Below are positions 1 through 64,000 of a stretch of DNA of 64,000 bases, one piece after another. Source of the DNA: a phage. Both the position numbers and the translations under genes were made by a program. Location of the stretch: sequence record PX880100.1; one strand, given 5' to 3'. Each line of letters begins with the position of its first letter. The first letter of the stretch is position 1. Under the pieces are notes generated by a model that was not told the origin of the DNA, did no database searches, and saw only the letters and a program-made list of their open reading frames with translations.

Positions 1-1704
1 AATACTGGATTCATCCGGGAACTCATAAGCATGAGCTTTTGACAGCATCTTACGGTGATGATTATAAAATGCTACTGGTTTATCAAACTCAATCAAAGAG
101 CCATATGCTTCAATTGTTTCTGCACTAATATCCCCATCAGATAATATAATAATTTTTGCAGTTGCAAGAATGTCCCGAAGAACCTGAATACATTCACGAC
201 GTTGTTTAACAACCGGGGCGAATAATAGGTCATTCATTACAGCATCACATTCATCGATAAAGATTGCATCAATTTGACCAATAAAACTCTTGAACTTATG
301 CAAAGAGTGAATAGTTGTGGACATACGGTCAATAGCACCACGCTTAAAATTAAGCATATCTACAGACTTATCATATTGTCCTGCACTGAATTTCTTAGCA
401 TTTGAAGACACCAGCGCTCTAGTATTGGTAATTGCTAAGAAATTACCTTTAATAACTCCCGAATCTAACCAACGCACAACCGCCGTAGTTTTACCTGTAC
501 CTAGACTTGCTTTTACAAAAGTCATATAACCTTCTGGTGGCACAGTATTTAATTTCAAGAAGTTATCAGTTTCTAGAGAATTAGTTTCTAGCTTTTTAAG
601 TGGAATACCTTTTAAAACATCTGGTATATCACGTTTAGAATTATTAACAAATGCTTTCAGAGCCTGTTTACGACCATTATTAAAGTAATCTTGAATATTG
701 CGACTATTATCTTTAGTTGCAATATATTCTGATAAGGCTGGACGAATTTCTTTTTCTAGCCATGCAAAATCAACACCATCCTCCAAAGCTCTATGATAGA
801 GTTTAGGGATAATACGTAGATACACCCCATCCTCAGCTTCTTCTAGTTCGCTGATAGTTTCCTCTACTTTATCAGAGGCAGCTTTTTTACCTTTAATTTG
901 ATCGAGTAAAGAGTAAAACTCCTCCTTAAACTCACCTCTAGTTGTTTCATAGTCAACCAGATTATTGGGTAAATTTACTTTAGAACCCTTAACAAATACC
1001 AGACGTGAAGCACCCTCCGCTTTAAACGGATCTACTATACCATCAATAAATAACGGATCTGCAAAATAATGGAGCTGTACGGAAGAGTAATAAGCTAAGT
1101 CGGCAATATCAAAGCCATACTTTTGTCTACTACTTTCGTTGATAGATGTAAATAAGAATTTGATTTGACCCTGAGTTACTTTAACATTAGATTCTAGTAT
1201 TAAGTGCATTCGGATACCTGGTTTTAGCCCAGCCGAAGACGATGCATGAGCAATAAACCCTGCATCAAGAGGAAACATATCCTCACTAATACTATTTAAC
1301 ATTCTAATAATATGTCGAGCCATGCCAACAAGATCAAACTTGTTACAACCACCTGTATCTACAATACCATCCACGTCCATTGCAATTATATGACTTGGGT
1401 TAGATACATTAAAGTTGCCCTTCTTACGTCGCACATTATTTTTAGGTGCAAGACATCGACCTCGTACCGCAACGATATGAGGGTCAGACGTTAAACGTCT
1501 CATAAGAGGAAGCATTTCTACTAGGGTTTGAGGATCAACTTCATCAATTACATCAAACTTGAAGGGCATTGAAGCTGGTTTACCTTCAGGATGCTTTGAG
1601 GAAAATCTTTTAGCAAAAAGATAGTCTTCTGCTTTAACTTCTCGCCAATTGCCTGTGGCTAAATCGCGATGAAATCCTGCATGACCTTGTAGGATTGAGA
1701 ACAC
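1..1704 (-). CDS. DNA replication P-loop ATPase (primase/helicase-like), partial, runs off window start; probable GTG start at 1704
   Basis: Minus-strand frame open to window edge; Walker A GTGKT; AGGAG 7 nt upstream of GTG; absent from ORF track (truncated, non-ATG start). Confidence 0.55.
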   Translation of the reverse strand, partial: MFSILQGHAGFHRDLATGNWREVKAEDYLFAKRFSSKHPEGKPASMPFKFDVIDEVDPQTLVEMLPLMRRLTSDPHIVAVRGRCLAPKNNVRRKKGNFNVSNPSHIIAMDVDGIVDTGGCNKFDLVGMARHIIRMLNSISEDMFPLDAGFIAHASSSAGLKPGIRMHLILESNVKVTQGQIKFLFTSINESSRQKYGFDIADLAYYSSVQLHYFADPLFIDGIVDPFKAEGASRLVFVKGSKVNLPNNLVDYETTRGEFKEEFYSLLDQIKGKKAASDKVEETISELEEAEDGVYLRIIPKLYHRALEDGVDFAWLEKEIRPALSEYIATKDNSRNIQDYFNNGRKQALKAFVNNSKRDIPDVLKGIPLKKLETNSLETDNFLKLNTVPPEGYMTFVKASLGTGKTTAVVRWLDSGVIKGNFLAITNTRALVSSNAKKFSAGQYDKSVDMLNFKRGAIDRMSTTIHSLHKFKSFIGQIDAIFIDECDAVMNDLLFAPVVKQRRECIQVLRDILATAKIIILSDGDISAETIEAYGSLIEFDKPVAFYNHHRKMLSKAHAYEFPDESSI

Positions 1705-2275
1705 AACAATACTCCTGTGTTGGAAATGAAATAAGTTTTCTTTAGGACTATTCAGAAAGAATAGAACAACTGTTACTGTCAATTTCTCAACAAATTAATT
1801 GCAAATACTGAAGTGGGGTGGCAACTTCCACTTTCACGCTACACTGCCGCTTCACTATACCGCACAAATCCTTGAGGATGGCCGCTAAGCCAGATTTGCT
1901 CACCTAATGCTTCATGTACTAGCTCATACTAGATGTAGTATACCTTACGTCATCACTTCTCAGAGTTTTTCACTCTTCCCGTCTCACTTCACAACCACCT
2001 CACACTAGGTTGCTTCGAGGCCTTACCAGGGTTCCTACGGGATGTAGATCGCTAAGTATTCTATTAATTATTTGTTTAAAAACCAACACGTAACAGTTAA
2101 AACAACCCTTAATGGGGCAGCCTAACTGTTCCGTATCGCGGATTGTAAACAAGAAAAATTAGCAAAATCAATTTTTACTAATGTCTCTCGATTCAATATA
2201 AATATTATATCAAGATTTTGGGCATCCTGCAAGTAAAATTTTCCGGATGGTGCTATCATTGGTCTTGAGTACGAG

Positions 2276-2300
2276 TAAAACCGAGCCAAAATGACTCGGT
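2276..2300 (-). terminator. Rho-independent terminator after 2309..2506 gene
   Basis: Minus-strand hairpin AACCGAG-loop-CTCGGTT followed by U-tract. Confidence 0.5.
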
Positions 2301-2308
2301 TATGTAGA

Positions 2309-2506
2309 TTAGACACTTAAAATACTTCTAATCTCTTCTATATACTTATCTACTTTTTTAGCATCTACTTTACTTAGTTTTCCTATGTCAAAATCAGGAT
2401 CAGTAAACATTCTAGCTATCTCTATCTCTAGAGACTTACTAATTTTCCCTGTAGTATTCCACTTAGAAATCTTACCTTTTATCTTCCAAAATTCCTTATT
2501 CATCAT
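2309..2506 (-). CDS. hypothetical small protein
   Basis: ORF track; ATG overlaps stop of restored upstream reading frame (coupling). Confidence 0.4.
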   Translation of the reverse strand: MMNKEFWKIKGKISKWNTTGKISKSLEIEIARMFTDPDFDIGKLSKVDAKKVDKYIEEIRSILSV

Positions 2507-2889
2507 TTAACCCCGGAACATATATCCCAACACGGTTTAATTGTTCTTTAGCTTCTTTGAGAATATCTGGAGTGTACTCCCAAATATCATCTTCCACCTG
2601 TAAAAAAATGGGGCGAACAACCATCATCCGGCACACGACATATGGCCAAACAACGTGGATGGAACAAAGAGAAATTTAGGGCAACAATTAAACCCATAGC
2701 AGACAATTCATTCCAATCCAATTCCCATTCCCCGGCGTATCCAGACAGGAAAACGCCAATGCATGGATCATCTATTTGCTGCTCAGGAAAAGTGAAAGAG
2801 ACTTGTCTTACCCCCAACCAACGTTGTAGCAGCTTCTCCGCACGTTTCACCAAACTAGGATCAATCTGACGCCAATATACTTGTTCCAT
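2496..2889 (-). pseudogene. frameshifted paralogue of 2899..3327 (intact N-terminal ORF 2587..2889; C-terminal part in +1 frame after an A7/T7 run at 2602-2608)
   Basis: N-terminal CIG and W-EL-MGL-ALN-LF motifs shared with neighbour; C-terminal W-Y-P...L-R-G...PGL block is only in the shifted frame. Confidence 0.5.
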
Positions 2890-2898
2890 TCTGCCTCC

Positions 2899-3327
2899 TT
2901 AAGCAGTTAAACCTGGGATCATATACCCGAAACGGCGAAGTTTTTGGATACCATCATTCACTTCTTCTGGTGAGTAAGACCAACCATAACGTTCATTAAC
3001 CTGAAAACCAGGAGATTCACTAGTTTTATAGTTAACAACGAGGCGATGCTTAGCAGACATAAACAGCTTATAGTTTAACGCAAAAACTAAGCCCATTTCA
3101 TCTAACTCTTTCCAGCCGACAATCTCTTCAAGGCCCTCTTCTACCTGAACAATTAAACCAATACAGGGGGCCTCATCAATATCATCTTTAAAAGCAAAGG
3201 AGATTTCGTTATTCTCACACCATATTTTCAAGGAGTTAATAGCCTCATTATACAGGCTAGCCGGGAGAGTACGCCAAAAGTTAACCAAAATTGGGTTAGC
3301 TTCTTTAGAGAAGACATTATTAAACAT
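2899..3327 (-). CDS. hypothetical protein, paralogue of 2496..2889
   Basis: ORF track; shared motifs with adjacent gene. Confidence 0.5.
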   Translation of the reverse strand: MFNNVFSKEANPILVNFWRTLPASLYNEAINSLKIWCENNEISFAFKDDIDEAPCIGLIVQVEEGLEEIVGWKELDEMGLVFALNYKLFMSAKHRLVVNYKTSESPGFQVNERYGWSYSPEEVNDGIQKLRRFGYMIPGLTA

Positions 3328-3329
3328 AT

Positions 3330-3842
3330 TTACACCTTAAATTGTTGTAGGGCTTTACACATTTCAAGATCTGGACTAAATTCTAACATATAGCTAACAG
3401 CTTTTAAATCCTGAAGATTTATCCCGGTCCTACCGTTGACTATAACCGTTGGATACTGATACATCATAGCACCCCCATCATCAAGCACACACCAATGTTT
3501 GAGCTTATGCTTTTCAACGAAGCGAAGAACAGAATTACCCCTAGATAATCCACCCCCAGTAAAATCCGTTGTACCAAGAAAACGATCGATAAGACCTAAT
3601 CCGGTCATAATCTGAACGTTCTCCATCTCATTTCTGACAGAGAACCAAGATGATACTCCAACAATCATTATCGGAGAAGGACGAATAAAGTCCTGAAAAG
3701 CCTTGAGAAGCGGTTTGAAAACCCAGTCACTTCCAAAGAAAATCTTTTCATCATCAGGTGCATGATGGTGGGAGATGCTTGAATTGAGCACCCCATCAAT
3801 GTCCAGAAAAATAATTGGAGTATTACTTATTTCCTGACACAT
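3330..3842 (-). CDS. HAD-superfamily phosphatase/hydrolase
   Basis: N-terminal FLDIDGVL (DxDG[TV]) motif I. Confidence 0.6.
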   Translation of the reverse strand: MCQEISNTPIIFLDIDGVLNSSISHHHAPDDEKIFFGSDWVFKPLLKAFQDFIRPSPIMIVGVSSWFSVRNEMENVQIMTGLGLIDRFLGTTDFTGGGLSRGNSVLRFVEKHKLKHWCVLDDGGAMMYQYPTVIVNGRTGINLQDLKAVSYMLEFSPDLEMCKALQQFKV

Positions 3843-4638
3843 GAGGTCTACCCCCTAAATGAGCTTCTACACGAGCAATAAAATCAGGATCACTGAAAGC
3901 ATCTACCGCACCTTTACTCCAGTAAGGGATACCGCGTTCTTCCAGCTGGTACATCTCACTACGAGTCATACCTTGATAGCCAGGTTCCGCCGCTAGGGCA
4001 CTATCATAGTAGTTAACAACCATTAGCTTGGCAGCAGTCAAATTAAGAACAGGAAATAGTTCCCAGTAGAAGTTAATTACTTGGTTAGAGCAACCAACCA
4101 CAATGATCATATCTTGACTGGTAATACCATCAAAAACATTGTACATTTCCGCATATGCTGGAGCATGCTCTCCAAAGAAGATTACATTAGGTTTAACCCA
4201 TTTATAATCATCTGGATCAATAGAATTGTATCCTACATCAATAATCCGTTTATTGCTACTATTGTAGCTATCAGCTACAACAACCTCTTTTAAATATCCG
4301 TGAATGTGCAGAATGTCACTATGTGGAACGCCAGCACGCTCAATAAGGTCATCAACGTTGGTAGTCAAGTTTACTACTTGACCTGGATATTGTTTATACC
4401 ATTCACCAATACGCAAATGCGCAAGATTGGGTTCAACAGTTTTTAGCTCTTCACGACGCCTGTTGTAAAACATATGGGTTTTATGATAAAAATTACCACG
4501 AAAGGCATGAATATTGCATACCTCTTCTAAGTCATAATCATCCCACAATGCTTTACCACTAGCAGTATCAGTACGGAAGGCTCGTACACCGCTTTCAACA
4601 CTCAAACCTGCACCGCTAATAACAATTAATCTACGCAT
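3823..4638 (-). CDS. Sir2-family (sirtuin-like) NAD-dependent deacylase/ADP-ribosyltransferase, apparently zinc-less
   Basis: GAGLSVESGVRAFR Rossmann motif, NVDDL, HIHG catalytic His; no CxxC zinc pairs. Confidence 0.7.
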   Translation of the reverse strand: MRRLIVISGAGLSVESGVRAFRTDTASGKALWDDYDLEEVCNIHAFRGNFYHKTHMFYNRRREELKTVEPNLAHLRIGEWYKQYPGQVVNLTTNVDDLIERAGVPHSDILHIHGYLKEVVVADSYNSSNKRIIDVGYNSIDPDDYKWVKPNVIFFGEHAPAYAEMYNVFDGITSQDMIIVVGCSNQVINFYWELFPVLNLTAAKLMVVNYYDSALAAEPGYQGMTRSEMYQLEERGIPYWSKGAVDAFSDPDFIARVEAHLGGRPHVSGNK

Positions 4639-4852
4639 TTTTCACCTGTTCTCTGAAGTTTTGCCCAATACTGTCTAATAGCTCAGCTAATTCTTTATTG
4701 CCTTTCTCCATTAAGGTATTAGCAATAACTTCTAGCATAGTAGCGCAGGATTCAATACCATCCTTATAGCCAGTTTCCCAGTGCTGCATTAATGCGTTTT
4801 CCAAAGCGGCGTTTAAACCCTTATCTGGTAGCATCGGCTTCGAGAATGCCAT
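4631..4852 (-). CDS. hypothetical protein
   Basis: ORF track, operon context. Confidence 0.4.
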   Translation of the reverse strand: MAFSKPMLPDKGLNAALENALMQHWETGYKDGIESCATMLEVIANTLMEKGNKELAELLDSIGQNFREQVKNA

Positions 4853-5045
4853 AAAGTTTCTCCTCTAGTTCCATAACACGATTTTCATAAGAGGCACGCA
4901 ACTTTTCAATTGCCAGCGCACGCACTGTAACCTCATTAGAATTAATAGCTAACTGGGCCAGATCTTCTGTTTCCATACGTCCGTTGTAAATTAAGCGATA
5001 TTTAAGGTGCTTCACATTCTTAGTCATTATTAAACTCCACTGCAA
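4821..5045 (-). CDS. hypothetical protein
   Basis: ORF track, operon context. Confidence 0.4.
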   Translation of the reverse strand: MQWSLIMTKNVKHLKYRLIYNGRMETEDLAQLAINSNEVTVRALAIEKLRASYENRVMELEEKLYGILEADATR

Positions 5046-5400
5046 CTGTTTCTAGGTCTTCATCAGAAAAACTAGAGTATATATCTTTAAGATACTGTTT
5101 AATACTCCAAGTAATATCTTCATACCCATTGGGGCTACGTTGGTATACTTTTAACACTCTATTATACACAAATTCAAGATTACATTTTACTTCATCTCTG
5201 TCTTCATCAAACAAGCAATATGGGTTATAAGGCGATACATCTAGATTTGTTCCTACCCAATCGCCAATAATGGTAGGGTATGCAACACCCTCTATACGCG
5301 AGTAATCACCTGTGGCAGCAAAGACAGCCTCCGCAATATCATCCACACCCAGATGGAAACTACCACATGTAGATTCAACTATATAAGGCTTTAATTTCAT
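5020..5400 (-). CDS. hypothetical protein
   Basis: ORF track; first gene downstream of nrdD. Confidence 0.45.
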   Translation of the reverse strand: MKLKPYIVESTCGSFHLGVDDIAEAVFAATGDYSRIEGVAYPTIIGDWVGTNLDVSPYNPYCLFDEDRDEVKCNLEFVYNRVLKVYQRSPNGYEDITWSIKQYLKDIYSSFSDEDLETVAVEFNND

Positions 5401-5499
5401 ATTTTTCTCCTCTCAAATTTATAAATCTATTATATATAAATTTTTGGCTGAAAGCAAATAAAATAAAAGCCAGGTCGACTAGCAACCCGGCTGATTAGC

Positions 5500-7374
5500 T
5501 TATTTAGCTCGAATATCCTGATGTTTCACCCTGCCCATAACCTCGTGCTGTTTGCCGGGGTTAAATGGACGAGCACCCGGATTTCCAAGATACCCACAAA
5601 CTCGACGAGTTACTTCAAGAGTTTCGGGGTCATGATTACCACAGATAGGGCACTTAAATCCATCTTCGGATGCTATTGTTTCACCTAAGAATCCACATTT
5701 ACCACAAGAATCCACTGGAGTATTAATACCGAAGTAATGAACCTTACTAGCCGCATAATTAATAACCCATTCCAGTGCATCTGGGAATCGTTTCATATCC
5801 GGTAGTTCTACATAGGAAATGCACCCACCAGAAGCAATCGGAGTAAAGTTAGACTCATAATCAAATTTCACGTTAGGAGCAACTTTACGTTCCACATCAA
5901 GGTGGTGAGAGTTAGTGTAGTATCCTTTGGACAGAATATCTTCATGCTCCGGGAAATATTCACGGTCTAGACGACAAAAACGGTCGCATAGGGATTCTGA
6001 TGGTGTAGCATACAGACTATAACCTAGTTTAGTTTCTTCCTTCTTCTGATCGACTCTATCCCGCATGTACTGCAATACACGCTGAACAAACTTGATGCAG
6101 GTCTCGGACATTGTGTCTACATCTTTGCCAAACATGAACTGTAGCATTTCATGGCAGCCAATATACCCTAGAGATACAGAAGCACGGTTATAGAAATGAT
6201 CGAATACATATTCCTCAGGCCCCAAGCGTAACCCAAAGGCTCCTGACATATAGAGGATGGGTGCAGCTTTAGCTTGAATGTATTTTAAGCGATCAACTCT
6301 CCACTCCAACGCTTTTAATGCTGTATCCACACGTAGCTCAAGCAAATCAAAGAATAGGTCAATATTTCCCTCAGCTTCGATAGCAATTCTAGGCAAGTTT
6401 ACAGAAACAACACCTAAGTTATTACGACCGGCAGTTTCACCATCTTCTGTAGCAGCTAGGAATGAACGACAGCCCATAGAAACTTTGTAGTCCCCAGTAA
6501 CTTCCACAACCTTATCATAGCTGATATAATCTGGATACATACGTTCAGCAGTACATTTCATAGCTAACTTCTTGATGTCATAATTAACATCTCCTGGTTT
6601 CATGTTAACACCATCACGAAGTACAAATACCAGTTTCGGGAAGATAGCTGTACGTTTATTGATACCTAAACCATCCATGCGTACTTTCAGTATTGCTTTC
6701 TGTACTAGACGTGCTTCCCAAGAAGTTCCTAGACCAAAACCAAAGGTAATAAATGGACTCTGACCGTTAGAGTTGAACATTGTATTGATTTCATACTCTA
6801 GACCCTGACAGGCATCATAGACTTCCTTTTCAGTCATCTCCGTAGCCATTACTGATGCTTTGGCTTCATCCTTAGTCCAACGTTTTGCAAACGCATGATT
6901 TTTGTCATAGGATTTACGAACATAAGGGGCTAATACTTCATCAAGGCGATCTACAGAAGTACCACCATACTGATGGGAGCTAACCTGAGTGATAATCTGA
7001 GCAGTAATAGCCGCCGCAGTAGTAATAGAGTTTGGAGTGCTAATTTCAGCATTACCAACCTTCATACCATTCTTCAACATATCTTCCAGAGCTACCAGAC
7101 AACAGTTAGTCATGCCTAATGCAGCATAATCAGCATCATGGAAATGAATATCCCCAATCATATGAGCATTTCGAATCTGAATTGGCATTTCTTCTAGAAT
7201 CAGATACTTACTCAATTCACCTGCAAGCATATCCCTTTGTGTAGGGAAACGTTCTGAGGGTTTATTAGCATTATTAAACAGCAGCTCTTCATCTGCTGAC
7301 CCTTCGATAATCTCTTTGCAGTTTCTAATTAACGCCTGCATTTCTTTATACTTTAGTTCTTCATTGCGATTCAT
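5500..7374 (-). CDS. nrdD: anaerobic ribonucleoside-triphosphate reductase (class III RNR)
   Basis: 624 aa; C-terminal CPICG...RRVCGYLG zinc ribbon plus glycyl radical motif. Confidence 0.9.
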   Translation of the reverse strand: MNRNEELKYKEMQALIRNCKEIIEGSADEELLFNNANKPSERFPTQRDMLAGELSKYLILEEMPIQIRNAHMIGDIHFHDADYAALGMTNCCLVALEDMLKNGMKVGNAEISTPNSITTAAAITAQIITQVSSHQYGGTSVDRLDEVLAPYVRKSYDKNHAFAKRWTKDEAKASVMATEMTEKEVYDACQGLEYEINTMFNSNGQSPFITFGFGLGTSWEARLVQKAILKVRMDGLGINKRTAIFPKLVFVLRDGVNMKPGDVNYDIKKLAMKCTAERMYPDYISYDKVVEVTGDYKVSMGCRSFLAATEDGETAGRNNLGVVSVNLPRIAIEAEGNIDLFFDLLELRVDTALKALEWRVDRLKYIQAKAAPILYMSGAFGLRLGPEEYVFDHFYNRASVSLGYIGCHEMLQFMFGKDVDTMSETCIKFVQRVLQYMRDRVDQKKEETKLGYSLYATPSESLCDRFCRLDREYFPEHEDILSKGYYTNSHHLDVERKVAPNVKFDYESNFTPIASGGCISYVELPDMKRFPDALEWVINYAASKVHYFGINTPVDSCGKCGFLGETIASEDGFKCPICGNHDPETLEVTRRVCGYLGNPGARPFNPGKQHEVMGRVKHQDIRAK

Positions 7375-7403
7375 TATACTCTCCTTCTCTAACTAAGACT
7401 ACT

Positions 7404-7432
7404 ATTATAACTCATTCGAGGGCGGATGTCAA
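7404..7432 (-). promoter_or_regulatory. sigma70-type promoter for nrdD operon
   Basis: TTGACA-17 bp-TATAAT on minus strand. Confidence 0.6.
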
Positions 7433-7483
7433 CAATATTTTACTATAAAGTTCTGTAACATGATCTGAGTCAAAAAATTTTAT

Positions 7484-7512
7484 TTGCCAATCTCTATTAA
7501 AAATTGTATAAT
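7484..7512 (+). promoter_or_regulatory. sigma70-type promoter (rightward)
   Basis: TTGCCA-17 bp-TATAAT. Confidence 0.5.
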
Positions 7513-7623
7513 CACGCACTCGTGCACGCGATATAAAATGATTATCTAGTATCACACATCTCACGTTAAAAGCAAGCAAATTTTTTATTTAAATGCAATA
7601 TCATAGGCTTATTTAAAATTGTA

Positions 7624-7652
7624 GTTGCTTTTTACTGTATATATTGGTATAA
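7624..7652 (+). promoter_or_regulatory. early promoter upstream of phoH
   Basis: TTGCTT-17 bp-TATAAT. Confidence 0.55.
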
Positions 7653-7717
7653 TATATTTGTAAGTTGATAAACAAGATCTTTTTGTTGATCCTCTGTTAG
7701 CGAAGTACACTATAGGA

Positions 7718-8479
7718 GTGTTATTTATGGGAAAAGCACGTCAAAAAAGAGAGAACCGCAATGGTTCAAGAAAGCGTGGCAACAAGTATGAGAATAACGT
7801 AATTCAGGCTGATTTTTCTAATGATTACGCTAACCCAGTTGCTAAATCCCTAGTAGGTAAAAACCGCGAGCAAAAATCATATATCAATATGATCAAGAAC
7901 AACACAGTGACTGTGGGTATTGGTGAGCCAGGTACAGGTAAAACCTTTATTCCGTCTGTTCTTGCAGCTCAGGAACTTGTAGACATTCACTCAGATATTG
8001 AGCAAGTGATCCTCGTACGTCCTAATGAACCTCTAGGTAAGTCTCTTGGTATGCTTCCTGGTGATCTAGCGGAAAAGCTAGAGCCTTGGTTGGAGCCAAT
8101 AGCTGATGGTATGAAATGGGCCATCGGCGATCATGCATATAAAGGATATGTCGAACGTCAGAAAATTAAATTTTTGGCTATCGAACATGCTCGTGGCAGA
8201 ACTTTCAACAACTCCTATGTAATTGTCGACGAAGCTCAGAATATTTCCGTTGAGGCAATGATTTGTCTCCTAACTCGTGTAGGGCAAGACTGCCGTTTAA
8301 TTATCTGCGGAGATATAGCTCAGAAAGACATTAAAGGTGACTCAGGTCTAGCACTCCTTATGGAAGTCTATGAGAAATACGAAAATGCCCCCTTCTCAAT
8401 GATCGAATTGATTGATAACGTTCGTTCTGTTGAGTCTAAAGCATTCTATGATATTTTTAAAGACATGGGGAAGGTGTAA
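7718..8479 (+). CDS. phoH: PhoH-like ATPase
   Basis: Walker A GEPGTGKTF; Walker B VIVDEAQN. Confidence 0.85.
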   Translation: MLFMGKARQKRENRNGSRKRGNKYENNVIQADFSNDYANPVAKSLVGKNREQKSYINMIKNNTVTVGIGEPGTGKTFIPSVLAAQELVDIHSDIEQVILVRPNEPLGKSLGMLPGDLAEKLEPWLEPIADGMKWAIGDHAYKGYVERQKIKFLAIEHARGRTFNNSYVIVDEAQNISVEAMICLLTRVGQDCRLIICGDIAQKDIKGDSGLALLMEVYEKYENAPFSMIELIDNVRSVESKAFYDIFKDMGKV

Positions 8480-8480
8480 T

Positions 8481-8723
8481 ATGGGAAACGTCGTTCATCT
8501 GAGCCGTAAAACTAAAATACATCGTACTTCACTGAGTGCTGCTAATATGATTACACGTAAGGAAGGGGAAGAAAGTCCTAAGACAACCCTAGCGTGGAAA
8601 ATTGTAACCTCAAATCCAAATAAACCATTCAATTATAACGAGCTAAGCACCTCTATAGATATTCTATTAAAAGAAGTAGCTAGAGCTAAAGTAATTGAAC
8701 AAGCTAAAAAGCTAGACTGGTAA
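8481..8723 (+). CDS. hypothetical protein
   Basis: ATG one nt after phoH stop; track ORF 8412..8723 trimmed to this ATG. Confidence 0.4.
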   Translation: MGNVVHLSRKTKIHRTSLSAANMITRKEGEESPKTTLAWKIVTSNPNKPFNYNELSTSIDILLKEVARAKVIEQAKKLDW

Positions 8724-8844
8724 TATACAGGGCCTGGGTATGAAAATACTCGGGCCTTTTCTATCAGAAAATTTTATTTGCCTAATGACCGATAATAAAG
8801 TAGAATATTCCTTAAATCCTGATAACTATAAAAAGGAAAGCCAA

Positions 8845-11175
8845 ATGAGCCATCGCATTGAAAAAGTAATTAAACGTGACGGTACTGTAGAAGACTTTGC
8901 TCCTGAAAAACTCAATGGTTGGGCAGAGTATGGTTGCAAAACAGTTGATGTAAGTTGGTCAGCCATTACTATGGCTGCTCAAAAAACTCTACCTAAAGGG
9001 GTTGTAGATTCCGATACTCTGATGGACGCATTAATTAAGGCTGCCGAAAGTCTTATCAAAGATAACCCAGCATATGATGTGCCCGCAAAGGAATTACGTC
9101 TTGCGCAAATGCGTAAACGTCTTTATGACTCTTTCGAACCGCCTTCTCTGCGCTTCTTCCACGACCATATGGTTAGCGTAGGTGCATGGGAAGACATGAG
9201 TGCATGGATTACCGATGAGCAATTTGAAGCTCTGAATCAGGTTATCGACCATGATCGTGACCGTCTTTTTACTAGTGGTGGACTGAAGCAGTTCTTTGAT
9301 AAGTATTCCCGGCGTAACATAGCCACTGGTGAAATTTATGAAACTCCGCAGTTTGCCTACATGGGTATGGCAATGGCGATGCTATCTCAACCTAACTGGA
9401 CAATTCTAGATGCAATCGACCTCTACAACGCAATGTCACTCCACAAAATCAACGTTCCTACGCCGCCACTGGTTGGTCTGCGCTCTAGTGACCGTGGATT
9501 TGCTAGTTGCTGCCTCGTGGATTCCACTGACACGTTGGATTCAATCGACACCGCCGAGCACATCGTCTTCAAAATGGTCGCAGCCAGAGCGGGAATCGGG
9601 TATCATCTTGAAAGCCGATCAATTGCTGATCCGGTGCGAAATGGGGCATTCCCGCATTCCGGAAAACTGCCATATTATCGACACATTGACCGCTCAGTAA
9701 AGGCTAATACTCAGCAAACTCGTGGTGGTTCTGCTACAGTGTCTTATCCATACTTCGATCCTGAAATCATTCAATTGATGCAGGTTAAGCAACAACGTGC
9801 TACAGATGAGAATAAAATCGATAAGATGGATTATTCTCTGAGCTTCAACAATCTTTTGTTAAAACGTTATCTGAAAAATGAAGATATTACGCTAATGTCA
9901 TACTTCTATGCTCCAGAAGTTCATGAAGCGTTTTATAGTGATGACGAGGCTAAATTTGAAGAAATCTACGTGGCAGCGGAGAAACGTGTGGCATCTCTTA
10001 CAAAGATCGACCACGAAGGAAAAACAGTTCCAGCAGCTCCTAAAGTCTGTGCAAAAGAAATCCTAGATACTTGGCTACGTATCCGAATGGAAACAGGACG
10101 TATGTATGCTCATCACATCGGGGAATCTAATCGTCACGGTAACTTCCTTGATCCGATCCGTATGACAAACCTTTGTGTTGAAATTACTCAGCCTACACGC
10201 CCGTTCCATCATATCACAGAGCTGTATAAGACAAAAGAGCAGCTTGATCAAATGAAGCCGGAGGATATTGGTGAAGTATCTCTGTGTAACTTAGGTGGTG
10301 TTGTACTTGGACGCATGGAATCTCTGGCTGAGTGGGAAAAAACTTGCTACATCCTTCTGAAATTCGTTGATACAATTATTGAAATTCAGGATTATCCATT
10401 CCCAACTATGGAATATACGGCTAAGAAACGTCGTAATGTTGGTATTGGCCTGATGAACGCAGCAGGTGCAATGGCAGCAGAAGGTCTGGCTTATGAAGGT
10501 ATTGAAGCCCGTAACTGGATTCACCGTGAGGCTGAAAAACTGTCTTACTTTCTGCATAAAGCCTCTGTACGCCTAGCTAAAGAACAGGGTGCATGTGAGT
10601 GGTTTGATCGTACTAAACCATCTAAAGGAATTCTGGTAATCGACACTTACAAGAAAACTGTTGATGAACTGGTATCCGTAGGTCTAGAAATGGATTGGGA
10701 GTCTCTGCGTGCAGATATTCTGAAATATGGTATGCGTAACTCTGTTCTGACTGCTCAGATGCCGGGAGAAAGTTCTTCTGTTCTGTTAGGTGTTACTAAC
10801 TCTATTGAACCGCCTCGTAAGATTGTATCTATCAAAGGTAGTGCAGTGAATAAAGTAATTGCAATTGCTCCGGGTGCAACCGATTGGGAAACGTTAATGA
10901 GCTATAAACTGGCTTATGATGTAGATCGTATTGAGTGGATCAAATGGGTAGCAACTATGCAGAAATTCTTCAGTCAGTCTATCAGTACGAATATGTACTA
11001 TGACTACACCAAGTTTGAGAATGAAATCATTCCTGGCCCAGTAGTAGTTCGTGATTTCATGACTGCTGTTAAGTATGGTTGGAAGACTTTCTATTACGCA
11101 AACTTCAACACCGCTAATGGTGGTGGTGCAGGAGAAGAATCCGCAGGCTGCGCTTCTGGTGGTTGTACCATCTAA
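8845..11175 (+). CDS. nrdA: ribonucleoside-diphosphate reductase large subunit (class Ia)
   Basis: ATP-cone-like N-terminus; NLCVEI active-site region; start trimmed to ATG with upstream AAGGAAAG. Confidence 0.9.
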   Translation: MSHRIEKVIKRDGTVEDFAPEKLNGWAEYGCKTVDVSWSAITMAAQKTLPKGVVDSDTLMDALIKAAESLIKDNPAYDVPAKELRLAQMRKRLYDSFEPPSLRFFHDHMVSVGAWEDMSAWITDEQFEALNQVIDHDRDRLFTSGGLKQFFDKYSRRNIATGEIYETPQFAYMGMAMAMLSQPNWTILDAIDLYNAMSLHKINVPTPPLVGLRSSDRGFASCCLVDSTDTLDSIDTAEHIVFKMVAARAGIGYHLESRSIADPVRNGAFPHSGKLPYYRHIDRSVKANTQQTRGGSATVSYPYFDPEIIQLMQVKQQRATDENKIDKMDYSLSFNNLLLKRYLKNEDITLMSYFYAPEVHEAFYSDDEAKFEEIYVAAEKRVASLTKIDHEGKTVPAAPKVCAKEILDTWLRIRMETGRMYAHHIGESNRHGNFLDPIRMTNLCVEITQPTRPFHHITELYKTKEQLDQMKPEDIGEVSLCNLGGVVLGRMESLAEWEKTCYILLKFVDTIIEIQDYPFPTMEYTAKKRRNVGIGLMNAAGAMAAEGLAYEGIEARNWIHREAEKLSYFLHKASVRLAKEQGACEWFDRTKPSKGILVIDTYKKTVDELVSVGLEMDWESLRADILKYGMRNSVLTAQMPGESSSVLLGVTNSIEPPRKIVSIKGSAVNKVIAIAPGATDWETLMSYKLAYDVDRIEWIKWVATMQKFFSQSISTNMYYDYTKFENEIIPGPVVVRDFMTAVKYGWKTFYYANFNTANGGGAGEESAGCASGGCTI

Positions 11176-11234
11176 TATTAACAAGGGGACGTATGTCCCC
11201 TTTATTAGGCCTTTTATGGCTGTAATTTTAAATT

Positions 11235-11717
11235 ATGGAAGAAAAATACAAAGAAATAGCGGGGTTATTTGATTATAATCCAGAAACAGGGATATTTACC
11301 CATAAAGCTAGAGAAGATAAATCCTTCAATACTAGATTTGCTGGCAAAGAGGCTGGTTCTCTAGAAAAATGCTCTGGATATATTGTAATGCAAGTAAAAG
11401 GCACTAAGTATTACGCGCATATCCTAGCATTCCTTATCGTTAATGGGTATATTCCAAAAGAAGTAGATCACGATAATAGAATACGGCATGATAACCGAGC
11501 TATTAATTTAAAGGCCTCTGACAGACACAGTAATGGTAAAAATGTCGGGGCGCACAAAGATAATAAATTAGGTATTAAAAATATTCACCAAAAAGCTAGT
11601 GGATCTTACCAGGTACAGATAGCCCGTAAAGGTGTAAAATATACTAAAACATTCAAAGAACTTGAGGATGCTATAGAGTGGCGCGATATGAAACTATTGG
11701 AGCTTGATAGTTTATAA
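11235..11717 (+). CDS. HNH homing endonuclease with AP2-like DNA-binding domain
   Basis: HNH_3-like HILAFLIVNGY...DHDNRIRHDNRAINL; AP2-like SGSYQVQIARKGVKYTKTF; sits between nrdA and nrdB. Confidence 0.7.
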   Translation: MEEKYKEIAGLFDYNPETGIFTHKAREDKSFNTRFAGKEAGSLEKCSGYIVMQVKGTKYYAHILAFLIVNGYIPKEVDHDNRIRHDNRAINLKASDRHSNGKNVGAHKDNKLGIKNIHQKASGSYQVQIARKGVKYTKTFKELEDAIEWRDMKLLELDSL

Positions 11718-11783
11718 TTTTACTTGCTAATCGCTACCTGATTTGCTATAATATTCCTGAAATAGTGAGAAAGAGGAAAATCA

Positions 11784-12929
11784 ATGACTACTTTACTAAA
11801 CCTGAATTGGGATCATACTAACGCTGATCTTTTCCTGGGCGATTCTCTAGGTATCGCAGATTATGTACGTGTAGCACATCCAGAACTAGAACGTCTGGCA
11901 CTTCTGCAACGCTCTCAATTTTGGACTGAAACTGAAATCAGTCTGGAAGCAGATAAGAAACAATGGCCCAATCTCCCACGTGAAATCCAGGAAATCACAC
12001 TCCTGAACTTAGCATGGCAGACTCAAACAGATTCCTTTATCAGTCGTGCTCCTGAAGCAGCTATTATGCCGCTTGTAAGCCGTCCAGAATTGGAAGGTAT
12101 GCTCAAGCAGTGGAGCTATTTTGAAGACCTGCATAGTCGTGCTTATAGTAATATTATTCGTAATGTGCTGACTGATCCAGCAGAATTTATTGATTCTGTA
12201 ACCAAAAACCAAGAAGCATTCGCACGTATCGCTGATTCTGTTGAGCTGTTCGATGAACTGTACCAGTTAGGTCAGTATTTCATCGCGGTACGTGATCATC
12301 GTGGTGACAATACATATCCAGAAACTGAGTTCCCTGAAGTTAAGCGTGAAACTCAGGCTAAACTGTTAGATGCTTATTTTGCAATCTACGGTCTGGAAGC
12401 AATGCAGTTCTACGCATCCTTTGCATGTACTTTTGCTCTAGCAGAGAACGATATTCTGCAAGGTATTGCTAAAAATCTGCAATTAATCGCTAAAGATGAG
12501 GCTCTGCACACCCAGATGTCTAAAACAATCATCCAGATTATGTTCCAGCAGTTTGACAAAGATCTGGTAGATGAAGCAGTGGCTAAAGCACCAGCACAGC
12601 TCCTGAAAACTCTAAAAACTGAGATTGAATGGGGTCATTTCATTTTCAAAGGTCGTAGTCTGATTGGTTTGAATGCAGAACTTCTAGAAGAATACTTGTA
12701 CTTTGTGGGGCGTAATGCATTTATGCACATTGGTGTAGAATGGCCTAGTCACTTACCAGTAATCACTAAAAACCCTATTCCGTGGATCATGAACTGGTTG
12801 GATACTACTTCTCTACAGCCTGCTCCACAAGAAATCCAGATTGGTGCAGCCTACCGTGTAGGTCAGGTAACTGAGACCTCTACTGATACTCTGGAAGATC
12901 TGGGCAATGAATTTGGAGATTTCCTATGA
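11784..12929 (+). CDS. nrdB: ribonucleoside-diphosphate reductase small subunit
   Basis: 381 aa, ferritin-like R2 protein with EDEALHT iron-ligand region. Confidence 0.85.
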   Translation: MTTLLNLNWDHTNADLFLGDSLGIADYVRVAHPELERLALLQRSQFWTETEISLEADKKQWPNLPREIQEITLLNLAWQTQTDSFISRAPEAAIMPLVSRPELEGMLKQWSYFEDLHSRAYSNIIRNVLTDPAEFIDSVTKNQEAFARIADSVELFDELYQLGQYFIAVRDHRGDNTYPETEFPEVKRETQAKLLDAYFAIYGLEAMQFYASFACTFALAENDILQGIAKNLQLIAKDEALHTQMSKTIIQIMFQQFDKDLVDEAVAKAPAQLLKTLKTEIEWGHFIFKGRSLIGLNAELLEEYLYFVGRNAFMHIGVEWPSHLPVITKNPIPWIMNWLDTTSLQPAPQEIQIGAAYRVGQVTETSTDTLEDLGNEFGDFL

Positions 12930-13459
12930 TTACAGCAATGTATGCAGTTGGGCCGAATGGGGAGTTCGGCCTCCGAGGTAAGCTTCCCTGGGGTTCTTTT
13001 AAAGAAGAACTAGATGCTTTTTATTCACAATTAGATGTACTAAATCCTGATAATATTATTATTGGGGCAGGTACTTATTTAGCTCTTCCATATGCCGTTA
13101 GGGAACGTATGATTGGAGCTTCTGACCTATTTATTCGTGCTGATCGTCCACTGCCAGATGATATTACACATGATATTTACACTCCCATATCAATGATAGG
13201 TGATACATTACCTACTTTTCTAAAAGATCAGCAAACAGTAGTTCTAGGTGGAGCTAATCTTCTTCTAGAAATGTATCAACATGGGCATATTGAAAGTGCT
13301 TTTGTATCTACAATCTTTAGTGAACAGAAGCTAGAGGCAGATACACACCTAGATAGTATGATACTGGATTATAACTATGAATCCACTCGATTAGTCTATG
13401 CAGTTGGCGCAAACAGTGATAACAGCCTGCGATTTGTACAGGAATTGGTTACTTATTAA
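12926..13459 (+). CDS. dihydrofolate reductase
   Basis: N-terminal MYAVGPNGEFGLRGKLPW; overlaps nrdB stop and thymidylate synthase start. Confidence 0.7.
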   Translation: MITAMYAVGPNGEFGLRGKLPWGSFKEELDAFYSQLDVLNPDNIIIGAGTYLALPYAVRERMIGASDLFIRADRPLPDDITHDIYTPISMIGDTLPTFLKDQQTVVLGGANLLLEMYQHGHIESAFVSTIFSEQKLEADTHLDSMILDYNYESTRLVYAVGANSDNSLRFVQELVTY

Positions 13460-14298
13460 TGCAACAATACTTAAAAATTTTGACAGATGTAATTTTACTA
13501 GGTGAACCCCGTAATGACCGTACAGGAACAGGCACAGTTTCAATTTTTGATTCCTATGCTAAGTTTGACCTACGTGAAGGGTTCCCGGCTGTAACTACTA
13601 AACGCCTGGCCTGGAAATCAGTAGTAGGAGAACTCTTATGGTTCCTATCTGGGTCTACAAATCTCCATGATCTGCGTGTATTCACATTTGGTCGTGACGA
13701 AGGACAGTGGACTATCTGGACCCCAAATTATGAAGACCAAGCTATAAGTATGGGGTATGATAAGGGTAACCTAGGACCAGTATATGGTAAACAGTGGCGT
13801 AACTTTGGTGGGCGAGATCAGATTCTAGAACTTATTGAAGGACTCAAGAATAATCCTCATGGCCGCAGACATCTAGTTTCTGCATGGAACGTAGCTGAAC
13901 TAGACAAAATGGCGTTACCACCATGTCACTACGGCTTCCAGTGTTATGTAAGTAACGATGGATACCTAGATCTTAAATGGACACAACGTTCTGTAGATTG
14001 TTTCCTCGGTTTACCTTTCAATATTGCTAGTTATGCTTTATTAACGCATATATTAGCAAAACTGACAGGATTAAAACCTCGTTATCTTATCTTTAGTGGC
14101 GGTGATACTCATATCTATAATGACCACATGGAACAGGTAGAAGAACAGGTAAAACGTAAACCTCGTGCTTTACCTACTCTAGTAATGCCAGAGTTTGTAG
14201 ATCTTTACGATTTATTAGAAAATAATACGGCAGCTTGGTCATTCCATTTAGAGGGGTATGATCCTCACCCAGCTCTTAAAGCTAAGATGTCTTCTTAA
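13459..14298 (+). CDS. thymidylate synthase
   Basis: RRHLVSAWN and catalytic-Cys PCH motif. Confidence 0.85.
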   Translation: MQQYLKILTDVILLGEPRNDRTGTGTVSIFDSYAKFDLREGFPAVTTKRLAWKSVVGELLWFLSGSTNLHDLRVFTFGRDEGQWTIWTPNYEDQAISMGYDKGNLGPVYGKQWRNFGGRDQILELIEGLKNNPHGRRHLVSAWNVAELDKMALPPCHYGFQCYVSNDGYLDLKWTQRSVDCFLGLPFNIASYALLTHILAKLTGLKPRYLIFSGGDTHIYNDHMEQVEEQVKRKPRALPTLVMPEFVDLYDLLENNTAAWSFHLEGYDPHPALKAKMSS

Positions 14299-14390
14299 CT
14301 CAAATAGCCCTTCGGGGCTATTATATTTAAATTTCATTTGCTTACTGAGTGAAATTTAGATATAATATATTTTATAAATCGGAGACAACT

Positions 14391-14645
14391 ATGGGACTCT
14401 TTAAAAAGAAAGTTTATTTAACACAAAGTCAAGAACGTAGGTTCTTAGCTCTGTCTCAATATTATCACTTACCTTTCGATCATTTTGTAGAACGGGCGTT
14501 AGAACAATTCCTAGAAAAGGAATTAAAGGCAATTAGACCTGAACCGCCAAGAGTACCAAATGATGCACAGAGAGGTCATCCATGTATTCCTCCTATGCCG
14601 CCAATTCCTCCAGCGACTAGGGTAATTATAGAAGGCGAAAACTAA
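14391..14645 (+). CDS. hypothetical proline-rich protein
   Basis: Track ORF trimmed to ATG after GGAG; follows promoter. Confidence 0.4.
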   Translation: MGLFKKKVYLTQSQERRFLALSQYYHLPFDHFVERALEQFLEKELKAIRPEPPRVPNDAQRGHPCIPPMPPIPPATRVIIEGEN

Positions 14646-14914
14646 TGTCTATTCTTTTATCTGCTTTAGAAGCAAAACAAAATACTATTGCTGTTATTAA
14701 ACAGGAAGTACTTAATCTAGAGTCACTTATTGCCGTAGAGATTGATAAAGCAATCAAAGAAAAAGAATTTAACTGCCATATTCAGGGATTAACTGAATAT
14801 TCAGAAAACGCCAGAAACAGCGTTATGCAACGACTCACTAAACTAGGCTATGTCGTAGAAGCTAAGTATGAGCAGCGTGAAGGTTTTTGGCTTGAAATTG
14901 ACTGGAGCAAATAA
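14645..14914 (+). CDS. hypothetical protein
   Basis: ORF track; overlapping start/stop coupling. Confidence 0.4.
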   Translation: MSILLSALEAKQNTIAVIKQEVLNLESLIAVEIDKAIKEKEFNCHIQGLTEYSENARNSVMQRLTKLGYVVEAKYEQREGFWLEIDWSK

Positions 14915-15390
14915 TGTCGGTTTTCCACATTTACACAGATGGTGCTTGTAAGTCTAACCCAGGTCCAGGTGCTTGGGGTTTTATTGTCTATGATGATAAC
15001 GACGATCGTTTAGGTTCTAAATCTGGTTATAATCCTAAAACTACAAATAATGAGATGGAACTCACAGCTATTGTAGAAGCTCTACGTTGGTCTGTTAAAA
15101 AAGATAATAGACCAATTGCTATCTATACTGACTCTGCTTATTGCAAAAATGGCATGGAAAGTTGGATGTTTTCTTGGCAAAAGAAAGGCTGGAAGAAAGC
15201 AGATGGTGAAGTTCCTCTTAATCTAGAACTTTGGCAGGAAGCATTTAAATTAACACAGCAGTATATCAACTTTCATAATACTAATCCTACCTTTATTAAG
15301 GTTAAAGGGCATTCTGGTATTAGTGGTAATGAAGCTGTAGATGCATTGTGTAATACAGTTATTACCGAGCAAGAACTTGCCGATATGTAA
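14914..15390 (+). CDS. rnh: ribonuclease H
   Basis: YTDGAC...ELTAI...YTDS...HSG..NE.D RNase HI motifs. Confidence 0.85.
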   Translation: MSVFHIYTDGACKSNPGPGAWGFIVYDDNDDRLGSKSGYNPKTTNNEMELTAIVEALRWSVKKDNRPIAIYTDSAYCKNGMESWMFSWQKKGWKKADGEVPLNLELWQEAFKLTQQYINFHNTNPTFIKVKGHSGISGNEAVDALCNTVITEQELADM

Positions 15391-15466
15391 TAAATAAATT
15401 AAAAATTTTCTTGCTTAAAGCCCTCTAATTTAGTATAATATTCGTATTGAAAGTGAGGAGGGCTTT

Positions 15467-15745
15467 ATGCGAATTTATAACTCAAATTCACTAGGATTTA
15501 AACCATTGAGAAAACGTGCACAATCACCTCGTCAAATAAGAAAGGCTAATATTGGTGAGCCAGAAACACGTCTTCCACCCCCTCCAGAACAACGTTTAGT
15601 TTATCTGGACGAAGAATTAGCTAAACGCGAAAGAAAAGCTCAAGAAGAGATTGAGCGTAAGAAAATGTGTACTGCTCCGGCGTATAATAAAGGAGCGTAT
15701 CAATATGTCTCAGATGCTGAACAAGCTAAGATGGTTGGTAGATAA
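15467..15745 (+). CDS. hypothetical protein
   Basis: ORF track; promoter and GGAGG upstream. Confidence 0.45.
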   Translation: MRIYNSNSLGFKPLRKRAQSPRQIRKANIGEPETRLPPPPEQRLVYLDEELAKRERKAQEEIERKKMCTAPAYNKGAYQYVSDAEQAKMVGR

Positions 15746-15761
15746 TTTTTAAAAAATTCAT

Positions 15762-15790
15762 TTGCTAAACGCTTCAAATTCTCGTATAAT
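15762..15790 (+). promoter_or_regulatory. N25-like early promoter
   Basis: A-tract, TTGCTA-17 bp-TATAAT, then CATAAATTGAT. Confidence 0.65.
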
Positions 15791-15828
15791 ATACTTCATA
15801 AATTGATAAACAAAAAGGAAAACAAATA

Positions 15829-16344
15829 ATGGCTAAGCAGAAAAACGCAAAAACTCAAGCAGCTCCGGCAGTTAAAACTTTCCCGCAGACTGAGGCTAAT
15901 CGCAAAGCTCGTCTGGAACGTCACCTGCGTAAGCATCCTACCGATGCTCAGGCTGCTCAAGCACTGAATAATCCGGCTCCGATTCGTCAGAAGCCTAAAG
16001 CTAAAAATGCCACCCGTAAATCCTACAAAATGGTTATGTATGTAGAAAATTACGGACACAAATCTGTCCCAGTTTCCCTGAGCTTCAACGCTGGGGCTGA
16101 ATTGTTCTCTCGTAATGGTATGTCTATGAAAGACTATGAGAAGGCAGTTAACCAGAAACGTAAACCAACAGCAGATGTATTGCGTGATACTCGTGGACAG
16201 TTTGGTTCTGTTAAGCCAAATATCTTTGGCGTAGAGTATAGTAAAGATAATGTTCGTGCTCTGTGTTACGGTGTAGGCATTAAGTTCACGGGTGATTCTG
16301 CTCGTAAATCTGCTAAACCAGCTCGCAAGCGTAAAGCGAAGTAA
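15829..16344 (+). CDS. hypothetical highly basic protein
   Basis: K/R-rich termini; host-optimal codons (ctg, cgt, ggt). Confidence 0.5.
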   Translation: MAKQKNAKTQAAPAVKTFPQTEANRKARLERHLRKHPTDAQAAQALNNPAPIRQKPKAKNATRKSYKMVMYVENYGHKSVPVSLSFNAGAELFSRNGMSMKDYEKAVNQKRKPTADVLRDTRGQFGSVKPNIFGVEYSKDNVRALCYGVGIKFTGDSARKSAKPARKRKAK

Positions 16345-16407
16345 TAGATAAATAGGGGCAGAAGCCCCTACAATCTACTAATTCTCTAACTAATCAAGGA
16401 TATTTTT

Positions 16408-16623
16408 ATGTTCTCTAAGAAACCACGCTCCGTTACTGAAATCGTTGCTTCCTTTACCACTATCACTGATGAGCTTCAAGCTCGTATTGAGGCTGATCAA
16501 AAAATTGCTGCGGATATTCAGAAACAGCAGGAAGAACTCGCTTTAAAGTTGGCTGAAACCAACAAGAGTGAAAAATCTGCCCAAACTATTATGGAAAATA
16601 TCCTTAAACTGCTGGGCAAGTGA
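16408..16623 (+). CDS. hypothetical protein
   Basis: ORF track; terminator hairpin downstream. Confidence 0.45.
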   Translation: MFSKKPRSVTEIVASFTTITDELQARIEADQKIAADIQKQQEELALKLAETNKSEKSAQTIMENILKLLGK

Positions 16624-16664
16624 TTTAAATCAGGGGGCGAAAGCCCCTCTTATTTGGAGAAACT

Positions 16665-16901
16665 ATGCGTAATTTTGTAGCAAAGAATGATTTTAACCGT
16701 GCTAGCACTCATAAGTCCGCTAGAGATTATACACGACTTTCTAGTCATGAGGTAATGGATACCTGTTATGAAGAGCTGGAAGGTAGCTGGAATGAGTGGC
16801 CCGACTTCTCTATGGAAGAGAACTGGGATGTCAGTGAGGATATGCTTCCTGGTTTTAAAGACCCCAAGAAGTGGGAGTCTATTAAAGAGACAGCTCTTTA
16901 A
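16665..16901 (+). CDS. hypothetical acidic protein
   Basis: ORF track. Confidence 0.4.
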   Translation: MRNFVAKNDFNRASTHKSARDYTRLSSHEVMDTCYEELEGSWNEWPDFSMEENWDVSEDMLPGFKDPKKWESIKETAL

Positions 16902-16929
16902 TAGTTTTCTACACAATAAAGGATAAGTT

Positions 16930-17631
16930 ATGAAAGTAAAACCATTTGGTATGCTAGATATTGAATCTCTGGGAACTCCAGGAGATTGTGGTACTACTCA
17001 TATCGCAATGCCTTCTTTCGCTTTTGTGGCTATGCATGGAATTGATAAAGACCCTGATCTAATATTTGTTACTTTGGATGTACAAGATCAGCTTAATTCT
17101 GGTGCCAAAGTTACAGCATCTACTCTAGCATTCTGGATGGATCAAGCTAAAAATAGCCCGTCTGCTATCCACATTATGGAAGCTATGAAGGAACGTAATC
17201 CAAAACTGATTGCCTTCCAAAATGGTAAACATCATTGCACTAATAAACTCGGCTCTAACTATGCTGCCTACTCTATGGCTAAAAATATTATGGAGTTGGC
17301 TTTAGGCGAAAATGCTTTGTATTATGGCAACGGTCCAGAGTTTGATATGACTATCTACTCTGCAAACACGTTCCATGCTGGAACCAATGAAGAGGTAGTT
17401 CCGTGGAAATTCTGGAATTTGGGTAATGTTCGATCTCTTCGTAACCTCTGGATGCAAGCTGGATACAGTTATAAAGCTCTAGAGACCGAAGGTATTAGCT
17501 GGGCAATAGCTAAAATGGAGAAGATGGACACCATTCGTTATGGGATCTATCCGGTTAAGCACGACCCAGCATTTGATGCCTTAGTTGAAAGCTATTGTGT
17601 TGCAGCTATGATCGAAAAAATGAAAATTTGA
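16930..17631 (+). CDS. DEDDh-type 3'-5' exonuclease (DnaQ-like)
   Basis: LDIESLG exo motif I; C-terminal H-x4-D (HDPAFDA). Confidence 0.55.
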   Translation: MKVKPFGMLDIESLGTPGDCGTTHIAMPSFAFVAMHGIDKDPDLIFVTLDVQDQLNSGAKVTASTLAFWMDQAKNSPSAIHIMEAMKERNPKLIAFQNGKHHCTNKLGSNYAAYSMAKNIMELALGENALYYGNGPEFDMTIYSANTFHAGTNEEVVPWKFWNLGNVRSLRNLWMQAGYSYKALETEGISWAIAKMEKMDTIRYGIYPVKHDPAFDALVESYCVAAMIEKMKI

Positions 17632-17701
17632 TTTGCTTCCGGCCCCAAAATTCTGTATAATATATTCATAAATTTGAGAAAACAACAAAAGGAAAACAAA
17701 T

Positions 17702-17884
17702 ATGCCAGTATCTAAAAATGTTCGTAAAAATGGTAAGAAAGCTACTCGTAATCTGGGTATCCGTCGTATGGCTGAACGTCAATCAGGTGTCCAGAAAATC
17801 TTTGATCTGCTAAATCGTGCTAATCCTAAAATTGATAACAGTAAAGATACTGTTCTGCGTACCTTACTGGCAATGGGTCTGTAA
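17702..17884 (+). CDS. hypothetical small basic protein
   Basis: Promoter cassette upstream; host-like codon usage. Confidence 0.45.
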   Translation: MPVSKNVRKNGKKATRNLGIRRMAERQSGVQKIFDLLNRANPKIDNSKDTVLRTLLAMGL

Positions 17885-17936
17885 TAGACCAACTTTAAAC
17901 AAATTCAAATCTTAAACTTCATATAAGGAAGAAACA

Positions 17937-18575
17937 ATGACCACTCGTATTTCTAAAACTCGTGCTCTGGCAACCATCAAATCTCTGGAAGCTAAAATCC
18001 GTAAAGCTACTGAACAACAGCTTCTGATCGCTGTTGGTGAAGGTAAGGATAAAAACCAGGTTGTAGTTGGCGCTGCAATCGAAGTAGCTGATCTGTCTAC
18101 TCGTATTAAGACTGATTTCCAGTCTCTGCTGGATATGATGTCCCAGCGCGATCGTATCAAAGCTGCTCTGATTAAAAGCAATGCGGAAACAATCGTTGAG
18201 ATTGGCTCTCGTAAGATGACTGTTGCGGAAGCAATTGAAGCTAAGCGTTCTATGGAACTTAAAGCTCAACTGCTGGCTAACATGCGTAAGCAGTTCCATG
18301 CCGCTACAGTTAAGTTTAATGCGCAGAAAGCACAGTTTGATGCTAAATATGAGCGTTTGCAGGATAGCATGGCTACCCGCGATAAGAAAACTTCCGAAGA
18401 TGAAGTTAAAATGCAGCTCAACCTGCTGGAACTCAAGAATACTCCATTCTTGATTGATCCGCTGGAACTGGAGAAGCTGATTAAGCAGCATGACGAGGAA
18501 TACCAGGACTTTGCAACAAATGTTGACTTTGTTCTGTCCGAGTCTAACGCCTCTACCTTCATTGAAGTAGAGTAA
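17937..18575 (+). CDS. hypothetical coiled-coil protein
   Basis: ORF track; strongly host-optimal codon usage. Confidence 0.5.
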   Translation: MTTRISKTRALATIKSLEAKIRKATEQQLLIAVGEGKDKNQVVVGAAIEVADLSTRIKTDFQSLLDMMSQRDRIKAALIKSNAETIVEIGSRKMTVAEAIEAKRSMELKAQLLANMRKQFHAATVKFNAQKAQFDAKYERLQDSMATRDKKTSEDEVKMQLNLLELKNTPFLIDPLELEKLIKQHDEEYQDFATNVDFVLSESNASTFIEVE

Positions 18576-19017
18576 TAATTTAAAAGCTAGTAAATCGGTA
18601 GACGAAAGCCCAAGCATCTTACCTCGCAGCAGCGGTTGAAATACGAGGTTAAATAAGACCGCTGACCATACTATAAAGTATAATCTATTGGAGATTATGT
18701 TTATTACACCAGCCTTTTAAGCTGACACGTAAGAACAAAGCGTCGTTGATATTACCGACACAACTTCAAAGATCAACATTTAAGTATGAAAGCTGAAAAG
18801 TTTAAAGAACTCAAACTTCTAAACTTCTAAAGCTAAAAGATGCAAAGTATTCGTTGATGATTCAAACCCTAGATCAAAGGTACATGGCTCATAAGATATG
18901 GCCTGTGGCGCCTCTAGGCTGTTTATCGGTTTACTAGTTTCACAATTTAAAAATGTATTTGCTAATTTATTAAGTTATCTGTATAATATATTTTTAAATT
19001 GATGAAACGAGGCTATT

Positions 19018-19335
19018 ATGACTTTTCATATTTTGATTGATGATGTGCGTAATCTTCACGGAATGGACATTATCATTCGAACCCCAGAAGCCGCTGTAGA
19101 GTTTCTGAATAAAACTGATACCACCGGCCATTTCGTTTATATGGATAATGACTTGGCTGTAGATGGTATGGAAGGTTATCAAATTCTTCGTTTACTCTTA
19201 GAATTTGGGCAGAGACCAAAGAAAGTGGTACTAGTAACCTCGAACCCAGTAGCTAAGCAAAATATGCGTAATGATTTGCTTGACTTAGGGTATAAAGAAA
19301 ATCCCAATCGTGTTGAATATGATTGGCAGGAGTAA
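19018..19335 (+). CDS. hypothetical protein
   Basis: ORF track after promoter cassette. Confidence 0.45.
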   Translation: MTFHILIDDVRNLHGMDIIIRTPEAAVEFLNKTDTTGHFVYMDNDLAVDGMEGYQILRLLLEFGQRPKKVVLVTSNPVAKQNMRNDLLDLGYKENPNRVEYDWQE

Positions 19336-19790
19336 AAAGAATGAAGGCAGCTTTGCTTTTAGTAGCTGCCCTTACCTTCAGCTTTAGTAGTCAGGCATCG
19401 CACGATGCAAAAGAAATAGATTGCATTGCTAAAAATATCTATTTCGAAAGTCGTGGTGAGGGCATAAAGGGAATGACGGCGATTGCACATGTTACTAAAA
19501 ACCGTGTAAACTCCGGTAAATTCCCAGATTCCTACTGTAAAGTAGTATATCAGTCTAACCAGTTCTCTTGGGTATCTAAGAGACCAAAAGTTGATAAAAC
19601 TGATGAGGCTTGGCAAACCGCTAAGAATTTAGCTAGAGTGATATACTACGTTGATTTACCACAAGATCCTACATATGGAGCACTTTACTTCCATAGTGGT
19701 AAAGATAAACCTTACTGGACAAAGAAGTTTAAGAAAACAACTAAGATTAAGGGACATACGTTTTATAAACCTGTTGTCACTAAAACTTAA
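19323..19790 (+). CDS. SleB-like cell-wall hydrolase with signal peptide
   Basis: N-terminal signal sequence; Hydrolase_2-like NIYFESRGEG and KFPDSYCKVVYQ..QFSW. Confidence 0.6.
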   Translation: MAGVKRMKAALLLVAALTFSFSSQASHDAKEIDCIAKNIYFESRGEGIKGMTAIAHVTKNRVNSGKFPDSYCKVVYQSNQFSWVSKRPKVDKTDEAWQTAKNLARVIYYVDLPQDPTYGALYFHSGKDKPYWTKKFKKTTKIKGHTFYKPVVTKT

Positions 19791-19858
19791 AAATTTACTT
19801 GCTTAAATACTTAAATTTCCGTATAATACTTCCATAAATTAATGAGAGGAAGCGAAAT

Positions 19859-20029
19859 ATGAAATCAGTTGTAATTATTGGTGTTAACACTCGCGGTATT
19901 CGTACTACGAAAACTGTTAAAACTTCCAACGTTGCTGAGATCACTACGAACCCTAAAAAGTTTGATTTCGCCAAAGTCTCAGCAGTTATGACAGAACAAT
20001 CTTTTAACCAAGCGTTAGGAATGAAATAA
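19859..20029 (+). CDS. hypothetical small protein (56 aa)
   Basis: Hand-translated; below track cutoff; promoter cassette and GAGAGGAAG upstream; stop overlaps next ATG. Confidence 0.45.
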   Translation: MKSVVIIGVNTRGIRTTKTVKTSNVAEITTNPKKFDFAKVSAVMTEQSFNQALGMK

Positions 20030-20472
20030 TGGAAGAGAATATTTTAGATGTTTTGCGTAGAGCTTTGCAGGATTCTAAGTTTAATGGTTCTGATAAAGAA
20101 GTCGCTAAAAGCTATCAGACCATAATCGGGGATCTTCAGCGTATTGATAAAGATTTCATCACTTCTGAACAATTTGTGTCTTATCTCAAAGCTCAACTAA
20201 AAAGCATTAACCAGATGAAAGCTAAACTTCATGGTCAAGATCTTGATAGTTATAGCTTGCAGTCCGCTCAGTATGAATACATTCTAAATAAGTGGTTGCA
20301 GGAGTATCTGCCTCCTCAGTTATCTGATACTGAGATTCGTAAATACTTTGCAGAATTAGTTAAGCTAAACCCTGGAATTACAAAAGGTATGCTGATGAAA
20401 GCGATTAAGGAAGAATTTCCTGGGCGTTATGATGGTGGTACTGCTGCTCAGATTGCTGGCGAATTTAATTAA
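20029..20472 (+). CDS. GatB/YqeY-domain protein
   Basis: C-terminal EYLPPQLSDTEIR...GMLMKAIKEEFPGRYDGG resembles YqeY family. Confidence 0.55.
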   Translation: MEENILDVLRRALQDSKFNGSDKEVAKSYQTIIGDLQRIDKDFITSEQFVSYLKAQLKSINQMKAKLHGQDLDSYSLQSAQYEYILNKWLQEYLPPQLSDTEIRKYFAELVKLNPGITKGMLMKAIKEEFPGRYDGGTAAQIAGEFN

Positions 20473-20480
20473 AAATTTAT

Positions 20481-20509
20481 TTGCTAAATGCTTATAAATT
20501 CTGTATAAT
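20481..20509 (+). promoter_or_regulatory. N25-like early promoter driving an ORF-free RNA region
   Basis: TTGCTA-17 bp-TATAAT; no ORF for about 0.8 kb downstream. Confidence 0.6.
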
Positions 20510-20732
20510 ATATTCATAAATTAGAGAACAGCGAGCCGATTACGCTGAGTGCAGAATCCCAACCGGAGCGCATTGAATAGAGTCGGTGGGTTAGTTGTAA
20601 AACTAGTACACAGGGGGCGGCAATCCCGGTTAGTGGCTAGAACGTGTAAAATGAGGCGTCTGAAACCTCTCCCCTAAACTCTTCTCTAATTTATAAATAG
20701 TGGGGTGTGGAAATCACTTATGTAGTAACACT

Positions 20733-20804
20733 GCCGTCCTAGTATAATTGGTATTATCAAGCCGTAACTGGTGGAAGATGTAGGTTCGAATCCTACGGTC
20801 GGTA
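20733..20804 (+). ncRNA. tRNA-like element (canonical T-arm, anticodon arm unresolved)
   Basis: GTAGG-TTCGAAT-CCTAC T-arm and 6/7 acceptor pairing; no clean anticodon stem. Confidence 0.3.
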
Positions 20805-21306
20805 AGAACTGGATAACTGATGCTTTTAACGTAAAAGCTTCCGAGGTTAGTTGCGCACTGCCTAAACCACGCGGTAGTTGGTTCCAGACTAACCAACCAG
20901 TCTGCTGAATAGTTTTATTACGATTTAACTATGTCCAGGCTAAAGAAGAACTTTAGAAGGTATTCTAGGATAGTGAAGTTCTTTCTCCACATCGGAGTAG
21001 TTTTTCAAGCTATCCACAAAGTGGGAAATGCTGACATGAGAGATGTCACTAATGGTGCACAATAGCACAGGTAATTCGCGATAATTCCTGTTGAGTAGCA
21101 GCAAAAGGCGGGAAGTCATGACCCCAAGCCTAACCGAGTCCTCAATATACCGCAGGACATAACCACTAAGTCACCCTGACTTAAACTGGAAAATAATAGA
21201 CGTTACTGTATTTTGTCTTGAAATACTTAATGAGTGAGACTTATGACTCTCCCGGTATCGTCTGTATTTTTAAGAGTTTTTACGAGAGTTCTTAAAAATA
21301 CTTAAA

Positions 21307-21381
21307 CGGGGTGTAGTCTAAGGGAGAGGCAGGAGTCTTCTAAATTCCTTTATGCAGGTTCGAATCCTGTCACCTCGGCCA
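21307..21381 (+). tRNA. tRNA-Arg (anticodon UCU)
   Basis: Hand-folded cloverleaf; T-loop TTCGAAT; encoded CCA. Confidence 0.65.
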
Positions 21382-21415
21382 ATTTTATTAACTGTAACTA
21401 AAACAAAGGAAATAT

Positions 21416-22363
21416 ATGTTTAATACTAAAAATATGAAAGAACTGACTTCTGAGCAGAAAGTAATTCGTACTATTAAACGTTGGGGGATTGGTGCTGTAG
21501 TTGGTTTAGCAGGTTTAGTTCTAGCTCTTAACTCCTATACCGTTGTTCAAGACGGTACTGTTAAGACCCAGACTTTCTTGGGTAAAGTTGATCCTAATCC
21601 AGTATTACCTGGTTTCCATGTTGTAAATCCTTTTGCTTCTTTTGATACTTTTAGTACTAAAGATATTGCTCTAAAATTAGATAAACTTCAGGTTCCTAGT
21701 CAGGATAAGTTTAAATCCACTGTTGACCTGACTGTTATGTTGCAGTTTGATGGTTCTAAAGCACCGATTAACCGTATTAATGCAGGTAATCAGGATCAAG
21801 CGTTAGACAAATATGTAACTGAAAAATTACTGTCTACTATTCGTGAGTTTGGTAAGTCTGTACCTAAAGCACAAGATTTATTTGATGCTAAAATTCAGGC
21901 TCAATTGCAAACTGCAATTCAACAGGAAGTTGAAGAGTATGCACGCCCATATGGTTACACAGTTAAGCAGGTGTTCCTTCAGGATATTACTTTGCCACCG
22001 GTAATCATGGAACAGGTACAGAATACCAAAGTTCGTGAAGAACAGGTTAATGCTGCTAAAGCTGAATTAGCTCGTGTTGAACAGGAAGCACAGCAAAAAG
22101 TTAAACAAGCAGAAGCAGATCGTGAAGCTCGCAACAACCAAGCTATTGCTAATGAACGTGACGCAGATGCTAAACTGTACGCAGCTAAGAAAGAAGCTGA
22201 AGCTAACGCCGCATTGCAACGTACCATTACTCCTGAGATGATTCGCTGGAAGCAACTGGAAGTTGAAATGATCCGTGCTCAGAAGTATCAAGGTGGTGTA
22301 CCACAGACGGTAGTTGGTACTGGTTATGATGGCCAAATGATCATGGATATGCGTAATAAATAA
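21416..22363 (+). CDS. SPFH/band-7 domain membrane protein (prohibitin/HflC-like)
   Basis: N-terminal TM helix; SPFH-like core; long coiled-coil C-terminus. Confidence 0.6.
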   Translation: MFNTKNMKELTSEQKVIRTIKRWGIGAVVGLAGLVLALNSYTVVQDGTVKTQTFLGKVDPNPVLPGFHVVNPFASFDTFSTKDIALKLDKLQVPSQDKFKSTVDLTVMLQFDGSKAPINRINAGNQDQALDKYVTEKLLSTIREFGKSVPKAQDLFDAKIQAQLQTAIQQEVEEYARPYGYTVKQVFLQDITLPPVIMEQVQNTKVREEQVNAAKAELARVEQEAQQKVKQAEADREARNNQAIANERDADAKLYAAKKEAEANAALQRTITPEMIRWKQLEVEMIRAQKYQGGVPQTVVGTGYDGQMIMDMRNK

Positions 22364-22387
22364 TACCCGCATGTAACATCTGAAGTA

Positions 22388-22421
22388 AGCCCTGCGTTTC
22401 CTGGAGAGCGCAGGGCTTTTC
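22388..22421 (+). terminator. Rho-independent terminator
   Basis: AAGCCCTGCG...CGCAGGGCTT hairpin then TTTT. Confidence 0.6.
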
Positions 22422-22459
22422 TATATAATGTAATTATAAAACTAACTAGGAGATTAAAC

Positions 22460-22978
22460 ATGGGTGTTGATGAATTAACACAGCATCTTCTATCTAGAGG
22501 ATTTGATGCAGATAAATATCATTGCTGGTTAAGTCCGGAAGGATGGCTAACAGTCCCGTTGTATGATTTCTCTGGGATGTTGAGGGGCTATCAAACTTAT
22601 AATCCTTCTGCTCCAAAAGGTCATGGTAAGTATCCCTTTGAAGCTAAATATTTTACCTATTCTACTACCCAGTGTGTATGGGGATTAGAAACTCTCAATG
22701 GAGATGAAAAAGTAGTATTGATCGCTGAATCTGTATTTAAGGCAGTTGCGTTACATAACGCTGGTTATCCAGCCCTAGCAATGTTGGGTTCTTCTCCAGG
22801 AAAAGCGTTATTAAAGCAACTGAAATTATTACCTTTTAAATTGGTAGCTGTCGGGGATAACGATCCTGCGGGTGAAAAATTTGCTAGAAAATTAAACGGC
22901 TTTGTTTCTCCTGTAGATGTGGATGAGATGTCTACCGAAAACTTGAAAAATTTTCTTGCTATGAAGCTAAATTTCTAA
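22460..22978 (+). CDS. hypothetical protein, possible Toprim-like fold
   Basis: IAES and GDNDPAG acidic motifs resemble Toprim. Confidence 0.4.
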   Translation: MGVDELTQHLLSRGFDADKYHCWLSPEGWLTVPLYDFSGMLRGYQTYNPSAPKGHGKYPFEAKYFTYSTTQCVWGLETLNGDEKVVLIAESVFKAVALHNAGYPALAMLGSSPGKALLKQLKLLPFKLVAVGDNDPAGEKFARKLNGFVSPVDVDEMSTENLKNFLAMKLNF

Positions 22979-22999
22979 TATAATATATCTTATAAATTC

Positions 23000-23088
23000 G
23001 GAAGAATAGCATAACGGTATTGCAGCAGATTGCTAATCTGTCGGTTTGAAATATAGCCTTGTGGGTTCGATTCCCACTTCTTCCGCCA
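23000..23088 (+). tRNA. tRNA-Ser (anticodon GCU), long variable arm
   Basis: Perfect acceptor stem; T-arm GTGGG-TTCGATT-CCCAC; encoded CCA. Confidence 0.7.
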
Positions 23089-23094
23089 AATTCT

Positions 23095-23172
23095 GGTTCT
23101 CAAGCTCATATGGTATGAGCACCCAGCTCATAACTGGAAGGTACGTAGGTTCGAATCCTCGGGGAGCCACCA
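23095..23172 (+). tRNA. tRNA with CAU anticodon (Met/fMet/Ile2)
   Basis: Acceptor GGTTCTC/GGGAGCC; anticodon loop CTCATAA; weak T-stem. Confidence 0.5.
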
Positions 23173-23390
23173 ACTTAATTAGGGGATTACAAGTGGAATT
23201 ATACATAGTTTATGTTGTGTTTATTCAAGATAGAGAATACCCTGATGAATATAAAAAAGGATATAGGTTAGCCAGAGCTACCTCTGAAGTCCAAGCTATG
23301 GATAAAGTGGCAGATTATATGATTACGGTAGAAAACGTACACTATATCGACTACCTTGAGGCCTCAAAAGTAATTGACTAAGGAGACTAT

Positions 23391-23576
23391 ATGTCCAAGT
23401 TTCAAGAACTCAAGCAAGAGCTAGAAGAATGTGCCTGCCCTGAGTGTAGGGGAATTGGTGAAAGTTCTGATGCAGAAGCAGGAGATACTTTTTGCAATAT
23501 CTGGGTTTGCCCAAATTGCAATGGTACAGGTATTAATCCTAACTGTGGTATTTCTCTAGATATTGAAAGAGGGTAA
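23391..23576 (+). CDS. small zinc-ribbon protein
   Basis: CPECRG...CPNCNG paired CxxC. Confidence 0.45.
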   Translation: MSKFQELKQELEECACPECRGIGESSDAEAGDTFCNIWVCPNCNGTGINPNCGISLDIERG

Positions 23577-23677
23577 TATCTGTGAAACTAAAAGATTATT
23601 ATATTGGTTGGTTTGTGGGACTAGTAGTAGGATTTTCACTAGGCTATAATATGTATCAACTAATAAACTGATTACAC

Positions 23678-23754
23678 GGGGGTGTAATCGAATTGGCATA
23701 GGTACTGGACTTAAAATTCAGGTTTTGTGGGTTCGAATCCCACCACCCCTACCA
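23678..23754 (+). tRNA. tRNA, anticodon UAA (Leu-type) with short variable arm
   Basis: Acceptor GGGGGTG/CACCCCT; T-arm GTGGG-TTCGAAT-CCCAC; loop CTTAAAA. Confidence 0.5.
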
Positions 23755-23769
23755 AATTAAGGAAATAAG

Positions 23770-23937
23770 ATGTATAGACCTCCACCTCCGCCAACACGTC
23801 GTTCTAGAGAAGTTATCCTCATGGAATTGACTAAAAACTTCAAGGCAACTCTTGAAGATAGAGATTTAGGCACGGATGAAGACATTGATTTTATTTGTAG
23901 ACTATTAAAGATGAAACTGGAGAAACAACATGGCTAA
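23770..23937 (+). CDS. hypothetical small proline-rich protein (55 aa)
   Basis: Hand-translated; AAGGAAA upstream; stop overlaps next ATG. Confidence 0.4.
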   Translation: MYRPPPPPTRRSREVILMELTKNFKATLEDRDLGTDEDIDFICRLLKMKLEKQHG

Positions 23938-24136
23938 TCCTGAAATTACCGCACAACGTTTCATGCTTAAAGGCATGATTGCTGAAGCAGGTATGACTCA
24001 AGAGGTTGCAGACTTTCATAAGCAAATTCTTGATATTATAACTCTAGCTAAAGAGACTGGAGAAAAAGAGCACGCAGCAGCAATTATGGCTATATCTCTT
24101 ATTAGTCTAGACTTGGCTGAAGAATCTGGAGTTTAG
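23930..24136 (+). CDS. hypothetical protein
   Basis: ORF track. Confidence 0.4.
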   Translation: MANPEITAQRFMLKGMIAEAGMTQEVADFHKQILDIITLAKETGEKEHAAAIMAISLISLDLAEESGV

Positions 24137-24226
24137 CTCCTCCAAATAGAATTTTTAAAAATGTACTTGCCTTTTGCTTTAAATTTCTGATATAATAGTT
24201 ATATAAATTGATGAAGGAGTTAACTA

Positions 24227-24502
24227 ATGCAAAATCGTGTTATAGCAACTGGTATTGAAAGTGCAATCTGTAAATCCTGGGAAGGCTGGGAAGGTGAGAT
24301 TGAATGGCTTTATTTCTATGATGTAGAACTTCTGCCGGAAGTTAAAGCTAAATGTGTTGAAGCTGGAATGGCTCCAGATGCAAAAGCTGATATTGATATT
24401 TCAATGTCTGAACTTAAAGGCCGTGTAATTACTGTTAGTGATGAGGGTGAAGAAGTTTTCGAACTTCCATTCTCCTTAACTGTCACTCCTAAGTTCGACT
24501 AA
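24227..24502 (+). CDS. hypothetical protein
   Basis: ORF track; promoter cassette and AAGGAG upstream. Confidence 0.45.
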   Translation: MQNRVIATGIESAICKSWEGWEGEIEWLYFYDVELLPEVKAKCVEAGMAPDAKADIDISMSELKGRVITVSDEGEEVFELPFSLTVTPKFD

Positions 24503-24584
24503 CTAATACAGCACTGAGCAAGTTCTTTAAAATTTGACTTGCTCAGTGCCTTAAAACTTGGTATAATAGTTATCTAATTTGGAA

Positions 24585-24634
24585 ACATATTTAAAAGTGT
24601 TTAAACTAGTATTTGAATACTTTTAAATATGTTG
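24585..24634. repeat. perfect palindrome, 15-bp arms (AACATATTTAAAAGT / ACTTTTAAATATGTT)
   Basis: Read directly; between promoter and tRNA-Tyr. Confidence 0.8.
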
Positions 24635-24735
24635 GATTAGTATCGTAGAGGTAGCGAAGCAGACTGTAAATCTGCCGACTCGGAAGGGTCTCGGGTGGTT
24701 CGACTCCATCATCCATCATCCATCATCCAACACCA
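24631..24735 (+). tRNA. tRNA-Tyr (anticodon GUA) with 14-nt heptamer expansion before the 3' acceptor strand
   Basis: Anticodon stem GCAGA/TCTGC; T-arm GGTGG-TTCGACT-CCATC; ATCCATC x2 inserted before ATCCAAC-A-CCA. Confidence 0.5.
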
Positions 24736-24742
24736 AATTTAA

Positions 24743-24819
24743 GTCCTGTTAGACAAACTGGTAAAGTCACTACCCTTTCAAGGTAGGATTTGCGGGTTCG
24801 ATCCCCGCACAGGACGCCA
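24743..24819 (+). tRNA. tRNA-Glu (anticodon UUC)
   Basis: Perfect acceptor and anticodon stems; T-arm GCGGG-TTCGATC-CCCGC; CCA. Confidence 0.7.
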
Positions 24820-24827
24820 ATTTCTGC

Positions 24828-24904
24828 ATTCCTAGAGTGTTACTGGACAGCATGTCGGTCTCCAAAATCGTACGGTCTAGGTTCGAGTCCTAGTAGGTTT
24901 GCCA
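24828..24904 (+). tRNA. tRNA-Trp (anticodon CCA)
   Basis: T-arm CTAGG-TTCGAGT-CCTAG; loop CTCCAAA; acceptor has two U-U mismatches. Confidence 0.5.
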
Positions 24905-24910
24905 AAATTT

Positions 24911-24985
24911 GCACCTTTAGCTGAGATGGATTAGCGCTTGCCTGAAGAGCTTGAGAGGTTCGTTCGATACGAACAGGGTGCACCA
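24911..24985 (+). tRNA. tRNA-Phe (anticodon GAA)
   Basis: Acceptor GCACCTT/AGGGTGC; T-arm GTTCG-TTCGATA-CGAAC; anticodon stem imperfect. Confidence 0.5.
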
Positions 24986-25002
24986 AATTGAGGGGGCTGC
25001 TG

Positions 25003-25275
25003 ATGCATCCTGAAAACTTCTTTATTTACTGCGCTGATAAGTCGCTGAAACGTAGAATTAACAAAGTCTATCATTATCGTGCTAGTCAACAGCCTTATGT
25101 ATATGCTTTTGACGGTGATCACATTCCATTAGAACAATTATCTTGTGATTACATGATATTGAAGAACTTTGACGAGACAAAGATCTCAAGCGTTCATAAT
25201 CGACAGAATCCCTTAACGTGGAAATATAAGAAGAAAAAGAAAGGCATCAAATTCTTAAAAAATGTAGTTGCTTAG
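25003..25275 (+). CDS. hypothetical protein
   Basis: Track ORF trimmed to first ATG after GAGGGGG, clear of tRNA-Phe. Confidence 0.4.
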   Translation: MHPENFFIYCADKSLKRRINKVYHYRASQQPYVYAFDGDHIPLEQLSCDYMILKNFDETKISSVHNRQNPLTWKYKKKKKGIKFLKNVVA

Positions 25276-25307
25276 TTTCCAAAAGTTCTGTATAATAATT
25301 ACATAAA

Positions 25308-25550
25308 TTGAACTGGAGAAGCAACATGACAGAACAAGAATTGAATGAACGTAAGCTGGTAATGCTCCGCTTACTAAACATTTTCTCTGGTATGGATGGG
25401 GGTATTGACTTTGTTCATCTACGTTCTTTTGTAGAAGAAGCAGAAGGTGAATCTATCACTAAAATCCTTAAACATATGGGTTTACTATTAGATGCTGCTG
25501 GTGTAGCAACGGAATATAACCTCGAAGATCTACCGGAGCGTATTAAATGA
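25308..25550 (+). CDS. hypothetical protein
   Basis: ORF track; promoter cassette and GGAGAAG upstream. Confidence 0.45.
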   Translation: MNWRSNMTEQELNERKLVMLRLLNIFSGMDGGIDFVHLRSFVEEAEGESITKILKHMGLLLDAAGVATEYNLEDLPERIK

Positions 25551-25735
25551 AGAAGCCAAAAGCTAAATTAGTTAAGTTCGACTGTTGTGACACAGAAATC
25601 TTATTCACTAAGTTTGGTGAATTTAAGATGTGTGAATGTGGAACATGTGGTTATGATCATGGTGATGGATATTATTGCAGGACTCTTGGACCAGCAAATC
25701 TAATCCACTTTTCATGGCCGGAAGATAAAGAATAA
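25547..25735 (+). CDS. small Cys-rich protein
   Basis: CC..., CECGTCGYDHGDGYYC; overlapping start. Confidence 0.4.
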   Translation: MKKPKAKLVKFDCCDTEILFTKFGEFKMCECGTCGYDHGDGYYCRTLGPANLIHFSWPEDKE

Positions 25736-25737
25736 TT

Positions 25738-25812
25738 GCATCCTTGTCCGAGTGGCTTAGGTGACGGTCTGCAAAATCGTCTAGGTTGGTTCAATTCCAG
25801 CAGGGTGCTCCA
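25738..25812 (+). tRNA. tRNA-Cys (anticodon GCA)
   Basis: Acceptor GCATCCT/AGGGTGC; loop CTGCAAA; T-arm GTTGG-TTCAATT-CCAGC; weak D-stem. Confidence 0.55.
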
Positions 25813-25818
25813 AATTCA

Positions 25819-25901
25819 GGGTCGTTAGCCAAGCGGTTTGGCGGTGGACTGTTAATCCATGTCGAAAGACAACGTAGGTTCGAATCCTACACGGCCCGCC
25901 A
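25819..25901 (+). tRNA. tRNA, anticodon GUU (Asn-type) with 13-nt variable arm
   Basis: Good D-stem and anticodon stem; T-arm GTAGG-TTCGAAT-CCTAC; CCA. Confidence 0.55.
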
Positions 25902-26003
25902 AATTCTGTGTAGAGTTAAGTAAACCGGTAGCCAACCAGCTATCATTGCTGACATCGAATTCAGCCACAGATACCATTTTCATTAATAACTGAGGAAACA
26001 AGC

Positions 26004-26189
26004 ATGTCCAAGAATGTAATTGCGCAGCTAGAAGTTCATCGTGATAGCACTATCAACAATATTGAAGTTGAGAAGAAATACATCGAAGAACTTAAACATG
26101 ATATACTAGTAAGTCTCAACCGTCTTAATGTACGAAAAGAGTTTCTTAAAGAACTTAATGCAGCTATTGAAAAACTCAAAGCTGAGTAA
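26004..26189 (+). CDS. hypothetical protein
   Basis: ORF track; GAGGAAA upstream. Confidence 0.4.
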   Translation: MSKNVIAQLEVHRDSTINNIEVEKKYIEELKHDILVSLNRLNVRKEFLKELNAAIEKLKAE

Positions 26190-26198
26190 ATGAATTAT

Positions 26199-26275
26199 GC
26201 GACCGGGGCTGGCTTGGTAATGGTACTCCCCTGTCACGGGAGGGAATGTGGGTTCAAATCCCATCGGTCGCGCCA
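26199..26275 (+). tRNA. tRNA-Asp (anticodon GUC)
   Basis: Perfect acceptor and anticodon stems; T-loop TTCAAAT; CCA. Confidence 0.7.
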
Positions 26276-26292
26276 AATAAGGTAGGTTAGCT

Positions 26293-26451
26293 ATGGAACG
26301 TAGAGAGTTTACTCCAGAAGAGATAGAGCAGATAAAAGAATCTGCTACGAAAAATGCTAGAATATCTCTGTCACTAGAAGGTATCATTATTAGTGATGTA
26401 AACTTTGAAAAAATCAAAGCCATAGCTGATGAACTGGAAAAAGTAATTTAA
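26293..26451 (+). CDS. hypothetical small protein (52 aa)
   Basis: Hand-translated between tRNA-Asp and tRNA-Lys. Confidence 0.35.
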   Translation: MERREFTPEEIEQIKESATKNARISLSLEGIIISDVNFEKIKAIADELEKVI

Positions 26452-26452
26452 T

Positions 26453-26528
26453 ACATCCATAGCTCAATGGTTAGAGCTACCGCCTCTTAAGCGGAGGGTT
26501 CTAGGTTCAAGTCCTAGTGGGTGTACCA
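26453..26528 (+). tRNA. tRNA-Lys (anticodon CUU)
   Basis: Canonical D-arm TAGCTCAATGGTTAGAGC; T-arm CTAGG-TTCAAGT-CCTAG; CCA. Confidence 0.7.
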
Positions 26529-26554
26529 AACTAAACTAGCACGAGAAATATACT

Positions 26555-26902
26555 ATGCGTAATGCTAAAGAAGAGTTGTTACTTGCCTTAAAAAATACTA
26601 ATTCTGAAGTTAAGTGTATTAAAATAGAATTCGGGTATTATGGGGACAAAAAAGTTTGGGTATTACCTCTGGGGTATACAGAAGAAGATATTGGGGATTT
26701 TCTTAATAACCTAGACTTTGAGTATGATTCTGGTTATGGTGGACAACTACTTTATGGTAATGTATGGTTTGCCGATGGAACCTGGCTAGAACGTGGGGAA
26801 TATGATGGAGCTGAGTGGTGGGAATACAAGGCTACTCCAGCAATTCCAGAGGAATGCCGAACAATTAATGGTGAAGTAGATAATACTTTAAGGTTAAACT
26901 AA
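26555..26902 (+). CDS. hypothetical protein
   Basis: ORF track. Confidence 0.45.
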   Translation: MRNAKEELLLALKNTNSEVKCIKIEFGYYGDKKVWVLPLGYTEEDIGDFLNNLDFEYDSGYGGQLLYGNVWFADGTWLERGEYDGAEWWEYKATPAIPEECRTINGEVDNTLRLN

Positions 26903-27295
26903 TAAAATTTCAGTGCAGAACACGGAGCTAGCAATTCGGAAGTGCTGACTCATGATAAGCTGCCTATGTACTTGCAAAGCGGTCGTGTCCAAGACTCGGA
27001 CTCTTGCACTGAAAACAATCAAACATTCTAGCGTGGTTGATGGGGAAACCAGCTTGGCTAGGGCAGAAGCTCGTTCGATTCGAGTGAAAGAATGGTTCTC
27101 GTAAGTCCGCACAAGTGATAATAGGTTCGAGTCCTGTCTAGAATGACACTATAAAGTTTACTTATTATGTAGGTTCCGATAGATCGGCGGGTCTATTCTG
27201 GCATTTAAGAGAGGTCTCGCAAACTTCTTTGTCAGCCGTGGGGTTGGTAGCCTCCAGGTGGCCTACACAATAAGTAAATTTATTAAAAATTCATT

Positions 27296-27324
27296 TGCTA
27301 TTTCTCTTAATTATCTGTATAATA
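27296..27324 (+). promoter_or_regulatory. N25-like early promoter driving tRNA-Pro/tRNA-CAU
   Basis: TTGCTA-17 bp-TATAAT; followed by SD plus ATG with only 3 codons, then tRNAs. Confidence 0.6.
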
Positions 27325-27518
27325 TATTTTATAAAGTGAAGAGAAGGAAAGCAAAATGAAACACAAGATAGCTCAAGTTTTTATGGCATTATGGTGTATG
27401 CCAATAGCTATAACAGCATTTAATCTAGATACTTTTACTATAGAAGAAAAATGTATCGGATTAGTTAGTGGCTTTAGTATGCTTGGCTTATCTTTGTTGT
27501 GGTTGAAGAAATAATATT

Positions 27519-27596
27519 CTCCGTGTAGCTCAGTTTGGCCAGAGCGTTTCGTTTGGGGCGATAGGGTCGGGGGTTCAAATCCTCCCACGGAGACCA
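27519..27596 (+). tRNA. tRNA-Pro (anticodon UGG)
   Basis: Acceptor CTCCGTG/CACGGAG; D-arm GCTC...GAGC; T-loop TTCAAAT; CCA. Confidence 0.6.
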
Positions 27597-27602
27597 AACA
27601 AT

Positions 27603-27680
27603 TGCGGGTTAGATCTCTGGTAGAGATCGCTAGTCTCATAAGCTAGAAAGAGGTAGGTTCGATTCCTGCACCCGCTTCCA
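27603..27680 (+). tRNA. tRNA with CAU anticodon (Met/fMet/Ile2)
   Basis: D-stem GATC/GATC; anticodon stem CTAGT/GCTAG; T-loop TTCGATT; CCA. Confidence 0.6.
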
Positions 27681-27700
27681 TTTTAATAGAGGATTTCGAA

Positions 27701-27868
27701 ATGAAAGTATTTCGATTAGTAGTAAGTGACAAACGCTTAGGTAAGAATACATCAAAATCCTTACTTGCTCATTATGGTAGAAATTGGGATGAAGTAATGG
27801 CAGAGTTTAGTACTAATCACTCTTACTTGAAAGTTCACTCTATTAAAGAAGTATACAATGGTTACTAA
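27701..27868 (+). CDS. hypothetical small protein (55 aa)
   Basis: Hand-translated; SD-like upstream; ends 2 nt before tRNA-Lys. Confidence 0.4.
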   Translation: MKVFRLVVSDKRLGKNTSKSLLAHYGRNWDEVMAEFSTNHSYLKVHSIKEVYNGY

Positions 27869-27869
27869 T

Positions 27870-27948
27870 AGATCGCTAGCTCAATAGGTTTAGTAGCATC
27901 CGACTTTTAATCGGAAGGTTCTGGGTTCAAGTCCCAGGCGATCTACCA
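27870..27948 (+). tRNA. tRNA-Lys (anticodon UUU)
   Basis: Perfect acceptor AGATCGC/GCGATCT; anticodon stem TCCGA/TCGGA; T-loop TTCAAGT; CCA. Confidence 0.7.
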
Positions 27949-27952
27949 ATTT

Positions 27953-28026
27953 GCTCGGTTAGTTTAATGGGAGAACCCCGTCTTTACATGGCGGTTGAGA
28001 TAGTTCGATTCTATCACCGGGTACCA
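27953..28026 (+). tRNA. tRNA-Val (anticodon UAC)
   Basis: T-arm GATAG-TTCGATT-CTATC; anticodon stem CCGTC/GGCGG; CCA. Confidence 0.65.
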
Positions 28027-28045
28027 ATTAACTCAAAATAAGGAA

Positions 28046-28405
28046 TTGCAAATGCAATTATCAAGCAAGATTCAAGGTTATTTCGGTCATGTGACAATGG
28101 AGTTCGCTATCTCTAAAGGTTGGGACTTCGAACAAGATTTAGCTGAGTTCTACAAAGATATTGATCTGAACGTACCGTACATGGGACTTTCTACTGGTCA
28201 GGAGATCACAGAAGCCGATGTATTCAAGGCAAGTCAAGGTGAGGTAACACCTAGTTTTGCCGAGTTCTGGTTAGGCATTACGTTAAAAGAAGATGCACCA
28301 GATAGTGGTGTACTAATGTCTAGTATGCACTCTGGAAGTTCCGATTACCTTTTCATTAGCGATGTTAAGGAAATACAAGAAGTCTGCAAAAATGTACTTG
28401 CTTGA
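28046..28405 (+). CDS. hypothetical protein
   Basis: ORF track; AAGGAAT upstream. Confidence 0.45.
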   Translation: MQMQLSSKIQGYFGHVTMEFAISKGWDFEQDLAEFYKDIDLNVPYMGLSTGQEITEADVFKASQGEVTPSFAEFWLGITLKEDAPDSGVLMSSMHSGSSDYLFISDVKEIQEVCKNVLA

Positions 28406-28664
28406 TGCTTAATTTCTTGTTATAATATTTATATAAATTGATGAGGAGAAATCCTCATCATAGTTCACTAAGGTATTAGCTCGACCTAGGACTGGCTGCC
28501 AAAAAGCACGATCCCTACGATTCGGGAGAAGTTCTAGATTGGTCCACTAGATTCAGCGGCAACTGAATAGTGTATTGGGTTTGCGAGATGACGTAGTTCC
28601 TTCCGCTCTAAGCGAAGGTGCTGTAGTTACGCCGAGCTAATAGCCTTAGTAAACTAAAGAATTT

Positions 28665-28743
28665 GGGGAATGGGTCTGCATGGAGTGGACACCTCGCTTG
28701 CACCGAGGACATCAGAACGGTTCGATTCCGTTATTCTCCACCA
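28665..28743 (+). tRNA. tRNA-Ala (anticodon UGC)
   Basis: Anticodon stem CCTCG/CGAGG; T-arm AACGG-TTCGATT-CCGTT; CCA. Confidence 0.65.
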
Positions 28744-28748
28744 AATAC

Positions 28749-28825
28749 GCGTGATTGATGGAATTGGCATACATACCGTCCTTAGAAGTCGGGTTTTGAG
28801 GGTTCGAATCCCTTGTCACGCACCA
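28749..28825 (+). tRNA. tRNA, anticodon UAG (Leu-type) with short variable arm
   Basis: Perfect acceptor GCGTGAT/GTCACGC; T-loop TTCGAAT; loop CTTAGAA. Confidence 0.5.
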
Positions 28826-28937
28826 AATTTGATGGTCAGAGTAAATTAAACCTACTATCTCGGTTGAGCTGTTTTAATGGGTTCGAATCCCAGCGAGGCG
28901 TAACTGCCTGGTGTGATAGAGGCATCATCTTATTATT

Positions 28938-29028
28938 GGAAGAGCAAATCGAATTGGCGACGAAAACCGCTTGGAAAGTGGCTGACTGGTAAAACGGCTT
29001 GAGAGTTCAAATCTCTCCTCTTCCGCCA
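28938..29028 (+). tRNA. tRNA-Ser (anticodon GGA), class II
   Basis: Perfect acceptor GGAAGAG/CTCTTCC; T-arm GAGAG-TTCAAAT-CTCTC; long variable arm; CCA. Confidence 0.6.
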
Positions 29029-29040
29029 AACAATTTATAT

Positions 29041-29135
29041 GGTAGGTCAATCCAATGGCTGGCGTGGGACTCCGACTTGAAATCGGTTGATCGTAGTGAT
29101 ACGGTGTAAGGGTTCGATCCCCTTACCTACCTCCA
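29041..29135 (+). tRNA. tRNA-Ser (anticodon UGA), class II
   Basis: Perfect acceptor GGTAGGT/ACCTACC; T-arm AAGGG-TTCGATC-CCCTT; 20-nt variable arm; CCA. Confidence 0.6.
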
Positions 29136-29501
29136 AATCTTGAAGTATGCCGGAATCGGTAGACGGGGCTGCCTAAAAGGTTTATAGGGAACATCCACTC
29201 CCTGCAACATACCCCATAAAGCGGCTGAGATAAATGGTCTATCTCGTGAAGGTTCAAGTCCTTCTGCTTCTTGATACATCAATGGCTCAAAGTGTAACGG
29301 CGCTATTTGATGCGCTTAGTAAGACTTCCCCGACATGCGTTCGGGAGTAAGCTGCTAAGGCTAGAGTAGAAGAGTTTCTGAGAGCCGCCACAATTGAAGA
29401 TTCGTACTCGTCTTGAGCTGCGTGCAATAGGAGATAACTTGATTAGTATTCTAGAACATGCTAATTGAGGAAGGTTTCGCTAACCCTGCGAGTTTTCAAT
29501 T

Positions 29502-29578
29502 GTGGCTATATCATAATTGGTTAATGATCCTGATTGTGAATCAGGCCTATGTGGATTCGAATTCCACTAGCCACCCCA
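29502..29578 (+). tRNA. tRNA-His (anticodon GUG)
   Basis: Perfect acceptor and anticodon stems; T-arm GTGGA-TTCGAAT-TCCAC; CCA. Confidence 0.7.
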
Positions 29579-29603
29579 AATTAACTTAAATAGGAAATAA
29601 AAT

Positions 29604-29798
29604 ATGGCTGATTTCTGCAAACAATGCTCCATTGATATGTGGGGCAGAGATACTGGTGATCTTTCTGGTTTGATTACAGAAGCTGAAGTTAAAGAAGGCT
29701 ACGGTGCTGTTGTGATTTGCGAGGGATGCGGAGTTATTCGAGTAGATCATGAAGGCAAACGTTTGGAAGAATCTGAGCCAACAACAATTTTTCCGTAG
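29604..29798 (+). CDS. small zinc-ribbon protein
   Basis: CKQC...CEGC; AGGAAAT upstream. Confidence 0.45.
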   Translation: MADFCKQCSIDMWGRDTGDLSGLITEAEVKEGYGAVVICEGCGVIRVDHEGKRLEESEPTTIFP

Positions 29799-29810
29799 AA
29801 TAAAAATTAT

Positions 29811-29886
29811 TGGGATGTAGATCAATTGGCAGATCGTCGGCCTCTGACTCCGAAGGCTCCACGTTCGATCCGTGGCATCCCAGCCA
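29811..29886 (+). tRNA. tRNA-Gln (anticodon CUG)
   Basis: Perfect acceptor TGGGATG/CATCCCA; D-stem GATC/GATC; T-arm CCACG-TTCGATC-CGTGG; CCA. Confidence 0.65.
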
Positions 29887-29892
29887 AATAAT

Positions 29893-29968
29893 TGGAGAGT
29901 AGTGTAACGGTTAGCACAACGGCCTTTGACTCCGTTAATGGTAGGTTCGATTCCTCCTTCTCCAGCCA
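29893..29968 (+). tRNA. tRNA-Gln (anticodon UUG)
   Basis: Paralogous anticodon arm to previous tRNA; T-loop TTCGATT; CCA. Confidence 0.6.
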
Positions 29969-29976
29969 AATAATAA

Positions 29977-30052
29977 GCGGTTAAGCACACGGGTTGTGTC
30001 GCAGGCCTTCCAAGCCTCGCTGAGTAGGGTTCGATTCCCTCTAGCCGCTCCA
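29977..30052 (+). tRNA. tRNA-Gly (anticodon UCC)
   Basis: Acceptor GCGGTTA/TAGCCGC; loop CTTCCAA; T-loop TTCGATT; CCA. Confidence 0.55.
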
Positions 30053-30068
30053 ACTTTAAGGGGACATT

Positions 30069-30290
30069 ATGCACGTTTTTGAGTTTCGTAATAAAAGTAC
30101 CGATAAACGAGTTATTGTTATCGGGGAAACATACCGAGCATACGAACAAACTGACGGCTCTGTTATCCTGAATGACGAAAAAGGAGGTTTTAGCTTTTAT
30201 CCCAAAGAAACTTACGAAGAATTTCGTACAAAGTTTCTTCTACCAGACTGGCTAGAAGTAGCGCAGCAACGAGAACCCGAAGATGGCTGA
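30069..30290 (+). CDS. hypothetical protein
   Basis: ORF track; SD-like AAGGGGA upstream. Confidence 0.45.
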   Translation: MHVFEFRNKSTDKRVIVIGETYRAYEQTDGSVILNDEKGGFSFYPKETYEEFRTKFLLPDWLEVAQQREPEDG

Positions 30291-30447
30291 TAACCTAAAA
30301 GTCAAGATCGATAAACAAAAGAAACGTGTCGAAGTAGAGATTGGTGAAGAACGTGTAGCCTTCACCTTTGAATTTCTACAACAAATGGCAATGACAGTTA
30401 TGACTGATAAGTCTCCTGTTATTGAAAAAGAAATCCCGTTGAAATAA
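30283..30447 (+). CDS. hypothetical small protein (54 aa)
   Basis: Hand-translated; ATG overlaps upstream stop (ATGGCTGA). Confidence 0.35.
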   Translation: MADNLKVKIDKQKKRVEVEIGEERVAFTFEFLQQMAMTVMTDKSPVIEKEIPLK

Positions 30448-30456
30448 CGGGCTATC

Positions 30457-30531
30457 GCTCCTAAAGCATTGTTGGCGATGCAGTTGCCTTGTAAGCATCT
30501 GAACCGGGTTCGATTCCTGGTGGGAGCACCA
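30457..30531 (+). tRNA. tRNA-Thr (anticodon UGU)
   Basis: D-stem GCAT/ATGC; T-arm CCGGG-TTCGATT-CCTGG; CCA. Confidence 0.6.
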
Positions 30532-30546
30532 AATTTAAAAATTCAT

Positions 30547-30575
30547 TTGCTTTCTCTCTTATTTCTTGTTATAAT
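30547..30575 (+). promoter_or_regulatory. N25-like early promoter
   Basis: TTGCTT-17 bp-TATAAT, then ATAAATTAATGAGAGGG. Confidence 0.65.
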
Positions 30576-30605
30576 ATTTATATAAATTAATGAGAGGGAA
30601 GCCAA

Positions 30606-30899
30606 ATGAAACGTTATCTTTCTGTTGTGTTCCAAACTGGTGGTCAGCGCTATACTTACGAATTTCCTGGCTCTTGGAAAGTCAAAGAAGGTGATCAAGT
30701 AGTTGTATTAACACCGCGTGACGGGTATAAGGTAGTAACGGTTAAGCAAGTATTTTCAAAAGACTATGAACCGTCTAAGTCTATTAACTATAAGATGATT
30801 CATGGTGTAGTTCGTCAAGTACCACGAGCGGAAGTCGAAATCAAAGTAGATAAAGATGATAAACTTAAATATACCTCTTGCATAGACGAGTTGCTATAA
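30606..30899 (+). CDS. hypothetical protein
   Basis: ORF track; promoter and SD upstream. Confidence 0.5.
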   Translation: MKRYLSVVFQTGGQRYTYEFPGSWKVKEGDQVVVLTPRDGYKVVTVKQVFSKDYEPSKSINYKMIHGVVRQVPRAEVEIKVDKDDKLKYTSCIDELL

Positions 30900-31105
30900 T
30901 GAGGATTACTTTTACAGAAAAGATTATGAGTAATGGTGTTATGATCATTACCGCATGGGACAGTAATCAGTGGTGTAGTGTTTCAGGTATTAAGCCTGAA
31001 GAACAAACACTAGAAAATATCTCAAAGATTAAGCGAAGAATGGCAGAACGTGCACGACTTCCAGGTGCACCTAGAAATGGCAAACGTTCTGCTGTGAAAT
31101 GTTAA
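30878..31105 (+). CDS. hypothetical protein
   Basis: ORF track; start uncertain. Confidence 0.35.
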   Translation: MHRRVAIMRITFTEKIMSNGVMIITAWDSNQWCSVSGIKPEEQTLENISKIKRRMAERARLPGAPRNGKRSAVKC

Positions 31106-31106
31106 T

Positions 31107-31183
31107 GCTTCGGTAGCTTAGCGATCTAAAGCACTCGGCTGATAACCGAGAGATCGGGGGTTTAAATCCCTCCCGGAGTACCA
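31107..31183 (+). tRNA. tRNA-Ile (anticodon GAU)
   Basis: Perfect anticodon stem CTCGG/CCGAG; T-loop TTTAAAT; CCA. Confidence 0.6.
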
Positions 31184-31279
31184 AATTTAGGAATTAAGAC
31201 TATGCGTCCAGGAAAGTTTAGAAAAGCTAATTGGTCTAAAGAGTATAAAGAATACTTACTTAGTCTAGTAAAACATAAC

Positions 31280-31355
31280 AGTTAGTTGGCAGAGTGGTTA
31301 TGCACCTCCTTCATACGGAGCGACTACAGTGGTTCAAATCCACTACTAACTACCA
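31280..31355 (+). tRNA. tRNA with CAU anticodon (Met/fMet/Ile2)
   Basis: Perfect acceptor AGTTAGT/ACTAACT; T-arm AGTGG-TTCAAAT-CCACT; CCA. Confidence 0.6.
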
Positions 31356-31392
31356 TTAAAACAGCTAGAGATAGCTAAATATAGGAGCAATT

Positions 31393-31587
31393 ATGTTAAC
31401 AGTTAAAATAATGTCCACTGATGGTGGTGAGCAGATTCATGTTGGTAAAAGCGTAGGGTTTAACCCCAGAAATAAAAGCATAGCTATTTCTGGAATAGAT
31501 CAAGCAATCTTCTTAAAAGAAGATGAAGTAGCATACGTTATGAACCAAACCGGTAAGACAGTTTCTGTATATCGTGGTAAACTATAG
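31393..31587 (+). CDS. hypothetical protein
   Basis: ORF track; AGGAGCAA upstream. Confidence 0.45.
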   Translation: MLTVKIMSTDGGEQIHVGKSVGFNPRNKSIAISGIDQAIFLKEDEVAYVMNQTGKTVSVYRGKL

Positions 31588-31629
31588 AGAATAAAGAGCT
31601 GAGCCAATTTCTAACATCAGGGAGATCTA

Positions 31630-31998
31630 ATGAAAGCATATCAAAATCTTAAATCTGGAGTAATCAACCTCGTTCATGAAAATCAGATCATTCAACTATA
31701 CTCCGATAACGGTGAACTTAAACAGAAAGTTCTAGTTGAAGACCTAGAAGGTATCACACCACAATTCGATCCCGAAGCCTTCCGTGAGGTCAAAGTGGAA
31801 GTCGCCCCTCAAATCGAAGGTGGTCAACACCTAAACGTCAATGTGTTAAGCCGTGATCAGCTTTTGGATGCGCAGAAACATCCTGAAAAATACCCTCAAT
31901 TAACTATCCGTGTTTCAGGGTACGCTGTACGTTTTAACGCACTGACGCGTGAACAACAGAACGACGTTATTAGTCGTACATTTACTCAGGCGATGTAA
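31630..31998 (+). CDS. grcA: autonomous glycyl radical cofactor (GrcA/YfiD-like)
   Basis: C-terminus [10 protein letters not shown]...[20 protein letters not shown] matches the glycyl-radical domain signature RVSGY. Confidence 0.75.
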
Positions 31999-32079
31999 TG
32001 GGGTTTGGATACGGTTTCTCCGAACTACGCAAGGTAGTCGAGCAAACTCCATTTATCTCTCAAGTTTTAGGAGAAATGT

Positions 32080-32394
32080 GTGGATCGAGCATTAAGACGT
32101 CATCACCGCCAACGTGTGAAGAACAACCGCAAGAAGTATTGGACAGTCTTTCCACATGAAGAAAGCCCTAAGCGGTTAGGTATTATCACTACTACTCCTT
32201 GCATCTGTTCTTGTTGGATGTGTGGGGACCCTCGCAAATACTATAAGAATAGTAAAGCAGGCATGAAAATTTCGGAGATTAGAAAAATGGAAGCAATGAT
32301 TATGGGCATCTCAAATGATGAATTTGATGGCTTTGTAGGATTCGGAGAAGGAATTAGCTCAGGCTGTTTCGAAGATGAACGCCCCGATCTGTAA
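32080..32394 (+). CDS. hypothetical basic Cys-rich protein
   Basis: ORF track; terminator immediately downstream. Confidence 0.4.
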   Translation: MDRALRRHHRQRVKNNRKKYWTVFPHEESPKRLGIITTTPCICSCWMCGDPRKYYKNSKAGMKISEIRKMEAMIMGISNDEFDGFVGFGEGISSGCFEDERPDL

Positions 32395-32403
32395 TTAATA
32401 ACA

Positions 32404-32440
32404 AACCCCAGCTATTGAATAAGTAGTCTGGGGTTTTTCT
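32404..32440 (+). terminator. Rho-independent terminator
   Basis: AACCCCAG...CTGGGGTT hairpin then TTTTT. Confidence 0.6.
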
Positions 32441-32515
32441 GTATACAGGTAAATAATCTATGTATAATAAAATTCATCCACATTAGGTTAATTTAAAAGA
32501 CTTAATGGAGGTAAT

Positions 32516-32863
32516 ATGAGCCGTACTTATCGTAAACAATCTGGTGATCAGTGGTGGAAGTCTAAAGAACACTTCTCTCAAGAATATTCTTTCTTCAAAG
32601 AAAATGGCTACTGGATTCGTGTTATTTATGCCAAATCCTGGGACGACATCAAAAAAGAAATGAAGGAAGCAACCATTCGTAATGAGAAAAAGGATGGTTA
32701 TAACTGGAATTCCATTAGTAAGAATGTTAAGTGGCACTCTAATAAAATGGTTCGTCAAGGGAATCGTCAAGAACTCCACCGCGTGATGAAAGATCCAGAA
32801 AATTACGATTATAATCGCGATCATGACATGCGTAAGCGTGGGTTATGGTGGTGCTATGACTAA
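32516..32863 (+). CDS. hypothetical Trp-rich protein
   Basis: ORF track; GGAGG upstream. Confidence 0.45.
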   Translation: MSRTYRKQSGDQWWKSKEHFSQEYSFFKENGYWIRVIYAKSWDDIKKEMKEATIRNEKKDGYNWNSISKNVKWHSNKMVRQGNRQELHRVMKDPENYDYNRDHDMRKRGLWWCYD

Positions 32864-32939
32864 ATTCTGAAATAATTCATTTGCTAAACCTCTCTTTTCT
32901 TGCTATAATATATTTATAAATTGATGAGAGAGGTTTGAA

Positions 32940-33221
32940 ATGAAAAATCGCCTAGACTGTGCCATTCATGTTCTTGAACATGATGTTACTGGAACCTGTA
33001 TGTCCTACCATGAAGCAGGTCGTTTAATTAAAGAACGTGTGGCAGATGTGTGCGGATTGAAGATTACTGCTGAGGAAGCTGATGATCTTTTAGGTCAAGC
33101 ACTGGAGAAAACCGAAATGTTCCTCTGCGATTCTTGTTCTTGGTGGTGTGAAGCTCACGAACGTTCTTTCAACGATTATGATGTATGTCGTGATTGTAGT
33201 GGGGAGGATGAAGATGAATAA
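32940..33221 (+). CDS. hypothetical Cys-rich acidic protein
   Basis: ORF track; promoter cassette upstream. Confidence 0.45.
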   Translation: MKNRLDCAIHVLEHDVTGTCMSYHEAGRLIKERVADVCGLKITAEEADDLLGQALEKTEMFLCDSCSWWCEAHERSFNDYDVCRDCSGEDEDE

Positions 33222-33513
33222 GTTTATTATTGCACTGATGATCTCCGCAGTTAGTTTCGGTTCTCTGGCGTCTACCAAAGTTTCTATGAAAAATGGTAAT
33301 GTTAAAGTCCAACAGAGCGGCATTATTACCGAGTATGGTAAAGTTCGTGATGTTAAAGAACGTAATGGTAAGGTAGAAATCTATACTAATAAAAACTTCT
33401 CTACTCCAGCCGTTACTATTAGCAAACGCGGTGAAATAACCACTCAACGTACTAATAGCTCCAGTTCTTTTACTTGTCGTTATGATTGCGACTTTGAAGG
33501 TGAAGATGAATAA
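33214..33513 (+). CDS. secreted protein with signal peptide
   Basis: MNKFIIALMISAVSFGSLAS signal sequence; start trimmed to ATG 6 nt after GGAGG. Confidence 0.45.
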   Translation: MNKFIIALMISAVSFGSLASTKVSMKNGNVKVQQSGIITEYGKVRDVKERNGKVEIYTNKNFSTPAVTISKRGEITTQRTNSSSSFTCRYDCDFEGEDE

Positions 33514-33901
33514 TTTAGACCCTAGAATTAAATTTGCAATTACAGAAATCCAAGATCAAATTGATGAGGACTTCACTGTTTGGTCAAGGTCTGGTAATGG
33601 AGAATATTGCCAGCTTTATAGCATGAAAATGGGTATCTCAATTGAGCTTAATATCAACTCTGAAGGCAGAGTAGAAGCCCAACCCATGTTCAGTGTTCCA
33701 GGCTTCTCTGGATTTGTTGCAGGTATAAAATTGTGTCTACCAAATAACCATCTTCATCGAGTTATTTGTCAGCTAGAGACTATTAAGCATTTCTTGCCAG
33801 AAGATAACATTAATGACTACTACCACGAAGTTGTAGCAGCTCATATGATGAAAGAATCTAAACGTCGGAGAGAAGAACGTGAAAAGACTAAACATCAATA
33901 G
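33506..33901 (+). CDS. hypothetical protein
   Basis: Track ORF 33482..33901 trimmed to ATG overlapping upstream stop. Confidence 0.4.
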   Translation: MNNLDPRIKFAITEIQDQIDEDFTVWSRSGNGEYCQLYSMKMGISIELNINSEGRVEAQPMFSVPGFSGFVAGIKLCLPNNHLHRVICQLETIKHFLPEDNINDYYHEVVAAHMMKESKRRREEREKTKHQ

Positions 33902-34175
33902 CACAGTGCAGATTCCAGCAACTAAGGATGTTTTAACATTCCTACGGAGTGAAAACGCTCAGTTTTGGCATGATCATGTTGTAAAGAACGGTAGTACTCC
34001 AGATGTAGTTGCCTTTGCTAAAAAACGTATCGAAGAATATAAAGATCCAGAGATTAAAGATGGGATGATTACTATGCAATTGTGGGTAGCCATGAATACG
34101 TTTGGACCTACTATGAGTCTAGGAGTTACTCCACTGTTTACTAATATTCTAATTAATGAAAAGGATCTGAAATGA
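33879..34175 (+). CDS. hypothetical protein
   Basis: ORF track. Confidence 0.4.
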   Translation: MKRLNINSTVQIPATKDVLTFLRSENAQFWHDHVVKNGSTPDVVAFAKKRIEEYKDPEIKDGMITMQLWVAMNTFGPTMSLGVTPLFTNILINEKDLK

Positions 34176-34456
34176 TTATCTCTCCATTTGCTCTTTGGTT
34201 CGTCATTGGATCTATAGTAGCTATTTACAGCTTGGTTGATGATCTGTATATTTCTAAGAATAAAGATGTAATATTATACGTTATACATAAAACTCGACCG
34301 TTAGATCTGCCTCCTCTTGATGATAAAACATTACTCAGATGTGCTAGATCTATGATATTTATTGTGGATATTCTTCTAGGCCCAACATCTGTATTTTTCT
34401 TTTATAGAAAGACTCGTAATATGAAAAAATTTAAAGCTGAAATGCAGAATACCTAA
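34172..34456 (+). CDS. hypothetical membrane protein
   Basis: Two hydrophobic segments. Confidence 0.4.
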   Translation: MIISPFALWFVIGSIVAIYSLVDDLYISKNKDVILYVIHKTRPLDLPPLDDKTLLRCARSMIFIVDILLGPTSVFFFYRKTRNMKKFKAEMQNT

Positions 34457-34566
34457 AGAACTCGCGTAGGACCGAGTTGCGTCACCTGCAGCTGTTACGG
34501 ATAAGGGAGTCGTGCCCCTTAGTGCGGTAAGTGGTGAGGTGGCTGCTAGCCATAACTGGAGATAAT

Positions 34567-34911
34567 ATGACTACATTACTAATTCTTGTTACAACTTGGT
34601 TTTTAATCGGTGCTGGATATGCGATAGCTATTATTAGACATCTGGACGAATATTCTGCTGAATGGTTTGTTAAGTATCTACGTATTGATGATCAAGAACA
34701 GAAGTTTAAAGATGAAAAGCAGAAAAAAGCAGTAAATAATATGACAGCCAAAGAATGCTTGTTCTACATGCGTATTGTAGGGTTCTTTGGACTATTAGTT
34801 GCTGGCCCAATTGGTTCTACCATTGCCCCGTATAAAGAAACAGTTGCTGACATCAAATTGTGGAGAAATGCAGGGGTACTACGCAAAGCTAGAGAAACTA
34901 ATATTACATAA
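34567..34911 (+). CDS. hypothetical membrane protein
   Basis: Track ORF trimmed to ATG after GGAG; two predicted TM helices. Confidence 0.4.
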   Translation: MTTLLILVTTWFLIGAGYAIAIIRHLDEYSAEWFVKYLRIDDQEQKFKDEKQKKAVNNMTAKECLFYMRIVGFFGLLVAGPIGSTIAPYKETVADIKLWRNAGVLRKARETNIT

Positions 34912-35066
34912 GATTGATATTAAAATCAACTTACTAGCAAAAGCAAATAATGACAAAGCCCAGCCTGCAAAGTTGCGACTGGGCTATTTTTATAATAAAA
35001 TTTTAGTTGCTTAGATGCCCAAACTTTTGTATAATATGTTTATAGATTGAGGCAAGAGGATTAAAT

Positions 35067-35765
35067 ATGAGGATTATTTCTAAGTTCGCCGATGTGTATG
35101 ATTTGCAGAACAGTTTGTTAGACCCAGATCGTGTTTGGGAACGTAAAACTGAAGAGTTGCTGGTTAAAGTAACCGATGATGCAGAAAAGAACATTGTGCA
35201 CACTCGCCAGGTATTTCGTGATGGTTCGCTATCTTTCCGTGGTGATTTCGAATATTTTGTAAACCCACTATTTGTTGCAGGTGAAGTTTACTGGTTACAC
35301 GAGCTATACTGCTGGCATCCAGCATTTAGCTTCAAAACGTTTAATCTCGACACTATGTTCGATAAAATGGAAGAGATGGGATTGCATGCTCGTTCTTACT
35401 TAATGGATAAGAGTCGCGGAGATGTTCGTGAAACAATGCGTGATTTGCTCGCTGAAGCAAAACCTAAAGCAGAACGTATCTTATCCGAACTGCGTGTACC
35501 GATTGCATATGTGAAAGGTATTAAAAAGAACGATAACGATGATGTTCGTAACTTCGTGATTCAGACTAACATTCGTTTCCATCAGTCAGGTATTCCGTGG
35601 CAGGAAATTGAAAGTAACTTATACCGTTTACACCAAGTTCTCGAACAGTATATCTTTGGAGTACTAGGAACTGGTGAGCCTGATATGATTAAAGTATCAG
35701 ATAAAGACAGGTTAGCAGCGCATGGATTTGATACAAAAACTTCTTTCAGGAATATGGCACGGTAA
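35067..35765 (+). CDS. hypothetical protein
   Basis: ORF track; promoter cassette and AGAGGA upstream. Confidence 0.5.
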   Translation: MRIISKFADVYDLQNSLLDPDRVWERKTEELLVKVTDDAEKNIVHTRQVFRDGSLSFRGDFEYFVNPLFVAGEVYWLHELYCWHPAFSFKTFNLDTMFDKMEEMGLHARSYLMDKSRGDVRETMRDLLAEAKPKAERILSELRVPIAYVKGIKKNDNDDVRNFVIQTNIRFHQSGIPWQEIESNLYRLHQVLEQYIFGVLGTGEPDMIKVSDKDRLAAHGFDTKTSFRNMAR

Positions 35766-36171
35766 GTGGTATATCCTGGGAGCAGGTCTAGCGATAGGCA
35801 TCGGGTTTGGTACTTATCACTTAGTAGATAAAGTGGAGACTCTAGCAGGTGATCTTGCAGTAGCTACTAAAAAGATCTCTTCTCTAGAGACTTCGCTTAA
35901 TAAGGTGAAAGCTGAAAGCGAACTTCGTGAGACTAGAATGAATCAGTATTTCACGATGAATAACATTTCGCAAACAGATCTAGACAAAAAGATTAAGCAG
36001 TTAGATAAAGCTCTTAGTCGACAAGATATTATAGCTGCAAAGCCTGGATTGGTAACATTAATTGCTAAAAAGCAGAGTAAAGAGTTCGAGGAAAGATTAG
36101 CGTGTTTAACTGGAAACTTGGAATACTGCTCGCAGCCGCAATCACAATCACAGGCTGTGCAGAAGAAATAA
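35722..36171 (+). CDS. membrane-anchored coiled-coil protein (possible i-spanin)
   Basis: N-terminal TM helix then coiled-coil; overlaps downstream lipoprotein gene. Confidence 0.4.
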   Translation: MDLIQKLLSGIWHGKWYILGAGLAIGIGFGTYHLVDKVETLAGDLAVATKKISSLETSLNKVKAESELRETRMNQYFTMNNISQTDLDKKIKQLDKALSRQDIIAAKPGLVTLIAKKQSKEFEERLACLTGNLEYCSQPQSQSQAVQKK

Positions 36172-36455
36172 AACCAGAGCCATCTCATGAGTTAAAGCAA
36201 GCTCATGTAGACTGGCCTAAAGGACTTCAACCGTGTAGCTTTGACTTTAAGTTTGAAAAGAAATTAGCTACAAATGGAGAAGATGGCGTAGTAGTTGTTG
36301 TACCATATAAAGATTGGAATATGTTGGCAAAATGCCGTGAGGCAGAATATTCATATATTTCACGACTGACTGGTATGGTTTGCTTCTATCGCCAAGATTT
36401 ACAAGAAAAACGTTGCTTAGTTTACTATCCACCAATTAACAATAGGAAAGATTAA
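36102..36455 (+). CDS. lipoprotein (possible o-spanin)
   Basis: Signal peptide with lipobox ITGC; overlaps upstream gene by about 70 nt. Confidence 0.4.
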   Translation: MFNWKLGILLAAAITITGCAEEIKPEPSHELKQAHVDWPKGLQPCSFDFKFEKKLATNGEDGVVVVVPYKDWNMLAKCREAEYSYISRLTGMVCFYRQDLQEKRCLVYYPPINNRKD

Positions 36456-37207
36456 TGTCAGTATTAGTCGGTTTACATGGTGAAGCTGGTTCGGGAAAAG
36501 ATACCGTTGCAAAATTAATTATCGATTGGTGTAATGACACGTATCCAACGTGTTTATCCCGTCGTTATAGTTTTGCTAAGCCCGTTTATGAACTTGCATC
36601 CGTAATCCTCGGTGTAACTCCAGAGTTTCTAGGAGAGCGCAGGGGAAAAGAGATTGACCAATGGTTTACGGTCACACAATCTCAGTTGGAGCGAGCCAGG
36701 GATGTATGGTTTAAGTACGGTATCGATAAGTTCGAAGATTTCTCGTACGTTTGGCCTATTTTTGAGGAAAAATATCTTAATCCTCAACAACTTATATCAG
36801 AGAATAAAGAAGACGGTCTTTATAGTTTATTTATTTCTCCGAGAAAAATGTTACAGCTCGTAGGAACAGAGCTAGGAAGGCAGCTGGTGCATGAACGCAT
36901 TTGGCTCATAATTCTGGAGCAATCCATCTCTAAAGACGACCCAGATGTCGCCGTAATAACAGATGTTAGATTCCCCAATGAAGGAGAGCTACTCAGAGAA
37001 ACAAACCATTTAGATATGGATTCTTTGATAGTAAATGTAGTACCAGCTGAGCAGAAGTTCACTATTAAATCAGATCATCCATCTGAAAGTGGTATTCCTG
37101 CAAAATATATTACTCACGAATTAGTTAATAAATTCGATGGTATCAATAACCTTAAACTAGAAGTTTATAACTTCTGTGACTTAGAGCTAGAACCACTAGT
37201 TGGATAA
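36455..37207 (+). CDS. deoxynucleoside monophosphate kinase
   Basis: N-terminal P-loop GEAGSGKDT, as in phage dNMP kinases. Confidence 0.7.
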   Translation: MSVLVGLHGEAGSGKDTVAKLIIDWCNDTYPTCLSRRYSFAKPVYELASVILGVTPEFLGERRGKEIDQWFTVTQSQLERARDVWFKYGIDKFEDFSYVWPIFEEKYLNPQQLISENKEDGLYSLFISPRKMLQLVGTELGRQLVHERIWLIILEQSISKDDPDVAVITDVRFPNEGELLRETNHLDMDSLIVNVVPAEQKFTIKSDHPSESGIPAKYITHELVNKFDGINNLKLEVYNFCDLELEPLVG

Positions 37208-37219
37208 TCAAGGATCGCT

Positions 37220-37819
37220 ATGACTAATAAAAAAGAAGAAAAGACTAACCTGTTTCACTCCATTCGCCAATCTAATGAGTATACCTTTTTCTTTGATGAA
37301 GAATTAGGCCCGCCGGATGAATACCGTGATTTATCAATGGTACTTATGCAGGCAAATGAGGACGACGAAATTAATCTGATGATTAATGGCCCAGGTGGTT
37401 ATGTTGATACTGCTGCACAGTTATCTAACTTAATTGCTAATTGCCGTGGAACAGTTATAGGGCATCTGGTTGGTCCTAGTGCTTCTGCTTACTGTACAAT
37501 TTTCCTATCCTGTCATGGATGGGTAGTACATCCACATGCTACGCTAATGGGACACACGTTCTCTGGCGGATTCTGTGAGAAGGGTCAAGAAATCAAGAAA
37601 GCCTATGAATCTTACAACAAGTTCGTAGAAGATATGATGCTAGATGTCTACTATCCGTTCTTCTCAATAGACGAAATCGACGAGATGGTAAAAGACAACA
37701 AAAATATCTATCTAGATAGCAAAGAAATCCATAAGCGTATTGAAATCTTGGCGAAATATCGATCTGAGCAGTATAATAAAGCCCAGTTACCTCAATCCGA
37801 GGAGTATAACGAAGAGTAA
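37220..37819 (+). CDS. ClpP-like serine peptidase (S14 family)
   Basis: INGPGG, GPSASA (Ser) and H motifs resembling the ClpP triad region. Confidence 0.5.
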   Translation: MTNKKEEKTNLFHSIRQSNEYTFFFDEELGPPDEYRDLSMVLMQANEDDEINLMINGPGGYVDTAAQLSNLIANCRGTVIGHLVGPSASAYCTIFLSCHGWVVHPHATLMGHTFSGGFCEKGQEIKKAYESYNKFVEDMMLDVYYPFFSIDEIDEMVKDNKNIYLDSKEIHKRIEILAKYRSEQYNKAQLPQSEEYNEE

Positions 37820-37826
37820 GTAGTTT

Positions 37827-37859
37827 TAAGCCAGGGTTTAACGACCCTGGCTTTTCTTT
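37827..37859 (+). terminator. Rho-independent terminator
   Basis: AGCCAGGG...CCCTGGCT hairpin then TTTT. Confidence 0.7.
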
Positions 37860-37975
37860 TATCTAAAATTCTTCTTGACAACGACAAAATTTTGTGCTCC
37901 AAAGAAAATCTTTAAAAACACATTGTAATTTTCCTCCAAAATTAGTATAATGGTACTGGTTAGAGGAGGTTACAA

Positions 37976-38632
37976 TTGGAAAAGTTCTTACAATTATTAA
38001 CGGTACTGCTCCAAGAAGCGAAAGATCCAGCATCGCTTCTTAAACGTCTGCTAACTATCTTAGTTGCTGTCATTATTTTCTTATTTGTTAGTAATACTAG
38101 CGAGGTGATGTCATTCTTAAAGACTTTCTCCACGTCTGCGGTTCTACAGGATGTTCAAACTCAAAGGATAGATAACTTTCCTAATGTAGCTAGAGAAAAG
38201 AGCATGGTACTCTTTTCTCAAACGGGTGCGGATGCTGTTTTTGTAGTCAAGTATAAACCCGATGCCATTAATGATTATTCTAACATTATTGCATGGGAAA
38301 GCAATGCGCAATTAGATAGGGCTGACTTGGCCGATAAAGCAGTAAATAAAACGTCTGAGCTATACAGACGTCACTTAGAGGGCTTTAACTACGCATCGGA
38401 TTTAAGTGTAAGAGTAAATAAATATACGGGGTTAAATATACCTGCGTTTAAGAATGTTACTTTTAATTACATATACACTTGTCCATATTTCAATCTAAAC
38501 AATATCTATGCTGGATATATTGGTATTGCTTGGAAAGATAATCCTGTAGATGCAGCCGATTCTGAGAAATTCAAGGAATATTTAACAAAGCTCTGTTCCC
38601 CACAACAGAGATCTTTAGGTAGATCAATATGA
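37976..38632 (+). CDS. hol: putative holin (TTG start)
   Basis: Hydrophobic N-terminal segment; immediately upstream of endolysin with overlapping stop/start; GAGGAGG SD. Confidence 0.45.
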   Translation: MEKFLQLLTVLLQEAKDPASLLKRLLTILVAVIIFLFVSNTSEVMSFLKTFSTSAVLQDVQTQRIDNFPNVAREKSMVLFSQTGADAVFVVKYKPDAINDYSNIIAWESNAQLDRADLADKAVNKTSELYRRHLEGFNYASDLSVRVNKYTGLNIPAFKNVTFNYIYTCPYFNLNNIYAGYIGIAWKDNPVDAADSEKFKEYLTKLCSPQQRSLGRSI

Positions 38633-39042
38633 GTTTTAAATTTGGTAAAAACAGCGAAAAACAATTAGCTACCGTTAAGCCAGAGCTACAAAAAGTAGCT
38701 CGTAGAGCTTTAGAATTATCTCCATATGATTTCACGATCGTACAGGGTATTCGTACAGTAGCACAAAGTGCCCAGAATATTGCTAATGGTACCTCATTTT
38801 TAAAAGATCCTAGTAAAAGCAAGCATATTACTGGGGATGCGCTTGATTTTGCTCCATATATTAATGGCAAAATTGATTGGAATGACTTAGAAGCATTTTG
38901 GGCGGTTAAAAAGGCTTTTGAACAAGCGGGTAAAGAACTAGGTATTAAACTTCGTTTTGGTGCTGATTGGAATAACTCCGGAGACTATCACGATGAAATA
39001 AAACGTGGTACCTATGACGGCGGTCATGTCGAACTAGTTTAA
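38629..39042 (+). CDS. lys: endolysin, L-alanyl-D-glutamate peptidase (M15-like)
   Basis: 137 aa; H..D and DGGH metal-ligand pattern; lysis-cassette context. Confidence 0.7.
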   Translation: MSFKFGKNSEKQLATVKPELQKVARRALELSPYDFTIVQGIRTVAQSAQNIANGTSFLKDPSKSKHITGDALDFAPYINGKIDWNDLEAFWAVKKAFEQAGKELGIKLRFGADWNNSGDYHDEIKRGTYDGGHVELV

Positions 39043-39051
39043 TTAATAACT

Positions 39052-39077
39052 GAGGCGGGAATATTCCCGCCTTTTTA
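39052..39077 (+). terminator. Rho-independent terminator
   Basis: GGCGGGA...TCCCGCC hairpin then TTTTT. Confidence 0.7.
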
Positions 39078-39119
39078 GGCAAAGGGGGCTTTAATAATTT
39101 TTGAAGATAGGAGAAAGCC

Positions 39120-39536
39120 ATGTTTGCAGAACTATTCACTATGATGCTGCTAGGTATCTGGAAAATAAGTCTAGTAGTATTCGTTTTAATGATAGTCTTC
39201 ACTATCATTGCATTAACTACCCGAAATAGCTTATTAATAAAGGTTATTCACGGACTAGAGTATATAATTATGGGTTCATTCGGCGTTTGTAAATGCAATT
39301 GCCATAGAGATACGAAATATTGTTGGTTATGGATGGAACTAGAGAATCCTATATCCATAGCTTTGGCTGTTTCATTCGGTATGATTCTTATGGCCCTTAC
39401 TCTAGCATTAATACCTTTGATGTTAGCTGGGGGAGTTACAGCGTATTTCACCCTTTTCTCCCCGATACTTATGTACTCAATTTACCCAGTAACTATGTAT
39501 CTAGTTAGGAAAAAATTTATACATGCAGTAGATTAA
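39120..39536 (+). CDS. hypothetical polytopic membrane protein
   Basis: Three or four hydrophobic helices. Confidence 0.4.
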   Translation: MFAELFTMMLLGIWKISLVVFVLMIVFTIIALTTRNSLLIKVIHGLEYIIMGSFGVCKCNCHRDTKYCWLWMELENPISIALAVSFGMILMALTLALIPLMLAGGVTAYFTLFSPILMYSIYPVTMYLVRKKFIHAVD

Positions 39537-39611
39537 GATAAAAAAGTAGTTGACTTTTAGCCCTAGTTATTATATAATATATACATAAATTAGTTAAGAG
39601 AGGTATATATT

Positions 39612-40043
39612 ATGTCTGATCGTTTCTATACTCAAATGGCGGAGCATTTTCGTATACCACATTACGAGCTAAACATTGCACTCCGTGATCATGACTCTCC
39701 TGAGTACAAAAAGCTCGAAAAGAAAGCGGAAAAATCTATTGATACAAAGGTAGGTGCATCTATGTCTAAGGGCAAAAAGTTAACTCGTCTTGATCTTAAT
39801 AAAATTTTAACTGAACTTTTGGGTACTGATATTGAGGGTGCTAAATTACCGCTTATTGTACTAGAGACTATGATTAAAAAGGTCAAAAATAAAGAATATA
39901 AGAAGGTAGAAGTCCCAGAAGGCAGATTAAAGGCTCCTTATCAGGAAGCATTAACCGAGTGTTTGGGTGTAAATCTTGATCTGAGCACCGCAACCGTAAA
40001 AACTATGAAAAACTTCTTAGAGGCCATTAATAACTATGAGTAA
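39612..40043 (+). CDS. hypothetical protein
   Basis: ORF track; promoter TTGACT-17-TATAAT and GAGAGG upstream. Confidence 0.5.
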   Translation: MSDRFYTQMAEHFRIPHYELNIALRDHDSPEYKKLEKKAEKSIDTKVGASMSKGKKLTRLDLNKILTELLGTDIEGAKLPLIVLETMIKKVKNKEYKKVEVPEGRLKAPYQEALTECLGVNLDLSTATVKTMKNFLEAINNYE

Positions 40044-40326
40044 ATTAGTATATCTATTGAAAGGTTCCACCTGCAATCCTTGCAAGATGTTTGAGCCAGT
40101 ATTTGATAAAGTAGTCAGTGACTATAATTTGGAAATCCATAAAGAGACTGATAATACAGAATTAATGCAGAAATTTGGTGTGCGCCAAGTTCCTGTAGTA
40201 GTTCTAGCAGATCGCTTACCTAATGGTCGAGTAGAAGCCAATCATATTTTGATTGGACGTCAGCTTCGTAAAGAAACTATGCACGAAGCTATTAAAAATT
40301 TCCTGGATGATAATCCAGAGGACTAA
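40036..40326 (+). CDS. thioredoxin/glutaredoxin-like protein
   Basis: CNPC redox motif in a small alpha/beta protein. Confidence 0.55.
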   Translation: MSKLVYLLKGSTCNPCKMFEPVFDKVVSDYNLEIHKETDNTELMQKFGVRQVPVVVLADRLPNGRVEANHILIGRQLRKETMHEAIKNFLDDNPED

Positions 40327-40423
40327 TAAACAAAGCCTGATCTTAGCGGATCAGGCTTTTATTTTACTTGCTTTTTGCTAAAAATTTTGGTATAATACTT
40401 ATATAAATTGATTGGAGGATTAA

Positions 40424-40669
40424 ATGTTAGCGGAACAGGCAAAACGTTTAGCCAGGATAAATAGAGCTGCCCTTCTTAAGAGCAGAAAGAAACCATATAA
40501 ATATGTTAAAAAGAGAATAGTTTCTTCTGTGGGGATTGGAGGTTCTTTTGTACAGTTTAATCGTGATGAAATCAGTTATGAGGCTATAAAAGCCCTCTAT
40601 AAAGAGGGTTATACTCTACAACTATCTAATGATTATGGCACAACTATTTTAACTGTTATTTGGGAATAA
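40424..40669 (+). CDS. hypothetical protein
   Basis: ORF track; promoter cassette upstream. Confidence 0.45.
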   Translation: MLAEQAKRLARINRAALLKSRKKPYKYVKKRIVSSVGIGGSFVQFNRDEISYEAIKALYKEGYTLQLSNDYGTTILTVIWE

Positions 40670-41535
40670 TTATGAAAAAAGAATTTAATGTACATAAAAC
40701 TCTAGTAGTGCCAGATGACGCCAACTTGTTTTTCGTCGGTGATATTCATGGATGCAATGATTTGCTAGAAGATGCACTGAAATTAGCTGGGTATAATAGC
40801 AAAAAAGATTGCTTAGTATGTGTTGGTGACTTAATTGACCGAGGCACACAAAACCTACAAGTTTTAGCCAAATTCCTGTATAATCCACATTTTGTCAGTG
40901 TCCGTGGTAATCACGACCAGTTTATGATTGCAGGAGATTGGGCTAATTGGATGTATAACGGTGGTATATGGGCTATGGAAGAGCTGGATGCAGACACCAT
41001 TAAAAATATCGCCGAAGATATGGCTGAAAAAATGCCAGTATTCCTAACTGTTAGACATCGTGGTAAGAAGTATGGTGTTGTTCATGGTGGTGTACCTTTT
41101 ACATACAAAGAATGCGGTAATGAGGTAGAAACCCCAGTATGGGATAATCTTATTGCACAAGTAGAAGCAGCTAAGGAAGACCCACATGACCATCCTGGAT
41201 ACCATATTGAACCATATTTATGGGATCGAGATGTAATCCAAGAAATAGGCTTCTACTTGTCCAAAAACGGTGAGGAACATCCGTATTTTCAGCGTTATGC
41301 AGGATTTAAAGAAAAATACATGGTAGAAGTGCCCGAAGTTAAAGGGGTAGATTTCGTGTTTCATGGACATACTGGAGTACCTTACCCACTTCTTTATAAA
41401 AACCGTGTTTACCTTGATACTGGCGGTGTTTTCAACGGGCAGTTGACGGTTGCGCAAGTTAACGATGAAACTGGCAAAATCACCACATTTACCACAGACA
41501 AAAATAATAGCTGCGGTGTACAGAGGATTCTTTAA
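40660..41535 (+). CDS. Ser/Thr protein phosphatase (calcineurin-like metallophosphatase)
   Basis: GDIHG, GDLIDRG and GNHD metallophosphatase motifs. Confidence 0.75.
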   Translation: MGIIMKKEFNVHKTLVVPDDANLFFVGDIHGCNDLLEDALKLAGYNSKKDCLVCVGDLIDRGTQNLQVLAKFLYNPHFVSVRGNHDQFMIAGDWANWMYNGGIWAMEELDADTIKNIAEDMAEKMPVFLTVRHRGKKYGVVHGGVPFTYKECGNEVETPVWDNLIAQVEAAKEDPHDHPGYHIEPYLWDRDVIQEIGFYLSKNGEEHPYFQRYAGFKEKYMVEVPEVKGVDFVFHGHTGVPYPLLYKNRVYLDTGGVFNGQLTVAQVNDETGKITTFTTDKNNSCGVQRIL

Positions 41536-41834
41536 TGAATGATAGAATGAAAGAGGTACGAGAAGAATTACAAGCCATGCATATTGATGCCCTTCGTTGG
41601 AGGGCATTAGTTAATGCTTTCGTCAAAGGAGATACCGGAGTAATATATTCTGGAATAGCAGTCAATTTTTGTTTTAATTCTCCTGCTGAAATAGAGATAG
41701 AGACAAGGCTTACTACCTATCTTAATGAGGTAGACCTTAAGGAAGGAGAGACTCCTGAGGAGTTTAAAACCAAAGTGTTAACCTCTTGGGTTGATAGTTT
41801 AATACAGAATAAGGAAAAGAGTAATGAAAGTTAA
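41535..41834 (+). CDS. hypothetical protein
   Basis: ORF track. Confidence 0.4.
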   Translation: MNDRMKEVREELQAMHIDALRWRALVNAFVKGDTGVIYSGIAVNFCFNSPAEIEIETRLTTYLNEVDLKEGETPEEFKTKVLTSWVDSLIQNKEKSNES

Positions 41835-42414
41835 ATTCTGGTCAGACTTGCACTTAGACCACCCTGGAGCGTTACGTTTCCGTCCGTGGTTTAAGAACAT
41901 GAAAGAGCACGATGAGTATATTCTAGATACTTTGTCCAAGCATATTGGTAAGCGAACAAAACTTATTTTGCTAGGGGATATTGCAGTAGGTCGTGAAGGT
42001 CTGGCCAAATTAAAGTCGGTTATCCACAATGTTCCTAACCAACTCATTATGGGTAATCATGATGCGGAACGTCAAGGACTGAGCATTAGGGACTTAGCAG
42101 AAGTTTATGATGATATTCAGGCTCTAGGTAAACAGACTGGAGGTGGCAAAAAGTTTTGGCTATCTCACTGCCCTTTACATCCTAATGAACTTCGTGGCAA
42201 ACTAAATATTCACGGACATGTACATACTATTTCTTTACGTGACCCACGTTATATTAATGTCTCATTTGAAATGAGTAAAACTCCAGTTCCACTAGAGGAT
42301 ATTGTGTCTGGTAAGTTTACTAGCTATGACAGAGTAGTTAATTGTACTACCGGTGAAGTATTACAAATAGGGGAAGATGTAGCTGCTGTATTACGTGGTG
42401 ATATAAATGTCTGA
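41824..42414 (+). CDS. metallophosphoesterase
   Basis: DLHLDHP, GDIAVGR, GNHD and HGHVH motifs. Confidence 0.65.
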   Translation: MKVKFWSDLHLDHPGALRFRPWFKNMKEHDEYILDTLSKHIGKRTKLILLGDIAVGREGLAKLKSVIHNVPNQLIMGNHDAERQGLSIRDLAEVYDDIQALGKQTGGGKKFWLSHCPLHPNELRGKLNIHGHVHTISLRDPRYINVSFEMSKTPVPLEDIVSGKFTSYDRVVNCTTGEVLQIGEDVAAVLRGDINV

Positions 42415-42581
42415 GTATATAGCTGAGGCTATTATTAAACGAATCATACAAGCGATAGCAATACTTATAATCCTTTGTATTGCTATTGGTACGGGATTAG
42501 GCATTTTAATTAAAAGTTTTATTTGCTAAAATGCTTAAGTTTCTGTATAATTACTTTATAAATTGATGAGAAGGAATCAAA

Positions 42582-43013
42582 ATGAACAAAGTTGATAAAG
42601 CTCTAGTTTTCGCAGCAGCAGATAAGTTTGAACAAGTTAAGGCAACTTTCCGAACCCTGTTCCAGTCTTACGTTCAGGATAAGTCTAATCCTATTTCTGA
42701 ACGTTTGATGGTCTGGGAATGCCATGCCTGCAATGCCCTATTAATTGCGGATTATCGTAGCGATATAGATAAAGATCTGTGCGAAATCCTTATCCCTGAG
42801 GAGGCAGAACGTTATCAGTTAATCTCTTTCCAAGATTTGGCGGAACATATCATTCCTGATGATCTTTGGGATAAATACTACGGTGATCCTGAGGACGAAG
42901 GAATGACTCCAGAAGCCTGTATTGAGCTGATCTGCAAAGATCATCCTGAAATTGCAGAGAAATTTGAAAAAGTTTTTGCTTCTGAGTTCTCCGGCGTTGT
43001 TAACGATTGGTAA
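42582..43013 (+). CDS. hypothetical protein
   Basis: ORF track; promoter cassette upstream. Confidence 0.45.
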   Translation: MNKVDKALVFAAADKFEQVKATFRTLFQSYVQDKSNPISERLMVWECHACNALLIADYRSDIDKDLCEILIPEEAERYQLISFQDLAEHIIPDDLWDKYYGDPEDEGMTPEACIELICKDHPEIAEKFEKVFASEFSGVVNDW

Positions 43014-43091
43014 GTAATTAAAAAATTCAGTTGCTTTAAGCCTTAAAATTCTGTATAATAAGTTCATAAATTAATGAGAGAGGAAATTCTA

Positions 43092-43343
43092 ATGGAAAAC
43101 ATGACTAAAAACGAAATGGCTAACGTTCTGGCAATTCTCCTCGACATGCAGGGTTTTGAGGGTCAGCTCATGAAGATGTCTATTCCGGCAATGAAAAAGA
43201 TGTATGATTCTCTGAATAAGAATGCTATGGCGTTCAACCTCGCAAAACAGGAAGCACGTTTTGCGAAAGAGCATCAAGCGACTGCCGAACGTCGTGCAGC
43301 ATCTTTTGAGCGTGAAGTTAAGCAACTGAAAGGTAAGAAATAA
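43092..43343 (+). CDS. hypothetical protein
   Basis: Track ORF trimmed to ATG after GAGAGG. Confidence 0.45.
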   Translation: MENMTKNEMANVLAILLDMQGFEGQLMKMSIPAMKKMYDSLNKNAMAFNLAKQEARFAKEHQATAERRAASFEREVKQLKGKK

Positions 43344-43506
43344 TGGAAAGGGTATCAATTGCACTCCTATCATTACTTATAGGAATACTAGTATATAATA
43401 TGGTTGCTCTTAACATACACTTAACCGAAGTAGACAAGTCTCTCCATGAGCTAAATGTAGAGATTTGCAAAGTAACTCCAAATAACGAAAAATGTAAGGG
43501 TATTTA

Positions 43507-43788
43507 ATGTTAATTGAAATTCTTATTGGATTGTTAGTGCTTATGACACTAGCAGCGATTGGTGGGATTATTGGTATTGTAAGCATACGAAAAAATATGG
43601 AGAGTATGCTTATTACTAATAGTGGACTCCACTGTCGCTTAATAGAACAAGAACAAGATATTGAACTAGCACAAAGACGCTCAGATATTCTAAAAGAAAA
43701 ACTAAACAATATTGAAGCAATAGTTGGGAATACAAAATTACCTAATAAAGTGATGCGTGCACAGATAATTACGGAGATTAAAAAATGA
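43507..43788 (+). CDS. hypothetical membrane protein
   Basis: N-terminal TM helix. Confidence 0.4.
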   Translation: MLIEILIGLLVLMTLAAIGGIIGIVSIRKNMESMLITNSGLHCRLIEQEQDIELAQRRSDILKEKLNNIEAIVGNTKLPNKVMRAQIITEIKK

Positions 43789-44030
43789 TGATGTTTATTC
43801 TAGCGTTTTATCTAATTGTGGTTGGTGTACTGGTTACTAAATACCACACATGGACGCCAAAGAATGTTGTTAAGGTAGCCTTATTTGTTATCCCAGTTCC
43901 ACTTATTATCTTTTCTATGTTACTGGTGATGTTAGTTGGTAAAGTAACAAAAACCGATATTAAACGTATTGCTGATGAATTACAACAGTCTTGTGATATG
44001 GTAGAGGATATTCTCAAAGATGAAGCTTAA
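43785..44030 (+). CDS. hypothetical membrane protein
   Basis: Two hydrophobic helices. Confidence 0.4.
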   Translation: MMMFILAFYLIVVGVLVTKYHTWTPKNVVKVALFVIPVPLIIFSMLLVMLVGKVTKTDIKRIADELQQSCDMVEDILKDEA

Positions 44031-44346
44031 TTTTAATGAATTAAATACCTTACATGAGATACTACAGTTTGTAAATAATAATATTAGTATTCCAGATGAT
44101 ACATTAGAAGTTCTCACGTTAATCGAGAAAAAGGTAGGAATTGAGATTGAGGACTCTTGGAAACCACTCTCTGTATTAACACCACTTAATATGAAAGTGA
44201 TAGTTAAAAATATTGATACTGGTGAAGAGTGTGAAATGATTCGTAAAGAACTAGCTGATAGCTATTCACCAAAGTCTGTAGTAATGTACCATGATGATAC
44301 CGCTAAGACTCTACAGACAGCTAATTACGTATGGCGTCTCCCATGA
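44020..44346 (+). CDS. hypothetical protein
   Basis: ORF track. Confidence 0.4.
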   Translation: MKLNFNELNTLHEILQFVNNNISIPDDTLEVLTLIEKKVGIEIEDSWKPLSVLTPLNMKVIVKNIDTGEECEMIRKELADSYSPKSVVMYHDDTAKTLQTANYVWRLP

Positions 44347-44445
44347 TTGATTTAGTACCAATTACTGCGGGGCTACTAGCACTATTAGTGCTCGCAGTTT
44401 TTATTATTGTGGAGCAGGCCAAAGTAATAAGGAGACTTAAAAACA

Positions 44446-44646
44446 ATGATAAAACGTCTTGTTTATCAGGCACCAAAGATTGTAACTGAGTATTTTGTAT
44501 TACTGCCTCAGATTGTATTTCTAACAGCGTTATTTAATATACTTTTTCAACATCTAGGAATAACGGAAAATATCTTCTACACTTCTGAACTACTTCCTTT
44601 TATGTACGAAGGCATCATCGTGGCAATTAACGGAGTTCGTAAATGA
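44446..44646 (+). CDS. hypothetical protein
   Basis: ORF track. Confidence 0.35.
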   Translation: MIKRLVYQAPKIVTEYFVLLPQIVFLTALFNILFQHLGITENIFYTSELLPFMYEGIIVAINGVRK

Positions 44647-45104
44647 CAGCACTACAACAACTACAGAATTACTGGTTTGATAACCAATTTAACGATCTCT
44701 TTATCCAGTTATTTGTCGAAACGAACGGACGCTTCAACTACCGATTCTTTAATAAGTTTCACGAAACAAAATTCTCGCATACAGAAATTAATGCAGCGAT
44801 CCAAGACCTAACTGGTTCTAAAGTAATCCAGTATCGTGAAGTCTACTTCACACCAGATTGTTTTGGGTTTGAATTGTTTAAGAAAGCATATAAATTTGGT
44901 AAGTTTGAAGATGCTCGTCAATGGGTTTACGATTTCTGGTACAACACTGATATTGTTCCTAGTCGTGTGCTGATTCTTAACTGGATTGCTAAGCAACATC
45001 CACCTAAAGCTCAATCGTCCTTCTTACCAACTGACACAGGAAATCTCTACCATGACAGAAAAGAAAAATCCATTGCTGGAGCAGATGAAGGAATGGGAGA
45101 GTAA
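44643..45104 (+). CDS. hypothetical protein
   Basis: ORF track. Confidence 0.4.
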   Translation: MTALQQLQNYWFDNQFNDLFIQLFVETNGRFNYRFFNKFHETKFSHTEINAAIQDLTGSKVIQYREVYFTPDCFGFELFKKAYKFGKFEDARQWVYDFWYNTDIVPSRVLILNWIAKQHPPKAQSSFLPTDTGNLYHDRKEKSIAGADEGMGE

Positions 45105-45423
45105 TATTGAATCTGGTCTAGTAGACGGAGAAGATATTGTTAACTCTATGTTAGAAGTAACAATAGATAATATTAACCCTATTTTGGCCAGTGAAACCTC
45201 AGATCTTATAGGACTTTCTAGTACTTTCGATTCTTTAGCTAAATTAGCTTTAGATGATGAAGAGATAACCAAAGAAGATCTCGCCTCAGCTATGAATATG
45301 GCTATTAACGCTTACATTGGCAAACGTACCGATGAACTTGACAAACAAATCAAAAAGCGTGATACAACGTTAAATCTTATGGAAACGGCCACTATTTTAA
45401 GAAGTGGTAAACAACTTCATTAA
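45052..45423 (+). CDS. hypothetical acidic protein
   Basis: Track ORF trimmed to ATG after AGGA; terminator downstream. Confidence 0.4.
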   Translation: MTEKKNPLLEQMKEWESNIESGLVDGEDIVNSMLEVTIDNINPILASETSDLIGLSSTFDSLAKLALDDEEITKEDLASAMNMAINAYIGKRTDELDKQIKKRDTTLNLMETATILRSGKQLH

Positions 45424-45430
45424 TTCTAGA

Positions 45431-45458
45431 GGCCAGGACTTAATTGTTCTGGCCTTTT
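45431..45458 (+). terminator. Rho-independent terminator
   Basis: GGCCAG...CTGGCC hairpin then TTTT. Confidence 0.65.
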
Positions 45459-45681
45459 GTGTTTCAAGGAACTTCAAATGCAAGTATATGTCCTTACTAG
45501 AGATATAAATGAGTATAATCAGGATGGAGAGTATTTTGTAAAAGTATTCGCTGAAAAGCCAAGTAAACAACAATTATTAGATGCTGGAGTACCAGAAGAC
45601 CAGGCTAAGTGTATACTACAAGATAAAGAGTTTACTGGTGATGCTTACGAATGTTTCTACCTTAGCTGTGAGAATATCTAA
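45457..45681 (+). CDS. hypothetical protein
   Basis: ORF track. Confidence 0.4.
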   Translation: MCFKELQMQVYVLTRDINEYNQDGEYFVKVFAEKPSKQQLLDAGVPEDQAKCILQDKEFTGDAYECFYLSCENI

Positions 45682-45682
45682 T

Positions 45683-46129
45683 ATGAGAGAAAAAGTAAAT
45701 GAATTATTAATCGAGGAAGCTAACAACTTCCCAATAAATAGGTTTATCAAATCGGATGGATCTATTAATAGAACTAAGATTAAGCAGCTACATCCCGACT
45801 TTCAACAAGAAGCGCTAAACCTTATATTTATCAAGAAAGCTGTTGCAGCTCATGGAGTTTTCTTTGGGTATGAACGTGTAAATTATAAGACAATGCAACA
45901 GCAAGTAGAGATCTATTGTCCAGATCATGATGGTTATTACTGGCAAACTGCTAGATCTCATTTAGAAGGGCATGGTTGTCGACTGTGTGCACACAAGGTT
46001 GTGCAGCGTGTCACGGATTATGGAACTTATACAGTACCAGCATGTTATCATAAATTTGTAATTGACGATAATCATATAGTTTGGTATAATAAGTTTTCAA
46101 AGTTAAGAATGGAGATAAATAGTGAGTAG
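45683..46129 (+). CDS. hypothetical Cys/His-rich protein
   Basis: CPDHDGYYW...HGCRLCAH; start trimmed to internal ATG. Confidence 0.35.
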   Translation: MREKVNELLIEEANNFPINRFIKSDGSINRTKIKQLHPDFQQEALNLIFIKKAVAAHGVFFGYERVNYKTMQQQVEIYCPDHDGYYWQTARSHLEGHGCRLCAHKVVQRVTDYGTYTVPACYHKFVIDDNHIVWYNKFSKLRMEINSE

Positions 46130-46412
46130 CTATATTATATGGTCAAACCCATTAGCAGCACTTAGTAACAAACTATTTAAAACAACGTGGGGATATAATG
46201 AAATAGACTTAAGCAGTCGCCCAATATCAAATACATGCTCTCTAGTCCCAGATCTGTATAAAGTAGTAATAAATAGCGTAGAATATTTGGTTGACGAATT
46301 TGATAGAAGACATATACTAGAGGGCATTTATGATAACAATACATCAATGAATGAATTGATAGAACATGCCCAAATGTGTGATAAAAGCTGGATGTTAATA
46401 TGGAAGTCATAG
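46122..46412 (+). CDS. hypothetical protein
   Basis: ORF track. Confidence 0.4.
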   Translation: MSSYIIWSNPLAALSNKLFKTTWGYNEIDLSSRPISNTCSLVPDLYKVVINSVEYLVDEFDRRHILEGIYDNNTSMNELIEHAQMCDKSWMLIWKS

Positions 46413-46633
46413 CAATTATTTTAGTAATTATGTTATTCATCGTAATACTTGTATCTTTTGCTATTATGCATAGAGCCAGAGAATTAGCAGAAGATGTAGT
46501 AAAATTACGGGGTGAGTTGGCCGCTCTCAAACTACAACGTGAAGCTCTCAAGCTATTCGTAGCTCAAGGTAGCGTGGAGCATACAGCGGAAGACTTCATC
46601 ATATATCTCAAACGTTACATGGGAATCAAATAA
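46400..46633 (+). CDS. hypothetical membrane protein
   Basis: N-terminal TM helix. Confidence 0.4.
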   Translation: MEVIAIILVIMLFIVILVSFAIMHRARELAEDVVKLRGELAALKLQREALKLFVAQGSVEHTAEDFIIYLKRYMGIK

Positions 46634-46818
46634 TGGAAACTCTTTTTCTTTTAATGCTCGTAGGTTCACTGCTATTAATACTAGCACTTCTGCTAATCTG
46701 CAACATTCTTAATAATAAGAATCTAGAGTTAAAGTGTGAGAACCAAATCCTTAACCGTGAACTTAAACAATATAATCTAGCAGCCCATAAACTGTTAGAC
46801 AAACTGGAGAATAAATAA
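46633..46818 (+). CDS. hypothetical membrane protein
   Basis: N-terminal TM helix. Confidence 0.35.
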   Translation: METLFLLMLVGSLLLILALLLICNILNNKNLELKCENQILNRELKQYNLAAHKLLDKLENK

Positions 46819-47432
46819 TGTTTACACAACAACCTATTCAAGTAGTACCAGACCATGAACTGAACACATGGGATTATAGCTTTAAAGATTTAACTGCTAC
46901 TGTACAATTCAAATCTATGAAGCTAACATTTGCACACACTGACCTTAGAGCCTGTAAAGATCTTGAAAGTAAGCTCGAAGATGCTCGTAAGATTTTTGGC
47001 ACGGCTCGCATCCCGGCTGATAACCTGATTAATGCACTGATCGATGCAGGGTACAAACTTGTGAAGACTGAGGTAAATCGTCCCAGTACCCCAGTGACTA
47101 TTAGAGATCCGTGGCAATCAGGGCCAATCGCAATGCTAAATAACTCCGATAAAAGATTAATGTCGGATATGCACAATGTTCCTTGTGGGGGTGTGATAAG
47201 TAGTACGCAGTCATATAAGTTTGCGGAAGATTACGGCCCATCTGTGCAGTTAAAACATACTCAAGAAGCTTTTGAATCTGATATACGAAGCGCAGCACCT
47301 GCGGATGCTGGAGTTTCTAGGAGTTCTGTTTGTACTACTCATTTTAATAATCCTAGTAAACATGGAAGTTTAGAGGATGCTATTATGGAGGCGTTAGGAG
47401 CTGCTCTTAATGAAGATAAGAGAGGTAATTAA
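46818..47432 (+). CDS. hypothetical protein
   Basis: ORF track. Confidence 0.45.
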   Translation: MFTQQPIQVVPDHELNTWDYSFKDLTATVQFKSMKLTFAHTDLRACKDLESKLEDARKIFGTARIPADNLINALIDAGYKLVKTEVNRPSTPVTIRDPWQSGPIAMLNNSDKRLMSDMHNVPCGGVISSTQSYKFAEDYGPSVQLKHTQEAFESDIRSAAPADAGVSRSSVCTTHFNNPSKHGSLEDAIMEALGAALNEDKRGN

Positions 47433-48322
47433 TGGGATTTTATAGTAATAGAAAACCAAAAGGTGTAACTGGTAAATTCGCAGTTGAAGAAAGACCTTTT
47501 CCACCAGTAGATGTAGAGAAACTACGTGAACTTCTAGAAATGCTAGAAGGTTGCCATGAACGTTGTTATTCTGAACTCTCTTTAAATGAGAAACGTGTTG
47601 TTGAGATGTTCTGTATTCGTTCAGCTAGAACAGCTAAAGGTACTTCTCCAAAAGATGAAGTAAAAGAATACAGAGTTCTAGTGATGCATGCTTGGGCACA
47701 ACGTTTTGCAGTTCATTCACTTCAGGAATGGTTTAATCTTCCAGCATATAAAGATTTCCATGTTTATGAAGATGAAGTTATGAATTATAATGAGTTGTAT
47801 GGTTTGTCTTTCAAAAAGACAGGCTCACCGATGCATGATGCACTCAATTCATTCCCTGATCATTACCTTCCAGTTCGTGAATACAGAGATCGTGAAGGAA
47901 ATAAACCCTGCTTCACTATTTGGAACAAGTCTAAGACGATATCTGATCTAGATAATTATTGGTTCCGCACAAAAGAAGGATTCCTAGGAACAGAGCCTTT
48001 ACCTAAGGATCTCAAACCTATCCTTCCGCCTGCGAAACCTAAGCATGAAGTAACGATTGCTATTAATAGAATAATTCTAGGAGCAGATGATCTTACTAAA
48101 CAAATCGCCGCAGTTATCGCAGTTCTATTTGATGGTACAAATTCTTCTGCACGTTATGAGAAGCTAACAGGTAACAAATTGCAGATACCTAACGAGTTAT
48201 ATGAGAGTTCGTGCAAGATCTATGATAATTTTAGTAAAGTAGATTACCCCGTGAGGTCCATCAAAGAACTCATGGAGTATGCGGAGATGGGGATGAAAGG
48301 AAATCTCATGTTCGATGAATAA
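47432..48322 (+). CDS. hypothetical protein
   Basis: ORF track; last early-type gene before repeat region. Confidence 0.45.
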   Translation: MGFYSNRKPKGVTGKFAVEERPFPPVDVEKLRELLEMLEGCHERCYSELSLNEKRVVEMFCIRSARTAKGTSPKDEVKEYRVLVMHAWAQRFAVHSLQEWFNLPAYKDFHVYEDEVMNYNELYGLSFKKTGSPMHDALNSFPDHYLPVREYRDREGNKPCFTIWNKSKTISDLDNYWFRTKEGFLGTEPLPKDLKPILPPAKPKHEVTIAINRIILGADDLTKQIAAVIAVLFDGTNSSARYEKLTGNKLQIPNELYESSCKIYDNFSKVDYPVRSIKELMEYAEMGMKGNLMFDE

Positions 48323-48659
48323 ACTCTACTTGACGTTATGATTTCTGCATGTTATAATAACTCTATGAAATAACATAGAATAAAGAGATCCACCCGGATA
48401 CGGATAGTGGATGGGAAACTTCTATTTCCCCCGTAGCTTGTCGGAGGGCTAGGGAAATCTTAAGAAGTTTTGTACCATCTCACGCAATTCGTATCCCAGG
48501 GGTGGAGCATCTCTTCCAATCTTTGGGGGATCTTATATTTAAATTAAAGGTAAAACTTTTGACCACATAATTTACATTCAAGATGATACACTTGTTGCCA
48601 CCGCTCTTCCTAGGATGGCACGACACTTTCTAGTAGACTCCTAAGTTTCTAGGAAAATC

Positions 48660-49398
48660 CTGTCGTATTTGCACATATTATAGGGCAGTTTCTCTCCTGC
48701 TATAAATATCCTAGGCCGGTTTTCCTACACAGGGCGGTTATTGGGAGGGCGGTTATTTCTAGAAGACATTTTTCCAAAACACATTTCCAGAATTCATTGT
48801 CGGATTCGCACATTGTGTTTCTAGAAATTTATGGTCGGATTTGCACAATCGCCTAAGTTTTTAGGAACATATAATCTCCTGAAAATGGCAGCATTATTTC
48901 GGGCCGAAGGCCCATGATTGCCTGAGTTTTTAGAGCCACAAGAATTTTCGCTTGTCAAGCTATTTTGCCCCATTTAGCTAATAAAATTTTACCTTTTCTG
49001 CACTTATCTCAAATTAACCCAAATCTTCTCAACTCTTCCCCAAAATCCCCGCAAATCAGGTGCTCCGCACCAAACATGCACCTCTCTCACAGTTCTCTCA
49101 AATTTTTCTCGCTCTCTCAACTTCTCCCCGAACTCATACAATCACACACCCTCTAATCGAAGTCACAAAAATCTTGTCGGATTCGCACAAATAAACCCAT
49201 GTCGGATCTGCACATACTCTAGCTAATTCCACAGGATTGATGCGCAGCATCGGATTGCTGGAGTTTTTGGGAAAATTCATTGTCGGATTTGCACACTATA
49301 AAAATTTTTCGGGTCGGATTTGCACACTACCAAAAATTGTCGGATTTGCACATACACGCCCACGCGTAATCCATGGGGGCAAATGTCGGATTTGCACA
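48660..49398 (+). repeat. nine direct copies of the 15-bp motif TGTCGGATTTGCACA at irregular spacing (injection-stop-like region)
   Basis: Copies near 48660, 48798, 48834, 49175, 49199, 49280, 49312, 49338, 49384, all same orientation. Confidence 0.85.
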
Positions 49399-49441
49399 AA
49401 AGCGCAGGGCAATTGCCCTGCTCGCCTGAATGCGAATAAAA

Positions 49442-49612
49442 ATGAGAATGATTCTCATTTAAAAAGCGGAATGCGAATGATAATGATTCGTATTTAAGAA
49501 TGGAAATGAGAATTATTCAGGAAGTGAAACGATTCTCATTTAAAAAGTGGAATGATTATTAGTTACATAGTAAAACGCGAATGATAATGATTCGTATTTA
49601 AGAATGGAAGAG
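49442..49612. repeat. tandem repeats with embedded palindromes (AATGAGAATGATTCTCATT; CGAATGATAATGATTCG...)
   Basis: Two copies of each ~40-bp unit; related palindrome at 49939-49957; 18-bp palindrome GCAGGGCAATTGCCCTGC at 49404-49421. Confidence 0.8.
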
Positions 49613-49620
49613 AGAAACAC

Positions 49621-49810
49621 TATTATTTAAGTTATCCACAGACTTATTAACAGCACGATTTGACTTGACAGAATCCTAGCCATTTTGAGGCGTTATTAAC
49701 AGACTTATCCACAGCTTATCCTACTGTATAAATATACAGTATTCCTACGCAGTGAATAATTCTAATATAGCGTTAAAACGTCCTAGATCGCATTCTAACG
49801 CGTTTAATTT
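49621..49810. repeat. left ~180-bp inverted repeat with two consensus DnaA boxes (49632-49640, 49705-49713)
   Basis: TTATCCACA x2; imperfect reverse-complement match to 53280-53460. Confidence 0.75.
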
Positions 49811-50107
49811 TGTTGGGGATACTAAAACAAGGGCAAAATTGGAGGAGGCTTAGAAATTAGTTAGCTCGCTAACGATCACACAAGGCGACACGTAACACCC
49901 TAACCATTAGCAGGCTAACCATCGCGGGCGCGGTCAAATGAGAATCATTCTCATTTGAGAATTGGGGGCACTTCCCGATAGTTGCGCCCCGTGATTATTA
50001 CAGTAGTGGGCAACCGTTACGTTTTGCCCACTCCCGCCACTCATCTTGATACCTAGACTTGCGACGGCGTACTAAAAACCGTTTATACCAGTGATTAAAC
50101 CATTGTT

Positions 50108-50341
50108 TCATAAATCCTCCTCCGGTAGTCGATGCGTGATTTTTTCCTCCTCCCCGTAGGAATCCGCCAAATGCTGATAATAACCATCGTGATCATAAAT
50201 CACTTTATCATACTCGCCACGCTCGACCGCTTGCCGATTCTCCGGCGTATCGGGCACATAAAAAACATCAACCATTGTACTAGTTTTGGTCACAATAATT
50301 TTATTGCTCATAATAACTCCTAGTAAATATATTTTTGCCAA
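50108..50341 (-). CDS. hypothetical protein
   Basis: ORF track; GC-richer module. Confidence 0.4.
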   Translation of the reverse strand: MAKIYLLGVIMSNKIIVTKTSTMVDVFYVPDTPENRQAVERGEYDKVIYDHDGYYQHLADSYGEEEKITHRLPEEDL

Positions 50342-50411
50342 TAGTGGCGAACGTTATCGCCACCAGCGGAATCATTAGCTGCCTCAACATTACCAACGAA
50401 AATATATAATT

Positions 50412-50795
50412 TCATTGCGCCACCTTTCGAAACGCTGTTTCAATACTATCAGCGGTGGATTGAATATACGCGCCTTTCATTATCAGGCGCTCGGTGCACA
50501 CCTTGCGGAAAATATTAATAAAATCATCTTCATTTTCTGCAATTAACGCTTCACCCATAACCTGAACATCACAAGATGCAAAGGTCAAAAATTGAAACGC
50601 TAGTTCACGGGCAACGACCGCATTGATTTTATAATGCGCCTTGCCCTCATAAATATTAATAACGCCCTTATAAGCGGGTGAAAGCTGATTCAAATAGTTT
50701 GCTAGTAATGCCGGACGGCAATTAGCAACAAAACGATTGCCTTCATAAATAACCATTTTATAACACCCCACGAAACGCAGCGTAAAAGGTGGCAA
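50412..50795 (-). CDS. hypothetical protein
   Basis: ORF track; start uncertain. Confidence 0.4.
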   Translation of the reverse strand: MPPFTLRFVGCYKMVIYEGNRFVANCRPALLANYLNQLSPAYKGVINIYEGKAHYKINAVVARELAFQFLTFASCDVQVMGEALIAENEDDFINIFRKVCTERLIMKGAYIQSTADSIETAFRKVAQ

Positions 50796-50970
50796 AGTGT
50801 TTAACCGTTTCAGCGATCACGTTGCCGCGCTTGTCGAATTTTTTCTCAGTAACACGAAAGGCATTTTTATTACGTGCTACATATTCGATTTTACAGTCTT
50901 CACGCTCGAACGTGTTAACGTCCACCAGCTTAAAGCCTTTCGAACGTGCAAGGGAAACGTTACGAATCAT
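50758..50970 (-). CDS. hypothetical protein
   Basis: ORF track. Confidence 0.35.
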   Translation of the reverse strand: MIRNVSLARSKGFKLVDVNTFEREDCKIEYVARNKNAFRVTEKKFDKRGNVIAETVKHFATFYAAFRGVL

Positions 50971-51168
50971 TTTTATTCTCCTTTACCAGTCATGCAGCCC
51001 AGCAGATAAGAAAACGCAGCAATTACCGCGCCAATAATAACGGCGTGAACACCGAAAGCTATTGCAAACAACGATAAAATAGCGCCCAAGATACCCGCCA
51101 GAATAGCTCGAAAAATAATCATTTTTATTCTCCTAGTCAGTGGGGGATATAATATCCCCCGTTACTAA

Positions 51169-51399
51169 TTACATTAAAACAATTTTTGCAGCTTGTTTTT
51201 TAGTACAGTGTTCCGCTTTCAGCGTGTCCAGCAAAAAGCCCGCCGTTTGCTGATCGATTTTATCGGCGTTGTATAGTTCTTGGATGGTGTTATAAGTTTT
51301 AGCAATGCCGAACTCCTGCACCATTTCATGAATGATTACGCGATTAGACACCCAACCTTGAGCGGTGAACAGATGACTAGCAGAAGAGTATGCAACCAT
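51169..51399 (-). CDS. hypothetical protein
   Basis: ORF track. Confidence 0.4.
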   Translation of the reverse strand: MVAYSSASHLFTAQGWVSNRVIIHEMVQEFGIAKTYNTIQELYNADKIDQQTAGFLLDTLKAEHCTKKQAAKIVLM

Positions 51400-51503
51400 T
51401 TTAAGCCTCCAAATTTTTGGGAAATTTTCAATCCACCGTTTTGGTGTAAAGGCATTATAACAAAAAAGGCCACCATAAAAGGCGACCTTTACAAAACTTT
51501 ACA

Positions 51504-51998
51504 TTAGACTACCTGCAAGGATTCAATATTGAAACATCGTTTCAATTCGTCATGCAAGACAGCATATTCCTCCCATCGGGTACTATCAGGAATATAAACA
51601 AGCTGTTTTAGTCGATTTGCGTATATTACCGCTTTGTTACCAACTATCTCGACGCCACCATATTTAATAATTAATTTCATGACGGAATTAATAGGATCGC
51701 CGCCGTTTACATATGTGCCGGATTTACTTAACTGATAATGATAAAGACTTGCGTATACGTTTTCATTCTCATACCATTCGCCCGTTTCCTCATCCTCATA
51801 TCCATCGCTACCAAAACGAGAAGCATTATCAATAGCCATTTCGTGAGCTAAAGCGTCCAGATCCGTACCAGCAGGAACAAAATATTCCTCGGTATTCCCT
51901 TCCCCGCAATAGCCAGTATGACAATCGACTAAAATGATCATATCATGTTTAGCCGTGCTCACTTCTCCTAGCGAGAAGCCGTATTTTTCCTCAGCCAT
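51504..51998 (-). CDS. hypothetical protein
   Basis: ORF track; SD-like sequence upstream. Confidence 0.5.
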   Translation of the reverse strand: MAEEKYGFSLGEVSTAKHDMIILVDCHTGYCGEGNTEEYFVPAGTDLDALAHEMAIDNASRFGSDGYEDEETGEWYENENVYASLYHYQLSKSGTYVNGGDPINSVMKLIIKYGGVEIVGNKAVIYANRLKQLVYIPDSTRWEEYAVLHDELKRCFNIESLQVV

Positions 51999-52063
51999 TT
52001 ATTAGTCTCCTATTAGTTAACAAGGGAATAGTAAAGCGGGGAAATAATCCCCACTAGATATTA

Positions 52064-53074
52064 TTACTCGCTTTCGGTGTTAGTGGTAAAAGTAGAAATA
52101 TCGATACCTTTTACCATTTCATCAATCATTTCAGCGATGTTAAAACTTTGCACCATTTCCAGCATTGCCGCTTCCATAGCTGCGCCTGCTACCGCTTTCG
52201 CCTTTTGGTTACTCGGTGCGTACTGGTCAACCGCTACACTCAGCAGGTTGGCAATCACTACTCGACCAATAGGCGTATCGATATAACCTTTGATCATGAA
52301 CGGTGCTTTTTTAGCCGCTACTTTCGTAATTTGAGTCAGTGCAATTTTACCCGCTTCCAGTTTTGCAGCATTTACAACAGCGGATTTATTAGCGGCAACG
52401 ATGTTAGCAATCTTGGTCATGGTATTTTTTCCTTTGTTTTCAGTAGTTTGAGTATTAACATTTTGAGTGTTAGAATTTACAGCATGGTTTTCTACGCTGT
52501 CAATAATCTGATCTTCATCTTTCCAGAAAGAAAAACCAGCGCTTTCTATATCCCCATCATAAATATACGGGTATAACTCCCGTGGTAACAAAAAATTACC
52601 ATCGCCATCAAAAGCCATTATACCAGTATATTGAGATCCGTCGTTATCCGGCTTATGCCATCCAGCGGGTAAATACTTCCAGATAACATCTAAAAATCCC
52701 TCAATGCTAGAAAGTCCATTTATCAGATCAAGCCCAATAAGCTCGAAACCATTTATATTAAATGATTGACGGCCTGAATTGCTATGATACGCAACAATAT
52801 TATTACCCTGCGCAATAATAAAATCGGCATCCGGCCCCGCTCCCCTGCCTGTAAAGATATGGCAATCCCGATTATATAAAACTAGCGTTGCCCCTTGTTT
52901 ATATAACGGCAAAAAACCATCCATATCATAAGCGTCATAATCATCAAAAAAGTTTTGATGAATAGTCTCAATCTTGTTAATAAAATGTTTAATGCTGGTT
53001 GACTTGCTACCGTCCAGCAGGTTGCGCAGCGCCCCCTTTAATACGGTAGCATTATCAGGTTGATACAGCCTCAT
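52064..53074 (-). CDS. hypothetical protein (about 336 aa)
   Basis: Track ORF 52064..53242 trimmed to ATG 9 nt after GAGGGAGG. Confidence 0.5.
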   Translation of the reverse strand: MRLYQPDNATVLKGALRNLLDGSKSTSIKHFINKIETIHQNFFDDYDAYDMDGFLPLYKQGATLVLYNRDCHIFTGRGAGPDADFIIAQGNNIVAYHSNSGRQSFNINGFELIGLDLINGLSSIEGFLDVIWKYLPAGWHKPDNDGSQYTGIMAFDGDGNFLLPRELYPYIYDGDIESAGFSFWKDEDQIIDSVENHAVNSNTQNVNTQTTENKGKNTMTKIANIVAANKSAVVNAAKLEAGKIALTQITKVAAKKAPFMIKGYIDTPIGRVVIANLLSVAVDQYAPSNQKAKAVAGAAMEAAMLEMVQSFNIAEMIDEMVKGIDISTFTTNTESE

Positions 53075-53279
53075 TTGTTCGGCCTCCCTCGTTAATCGGT
53101 GAGTGAATGATATAGATATTTGTCCACTAGGGGCAAGAAAAAAGAAAATGTTTTTTATTCCTTGCCTAGCGCCTATTTTTATGCTAACCGCGCAGCGGTG
53201 CAATAAAGAGCAAACCACGGCGAAGCCACCAGGGCGACGCATTAAGGCTTTACTTTAATATTACCCCGCAGCGTTTAGC

Positions 53280-53460
53280 TCGTTAGAATGCGTTTTAAGC
53301 CGCTTAAAATTGATTGCAGTTGTTAACACTACCTTTTTACCCTGTATATTTATACAGTAGAATAACCTGTGGATAAGTCTGTGCAAAAGTCCTTATATCG
53401 CCGCCTATCGTGTCAAATTATTTTGTGCTGTGGATAACGTTGTGGATAACTTAAATGATA
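53280..53460. repeat. right ~180-bp inverted repeat with three consensus DnaA boxes on minus strand
   Basis: TGTGGATAA at 53368, 53429, 53441; reverse-complement partner of 49621-49810. Confidence 0.75.
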
Positions 53461-54180
53461 GTGGTTCTCACTTAGCTAGATGATTTCTTATAGTTATTAT
53501 TTCTCATTAATTTATATGTATATTATATATCATGAAATAATTAGTTAGCTAATGAGATTTTCCGTGATTAATAGTCAGCTAATAGTTTAGGCTGTTACAA
53601 TCCACCAGCATGATTATCATCCTAGCAATTATTAGCCTGCTATCTTTCTGATGCATACTAACAAATAAAAGTCAATTAATTTATTTCATAAAATAAGTAG
53701 TTATCCACTGGAAAATAAAAGTCAAGTGGATAACTAGGAAAATTTCATTTTTGCTTTTGGGGATAAGTTATCAACAGGGCTAGAATGCGCCTAAAACGCC
53801 CTAGAACGTGATGAAGTTTTTAGCCATCCCATCATAAGGGGATAAGCCGTTTATCGCTGCCACGAGCTTTTTAGATTTTGTCAAGTAGGGGAAAGCAAAT
53901 ATAAATGAAAAAATTACTTGCCTATTTGCTTTATTTTGTGGTATTCACGCGCCCGTTTCTTTTAATTTTAGGCCATCGCCGCACGGTGTCCGGTGAGTTT
54001 TGTCTTTACGTTTCTTTACAAAAATAAGGTTGCGCCATTTTTGGGAATCCCCTATTATTTATCACGTAGGGCGGCAATGACGAACTACACGGCGGGAAGT
54101 TTACCGCCACGCTCTTTAAAAATTGGGTACATCTTAAAGCCTATCGGCGGTAAACTTATTCATTATAAGGAATCGACGAT

Positions 54181-54384
54181 ATGAAACAAACTCTTTTGAT
54201 CACTGGTAAGCCTATTAAGGCACTAGATAGCAAAACAAAAAATTTGTTGACAGTAGCGCAAAGATCGGTAAAATATCGATTTAAGCAGTACAAGAAAGGT
54301 CGCCAGCAAGGTCTGGAAATGATCTGGCGAAATATTATGATTGACCTGAAAGAAAATCATAAAAAACTGCAAAAAATTGTTTGA
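54181..54384 (+). CDS. hypothetical basic protein (pre-early block)
   Basis: ORF track; AAGGAAT upstream. Confidence 0.4.
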   Translation: MKQTLLITGKPIKALDSKTKNLLTVAQRSVKYRFKQYKKGRQQGLEMIWRNIMIDLKENHKKLQKIV

Positions 54385-54610
54385 CAACCTAGCCGATAGG
54401 TTTTAAGATGTACCCAGTTCGATAAGAGCGATAACTTGATAAAATTTGACGGTCGGTGCTTACCATAATGCACCCCGCCCCCTAACGGGATATAGCGGCC
54501 TACGTGGAGTTCTTTAAATTGATTATAGCGGCGGGAGGATTGTTACTTATTACCTGCTACCTTCTAGCAGGTAATGCGGAACAATCCATCAAATAACTGG
54601 AGTTTATACT

Positions 54611-54862
54611 ATGCAAAACGTTATTACCGCGCCAAAAATTGGTCAATCCGTCTTTATTCCTTTCGTTACTAAAACGGATGAATTAACCGGAAAAGCCGAA
54701 CGCATTAAAGGTGCGGCGCTTATGCCGTTCGATACAATCGACGCGGTATACGCTGAAAATGAACGCAGTAACAACGGCAAGCCCGTTTTTAGCGTTCGCG
54801 TTAAATCCGGCGATGTTGTAAAGGTTGTTCAACGCAACGAAAAATGGGAAGCTGTTTTGTAA
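54611..54862 (+). CDS. hypothetical protein (pre-early block)
   Basis: ORF track; GGAG upstream; terminator hairpin downstream. Confidence 0.45.
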   Translation: MQNVITAPKIGQSVFIPFVTKTDELTGKAERIKGAALMPFDTIDAVYAENERSNNGKPVFSVRVKSGDVVKVVQRNEKWEAVL

Positions 54863-54963
54863 TTTAGTGTTAACTTTATATTCCCCTGAAATATGGGGAA
54901 TATAACGATTAACATTAAGTTAATCATTAAATCCCTTAAATTAAACTAATAGGAGTTTTTACC

Positions 54964-55371
54964 ATGACTAACGCAAAAACCGCAAAATTCGCATGGAATG
55001 AAGAAAACACTCAGAAAGCTGTTACCATGTACCAGCAGTTAATCAACGAAAACGGTTTAGATTTTGCAAATAGCGACGGCCTGAAAGAGATTGCAAAAGC
55101 AGTAGGCGCGGCCTCCCCCGTATCCGTTCGGTCAAAATTGACCAGTGCAAAAGCCTATCAAAAAAGCGATAAGCCGCGTAAAGTTGGCGGCGGTAGCTCT
55201 GTGCGTAAAGCTCACTATGTGCGAGTAATTGCAAAACACGCTATCGATTCCGGTATTATCAAAGACGCCGATGATCTGGCAAGCCTTGAAAGTGCTAAAC
55301 TGGAAACGCTGGACGCGGTGGCGCAACTGTTAGGCGTTGCCGATGAAGTAAAACAAGCCGCAGGCGAATAA
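54964..55371 (+). CDS. A2: A2-like pre-early protein
   Basis: 135 aa, upstream of A1-like gene, matching T5 pre-early layout; identity from size and context only. Confidence 0.5.
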   Translation: MTNAKTAKFAWNEENTQKAVTMYQQLINENGLDFANSDGLKEIAKAVGAASPVSVRSKLTSAKAYQKSDKPRKVGGGSSVRKAHYVRVIAKHAIDSGIIKDADDLASLESAKLETLDAVAQLLGVADEVKQAAGE

Positions 55372-55461
55372 TAGTTATACCTTGCCCCCTTCTAGTAAGG
55401 GGGCAATAATATAACTGTTTAGCGATAGTTATTTTCTTCCCTTAAATCAGGAGTTTTAAAA

Positions 55462-55659
55462 ATGGTTTTCTTTCCTACTGAATCTTTAATTCTAGGCTTA
55501 TTTATTATGGCGGCCTCGTTATTGTTCGCTTATTTTCAAAATGATTTAGATTCATATTATTTTAAGCGTAAGTCTAAATTGGCAAAGCGTTTAGGTCTGA
55601 TTTGTTTTATTGCCGCCGTTGCTTGTGGTGTTAGTTCTAGCCTTATGCCTTTAAATTAA
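55462..55659 (+). CDS. hypothetical small membrane protein
   Basis: Two hydrophobic helices. Confidence 0.4.
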   Translation: MVFFPTESLILGLFIMAASLLFAYFQNDLDSYYFKRKSKLAKRLGLICFIAAVACGVSSSLMPLN

Positions 55660-55749
55660 TGTTGCAAATTATAACGCCTATTGTTCGAGGCGTTATATTT
55701 GGCAATATTGCCATTATTAATCTAATCCCTTTAATGGAGTTTTATTACT

Positions 55750-57414
55750 ATGATTATTTCCGCAGAAAAACAAACCGTTATCCTGAAAATGGCCGCTGAC
55801 TTTAATTTCTATGGTAAACGTCTGCGCGCTACTAAACTGGAAGTCTGCGACGATATTTCGAAAGCGGTATACGATACTACTAAACACTCCACCGCCATTT
55901 GTGATTGGTTGGAAGCAAATAAGCCAGCGAAACCAAAAGCGGCAAAAGTAGCAAAAGCCATTAAAAACGATGAGCGCCCAGAAGCGGCTGGGATTGTTTC
56001 TAGCACGGTTGAGCAATGGGAAGTAAAACAAGGTAAACGCTTTATTATTACGTCGATTCAGAATAATACTTTCCCGCATAAAAACTTTTTAGCCTCACTG
56101 GAGCAATTTGCTAAATATATCGGTGCTGATTTGCTTGTTTCTAAGTATATTTATAATAAAAACGGCTTCCAGAATGGAGAAGGTGCGGATGGAATCAAAT
56201 ATGATTCCGCTTTTGATAAATATATTTGCAGCAAAAACGTGTTTTTAAATAACCGCCGTTTCGCTTTCATGGCTGAAATTAATGTTTTGCCAACCGCAGA
56301 TTATCCGCTTTCTGGATTCGCAGAAACTGCAACGGCTTTAAATATTGAAGGTCTGGCAATTGGTCACGCTAAAATTACCGCTGAAAGTGTGCCAGCTTTG
56401 AAAGGTGAAGTAGTGCGCCGCATGTATTCAACCGGAACGGCAACGCTCAAAAACTACATTCAGCAGAAAGCAGGACAGAAAGCGGAAGCACTTCATAACT
56501 TCGGTGCGCTGATTGTTGAGTTCGACGACGACGGGGAATTTTTTGTTCGCCAGCTTGAAACAATGGACGAAAGCGGGGTGTTTTATGATCTGAATGTTTG
56601 CGCTACTCCTGCCGGATGCTATGAAACATCGGGGCATGTTTTAGGCTTGCAATACGGCGATATTCACGCCGAAAAATTAGATGACGATTGCGCCGCTGCG
56701 TCATGGGCTGGCGAAAATAGCTTGCTTGATATTCTTAAACCAAAATATCAGTTTGTGCACGACGTTCACGATTTTACATCGCGCAATCATCATAACCGCG
56801 CGTCGGGTGTATTCCTAGCAAAACAGTACGCCGCCGGACGTGATAAAGTTCTGGATGATCTTATCGATACCGGTCGCGTGCTGGAGTCGATGGAACGTGA
56901 TTTTAGTCAAACGATCATCGTAGAATCTAATCACGATTTGGCGCTATCCCGTTGGCTTGATGATCGTAATGCTAACATCAAAGACGATCCCGCGAACGCG
57001 GAACTGTATCACCGCCTGAATGCTGCAATCTATGCGGCAATCGGTGAACACGACGAAACGTTTAACGTGCTAGATTATGCGTTGCGCAAGGTTGCAGGTT
57101 GCGAGTTTAACGCCATTTTTCTGACCACTGACCAATCTTTCAAGATTGCAGGCATTGAATGCGGCGTACACGGTCACAACGGCATTAACGGCAGCCGTGG
57201 CAATCCTAAGCAGTTTAAGAAATTGGGCAAGTTAAACACCGGACACACTCACACTGCCAGCATTTACGGCGGCGTATATACCGCTGGCGTTGCTGGTAGT
57301 CTGGATATGGGTTACAACGTGGGCGCGTCAAGCTGGACGCAAACGCATTTAATTACCTATGCAAACGGTCAGCGCACTTTGATTGACTTTAAGAATGGTA
57401 AATTCTTTGCGTAA
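55750..57414 (+). CDS. A1: A1-like pre-early protein (metallophosphatase-like)
   Basis: 554 aa; GDIH and ESNHD metallophosphatase-like motifs; context with A2 and dmp. Confidence 0.6.
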   Translation: MIISAEKQTVILKMAADFNFYGKRLRATKLEVCDDISKAVYDTTKHSTAICDWLEANKPAKPKAAKVAKAIKNDERPEAAGIVSSTVEQWEVKQGKRFIITSIQNNTFPHKNFLASLEQFAKYIGADLLVSKYIYNKNGFQNGEGADGIKYDSAFDKYICSKNVFLNNRRFAFMAEINVLPTADYPLSGFAETATALNIEGLAIGHAKITAESVPALKGEVVRRMYSTGTATLKNYIQQKAGQKAEALHNFGALIVEFDDDGEFFVRQLETMDESGVFYDLNVCATPAGCYETSGHVLGLQYGDIHAEKLDDDCAAASWAGENSLLDILKPKYQFVHDVHDFTSRNHHNRASGVFLAKQYAAGRDKVLDDLIDTGRVLESMERDFSQTIIVESNHDLALSRWLDDRNANIKDDPANAELYHRLNAAIYAAIGEHDETFNVLDYALRKVAGCEFNAIFLTTDQSFKIAGIECGVHGHNGINGSRGNPKQFKKLGKLNTGHTHTASIYGGVYTAGVAGSLDMGYNVGASSWTQTHLITYANGQRTLIDFKNGKFFA

Positions 57415-57470
57415 TTAAATTATTTCCCTAGCGGCTTGAAATAAAGCCGCTATTATAGGAGTCACAAAAA

Positions 57471-57728
57471 ATGAAAGTTACATTACCCAAAACATTGGAC
57501 GAAAAAGTATTCATTTCACCGGATGAAATGGAATCCGATAAAGTTTACAGCTTCGGGCCTATCCTAGCCTCCAAAACTGATACTGATGGTATTATTTCCG
57601 TCGATTCCCGTGATAATGATATTGTTCCTTTTGATGACGATGGCGCTTTTTATGAGTGGTTAAGCGATAATAATTTACCCGTAAACGGTGAATTAACGCC
57701 GTACCAGATGCAGATTATTATCAAATAA
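57471..57728 (+). CDS. hypothetical acidic protein
   Basis: ORF track; GGAG upstream. Confidence 0.4.
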   Translation: MKVTLPKTLDEKVFISPDEMESDKVYSFGPILASKTDTDGIISVDSRDNDIVPFDDDGAFYEWLSDNNLPVNGELTPYQMQIIIK

Positions 57729-57766
57729 ATTAAATCCATTATTAAACTAATTGGGGTTTTATAAAT

Positions 57767-58159
57767 ATGAAAAAGCAAAATATTCCATTCGATCGCGCTC
57801 AATCTTCCATTGTTCTGGTTTATTCTAATGGTGAACGTTACCACGTCGAGGCGGGGCACGTTATTGATGATCTGTTAGATTTCAATGACGCTTTGCAGGT
57901 TACTACGTTTGCCTATACGCAGGGCAAACTAACCAGCCATATTAAAGCAAAAGGTGTTTATGTTGACACGGTGAAACAAGAAACGATTATCATCGACGCC
58001 GTAAAATCCGGTCTAGCCTTTGCAGTTGTCGCGCCTTGCCTCGCTTGCCTCGATGATCAATTGATCAGCGCAAAAGTATATACTTGTGCGGGGATTCGTT
58101 CCAGCGTATCCGGTGAAGATGTTAGTTTTATTGCCGATGCGTTGGCTTATGGTCTTTAA
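57767..58159 (+). CDS. hypothetical protein
   Basis: ORF track. Confidence 0.4.
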   Translation: MKKQNIPFDRAQSSIVLVYSNGERYHVEAGHVIDDLLDFNDALQVTTFAYTQGKLTSHIKAKGVYVDTVKQETIIIDAVKSGLAFAVVAPCLACLDDQLISAKVYTCAGIRSSVSGEDVSFIADALAYGL

Positions 58160-58239
58160 TAGTTAATTTATTATTACCCGCTATCTACAAGCGGGTAATG
58201 CTGAATTAATCTAATCCCTTAAATGGAGAACGTAACAAA

Positions 58240-58974
58240 ATGAATAAAGCTATTATGAATATTTCCCGCAGCTTCCCGCATATTTCCCGCGTTATGATTT
58301 GGGATTTAGACGGCACTATCGTTAATTCTTTCCATCGTGTAGCGCCTTGCTTTGATAGTGAGGGCAATTTAGATTTAAATAAGTATAAAAATGAAGCGTG
58401 TAAACATCATTTAATAATGCAGGATTCTTTATTGCCATTGGTTGAATACATGCGCCAATGTATGAATGACGCAAATACTTTAAACATTATTTGTACCGCT
58501 CGACTAATGAGCAAATCAGATTATTACTTCCTGCGTAAACAAGGTCTGCGCGGTCGTGGTAATAGTAATATCCGCGTGTTTTCCCGTGATACACTACACA
58601 AATATTTTGAAGCTGATAAAGTTAGCGAGATATACCACAGTAAGGACGCAGTTTATAAATCTTATTATTTTGAATTATTTAAACAGTTATATCCGAACGC
58701 TGATTTTACAATGATTGATGATCATAAAGGTGTATTATCAGCGGCGGCATCATACGGATTTAAAACGCTGGACGCACAAGCCGTTAATGATATTCTATCA
58801 ATCGGCGTGGCATTGATAGGTGAAACCTTTATTGATGAATCTCTCGACGATGATAATGATTATCAGTTCCTAGCTGATCGTTTGAAATTATGCTGGGAAG
58901 GTATGACCGAGGAAGAACGCGCAGAATATAGTTGCAGCCCGCAACAATATATTGAGAAATTAAAAGTTGCGTAA
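58240..58974 (+). CDS. dmp: 5'-deoxyribonucleotidase (HAD-like)
   Basis: 244 aa; N-terminal MIWDLDGTIVNSF (DxDGT); pre-early context. Confidence 0.65.
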   Translation: MNKAIMNISRSFPHISRVMIWDLDGTIVNSFHRVAPCFDSEGNLDLNKYKNEACKHHLIMQDSLLPLVEYMRQCMNDANTLNIICTARLMSKSDYYFLRKQGLRGRGNSNIRVFSRDTLHKYFEADKVSEIYHSKDAVYKSYYFELFKQLYPNADFTMIDDHKGVLSAAASYGFKTLDAQAVNDILSIGVALIGETFIDESLDDDNDYQFLADRLKLCWEGMTEEERAEYSCSPQQYIEKLKVA

Positions 58975-59125
58975 TAATTAAAGTTGAAATAGTCACGGTG
59001 TGTAATGATAACATGCCGTGACTATTAGCTTGCTAAGTACCGGGCGGTAATGAGACTCATTCTCATCTGGGAGGCCACTGGACACACCTCCATGTGTAAT
59101 CTTATGAAATTTGGCAAAAGTCAAA

Positions 59126-59371
59126 TTAGCGCATAGAAGGGTCATCAAACCTGTGTTCTGGTCTGAACTCACGGAATCTCTTCCGCGACGCCCGAGATCC
59201 ATCTGACCACTCCCGCTCAAACTCCGCACGTTTCTCGTCAAACTTCCGCTCCCTTTCCGCAATCTCCCGAGACACTCCCGCAATATATTTACGATGCTTG
59301 TTAATTGCCGCAGTTGTCCCGAAAACTCCCGCGAGTATCCCGATAATAAAAGCAATTACAATACTAAACAT
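59126..59371 (-). CDS. hypothetical membrane-anchored protein
   Basis: N-terminal TM helix then charged tail. Confidence 0.4.
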   Translation of the reverse strand: MFSIVIAFIIGILAGVFGTTAAINKHRKYIAGVSREIAERERKFDEKRAEFEREWSDGSRASRKRFREFRPEHRFDDPSMR

Positions 59372-59558
59372 CTAATTCCCTCTCAATTTGCAGAATACGG
59401 GTGCTATCACAACGTTGGAGTAATACTAGCTTTTCTAGAGCAACTTGTTGTTGTTTTACCTGAGCTTCTAGAGTTTTTAGGCGAATGTACACAATACGAG
59501 AGGCAATAAAGATTATCCAGACTAATATTACCATTAGTGTAATTGCTACTTCCATCAT
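59364..59558 (-). CDS. hypothetical membrane-anchored coiled-coil protein
   Basis: N-terminal TM helix. Confidence 0.4.
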   Translation of the reverse strand: MMEVAITLMVILVWIIFIASRIVYIRLKTLEAQVKQQQVALEKLVLLQRCDSTRILQIERELDV

Positions 59559-59967
59559 TTACGTTTCCCCGATAGTAAGGTTTCGATTCTAGCTAAATGA
59601 TTATCTAAAATACACTGCCCAATAATCACAATCCCTAGTAGTGCAATAATTACCCATTCCATTAGATCCACCCCGCCATAGCTGCTAACCAAAAACCTAT
59701 GAAGATTAGGAATAATACAAAACCAAATCCGTAAATATTAACCCACGCTTCGTATACTTCTCCGCGTCTGTTCTTTCTTTTATTTGACATATCTTTCGTA
59801 CTCCCGTAAATGTGGTATTTTAAATTATTTTATAATTTGTGCATAACCAACCATGCTTGTGACTTCCTAGAAGGACTTCTACTTTTCTTACATAGTGGTT
59901 TCTGCCAATACACCATCCAAAAAATAAAAAATTTAGTTTACTTGGATGTCTTTTTGCTTTATACTAA

Positions 59968-60234
59968 TTACAGGTAGTTAGATTGCTCTAGTTTAAATTT
60001 ACAATCCCCGTATTTAAGATCAAACTGACTGAGATCCCACCACCCAAATTTAGTACGGAGTTGTACTACTGGAAAGCGATCTCCCTTAATACGAACTTTT
60101 TGAACCTTGAGGCCATAATGTTCTTCTCCCGCACCACCAAAAGATTTTACAAATCCAGTACAAAATGGTTTGGGAGCAGGTGCACAACCAGATAACATAA
60201 CTGCGGCAACTAGTGCAATCACAAACTTTTTCAT
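59968..60234 (-). CDS. llp: Llp-like lipoprotein (receptor-blocking, superinfection exclusion)
   Basis: Signal peptide with lipobox LSGC; divergent from adjacent RBP gene as in T5 llp/oad. Confidence 0.65.
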   Translation of the reverse strand: MKKFVIALVAAVMLSGCAPAPKPFCTGFVKSFGGAGEEHYGLKVQKVRIKGDRFPVVQLRTKFGWWDLSQFDLKYGDCKFKLEQSNYL

Positions 60235-60265
60235 ATTTATCTCTCCATTTCTAATTTATGAGTAT

Positions 60266-60294
60266 ATTATAGCAAAATAGAGAGATAAAAGCAA
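60266..60294 (-). promoter_or_regulatory. early-type promoter for llp
   Basis: Minus strand TTGCTT-17 bp-TATAAT then CATAAATTAG. Confidence 0.55.
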
Positions 60295-60319
60295 ATACAT
60301 TTTTATAATAGGAGATTAT

Positions 60320-62077
60320 ATGGGTTTTTTCGCTGGTAAATATAGCGATGGTAAGACCGTACTATCTTTAAATACTGAATCTGGTGGTGACATTAATCGT
60401 CACTATAGTCCAAATGCCAATAGTATTTTTCATAGTGATATGCCATTTGTCCTAGTTGATGGTACTTATGAGTCTGGGTTAGGTGATGCCGGTAATGGGT
60501 TTTTTGTATGTCAAATGCCCGCTGACATAATAAATATTAAATCTAACGATCCTGGTAGAGTTATACTAACTGCTATTGAGATAAATGGTACTCACAGAGC
60601 CTTTCTTAATGGTACTCAGAGTAAGGTAGGTCAAACTATAGTTGCTACTCAGGCAGATCCTTTTAGATCTTTTGCTAGCGTTTCCCAGACTAGTGGGTTC
60701 GCTTTTGGTAATAGCCTGGCATCTGGCACATATAACTATAATCCATCTATAGGGCATGAAGAATCTATCTCTAGAAATGGTACTGGTGGAACCACCCTAC
60801 ATAGTACGTACCATGGTATAGTTAGGCCAGGTGCAGGGGCTCCAGTAGGGGTTACTGTTGCAGAAGCTTTTGCACAGTTGGGTTTTCCTACTAATAGTAG
60901 TACAGTACCTATAGATGGGAATAACCAAAATTACTGGGATCCAGGATGGATGTCTCCTTTAGGATCAGCACACAGAGGGCACGATTGGTTCTATGTTTGT
61001 AACTCTAACATACGGGGGTATGGTGGGGTAAGACAAGGTCTTCCTGGTAGTGTAAATACTATGTATCATGATGGGGGTAATAGATTTGTTTGTAGGGGTT
61101 CTACAACTAATTTAGCTAATCAATCTGGTGATTCTACAATACTACAAGATTGGTATAACATAACTCCTACTAAGGTTATTTGGTACGTTTTGAATTTAAG
61201 ATACTCAAATGGTGGTATGAGTATCTCTGGTAATCCTTTTACTGGTTCAGATATTCTTATATCTCCTTCTAATTTCATAATTAAAGGGGTTAGTCTTCCC
61301 AATACTGGATACAAGTTTATTAACCAGAACGCTTTCGGTAACTTAGGTTATAGACCAGATATGGAATATATTGGAAATAATGCAGCGTACACTGGGGCCT
61401 TTGGGGATACCACCGCAAGGTGTGAACTTGTAGGTTCTAGTAACGGGAGTTTATGGTCTCCTGTGGACTATGGGGGGGCTAAGTCTCAAATTAGTATTTA
61501 CAAATTCGGAGCTGGTAAGCAATGGTATGTAAACTCCAATGATAATACTATCGGTAATGAACACGGGGTTGTTTGGGGACCATCAGCAGTTCCATTACGA
61601 CTTTTTGGTGGAAATGTAGGTAGTTCTTATATGGGAGATGATATTACTCCCAGCTACCCGGGAACAGGAGATAGATACGTTGGTTTATCAACTATTGGGC
61701 TAGGTATACCGGGTGGCAATGCTACAGTAATTCTTACCACTGAAGTTATATCAGGTAATCTTAACTGTGCAGGTGTTCCTGCTAATACATGGAATAACGG
61801 TGTGTTTCAAGTGCAGGGAAGAAGAGCATATAGTTATAGTAATGGAGACGCGATATTCCACCAGATTTTAACACTACCAGTAGGGTATTTAGTACCTTTT
61901 CATACTACATCTGCTTTTAGATACACACCTAACAATGCCCTAAGTAGAAATAGTTTTATATACACTGCTAAAAATCTGGGGAACGGAAATGTAGAGTTAG
62001 GGGTAGTTATGCACGTAAGTTTAGGTAGTGCAGTTTTTCTACCTAGATTAAGAGTAACAGTTCAACGCCTTACCTAA
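60320..62077 (+). CDS. receptor-binding tail protein (pb5/Oad-like)
   Basis: 585 aa, Gly/Asn/Ser/Thr-rich; MGFFAGK start and QRLT end recalled as pb5-like; adjacent llp. Confidence 0.7.
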
Positions 62078-62087
62078 AGGAGGAAAT

Positions 62088-62570
62088 ATGGCAAATGATG
62101 TATTAGTACCAGATCTTATGTCCCCTGAAGGGATGGATGTGATTGAAGCTTATTTACAGTGCGGAAGTGATGTGCCTTCTGCCGCACGTAGTCTTGGAAT
62201 GTCCGAAATTGCTTTCCGAGATATTATGAATCGTAGCGAAGTTAAGAACTACTTAAACGATATTTTTATGGAAAGTGGATTCCGTAACAGAGATCGTTTG
62301 TTCGGTGTTCTAGATGAAGTTATTAAACGTAAGCTAGAGGAACTAGAAGAAACTGGCATGGGTTCTGACCAGGATATTATGGATATTCTCTGGAAGGCAC
62401 ATAAAATGAAGATGGAAGAGATGAAAATGATGGTGGAACTAGAAAAAGCTAAAGCTGCCGTACGAGCTCCAGCTAACCAGACCAATATCCAGAATAACAT
62501 TATTGCTGGAGCTGGGGATCAAAACTACATGGACTTAATTACTTCCCTAGCTACTGGAGGTAAGAAGTAA
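62088..62570 (+). CDS. putative terminase small subunit (HTH)
   Basis: HTH-like [17 protein letters not shown]; immediately upstream of terminase large subunit. Confidence 0.45.
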
Positions 62571-63886
62571 TGGAAGTATCAAGACCCTACGTTAACACAG
62601 TAGATGTTATTGATTTCGGAATAGATAAACGTTTCTTTCGTCTACCTGTTTCGGGAATACTAGCACAAGAAGGTATTACACCTAATGGTCCTCAAATAGC
62701 AATCATCAATGCTTTAGAAGATCCTAGACATCGTTTTGTAACGGCGTGTGTGTCACGCCGTGTAGGCAAATCCTTTATAGCATATACACTTGGGTTCCTA
62801 AAATTGTTGGAACCTAATGTGAAAGTGTTAGTAGTTGCTCCCAACTACTCACTGGCCAACATCGGATGGTCTCAGATTCGTGGTCTTATTAAGAAGTATG
62901 GCCTACAAACCGAACGTGAAAACGCTAAAGATAAAGAAATAGAGTTGGCTAATGGTTCTTTGTTTAAACTAGCTTCTGCGGCGCAGGCTGACTCCGCAGT
63001 TGGACGTTCATATGACTTTATCATCTTTGATGAGGCGGCAATTTCCGATGTAGGTGGTGATGCCTTTAGAGTTCAGTTGCGTCCTACCCTAGATAAACCA
63101 AACTCTAAGGCTCTATTTATCTCTACTCCTCGCGGTGGTAACTGGTTTAAAGAGTTTTATGCCTATGGATTTGATGATACATTGCCTAACTGGGTATCTA
63201 TTCATGGTACATATCGTGATAACCCACGTGCTGACCTGAATGACATCGAAGAAGCACGTCGCACAGTTAGTAAAAACTACTTCCGCCAAGAATACGAGGC
63301 TGACTTCTCTGTATTCGAAGGTCAGATCTTTGATACCTTTAATGCTATCGATCATGTTAAAGATCTCAAAGGTATGCGTCACTTCTTTAAAGATGATGAA
63401 GCATTCGAAACGTTGCTTGGTATTGACGTTGGCTATCGTGATCCTACAGCAGTTCTTACTATTAAGTACCACTATGATACAGATACCTACTATGTATTAG
63501 AAGAGTACCAGCAGGCGGAGAAAACCACAGCTCAGCATGCTGCGTATATTCAGCACTGTATAGATCGTTATAAAGTTGATCGTGTTTTTGTTGACTCTGC
63601 AGCAGCTCAGTTCCGCCAGGACTTAGCTTATGAACATGAAATTGCATCAGCTCCAGCTAAAAAATCTGTCCTAGATGGTCTAGCGTGTTTGCAAGCATTA
63701 TTCCAACAGGGTAAAATTATTGTAGATGCCTCATGTTCCTCATTAATTCATGCATTGCAGAACTATAAGTGGGACTTCCAAGAAGGTGAAGAGAAATTAT
63801 CACGTGAAAAACCACGTCATGATGCTAACTCTCACCTTTGTGATGCGCTCCGCTATGGAATTTACTCTATTTCCCGTGGTAAATAA
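62570..63886 (+). CDS. terL: terminase large subunit
   Basis: 438 aa; Walker A-like RRVGKS, Walker B IIFDEAA, C-terminal nuclease-like acidic residues. Confidence 0.8.
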   Translation: MEVSRPYVNTVDVIDFGIDKRFFRLPVSGILAQEGITPNGPQIAIINALEDPRHRFVTACVSRRVGKSFIAYTLGFLKLLEPNVKVLVVAPNYSLANIGWSQIRGLIKKYGLQTERENAKDKEIELANGSLFKLASAAQADSAVGRSYDFIIFDEAAISDVGGDAFRVQLRPTLDKPNSKALFISTPRGGNWFKEFYAYGFDDTLPNWVSIHGTYRDNPRADLNDIEEARRTVSKNYFRQEYEADFSVFEGQIFDTFNAIDHVKDLKGMRHFFKDDEAFETLLGIDVGYRDPTAVLTIKYHYDTDTYYVLEEYQQAEKTTAQHAAYIQHCIDRYKVDRVFVDSAAAQFRQDLAYEHEIASAPAKKSVLDGLACLQALFQQGKIIVDASCSSLIHALQNYKWDFQEGEEKLSREKPRHDANSHLCDALRYGIYSISRGK

Positions 63887-64000
63887 ATAAGTATAGGATG
63901 GGATACTACTCAGTTGGTATCCCATTCCTGTATTTTAAAATCCCCTTTACAAATTCGATACGATTATGTATACTATATTCATACAGTTGAGGAGAACACT

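Follow-up and report, generated by a model that had tools for sequence, protein, structure and literature searches.

Mirrored repeats with DnaA boxes and a LexA-type palindrome bracket a variable pre-early operon in the terminal repeat of a T5-like phage

The T5-like phage recorded as PX880100.1 carries, within its terminal repeat, two imperfect inverted repeats that face each other across a block of small minus-strand genes. These sequences probably represent a conserved T5-like first-step-transfer (FST) architecture, in which two facing and diverged pads of ~200 bp, putative landing sites for host proteins, bracket a dispensable, variable host-takeover operon. The repeats and the genes between them are already known as the long-known FST pair of T5 and its pre-early genes 011-017, and they constitute no new kind of element. 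Two features look unreported in the accessible literature: a near-consensus LexA box in each arm, and flipping of the operon in some related phages.

By its sequence, the window analyzed here (a 64,000-nucleotide stretch of PX880100.1) represents a T5-like (Tequintavirus) genome in which the terminal repeat, the first-step-transfer DNA, is collapsed to a single copy at approximately 48933-59085 and is reversed relative to standard T5 coordinates. The sequence to the left of ~48933 matches the LTR context of T5 and L6jm, that to the right of ~59085 matches the RTR context, and megablast matched 481 phage records, the best of them 94% identical. About nine copies of the direct repeat TGTCGGATTTGCACA (48645-49405, plus strand; repeat families D1 and D4-D6) correspond to Davison's DRD and extend beyond the inner end of the terminal repeat; in T5, nine DRD repeats overrun the LTR by 270 bp (Davison, bioRxiv 10.1101/866236). 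Palindromic repeats of the DRE/DRC type, AAATGAGAATGATTCTCATTT, lie just outside the far arm (49437-49616, plus strand; families D2, D3 and I4), with further copies of this type at 49936-49961 and 53453-53478, and the FST shear point of T5 maps in DRE2 (Davison, bioRxiv 10.1101/866236). The initial annotation had put the GC content of the module at 45-53%; the computed value is 41.5%, versus 39.1% for the window, 40.5% for the whole terminal repeat and 35.1% at 43-47 kb. The shift is only slight and, as that annotation recognized, is not unique to the module, being common to the whole terminal repeat.

The two repeats noticed initially lie at 49608-49810 (far arm, plus strand) and 53274-53473 (near arm, minus strand), and the four DnaA-box pairs and the palindrome that they carry go far beyond chance. 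They comprise the inverted repeats I1 (49608-49739/53342-53473; 132 nt, 77% complementary) and I3 (49773-49807/53274-53308), and align in one ungapped register with 76.5% identity over 132 nt and 69.5% over 200 nt. The longest exact matches between them (19, 16 and 16 nt) are exactly the DnaA-pair and palindrome sites, and the shared element CGCATTCTAACG recurs as inverted copies, at 49789-49800 and, as its reverse complement, at 53281-53292. The far arm corresponds to the T5 IRD'-spacer-IRC', reversed, and belongs to the injection stop signal region; it is 92% identical to T5 9340-9542, and the T5 record annotates iss at 9140-10149. The near arm is the T5 IRC-spacer-IRD (Repeat Region 2), 78% identical to T5 6098-6296 and 90-97% identical to relatives closer than T5. 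Both copies lie inside the terminal repeat, one beside DRE/DRD and the other between A2/hdi and gene 011. A 131-bp IRC/IRD pair has been described for T5 and 25 relatives (Davison, bioRxiv 10.1101/866236, citing Heusterspreute et al. 1987 and Wang et al. 2005), and the present arms resemble T5 Repeat Regions 2/3 of that 2020 account in position, in their 131-132-bp inverted repeat, four DnaA-box pairs with a 3-bp gap, constant spacer and flanking DRE/DRD, and in being 78-92% identical.

The arms are kept at the same site in all 39 IMG/VR loci with enough flanking (upstream) sequence, which upholds the initial proposal of a T5-type injection-stop architecture. They are also kept in KEY, My1, DU_PP_V and Slocum, the site is the same in nine named phages down to 62% A1 identity, and their orientation relative to A1 is unchanged from T5 to My1, DU_PP_V, Slocum, KEY and IME260. 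The near arm is missing from PR1-type phages (Davison, bioRxiv 10.1101/866236). A published T5 mutant lacking hegG to 017 is viable, making the block dispensable, and the near arm, which sits between hegG and 011, must be gone in it. Since the near arm is dispensable in this mutant and absent in PR1-type phages, the two arms are not required as a pair.

Perfect copies of the DnaA box TTATCCACA number six in the window versus 0.66 expected, and five of the six fall inside the arms, in agreement with the boxes first noted in both repeats. Together with imperfect copies they form four same-strand pairs with 3-bp gaps (box starts 49632/49644, 49693/49705, 53368/53380 and 53429/53441), spaced 12 bp from start to start within a pair and 61 bp between the pairs of an arm. 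The far arm has an outer pair, TTATCCACA-GAC-TTATTAACA (49632-49652, plus strand; its 61-bp distance from the inner pair recorded as D10), and an inner pair, TTATTAACA-GAC-TTATCCACA (49693-49713, plus strand); the near arm has an inner pair, TTTTGCACA/TTATCCACA (53368-53388, minus strand), and an outer pair of two TTATCCACA boxes (53429-53449, minus strand). Six of these putative boxes fit TTWTNCACA, and the other two differ from TTATCCACA at two positions and from the consensus at one. Repeats of the T5 type are characterized by eight boxes, DnaA or DnaA*, grouped two by two with a 3-bp gap and a constant distance from pair to pair in an arm (Davison, bioRxiv 10.1101/866236); here all eight boxes are present, six fitting the consensus, whereas T5 has seven. 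The pair layout is kept from T5 to My1, DU_PP_V, Slocum, KEY and IME260, and we regard the clusters as candidate DnaA binding sites.

Eight boxes in ordered pairs of the same orientation recall oriC, a comparison also made by Davison (bioRxiv 10.1101/866236), and a replication element was among the options first proposed for this module. That the arrays serve as a replication origin, or as an element that titrates or reactivates DnaA in the manner of datA or DARS, is nevertheless very improbable. The origins of T5 map to the middle of the genome and its replication genes lie on second-step DNA (Davison, bioRxiv 10.1101/866236), which is not yet in the cell; the two to four copies brought in by an infecting genome cannot titrate the DnaA of a cell; and control of host initiation would be of little value when host DNA is destroyed within minutes.

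Beside the inner DnaA-box pair, each arm holds the palindrome that had been noted as common to both, CTGTATAAATATACAG at 49724-49739 and CTGTATATTTATACAG at 53342-53357; the pattern CTGT-N8-ACAG occurs three times in the window versus 0.52 expected. The consensus of the E. coli SOS (LexA) box is TACTG(TA)5CAGTA. The extended far-arm site, TACTGTATAAATATACAGTA (49722-49741), matches it at 19 of 20 positions, a single mismatch in a scan where no site is expected by chance at three or fewer mismatches, and the near-arm site, CCCTGTATATTTATACAGTA (53340-53359), matches at 17 of 20. A position weight matrix scores them at 25.7 and 22.1 bits; the runner-up in the window reaches 13.8, and the shuffle maximum is 16.6. 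Against a list of E. coli SOS boxes (median 18.3 bits), the arm sites score as high as chromosomal boxes or higher, the far-arm site exceeding every box listed. An alignment of 22 arms identifies the inner DnaA pair and the palindrome as the most conserved block, which, with the concentration and fixed layout of the boxes, speaks for selection on these putative binding sites. The palindrome is near-invariant in it: the CTG, T8, T12 and the CA of ACAG are fixed, the rest vary in one to three of the 22 arms, and CTGT-N8-ACAG is held in nearly all, with CTGG/CCAG variants of a kind that occurs in real SOS boxes too. Both arms bear a LexA-type site in 12 of 13 phages, Proteus phage PM135 included.

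Unlike the SOS boxes of E. coli, the arm palindromes lie in a non-coding repeat of a virulent phage, beside DnaA boxes, and overlap no recognizable promoter; a promoter search at both sites found no strong overlapping promoter, the promoter-like site of 011 being ~200 bp off. The palindrome is thus LexA-box-like in sequence and cannot be filed as an SOS-regulated operator. A phage dimer such as A2 (gene at 54964-55371), a protein with no Pfam match, is an equally good candidate for binding it. If T5 does plate on recA hosts, LexA cleavage cannot be needed for the restart of injection.

The same evidence bears on whether the arms are transcription-control regions, host-factor-dependent operators or insulators of the pre-early operons instead of an injection stop, through which LexA and DnaA would adjust the activity of the 011 operon and of the divergent hdi/A2/A1 promoters. 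The near arm does lie between the 011 promoter and the leftward promoters, in either orientation of the operon an arm whose LexA-type box is innermost lies on the upstream side of g011, and tight control would be useful for a gene as toxic as 011. On the other side, the LexA-type box is ~200 bp upstream of the 011 promoter-like site and not over it, other genes intervene between the far arm and g011 in IME260 and My1, and in T5-type genomes the far arm is downstream of the operon's terminator. We consider such a role rather unlikely.

The genes between the arms are, from their sequence similarity, homologues of T5.011,.012,.013,.014,.015 and.017, collinear with the T5 genes in order and strand and 63-100% identical, plus a 164-aa gene that T5 lacks. 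Seven minus-strand ORFs had been reported there, correctly, including a 336-aa protein at 52064-53074. This protein is the T5.011 homologue (89% identity) and matches Pfam DUF7566 over residues 2-336 (E 1e-113; 380.9 bits, cutoff 27, above the gathering score). PHROG families cover seven of the eight ORFs tested, the exception being a 37-aa ORF (49998-50111, minus strand) that is 84% identical to T5 9154-9264, a segment unannotated in T5. The ORFs are thus not devoid of recognizable motifs, as the initial annotation had it, nor is the gene content impossible to place. That annotation held that finding the same repeats and the same genes at the same position in all T5-like phages, with homologues of known pre-early function, would speak against its reading, and this is essentially what was found.

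Upstream of 011, a promoter-like site, TTGCCC-18-TATCAT (53107-53136, minus strand), appears positionally equivalent to the annotated T5 promoter at 6411-6489. The remaining genes, all on the minus strand, are the 164-aa gene (51504-51998; phrog_6741, My1_018 family), inserted between 011 and 012 relative to T5, and the homologues of T5.012 (51169-51399; 76 aa, 84% identity), T5.013 (50973-51122; 49 aa with two hydrophobic helices), T5.014 (50758-50970; 70 aa, 100% identity; phrog_4227), T5.015 (50412-50756; 114 aa, 94% identity) and T5.017 (50108-50311; 67 aa from the ATG, 91% identity; phrog_6973); T5.016 is missing here. The T5.013 homologue, 63% identical with an 11-residue gap and 10 residues shorter than T5 gp013, is the hydrophobic peptide of ~49 aa noticed earlier, which had been misplaced at 50989-51123. 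T5 gp013 is toxic to E. coli and, expressed alone, causes lysis (Annor 2026, bioRxiv 10.64898/2026.04.02.716235). T5 015 is an Ung-dependent nickase of abasic sites that is toxic to E. coli, and T5 011 is toxic in E. coli and disturbs the nucleoid (Mahata 2021, PMC8201957; Annor 2026, bioRxiv 10.64898/2026.04.02.716235); gene 011 is highly toxic and difficult to clone (Annor 2026, bioRxiv 10.64898/2026.04.02.716235). Many relatives possess the 164-aa gene, and of the 39 IMG/VR loci in which both arms are found, 14 contain it. The AlphaFold2 model of its product (pLDDT 87) has no match in the PDB, and its matches in BFVD are confined to Demerecviridae, My1 J9QP87 among them; the confident model represents a new fold.

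Between the conserved pads, genes have been gained and lost and alleles replaced. The distance from arm to arm varies from 1454 to 3950 bp; g011, the 164-aa gene, g012 and g017 are present or absent, and the alleles of g011 form strongly differing classes (from 99% to 33%), with A1 at least 90% identical in most records. Such variation between inverted repeats speaks for arms that delimit a mobile cassette or one of recent acquisition, with transposon-like terminal inverted repeats or captured by recombination. That reading is largely refuted and has very little probability left: Pfam and PHROG reveal no ORF for a transposase, an integrase or an invertase, the GC content is not anomalous relative to the terminal repeat, and the site is the same in every one of the 39 loci and nine named phages. 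An insertion element with terminal inverted repeats was likewise rejected, no transposase family being matched and all relatives sharing the site. Each arm, moreover, is 87-98% identical to its orthologue in other phages versus 73-80% to the opposite arm of its own genome, from which we conclude that the duplication is an ancient one that transposition is not renewing. The initial suggestion of a cassette acquired by recombination accordingly finds no support as to acquisition, with neither a GC anomaly nor mobility genes, and holds in a weaker form as to the variable gene content, the divergent g011 alleles and the operon inverted in two other lineages.

In Sugarlandvirus and Mccorquodalevirinae the operon is inverted between arms of unchanged orientation. 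IME260 and Sugarland carry homologues of g011 (E 9e-46), the 164-aa gene (3e-21) and 015 (3e-6) in the same order on the A1 strand, My1 arranges g011, the 164-aa gene and 017 likewise, and the block of DU_PP_V is co-directional with A1, as judged from annotated strands and gene sizes only; KEY, Slocum, PM135 and PR1 have the T5 orientation. The A1 tree groups T5 and its allies with the Sugarland group at 100% bootstrap, and this split requires at least two flips. We conclude that the operon flipped at least once, and probably twice, in the evolution of the Demerecviridae, leaving the pads undisturbed. It proved impossible to locate the breakpoints of the inversion inside the arms, and in view of the extra opposite-strand genes that separate g011 from the far arm in My1 and IME260, the inverted segment may not have extended all the way from one arm to the other.

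A block seen both ways round between inverted repeats recalls the invertible segments of Mu (G) and P1 (C). A programmed segment of the Gin/Cin/Hin type, flipping the cassette during growth, is however extremely unlikely: no recombinase is found among the ORFs or their neighbors, the arms are long (~200 bp) and diverged (no more than 70-77% similar, the longest stretch of identity being 19 nt), and orientation differs between genera rather than within a stock, being fixed per genus with 36 of 36 Tequintavirus/Epseptimavirus-like loci in agreement. Systems of this type have a serine invertase gene beside the segment and short crossover sites, and with no recombinase in the block or next to it this candidate was rejected. 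The inversion is evolutionary, not a switch.

The far arm would be the last DNA to enter before injection pauses at ~8% of the genome. Each pad holds, from outside to inside, two DnaA-box pairs separated by a 40-bp spacer and then the LexA-type palindrome, and transcription of the operon (T5.011, the 164-aa gene,.012,.013,.014,.015 and.017) would start at a promoter of its own, immediately inside the near arm. In the most likely role of the far arm, host proteins already present, with DnaA (largely membrane-associated) and probably LexA as candidates, would bind it as it comes in and help to halt or tether the DNA; the pause would last until A1 and A2 have been synthesized. The near arm, an ancient and apparently non-essential duplicate, may give a second anchoring point. 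This model would be Davison's DnaA model with a LexA site added; a DnaA-based stop is itself a published hypothesis, not a result, and two-step transfer has been shown for T5 and BF23 only (Davison, bioRxiv 10.1101/866236). We infer two-step transfer with a pause at the far arm in the PX880100.1 phage from homology and the presence of A1 and A2. Counting against a stop role, a DNA-bound protein already in the cell does not obviously block further entry.

More tentatively, the arms might be composite DnaA-plus-LexA modules, such that FST DNA is held or read by two host sensors, of replication state and of DNA-damage state, linking the injection pause or the pre-early program to an SOS status brought about by the phage's own degradation of host DNA; as a distinct point, the mirrored pads might form a flippable, exchangeable slot for an accessory operon, repeatedly inverted in Demerecviridae. 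These observations touch a question some sixty years old, namely why the entry of T5 DNA halts at 8% and how it resumes. If true, a near-perfect LexA-type site kept across the family would be a second testable host factor for the injection stop. What Davison described in Klebsiella and Pectobacterium phages as a 'replacement' of the region by other sequences is in fact this operon in inverted orientation, and the inversion matters whenever pre-early gene sets are compared across the family.

A megablast search with positions 48400-54600 returned 481 phage records, nearly all of them Tequintavirus and relatives (top match T5_ev212, 94%), and the window proved to be oriented in reverse to standard T5. 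The terminal repeat is present as a single collapsed copy at ~48933-59085, flanked by early-region DNA at one end and late-region DNA at the opposite end; the window assembly has merged both terminal repeats into one. The far arm of the inverted repeat (49608-49810, plus strand) is 92% identical to T5 9340-9542 and the near arm (53274-53473, minus strand) is 78% identical to T5 6098-6296; in the T5 record the injection stop signal is placed at 9140-10149. In T5, Repeat Region 2 holds a 131-bp IRC-spacer-IRD unit and Repeat Region 3 holds IRD'-spacer-IRC', with eight DnaA or DnaA* boxes, paired 3 bp apart, and a constant spacer; this repeat structure is kept in 25 T5-like phages, and the coding region between the two repeats is highly variable (Davison, 10.1101/866236). 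The structure in the window is exactly this IRC/IRD arrangement, with the full layout of repeats and DnaA boxes. The feature is therefore already known, and an injection-control element is its accepted interpretation.

The inverted repeat is real and strongly non-random. A repeat finder returned 132-nt arms at 49608-49739 and 53342-53473 that are 77% complementary, and a second complementary stretch at 49773-49807 and 53274-53308. Aligned without gaps in a single register, the arms share 76.5% identity across 132 nt and 69.5% across 200 nt, and their longest exact matches run to 19, 16, and 16 nt. The 64-kb window has six perfect copies of TTATCCACA, where 0.66 are expected, and five of them lie inside the arms. 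Each arm carries two DnaA pairs 61 bp apart: TTATCCACA-GAC-TTATTAACA and TTATTAACA-GAC-TTATCCACA in the far arm, and, on the opposite strand, TTATCCACA/TTTTGCACA and TTATCCACA/TTATCCACA in the near arm. That these boxes make the arms an origin or a DnaA-titration element is very unlikely. The palindrome and CGCATTCTAACG motif described in the initial annotation were found where it had placed them, and its seven minus-strand ORFs between the arms are present. Its description of this block as GC-richer did not hold, as the block is 41.5% GC, compared with 40.5% for the terminal repeat, 39.1% for the window, and 35.1% for 43-47 kb.

Further DnaA-like boxes lie outside the arms at 53698-53736 and 53758-53776, in the equivalent of Repeat Region 1, where a palindromic pair, TAGTTATCCACTGGA / TCAAGTGGATAACTA, precedes TTATCCCCA and TTATCAACA. 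The palindrome AAATGAGAATGATTCTCATTT, of the type found in DRE, a T5 repeat beside the far arm, has copies outside the far arm (49437-49616), just inside it (49936-49961), and abutting the near arm on its outer side (53453-53478); their presence at both arms indicates that the mirrored region exceeds the 132-nt core. Considered as Fur boxes (TGAGAATGATTCTCA vs TGATAATNATTATCA), the DRE palindromes were rejected, since the 15 window matches with three mismatches or fewer do not differ significantly from the 9.9 expected. A perfect 7-1-7 Fur-box consensus, TGATAATGATTATCA, is located at 58851-58865, a position equivalent to T5 ~270, and by inference lies inside the homologue of the pre-early gene dmp.

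The gene content of the block, which the initial annotation could not place, is placeable throughout: the same repeats occur in T5-like phages, and between them lie homologues of T5.011-.015 and.017, a block covered by published work. All are on the minus strand: T5.011 (52064-53074, 89% identity), T5.012 (51169-51399, 84%), T5.013 (50973-51122, 63% and 10 residues shorter), T5.014 (50758-50970, 100%, 70 aa), T5.015 (50412-50756, 94%, 114 aa), and T5.017 (50108-50311, 91%). A 164-aa gene that is not in T5 (51504-51998, minus strand) lies between the 011 and 012 homologues, and of the 39 IMG/VR loci having both arms 14 contain it; the block lacks T5.016 and the HNH gene hegG. PHROG families match every ORF but one of 37 aa, and gp011 belongs to Pfam DUF7566. 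The T5 genes 008, 011, and 015 are toxic, and the product of 015 nicks abasic sites in an Ung-dependent manner (PMC8201957). Toxicity of 011, 013, and 015 has also been described, with 011 causing nucleoid disorganisation and 013 lysis, and deletion of hegG through 017 from T5 leaves a viable phage with smaller plaques (bioRxiv 10.64898/2026.04.02.716235). Between the arms lies a dispensable set of pre-early genes for host takeover.

The family phrog_4227, to which the 70-aa T5.014 homologue (50758-50970, minus strand) belongs, bears the label "endonuclease nicking abasic sites generated by host Ung", and this label has spread to the 213-nt gene in many GenBank and RefSeq records. The 114-aa T5.015 homologue (50412-50756, minus strand) falls in phrog_4379 ("unknown function"), and the gene named by Mahata et al. 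is 015; the phrog_4227 label may be an off-by-one annotation error. Outside the block, a 39-nt inverted repeat (85%; 54110-54148 and 54392-54430) flanks the homologue of hdi (T5.008; 54181-54384). Near-consensus sigma-70 promoters in or beside hdi (TTGACA-16-TAAAAT at 54247 and TTGACA-17-TAAGAT at 54381) match T5 P-H22 and P-D/E20, which overlap hdi. A promoter and terminator scan, used only for placing sites annotated in T5, gave a modest excess of promoter-like (31 vs 18.9) and terminator-like (12 vs 6.7) sites.

The AF2 model of gp011 was poor (mean pLDDT 54, pTM 0.46, from a 25-sequence alignment). The model of the 164-aa protein was confident (pLDDT 87, pTM 0.82); a structure search found no solved relative, and its significant BFVD matches were uncharacterised phage proteins, mostly from Demerecviridae, including My1_018 (J9QP87). 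TGxCG and NGGD motifs are invariant in this family, and several homologues carry, in place of the acidic loop at residues 66-75, a Cys-rich CPEC...C..C insert that looks like a zinc ribbon.

The arms were compared across 40 IMG/VR loci anchored on A2, a pre-early gene, and the GenBank regions of T5, MM-1, My1, Slocum, PM135, KEY, PR1, and DU_PP_V; distant phages were taken from GenBank, and a scan of viral contigs with an alignment of the pre-early gene A1 gave the same contigs as the A2 scan. Both arms were found in every locus with sufficient upstream sequence, at a distance of 1454-3950 bp that varies because genes come and go. That the arms bound a mobile cassette is highly improbable. Arms are 87-98% identical to their orthologues in other Tequintavirus and Epseptimavirus phages and 73-80% identical to the partner arm in the same genome. 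As orthologous arms are closer than partner arms, the duplication is old and a function depending on base pairing between the arms is unlikely; the arms are not being homogenised. Among records with A1 mostly ≥90% identical, g011 identity ranges from 99% to 33%, which marks this gene as an allele-replacement hot spot. The gp011 alleles fall into discrete classes (≥90%, ~75%, ~56%, 46%, and ~33%, among phages with A1 ≥90%), a pattern expected of a host-interaction gene under diversifying exchange, and conservation lies in the C-terminal 120 residues, reaching as far as My1, Slocum, and PM135. In KEY, IME260, Sugarland, My1, DU_PP_V, and Slocum the outer DnaA pair of the far arm is degenerate (TTATACA...) and the inner pair and palindrome are intact, suggesting that the inner half of each arm is the functional core.

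The operon between the arms occurs in both orientations, with two lineages carrying the inverted one. In IME260 and Sugarland, whose A2 and A1 are 65% and 74% identical to those of the window, the strand of A1 carries, in order, homologues of g011 (E 9e-46) and the 164-aa gene (E 3e-21) and a 015-like protein (E 3e-6), and this block is the T5 operon turned around. My1 has g011, the 164-aa gene, and 017 in the same inverted arrangement, and the DU_PP_V block is co-directional with A1 as judged by annotated strands and sizes alone. In KEY, Slocum, PM135, and PR1 the operon is oriented as in T5, and the orientation of the arms relative to A1 is constant throughout. In types 2 and 3 the region has been noted as "read in the opposite direction" and described as replaced by other sequences; the word "inversion" is absent from that text (Davison, 10.1101/866236). 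A neighbour-joining tree of A1 groups T5 and its relatives with the Sugarland group (bootstrap 100%) and KEY, Slocum, PM135, and PR1 together (96%), a topology on which the orientation pattern needs at least two flips if it mirrors the history of the locus. Arm-to-arm recombination would be the natural explanation of the inversion; in local alignments of the inner arm flanks, swapped flanks were slightly favoured for IME260 (scores 41 vs 28, 28 vs 22) and not for My1, and in both phages extra opposite-strand genes adjoin the far arm. That arms and block form a programmed invertible switch is extremely improbable.

When 22 arms from 11 phages were aligned from outside to inside, the most conserved block consisted of the inner DnaA pair, then GGTTATCCTAC, then the palindrome. 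The far-arm palindrome, TACTGTATAAATATACAGTA, has one mismatch to the LexA consensus TACTG(TA)5CAGTA and that of the near arm has three; by chance, no site with up to three mismatches is expected in the window. With a LexA PWM built from a set of E. coli SOS boxes in which small errors are possible, the arm sites scored 25.7 and 22.1 bits; the highest score elsewhere in the window was 13.8, and the maximum over 20 shuffles was 16.6. Left out one at a time, the training boxes scored 7.6-23.3 bits (median 18.3). Of 13 phages examined, 12 have LexA-like boxes at both arms, among them the Proteus phage PM135; PR1 has none. Since they overlap no recognisable promoter, we call these palindromes LexA-box-like rather than SOS operators. 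A role for the arms as transcription-control elements is rather unlikely. "LexA" and "SOS" are absent from Davison's text (10.1101/866236). The papers searched gave no link between LexA and T5, and the LexA-type site or the inversion may have been mentioned earlier elsewhere. Instead of LexA, a phage dimer such as A2 could bind the palindrome; A2, considered as a LexA-like winged-helix protein, had no Pfam match at E values up to 1.

The arms are conserved and hold clustered sequence matches to DnaA and LexA sites. Homology with T5 places the far arm in the region annotated as the injection stop, just inside where transfer pauses. Adding LexA to Davison's model, we propose that pre-existing host proteins would bind the arm during entry and help to pause transfer or to anchor the first-step-transfer DNA, the near arm probably being a non-essential second site. 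Weighing against this model, the near arm can be lost, and T5 grows on recA hosts. The interest that remains lies in the LexA-type site and in the evolutionary flipping of the operon, both of which are cheap to test.

Follow-up and report, generated by a model that had tools for sequence, protein, structure and literature searches.

Pre-early and late genes stand side by side in the 64,000-nt stretch of phage record PX880100.1 analyzed here (the window, to whose numbering all coordinates refer), which raises the question of what kind of junction separates dmp from llp. The initial annotation placed these two genes about 1 kb apart and treated the adjacency as an oddity. Both genes and their spacing, 993 nt, were confirmed, while T5 (AY543070) and BF23 (OR083247) show the identical order, so the adjacency is nothing unusual. 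The interval is very probably the native site at which the unique DNA of a Tequintavirus ends on the right and its long direct terminal repeat starts, presented in reverse T5 orientation with the repeat shown once. The arrangement of this junction is already known from T5-type phages; the single oddity is that the 10-kb repeat is shown once, not twice.

Gene order across the junction

The dmp gene, four minus-strand single-transmembrane (TM) ORFs (A–D), llp, the receptor-binding protein (RBP) gene and the terminase genes are all present at the positions given in Table 1. Read from right to left, the window contains terL, terS, the RBP gene, llp, the four overlapping ORFs, a 41-bp flank and the repeat, which begins at 59084.

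Table 1. Features of the window at and around the junction
Feature	Position	Strand	Remarks
Long terminal repeat, single copy, 10,152 bp	48933-59084	reverse T5 orientation	BLAST colinearity with T5 left repeat, 10219 to 1
dmp, 5'-deoxynucleotidase	58240-58974	+	Outermost repeat gene; stop codon 110 nt from boundary
Strong hairpin	58981-59031		Inside repeat, between dmp stop and genome end
Repeat/unique boundary	59083-59085		Equivalent by homology to T5 genome base 1 (physical left end) and right terminal repeat start
Non-coding flank, 41 bp, CACCTCCATGTGTAATCTTATGAAATTTGG...	59085-59125		Unique side of boundary
ORF A, 81 aa, T5.162/T5p158 homologue	59126-59371	-	Predicted N-terminal TM helix, highly charged tail
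ORF B, 64 aa, T5.161/T5p157 homologue	59364-59558	-	Predicted N-terminal TM helix, conserved coiled-coil-like tail; phrog_5851, E=4.3e-31
ORF C, 35 aa, T5.160/T5p156 homologue	59555-59662	-	Single predicted TM helix; phrog_6369, E=6e-26
ORF D, 42 aa, T5.159/T5p155 homologue	59662-59790	-	Basic N-terminus, predicted C-terminal TM helix; phrog_8596, E=4.2e-30
AT-rich spacer, 177 bp	59791-59967		Separates llp from ORF D
llp, receptor-blocking lipoprotein, BF23 type	59968-60234	-	Lytic conversion/superinfection exclusion
RBP, receptor-binding tail protein, pb5/Hrs type, 585 aa	60320-62077	+	Divergent from llp
Terminase small subunit	62088-62570	+	3' of RBP gene
Terminase large subunit	62570-63886	+	3' of terminase small subunit

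The T5 record AY543070 is organized likewise, with T5.155 (terL), T5.156, T5.157 (oad), T5.158 (llp) and T5.159–162 followed by the right repeat, which starts at 111532, 41 nt past T5.162; a flank of the same length is found in the window. In T5, dmp is the first gene of the repeat, 123 nt inside it (124-858), and the spacing from llp to dmp is 992 nt. Both genomes carry four small ORFs, each with a single predicted TM helix, whose start and stop codons overlap, and in both a hairpin separates dmp from the genome end. The same gene order was observed in T5 AY692264 (T5p153–T5p159), MM-1 and chee24, as well as in BF23, whose repeats were defined with PhageTerm and which encodes the same four ORFs (BF23_00172–175). 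In TUMS_E3, which is 98.9% identical over 3 kb, a 5'-deoxynucleotidase is annotated at the position of dmp.

At the nucleotide level, the window is colinear by BLAST with T5 from 60000 to 1 and then passes directly into T5 111531 to 107000, and the terminase genes are 92.5% identical to T5 107000-108443. Across the boundary itself, the alignment of window 57722-59825 with T5 112908-110791 is continuous, at about 87% identity, and 146 records each contain at least 80% of 58000-61000 as a single uninterrupted stretch. A chimeric misassembly joining unrelated parts of a genome, or two phages, within 59000-59950 would find a precedent in the repeat-caused assembly errors that Davison described in GenBank T5-like records (bioRxiv 10.1101/866236), but given this unbroken alignment and the many records that cover the interval it is scarcely credible.

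The llp-RBP module (59826-62039) differs from its T5 counterpart, showing no nucleotide similarity to the FhuA-type llp/oad pair of T5; homology to T5 stops at 59825, within the spacer. Llp is identical in amino-acid sequence to BF23_00171, a "receptor blocking protein", and carries an LSGC lipobox at residues 14–17 (Pfam LPAM_1, 23.9 bits, cutoff 20). It matches phrog_1119, "Cor superinfection exclusion protein", over its full length (E=1.8e-26), while the NCBIfam Cor model gives 15.8 bits, below its cutoff of 31. The RBP is annotated as such in TUMS_E3, MM-1 and chee24 and is only 67% identical to the RBP of BF23 (595 aa versus 585 aa in the window). In the spacer between llp and ORF D, the BF23 record has a predicted promoter marked "absent in T5 phage". 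We do not count the plus-strand ORF 59810-59977, a CDS in the MM-1 annotation, as a gene; nearly all relatives carry gaps or breaks in it, and it displays no codon-position bias.

The terminal repeat and its two boundaries

The repeat contains the pre-early genes A2, A1 and dmp along with others, and its low-coordinate end is occupied by a non-coding region of the iss type; the names dmp, A1 and A2 are taken from annotations in relatives. Counted from the left genome end the pre-early order is dmp, A1, A2, as window 58974 to 54964 is colinear with T5 124-4134. The large non-coding region (48663-49833) is about 90% identical to T5 10489-9316 and spans the annotated iss. At this end the boundary between 48933 and 48932, which reads ...TTGTGGCTC on one side and TAAAAACTCAGG on the other, matches the annotated repeat ends of T5 (two records), BF23 and MM-1, located at 10219 in T5 AY543070, 10139 in T5 AY587007, 9743 in BF23 and 10407 in MM-1. 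The 80-bp conflict in T5 repeat length (10,139 versus 10,219) does not reflect different termini, as it arises from an internal length difference and the ends of both records are identical. The BF23 repeat, at 9,743 bp, is shorter than the 10,152 bp of the window.

The initial annotation had predicted a repeat boundary somewhere inside 59000-59950, and the homologous ends of T5, BF23 and MM-1 narrow this to 59084/59085, within 1 nt. In T5 orientation the sequence runs ...CACATGGAGGTG up to the boundary and TGTCCAGTGG from it onward. Three T5 records open with the identical sequence TGTCCACTGCC..., homologous to the window boundary, and in the alignment the boundary columns of T5, BF23 (PhageTerm) and MM-1 differ by no more than 1 nt and correspond to window 59083-59085. 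The BF23 repeat begins 41–42 nt after the 81-aa ORF, and both of its boundaries are homologous to those of the window. Contig L009 ends 3 nt from the same position. Annotated boundaries that differ are that of Kenya-K37, which corresponds to 59068 and lies 16 nt further in, and that of chee24, which corresponds to 58990 and lies 94 nt further in. The position 59084/59085, within 1 nt, is the predicted left-end equivalent by homology to the reference phage ends, and the mature molecule of this phage would start at 59084 and proceed to lower coordinates. The first ~100 nt of the repeat, the hairpin included, differ in sequence between the window and T5, and BF23, unlike the window, has the T5 type of sequence where its repeat starts. 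When the sequences at the two repeat boundaries were compared by eye, no common cleavage motif was seen.

These boundaries also bear on whether the phage might have a different genome structure altogether, with no long terminal repeat, with ends elsewhere or with headful circular permutation, so that the adjacency of dmp and llp would be a one-off rearrangement. Nothing specific speaks for such a structure, and it is very unlikely, as the window matches T5, BF23 and MM-1 in gene order, spacing and the sequence flanking both boundaries and its terminase genes are so close to those of T5.

A repeat represented once

Early unique DNA, one copy of the repeat and late unique DNA are contiguous in the window, whereas T5 records show both repeat copies. 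Such contiguity is impossible in a mature virion molecule, which means that the repeat is represented once; on this the initial annotation was right, though not in the evidence it chose. It took the closeness of dmp and llp as a sign of collapse, but every T5 virion has a copy of dmp in its right repeat, 992 nt from llp, and the adjacency is therefore not evidence of collapse. What does point to collapse is the opposite edge of the repeat, at 48933. Likewise, reads from packaged DNA that span 59084/59085 had been proposed as a refutation, yet this is the native junction of unique DNA with the right repeat, where such reads are expected.

In virion DNA the 10,152-bp repeat would be expected at both ends of the molecule. 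An assembler may merge the two copies into a circle and open that circle at an arbitrary point, which would produce the layout of the window. Doubled coverage and the collapse of both repeats to a single segment within a circular assembly have been described (PMC10783031), and the misplacement of dmp, A1 and A2 in GenBank T5-like records has been blamed on assembly of the repeat (bioRxiv 10.1101/866236). At least 52 phage records of about 103–113 kb hold an early-repeat-late stretch in one piece. Single-repeat, arbitrarily opened records such as phB7, ECOP18, BUCT632 and mar004NP2 share the layout of the window with no difference in kind, and the window is identical to none of the single-repeat T5-like GenBank records, the best identity being about 93% over 20 kb.

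A replicative circle or concatemer lacking one repeat would have a structure equal to that of the window. It could accordingly be argued that the window is no collapse but faithfully records replicative DNA from inside the cell, where recombination between the repeats would have formed a circle or one repeat would lie between the unique segments of a concatemer. The sequence predicted for such molecules is that of the window, and electron microscopy has shown circles sized as the T5 genome minus one repeat, which are regarded as precursors for rolling-circle replication (bioRxiv 10.1101/866236). The two origins are indistinguishable from sequence. We nevertheless regard replicative DNA as an improbable source, since at least 52 deposited records of isolated phages have the same layout and the Kenya study attributes it to the assembly of repeats with doubled coverage (PMC10783031).

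Assembly collapse thus remains the preferred reading. The usual source of phage genome sequences is virions, which also counts against replicative DNA. The record would be corrected by re-orienting it to begin at 59084 on the reverse strand and placing a copy of the 10,152-bp repeat at each end. The main value of this result is annotation hygiene, as pre-early genes next to late genes should not count as a rearrangement.

Small membrane-protein genes and sequences beside the boundary

The four minus-strand TM ORFs noted in the initial annotation are real, but the approximate limits given for two of them (59560-59667 for ORF C and 59670-59795 for ORF D) are superseded by those in Table 1. Nor do they make up an uncharted cluster at the end of the genome; T5 has them annotated as T5.159–162 (T5p155–158), each of which "contains single transmembrane domain", and they lie wholly outside the repeat, once per genome. 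ORF A overlaps ORF B by 8 nt and ORF B overlaps ORF C by 4 nt, while ORF D has a GGGAG sequence 10 nt 5' of its ATG. The PHROG profile matches of all four run end to end (E from 6e-26 to 1.2e-47), the strongest being that of ORF A to phrog_6447, "membrane protein" (profile positions 1–81 of 81). Each ORF contains one strongly hydrophobic 17-residue segment, with maximum Kyte-Doolittle means of 2.49–2.86, and each is predicted to have one transmembrane helix.

The reading frames are almost always intact in 12–18 distinct related sequences; all 19 full-length copies of ORF C in the alignment are intact, ORF B is missing from some relatives, and ORF A is found in 444 phage records with one copy in each. 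Substitutions at codon positions 1, 2 and 3 number 55, 36 and 163 in ORF A, 140, 111 and 192 in ORF B, 43, 23 and 74 in ORF C, and 51, 31 and 99 in ORF D. By this sequence comparison, ORFs A–D are genes under purifying selection and not chance ORFs. They lie between llp and the repeat on the llp strand, at a single place per record even where both repeats are present. With the boundary to the left of all four, they are unique, single-copy DNA and, being outside the first-step-transfer repeat, are not pre-early genes.

Scans of the four peptides against Pfam, NCBIfam and PADLOC gave sub-threshold matches or none and no functional assignment. A LapA-domain match (PF06305) of ORF A was rejected at 20.5 bits versus a cutoff of 28, as it covered the TM helix and a basic stretch only, and an FtsL match among the four peptides reached 13.9 bits versus a cutoff of 50. 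A full-text search with the locus tags T5.159–162, T5p155 and T5p158 found no paper. Kept by hundreds of T5-like phages with no assigned function, these genes mark a modest yet genuine gap in the understanding of T5. The peptides would be inner-membrane proteins, transcribed in the direction of llp with termination at the hairpin inside the repeat, and are probably accessory envelope or host-takeover factors acting alongside Llp.

This hairpin folds as RNA with -28.6 kcal/mol on the plus strand (z=-5.1) and -20.5 kcal/mol on the minus strand (z=-4.95). T5 has a hairpin of different sequence in the same place (z=-5.3 and z=-7.8), annotated in AY587007 as a putative rho-independent terminator (69-105), and that of the window probably terminates the transcripts of dmp and the llp operon, which converge here. 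A promoter and terminator consensus scan of 58800-60400 returned five promoter-like sites and one terminator-like site, a yield no greater than the shuffled expectation with none usefully placed, so we only infer the operon structure.

On the unique side of the boundary, the 41-bp flank is a candidate cis element for end formation. As a speculative proposal, about whose correctness we are doubtful, the flank together with the first ~12 nt of the repeat may be a cis signal for left-end formation by the T5-type packaging machinery, and the four llp-linked peptides may be a conserved accessory cassette that acts together with Llp to remodel the envelope or exclude superinfecting phages. The searchable literature holds no test in T5 of the flank as an end signal or of such a cassette.

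In the alignment of relatives the flank is kept throughout, including those with insertions immediately upstream; in L017, L020–L023, L025 and L030, homology returns at about window 59132 after the insertions. The flank persists even in lineages with homing-endonuclease insertions directly upstream.

The junction of late and pre-early genes

All of the elements named in the initial annotation are present in the ORF list and sequence (see table). A megablast search with 58000–61000 returned 451 phage records, every one T5-like, of which 146 cover at least 80% of the interval in one piece; the best match is Salmonella phage TUMS_E3 (98.9%). T5 (AY543070) has the same arrangement where its unique DNA meets the right terminal repeat; the order there is T5.155 (terL), T5.156, T5.157 (oad, encoding pb5), T5.158 (llp) and then T5.159–T5.162, all four of which carry the annotation 'contains single transmembrane domain'. 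At 111532, 41 nt past T5.162, comes the start of the right repeat, whose first gene is dmp (repeat positions 124–858). T5 AY692264 (T5p153–T5p159), BF23, MM-1 and chee24 share this layout, and the ends of llp and dmp lie 993 nt apart in the window, against 992 nt in T5. Because layout and spacing are shared, the adjacency of dmp and llp is not an anomaly, but the normal right end of every T5 virion molecule. The feature is thus ordinary, already described T5-like right-end architecture, here in single-repeat representation.

Features of the late/pre-early junction
Feature	Coordinates	Strand	Remarks
A1	55750–57414	+	ORF list
Two small ORFs		+	Between A1 and dmp; ORF list
dmp	58240–58974	+	ORF list
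ORF A	59126–59371	-	81 aa
ORF B	59364–59558	-	64 aa
ORF C	59555–59662	-	35 aa
ORF D	59662–59790	-	42 aa
AT-rich spacer			177 bp, between ORF D and llp
llp	59968–60234	-	Lipobox LSGC
RBP gene	60320–62077	+	Followed by terS and terL, both +

In a mature T5-type molecule, early genes adjoin the left repeat and late genes adjoin the right repeat. BLAST comparison of the whole window with T5 showed colinearity with T5 60000 to 1 (the early region, then the left repeat, reversed), after which the window runs straight into T5 111531 to 107000 (T5.162 to terL). Such a contiguous early-repeat-late stretch occurs only in a circle or concatemer minus one repeat, or in an assembly merging both copies. The proposal that the repeat is represented once therefore stands, owing to continuity at both boundaries and not to the dmp/llp adjacency, the mistaken reason originally given. 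Long junction-spanning reads from packaged DNA, which had been named as a refutation, are invalid for that purpose, since the native right-repeat junction should yield such reads. The observation is confirmed and its initial interpretation is partly supported. The same 20-kb stretch is found in one piece in at least 52 deposited records of ~103–113 kb. In a study of Kenya phages, >2x coverage arose from two repeats overlapping in assembly, giving a circular contig (PMC10783031). Davison noted that T5-like entries in GenBank place dmp, A1 and A2 'in the late region', attributed this to the merging of repeats in assembly, and pointed to circles seen by electron microscopy that are one repeat shorter than the genome (bioRxiv 10.1101/866236).

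Boundaries of the repeat

The sequence TGTCCACTGCC... is the common start of all three T5 records. Aligning the window to the left end and the right-repeat junction of T5, to BF23 (whose repeats were defined by PhageTerm; PMC10644984) and to MM-1 puts the boundary in one column, within 1 nt. The genome-end equivalent in the window is 59084/59085, which in T5 orientation reads ...CACATGGAGGTG/TGTCCAGTGG...; L009, an IMG/VR contig of a relative, terminates 3 nt away. Record annotations place the repeat start further inside by 16 nt in Kenya-K37 and by 94 nt in chee24, the window equivalents being 58990 (chee24), 59068 (Kenya-K37) and 59083–59085 (T5, BF23, MM-1); we treat these offsets as annotation differences. 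The other repeat end reads ...TTGTGGCTC/TAAAAACTCAGG in T5, BF23 and MM-1 and lies at 48933/48932 in the window. Repeat ends are annotated at 10219 (T5 AY543070), 10139 (T5 AY587007), 9743 (BF23) and 10407 (MM-1), and the 80 bp by which the published T5 repeat lengths differ lie inside the repeat, not at its ends. From both boundaries, placed by homology, the repeat therefore spans 48933–59084 (10,152 bp). It contains neither llp nor any of ORFs A–D, and tblastn accordingly matches ORF A at one place per record, including records with both repeats. The conserved 41-bp flank (59085–59125) may be part of an end-forming signal.

Single-repeat records ending at or near the boundary include L009, L014 and L015. 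In several relatives (L017, L021, L023, L025, L019) an HNH homing-endonuclease gene lies immediately beyond the repeat, at 3162–3716 in L017 and 3289–3828 in L019 (equivalent to window ~59086–59170). The L017 ORF matches Pfam HNH_3 (E=3e-9), with an AP2 domain match under the Pfam cutoff (28.2 vs 33.3 bits, E=2e-6), and the L017 insertion takes the place of the final 14 codons of ORF A; the L019 ORF reads as HNH-like by eye only, and homology there breaks ≤2 nt from the T5-type genome end. Compared with T5, repeat content differs at window 51507–52060 and 53472–53788, where homology is interrupted; the corresponding T5 region holds variable ORFs and an HNH endonuclease (T5.010). The inner repeat end and adjoining unique DNA (48783–49833) are non-coding and ~87–92% identical to the T5 iss region, and a second, weak internal match at 49273–49326 suggests repeated elements there too.

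The four membrane peptides and their proposed expression

Each of the peptides encoded by ORFs A–D contains one strongly hydrophobic 17-residue segment and has a full-length PHROG family match (E 6e-26 to 1.2e-47). Nearly every copy among 12–18 distinct related sequences keeps an intact frame, and differences cluster at codon position 3 (positions 1/2/3: A 55/36/163, B 140/111/192, C 43/23/74, D 51/31/99; llp 13/1/201). The four conserved peptides are homologues of T5.162, T5.161, T5.160 and T5.159 (ORFs A–D, in that order). None of the searches pointed to a function: a Pfam scan gave a LapA_dom match under threshold, NCBIfam and PADLOC scans of the four gave no matches, and a literature search found no mention of the locus tags of their T5 counterparts. 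A plus-strand ORF at 59810–59977 was rejected, as its frame is not conserved among relatives. Five relatives (L008, L009, L010, L020, L021) lack ~210 bp (equivalent to window 59372–59581) and with it almost the whole of ORF B plus the 3' part of ORF C, indicating that ORF B is dispensable in some lineages; another, L018, has an in-frame stop within ORF B.

The starts and stops of ORFs A–D overlap by 8, 4 and 1 nt, which suggests translational coupling, and llp is co-directional with ORFs D–A. Downstream of these genes, a strong hairpin comes next at 58981–59031; it lies within the repeat, with the genome end on one side and the dmp stop on the other, and folds at -28.6 kcal/mol on one strand and -20.5 kcal/mol on the other (z ~ -5). 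The T5 hairpin in the same place differs greatly in sequence and is labeled a putative rho-independent terminator in AY587007. llp and ORFs D–A thus probably form an early llp-type transcription unit ending at a convergent terminator common to dmp. In the BF23 record a promoter is predicted for the spacer between llp and ORF D; a consensus promoter/terminator scan found no site beyond shuffled expectation. The peptides would most likely be small inner-membrane proteins working alongside Llp in an accessory role, at the envelope or in host takeover. Hairpins of the window/chee24/TUMS_E3 type and the T5/BF23/MM-1 type (T5 repeat positions 69–105) are unrelated in sequence at the same position, the structure being kept and the sequence not.

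The llp-RBP cassette

At the nucleotide level, the window loses homology to T5 after 59825 and regains it at ~62040–62061, depending on the BLAST run; 59826–62039 has no nucleotide similarity to T5, with both flanks ~87–92% identical. The llp-RBP cassette thus differs in type from that of T5, and modular exchange of llp-RBP is documented for T5-like phages (PMC10644984). BF23 and the window encode the same Llp amino-acid sequence, while their receptor-binding proteins (RBPs) are only 67% identical; this sequence comparison suggests that the module is BtuB-type, with an RBP that has diverged.

Follow-up and report, generated by a model that had tools for sequence, protein, structure and literature searches.

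Which outer-membrane receptor is recognised by the phage behind sequence record PX880100.1, and is the small lipoprotein encoded divergently beside its receptor-binding protein (RBP) the matching receptor blocker? These questions were taken up in the window, that is, the whole stretch of 64,000 nucleotides that was analysed. We consider it very probable that positions 59968-62077 form the BF23-type host-recognition module of a Tequintavirus (a T5-like siphophage), consisting of an RBP that would bind BtuB and a lipoprotein, Llp, that would block BtuB. The module has the following parts:

60320-62077, plus strand: hrs/oad, receptor-binding tail-tip protein of the pb5 family, BF23-Hrs/BtuB clade, 585 aa (open reading frame and homology)
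59968-60234, minus strand: llp, BF23-type receptor-blocking lipoprotein (superinfection exclusion/lytic conversion), precursor 88 aa, mature form 72 aa (identity to BF23 Llp)
60184-60234, minus strand: predicted Llp signal peptide and lipobox, MKKFVIALVAAVMLSG followed by Cys17, predicted to be lipidated (Pfam LPAM_1)
60235-60319, unstranded: divergent control region of 85 bp between llp and hrs (conserved with BF23 and T5)

In the list of open reading frames (ORFs) of the window, hrs starts with ATG and runs through 585 uninterrupted codons (60320-62077, plus strand); a Shine-Dalgarno sequence, AGGAG, lies at 60310-60314, 5 nt 5' of the start codon. When 50,697 phage records were searched with tblastn, the RBP had matches in 541, with at least 80% of the query covered in 523; by the same search it is present at 95% identity or more in ∼96 public phage records and at 90% or more in 105. 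The annotated RBP of Salmonella phage vB_Sen_TUMS_E3 has the same amino-acid sequence (100% identity); EC148, MM-1, MM-2, IME178 and the BASEL phage DaisyDussoix come next with RBPs at 99.0-99.3%. A tier of BtuB-phage proteins follows at 56-73%: DT571/2 (73%), D1G hrs (72.5%), EPS7 (69%), BF23 Hrs (67%) and phiR2-01 (56%). Identity to the FhuA-type proteins is 29.5% for T5 and 30.7% for S131, and to the FepA-type protein of S124 it is 27.7%.

A Pfam scan of the RBP matched 0 families, and PHROGs supplied the family assignments where Pfam gave no RBP model. PHROG 4815, ‘receptor binding tail protein’, covers the RBP from end to end (E 6.4e-274; query 1-585, profile 1-650 of 650). Comparison with T5 pb5 by BLASTP gives E 2e-56 over the full length, with 30% identity and 95 gap positions, and phmmer against the solved T5 pb5 chain 8b14_B gives E 1.6e-50. 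The solved relatives found in a PDB search are solely T5 pb5 in its FhuA complexes (8b14_B and 8a8c_B). By every sequence-level measure of membership, the protein is a full-length homologue of pb5, one of the pb5/Oad/Hrs tail-tip proteins of Markadamsvirinae and within them part of the BtuB subclade. Its fold is expected to be like that of the solved pb5, the sequence homology to that protein being unambiguous.

Conservation along the protein is uneven. In bins of 50 residues, identity to T5 pb5 is 50% at residues 1-50, 18-26% at 101-250, 50% at 301-350 and 44% at 401-450, and the last 35 residues are 34% identical, with the terminal QRLT invariant. The pattern is one of several conserved blocks (residues 1-100, ∼283-335 and ∼386-430) amid low identity, rather than two good ends flanking an unrelated centre. 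Presumably these blocks make up the scaffold of the protein and its attachment end for pb4, the straight fibre protein. An earlier note on this DNA, written from the sequence before any searches, had described a pb5-type protein shorter than that of T5 (585 against ∼640 aa), with ends matching T5 pb5 and a divergent centre. The family assignment is borne out by the PHROG 4815 and 8b14_B matches and the length difference by the 640 aa of T5 pb5; near-identity to T5 pb5 throughout, named in the note as what would speak against it, is absent at 30% identity. Its picture of the ends and centre holds in part: the N-terminus does reach 50% and the centre is low, but similarity is low throughout and conserved blocks lie in the centre as well.

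Two stretches of the RBP are candidates for contact with the receptor:

60590-61129, plus strand: RBP stretch of highest variability (residues ∼91-270), putative receptor-contact region (sliding-window identity and alignment to T5 pb5 L1/L2)
61895-61969, plus strand: C-terminal variable patch (residues ∼526-550), putative receptor-contact loop (alignment to T5 pb5 L4)

Sliding windows starting at residues 91-256 have identities of 10-33% to T5, 30-70% to BF23 and 53-83% to DT571/2, and the C-terminal patch has deletions relative to both BF23 (7 aa) and T5. [quoted passage not shown] T5 pb5 residues 115 and 170 align with RBP residues 114 and 172, and the L4 residues 570-590 map to RBP residues ∼529-538; in this alignment the positions equivalent to L1, L2 and L4 coincide with the least conserved patches of the RBP. 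By analogy with T5, the variable stretches at ∼91-270 and ∼526-550 would be receptor-contact loops.

Deposited relatives of this RBP are unevenly annotated. In the records KY677846 (phiLLS), OQ383620 (MET_P1_100_107) and OM386657 (ESCO30) the RBP is mislabelled ‘super-infection exclusion protein’ or ‘receptor-blocking protein’. In EPS7 (CP000917) it is unannotated and the match falls into three pieces, suggesting frameshifts. OR846838 (Listeria phage LM 4-11-1) and other records named as ‘Listeria’ or ‘Campylobacter’ phages are short and unannotated and carry the RBP at 97.6% identity; such records with an enterobacterial T5-like RBP are probably contaminating or mis-assigned sequences.

The receptor assignment draws on phages whose receptors have been determined. 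DaisyDussoix (Bas31, MZ501058) is given in the BASEL S5 Table with LPS/O-antigen as primary receptor and BtuB as terminal receptor; the BASEL receptors were found by experiment on single-gene knock-out strains (BASEL, 2021), and three RBP clusters predict the receptor according to the legend of the BASEL S3B Fig. The RBP examined here differs from that of DaisyDussoix at six positions (S52A, D56N, A68S, E182K, S244N and E414G), and it is because of this 99% identity that receptor use is transferred from one to the other. For DT57C and DT571/2, mutations inactivating btuB confer resistance (Golomidova et al. 2016, PMC4728585), and the database record of the DT571/2 RBP notes BtuB binding. BF23 is the classical BtuB phage (PMC10644984). 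The RBP groups with these BtuB-phage proteins (56-99.0%) and apart from the FhuA and FepA types of T5, S131 and S124 (28-31%). By identity to characterised proteins, we predict with high confidence that its receptor is BtuB.

Could the RBP nevertheless use another outer-membrane receptor, whether FhuA, FepA or an undescribed transporter? Its putative contact loops are indeed quite unlike those of BF23 Hrs: in windows starting at residues 151-181 the two proteins share only 30-37%, and the loop equivalent to L4 is 7 aa shorter than in BF23. Yet the same loops are 70-83% identical to those of DT571/2, a phage whose dependence on BtuB was established with btuB mutants, the DaisyDussoix protein is listed as BtuB-dependent at 99.0% identity, and the adjoining Llp is of the BtuB-blocking type. 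Specificity for FhuA or FepA was rejected because those clades share just 28-31% identity with the RBP. We give a receptor other than BtuB barely any chance. That hrs might be a chance ORF or a decaying copy yielding no functional RBP has a negligible probability. It is refuted by the conservation data. Against it stand the uninterrupted 585 codons with their Shine-Dalgarno sequence, the full-length alignment to 523 phage records, the wholly covered PHROG profile and the identity to the annotated RBP of TUMS_E3, an isolated plaque-forming phage; nothing was found in its favour. BtuB is retained as the predicted receptor in what follows.

The second component, Llp, begins with a signal peptide and the lipobox LSG/CA; LPAM_1, at residues 1-18 (E 5e-5), was its sole match in the Pfam scan. 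Under the +2 sorting rule of the Lol pathway, the Ala at this position implies that the predicted lipoprotein is sorted to the outer membrane. Llp is identical to the BF23 ‘receptor blocking protein’ at 88 of 88 residues. The DT571/2 protein differs at A11T alone; this substitution lies within the signal peptide, so the mature 72-aa Llp is identical to the one cloned by Golomidova et al. In that study, leaky expression of the Llp of DT57C/DT571/2 made BF23 and the DT phages plate more than 100-fold less well and had no effect on T5 (PMC4728585). A role for Llp in blocking infection by BtuB phages, as published for a protein of identical mature sequence, is supported on this basis. The earlier note had suggested both that the receptor differs from the FhuA of T5 and that Llp is the cognate partner of the RBP. 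The first suggestion agrees with the 99.0% identity to the RBP of the BtuB-listed DaisyDussoix and the 28-31% identity to the FhuA and FepA types; the second gains from the 100% identity of Llp to that of BF23, a BtuB-blocking protein.

Beyond these close relatives, Llp falls into PHROG 1119, ‘Cor superinfection exclusion protein’ (E 1.8e-26). Llp occurs at 95% identity or more in 181 records of the phage collection; a version at 60-80%, that of Epseptimavirus, is found in 213. T5 Llp shares 30% over 67 aa in a pairwise comparison (E 1e-4) and 18% in the multiple alignment. The two cysteines besides the lipidated one (Cys25 and Cys78 of the precursor, Cys9 and Cys62 of the mature protein) align with cysteines of T5 Llp, of EPS7, of phiR2-01 and of the Cor protein of phage grams; since T5 Llp has a disulphide between Cys11 and Cys58 (PMC9586334), a Cys9-Cys62 disulphide would by analogy form in the mature protein. 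A PDB search with Llp returned chance-level matches alone (E of at least 0.2), and the ‘Llp-like’ protein of the FepA-type phage S124 gave no meaningful alignment with the Llp set and was left aside.

The two genes diverge from the 85-bp control region and are embedded in a conserved gene order, with these neighbours:

62088-62570: terS, small terminase subunit (PHROG 3802)
62570-63886: terL, large terminase subunit
58240-58974: dmp, 5'-deoxynucleotidase
55750-57414: A1, pre-early gene

The succession A1, dmp, four small transmembrane ORFs, llp (minus strand), RBP (plus strand), terS and terL is that of T5, BF23, DaisyDussoix and TUMS_E3, and the sign of the GC skew flips at ∼60000-60250, which fits divergent transcription. 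In the control region the minus strand reads TTGCTT-17 nt-TATAAT, from 60294 down to 60266, a sequence ∼31 nt before the llp start codon and a plausible candidate for an early llp promoter. Where it aligns with BF23, the intergenic region shows a single mismatch, the blocks AAGCAA and TATTATA are invariant in this phage, BF23, DaisyDussoix and T5, and divergent promoters between llp and the RBP gene are annotated in the records of T5 and BF23. A generic sigma-70 promoter and terminator scan of 58900-62700 called none in the llp-hrs intergenic region; promoter-like sites numbered 7 over this interval against a shuffled mean of 11.9, that is, fewer than in shuffled sequence. The scan missed the putative llp promoter because its -35 hexamer matches at just 3 of 6 positions, and the proposal therefore rests on the conservation with T5 and BF23 and on the annotations of those records.

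Four tiny ORFs lie between dmp and llp on the minus strand (59126-59790), occupying the slots of T5.162-T5.159, to each of which the T5 record assigns a single transmembrane domain:

59126-59371, minus strand: ORF of 81 aa, with a sub-threshold LapA_dom match
59364-59558, minus strand: ORF of 64 aa
within 59555-59692, minus strand: ORF of ∼35 aa
59662-59790, minus strand: ORF of 42 aa

Their PHROG matches are 6447, 5851, 6369 and 8596, families for the most part without an assigned function. In the same interval DaisyDussoix has one extra small ORF and TUMS_E3 annotates fewer.

A1 and dmp directly adjoin the region of llp, the RBP gene and the terminase genes, and are preceded by ∼55 kb of early genes and tRNAs; from this placement, the sequence is reversed with respect to the canonical T5 orientation. 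Probably the assembly retains the ∼10-kb terminal repeat as one copy, collapsed or permuted, and the repeat boundary should, by analogy with T5 and BF23, lie at ∼58975-59125. A tRNA cluster at 21307-31355 (plus strand) comprises 24 genes and serves 19 amino acids, of which Ser, Leu, Lys, Met and Gln have two genes each; DaisyDussoix is likewise listed with 24 tRNAs (BASEL S5 Table), as is typical of T5-like genomes.

At the nucleotide level, the window is 94-99% identical to BF23 and DT571/2 over llp and the intergenic region (59920-60319). At the hrs start codon identity abruptly falls, staying at 46-83% as far as ∼62019, and is back to 87-98% from 62020 into terS. The hrs ORF behaves as a swappable cassette between flanks of 87-99% identity, which is mildly notable. 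Within the RBP, windows starting at residues 91-166 and 511-556 are DT57C-like (70-90% to DT571/2 against 30-73% to BF23), and those starting at 316-391 are BF23-like (83-93% to BF23 against 60-83% to DT571/2). Judged from these windows, the protein is a mosaic between the BF23 and DT57C Hrs types. The structure seen here repeats, and slightly extends, the account of Golomidova et al., who placed a recombination point between hrs and llp and termed Hrs ‘mosaic’ (PMC4728585). On a larger scale, the llp-hrs module is 99.1% identical in nucleotides to TUMS_E3 and 97.2% to DaisyDussoix, whereas the last 25 kb (39001-64000) reach at most ∼92-94% to any phage record; this difference marks the genome as mosaic, as is usual for T5-like phages, and its identity to deposited genomes may be under the 95% that delimits a species.

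The cassette boundary bears on whether the two proteins are truly partners. It runs exactly between the two genes: at the start codon of hrs, the 97-99% nucleotide identity to BF23 and DT571/2 gives way to 75-77%, which means that llp and hrs have different histories. One might then suppose that the RBP binds BtuB while Llp is a functionally unmatched leftover of recombination, the changes that it induces in BtuB failing to stop binding by this RBP. The same situation has, however, been tested for DT57C, where an Llp with identical mature sequence excluded BF23 as well as the DT phages although their Hrs proteins diverge. Moreover, Llp is kept in 181 records, against 105 carrying this RBP type at 90% identity or more; its presence in more records than this one RBP type points to selection on its pairing with several Hrs types. 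An unmatched Llp has only a slim chance of being correct, and we prefer to read Llp and the RBP as a functional pair.

A further reading of the mosaic starts from four observations: the loop parts of the RBP are DT57C-like, its core is BF23-like, its gene is a cassette flanked by near-identical sequence, and one invariant Llp is common to at least two other Hrs types. On this reading, the Hrs types might contact different sets of extracellular loops of BtuB, or track the BtuB alleles of E. coli and Salmonella, with one periplasmic Llp neutralising all of them allosterically. We regard this as speculative and rather unlikely; if it were true, the locus would be a natural experiment on escape from receptor-loop mutations.

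The mechanism that we propose for the paired reading is as follows. Hrs/Oad would sit at the tip of the straight central tail fibre and bind BtuB, the outer-membrane vitamin-B12 transporter, of E. coli or Salmonella irreversibly. Its loops at residues ∼91-270 and ∼526-550 would insert into the extracellular lumen of the transporter, by analogy with T5 pb5 and FhuA, and binding would trigger tail opening and DNA ejection. From the early gene llp, a mature outer-membrane lipoprotein of 72 aa would then be made that inactivates BtuB as a receptor in the infected cell; such a block would prevent superinfection and stop the loss of progeny on cell debris. In the solved FhuA-Llp complex, T5 Llp binds the periplasmic face of FhuA together with a non-native conformation of its plug, and EL7 and EL8 fold inward over the pb5 site, a ‘reverse allostery’ that van den Berg et al. 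(2022) propose for other TonB-dependent transporters also (PMC9586334). By analogy, the probable site of Llp on BtuB is the periplasmic face and plug, and its binding would fold the extracellular loops of BtuB inward. PDB searches found no solved structure of a BtuB-type Hrs or a BF23-type Llp, and so both mechanisms are extrapolated from T5 proteins (∼30% identity for the RBP, 18-30% for Llp); the structural details of BtuB binding and blocking should be read as analogies of this kind.

Comparison with known systems places the locus among close relatives. The RBPs of vB_Sen_TUMS_E3 (PP941779, XCO69228.1) and DaisyDussoix (MZ501058, QXV77375.1) likewise have 585 aa, the former with zero substitutions and the latter at 99.0%; TUMS_E3 has the same neighbours llp, terS and terL, and in DaisyDussoix llp is divergent upstream and terS and terL lie downstream. 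BF23 Hrs (OR083247, WLW40759.1) has in common with the RBP its family, genomic slot, receptor class (BtuB) and an identical Llp partner. It has 595 aa and is 67% identical overall, rising to 82-88% in bins over residues 1-100 and 301-450, and relative to it the RBP has deletions of 3 aa and 7 aa. The BF23 Hrs system was reportedly described by Mondigler et al. in 1996 and 2006. The Hrs of DT57C/DT571/2 (KM979355) belongs to the BtuB clade at 73% identity, with 70-90% in the windows of the putative contact loops, and the mature Llp is identical.

T5 has the divergent arrangement of llp, RBP and terminase genes too, and its Llp is a small lipoprotein with both cysteines conserved; it differs in its pb5, which has 640 aa, FhuA as receptor and 30% identity, and in its Llp, which is 18-30% identical. 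The Cor lipoproteins of T1-like phages (Drexlerviridae) fall into PHROG 1119 with Llp, and the cysteine pair aligns. The Cor protein of phage grams (positions 3501-3728 of L010) is 34% identical to Llp and is encoded beside a tail-tip/RBP locus. Here the similarity is distant and the phage family another, and characterised Cor proteins act on FhuA (PMC9586334). The relationship of Llp and Cor was noted by van den Berg et al. (PMC9586334), with which the PHROG 1119 placement agrees.

The RBP/Llp module is already known and brings no new receptor specificity: the exact RBP has been deposited and annotated, its receptor class determined and its Llp tested. Module, receptor and exclusion partner are all in the literature for BF23 (Mondigler 1996, 2006), DT57C (Golomidova 2016) and the BASEL collection (2021). 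The interest that remains is structural, in the BtuB-Hrs and BtuB-Llp complexes and in whether the three Hrs types that go with one Llp contact BtuB differently. In practice, the phage can be annotated as BtuB-dependent. From this dependence one would expect loss of btuB to confer resistance at once to this phage, other BtuB phages and E colicins, a point relevant to the composition of phage cocktails.
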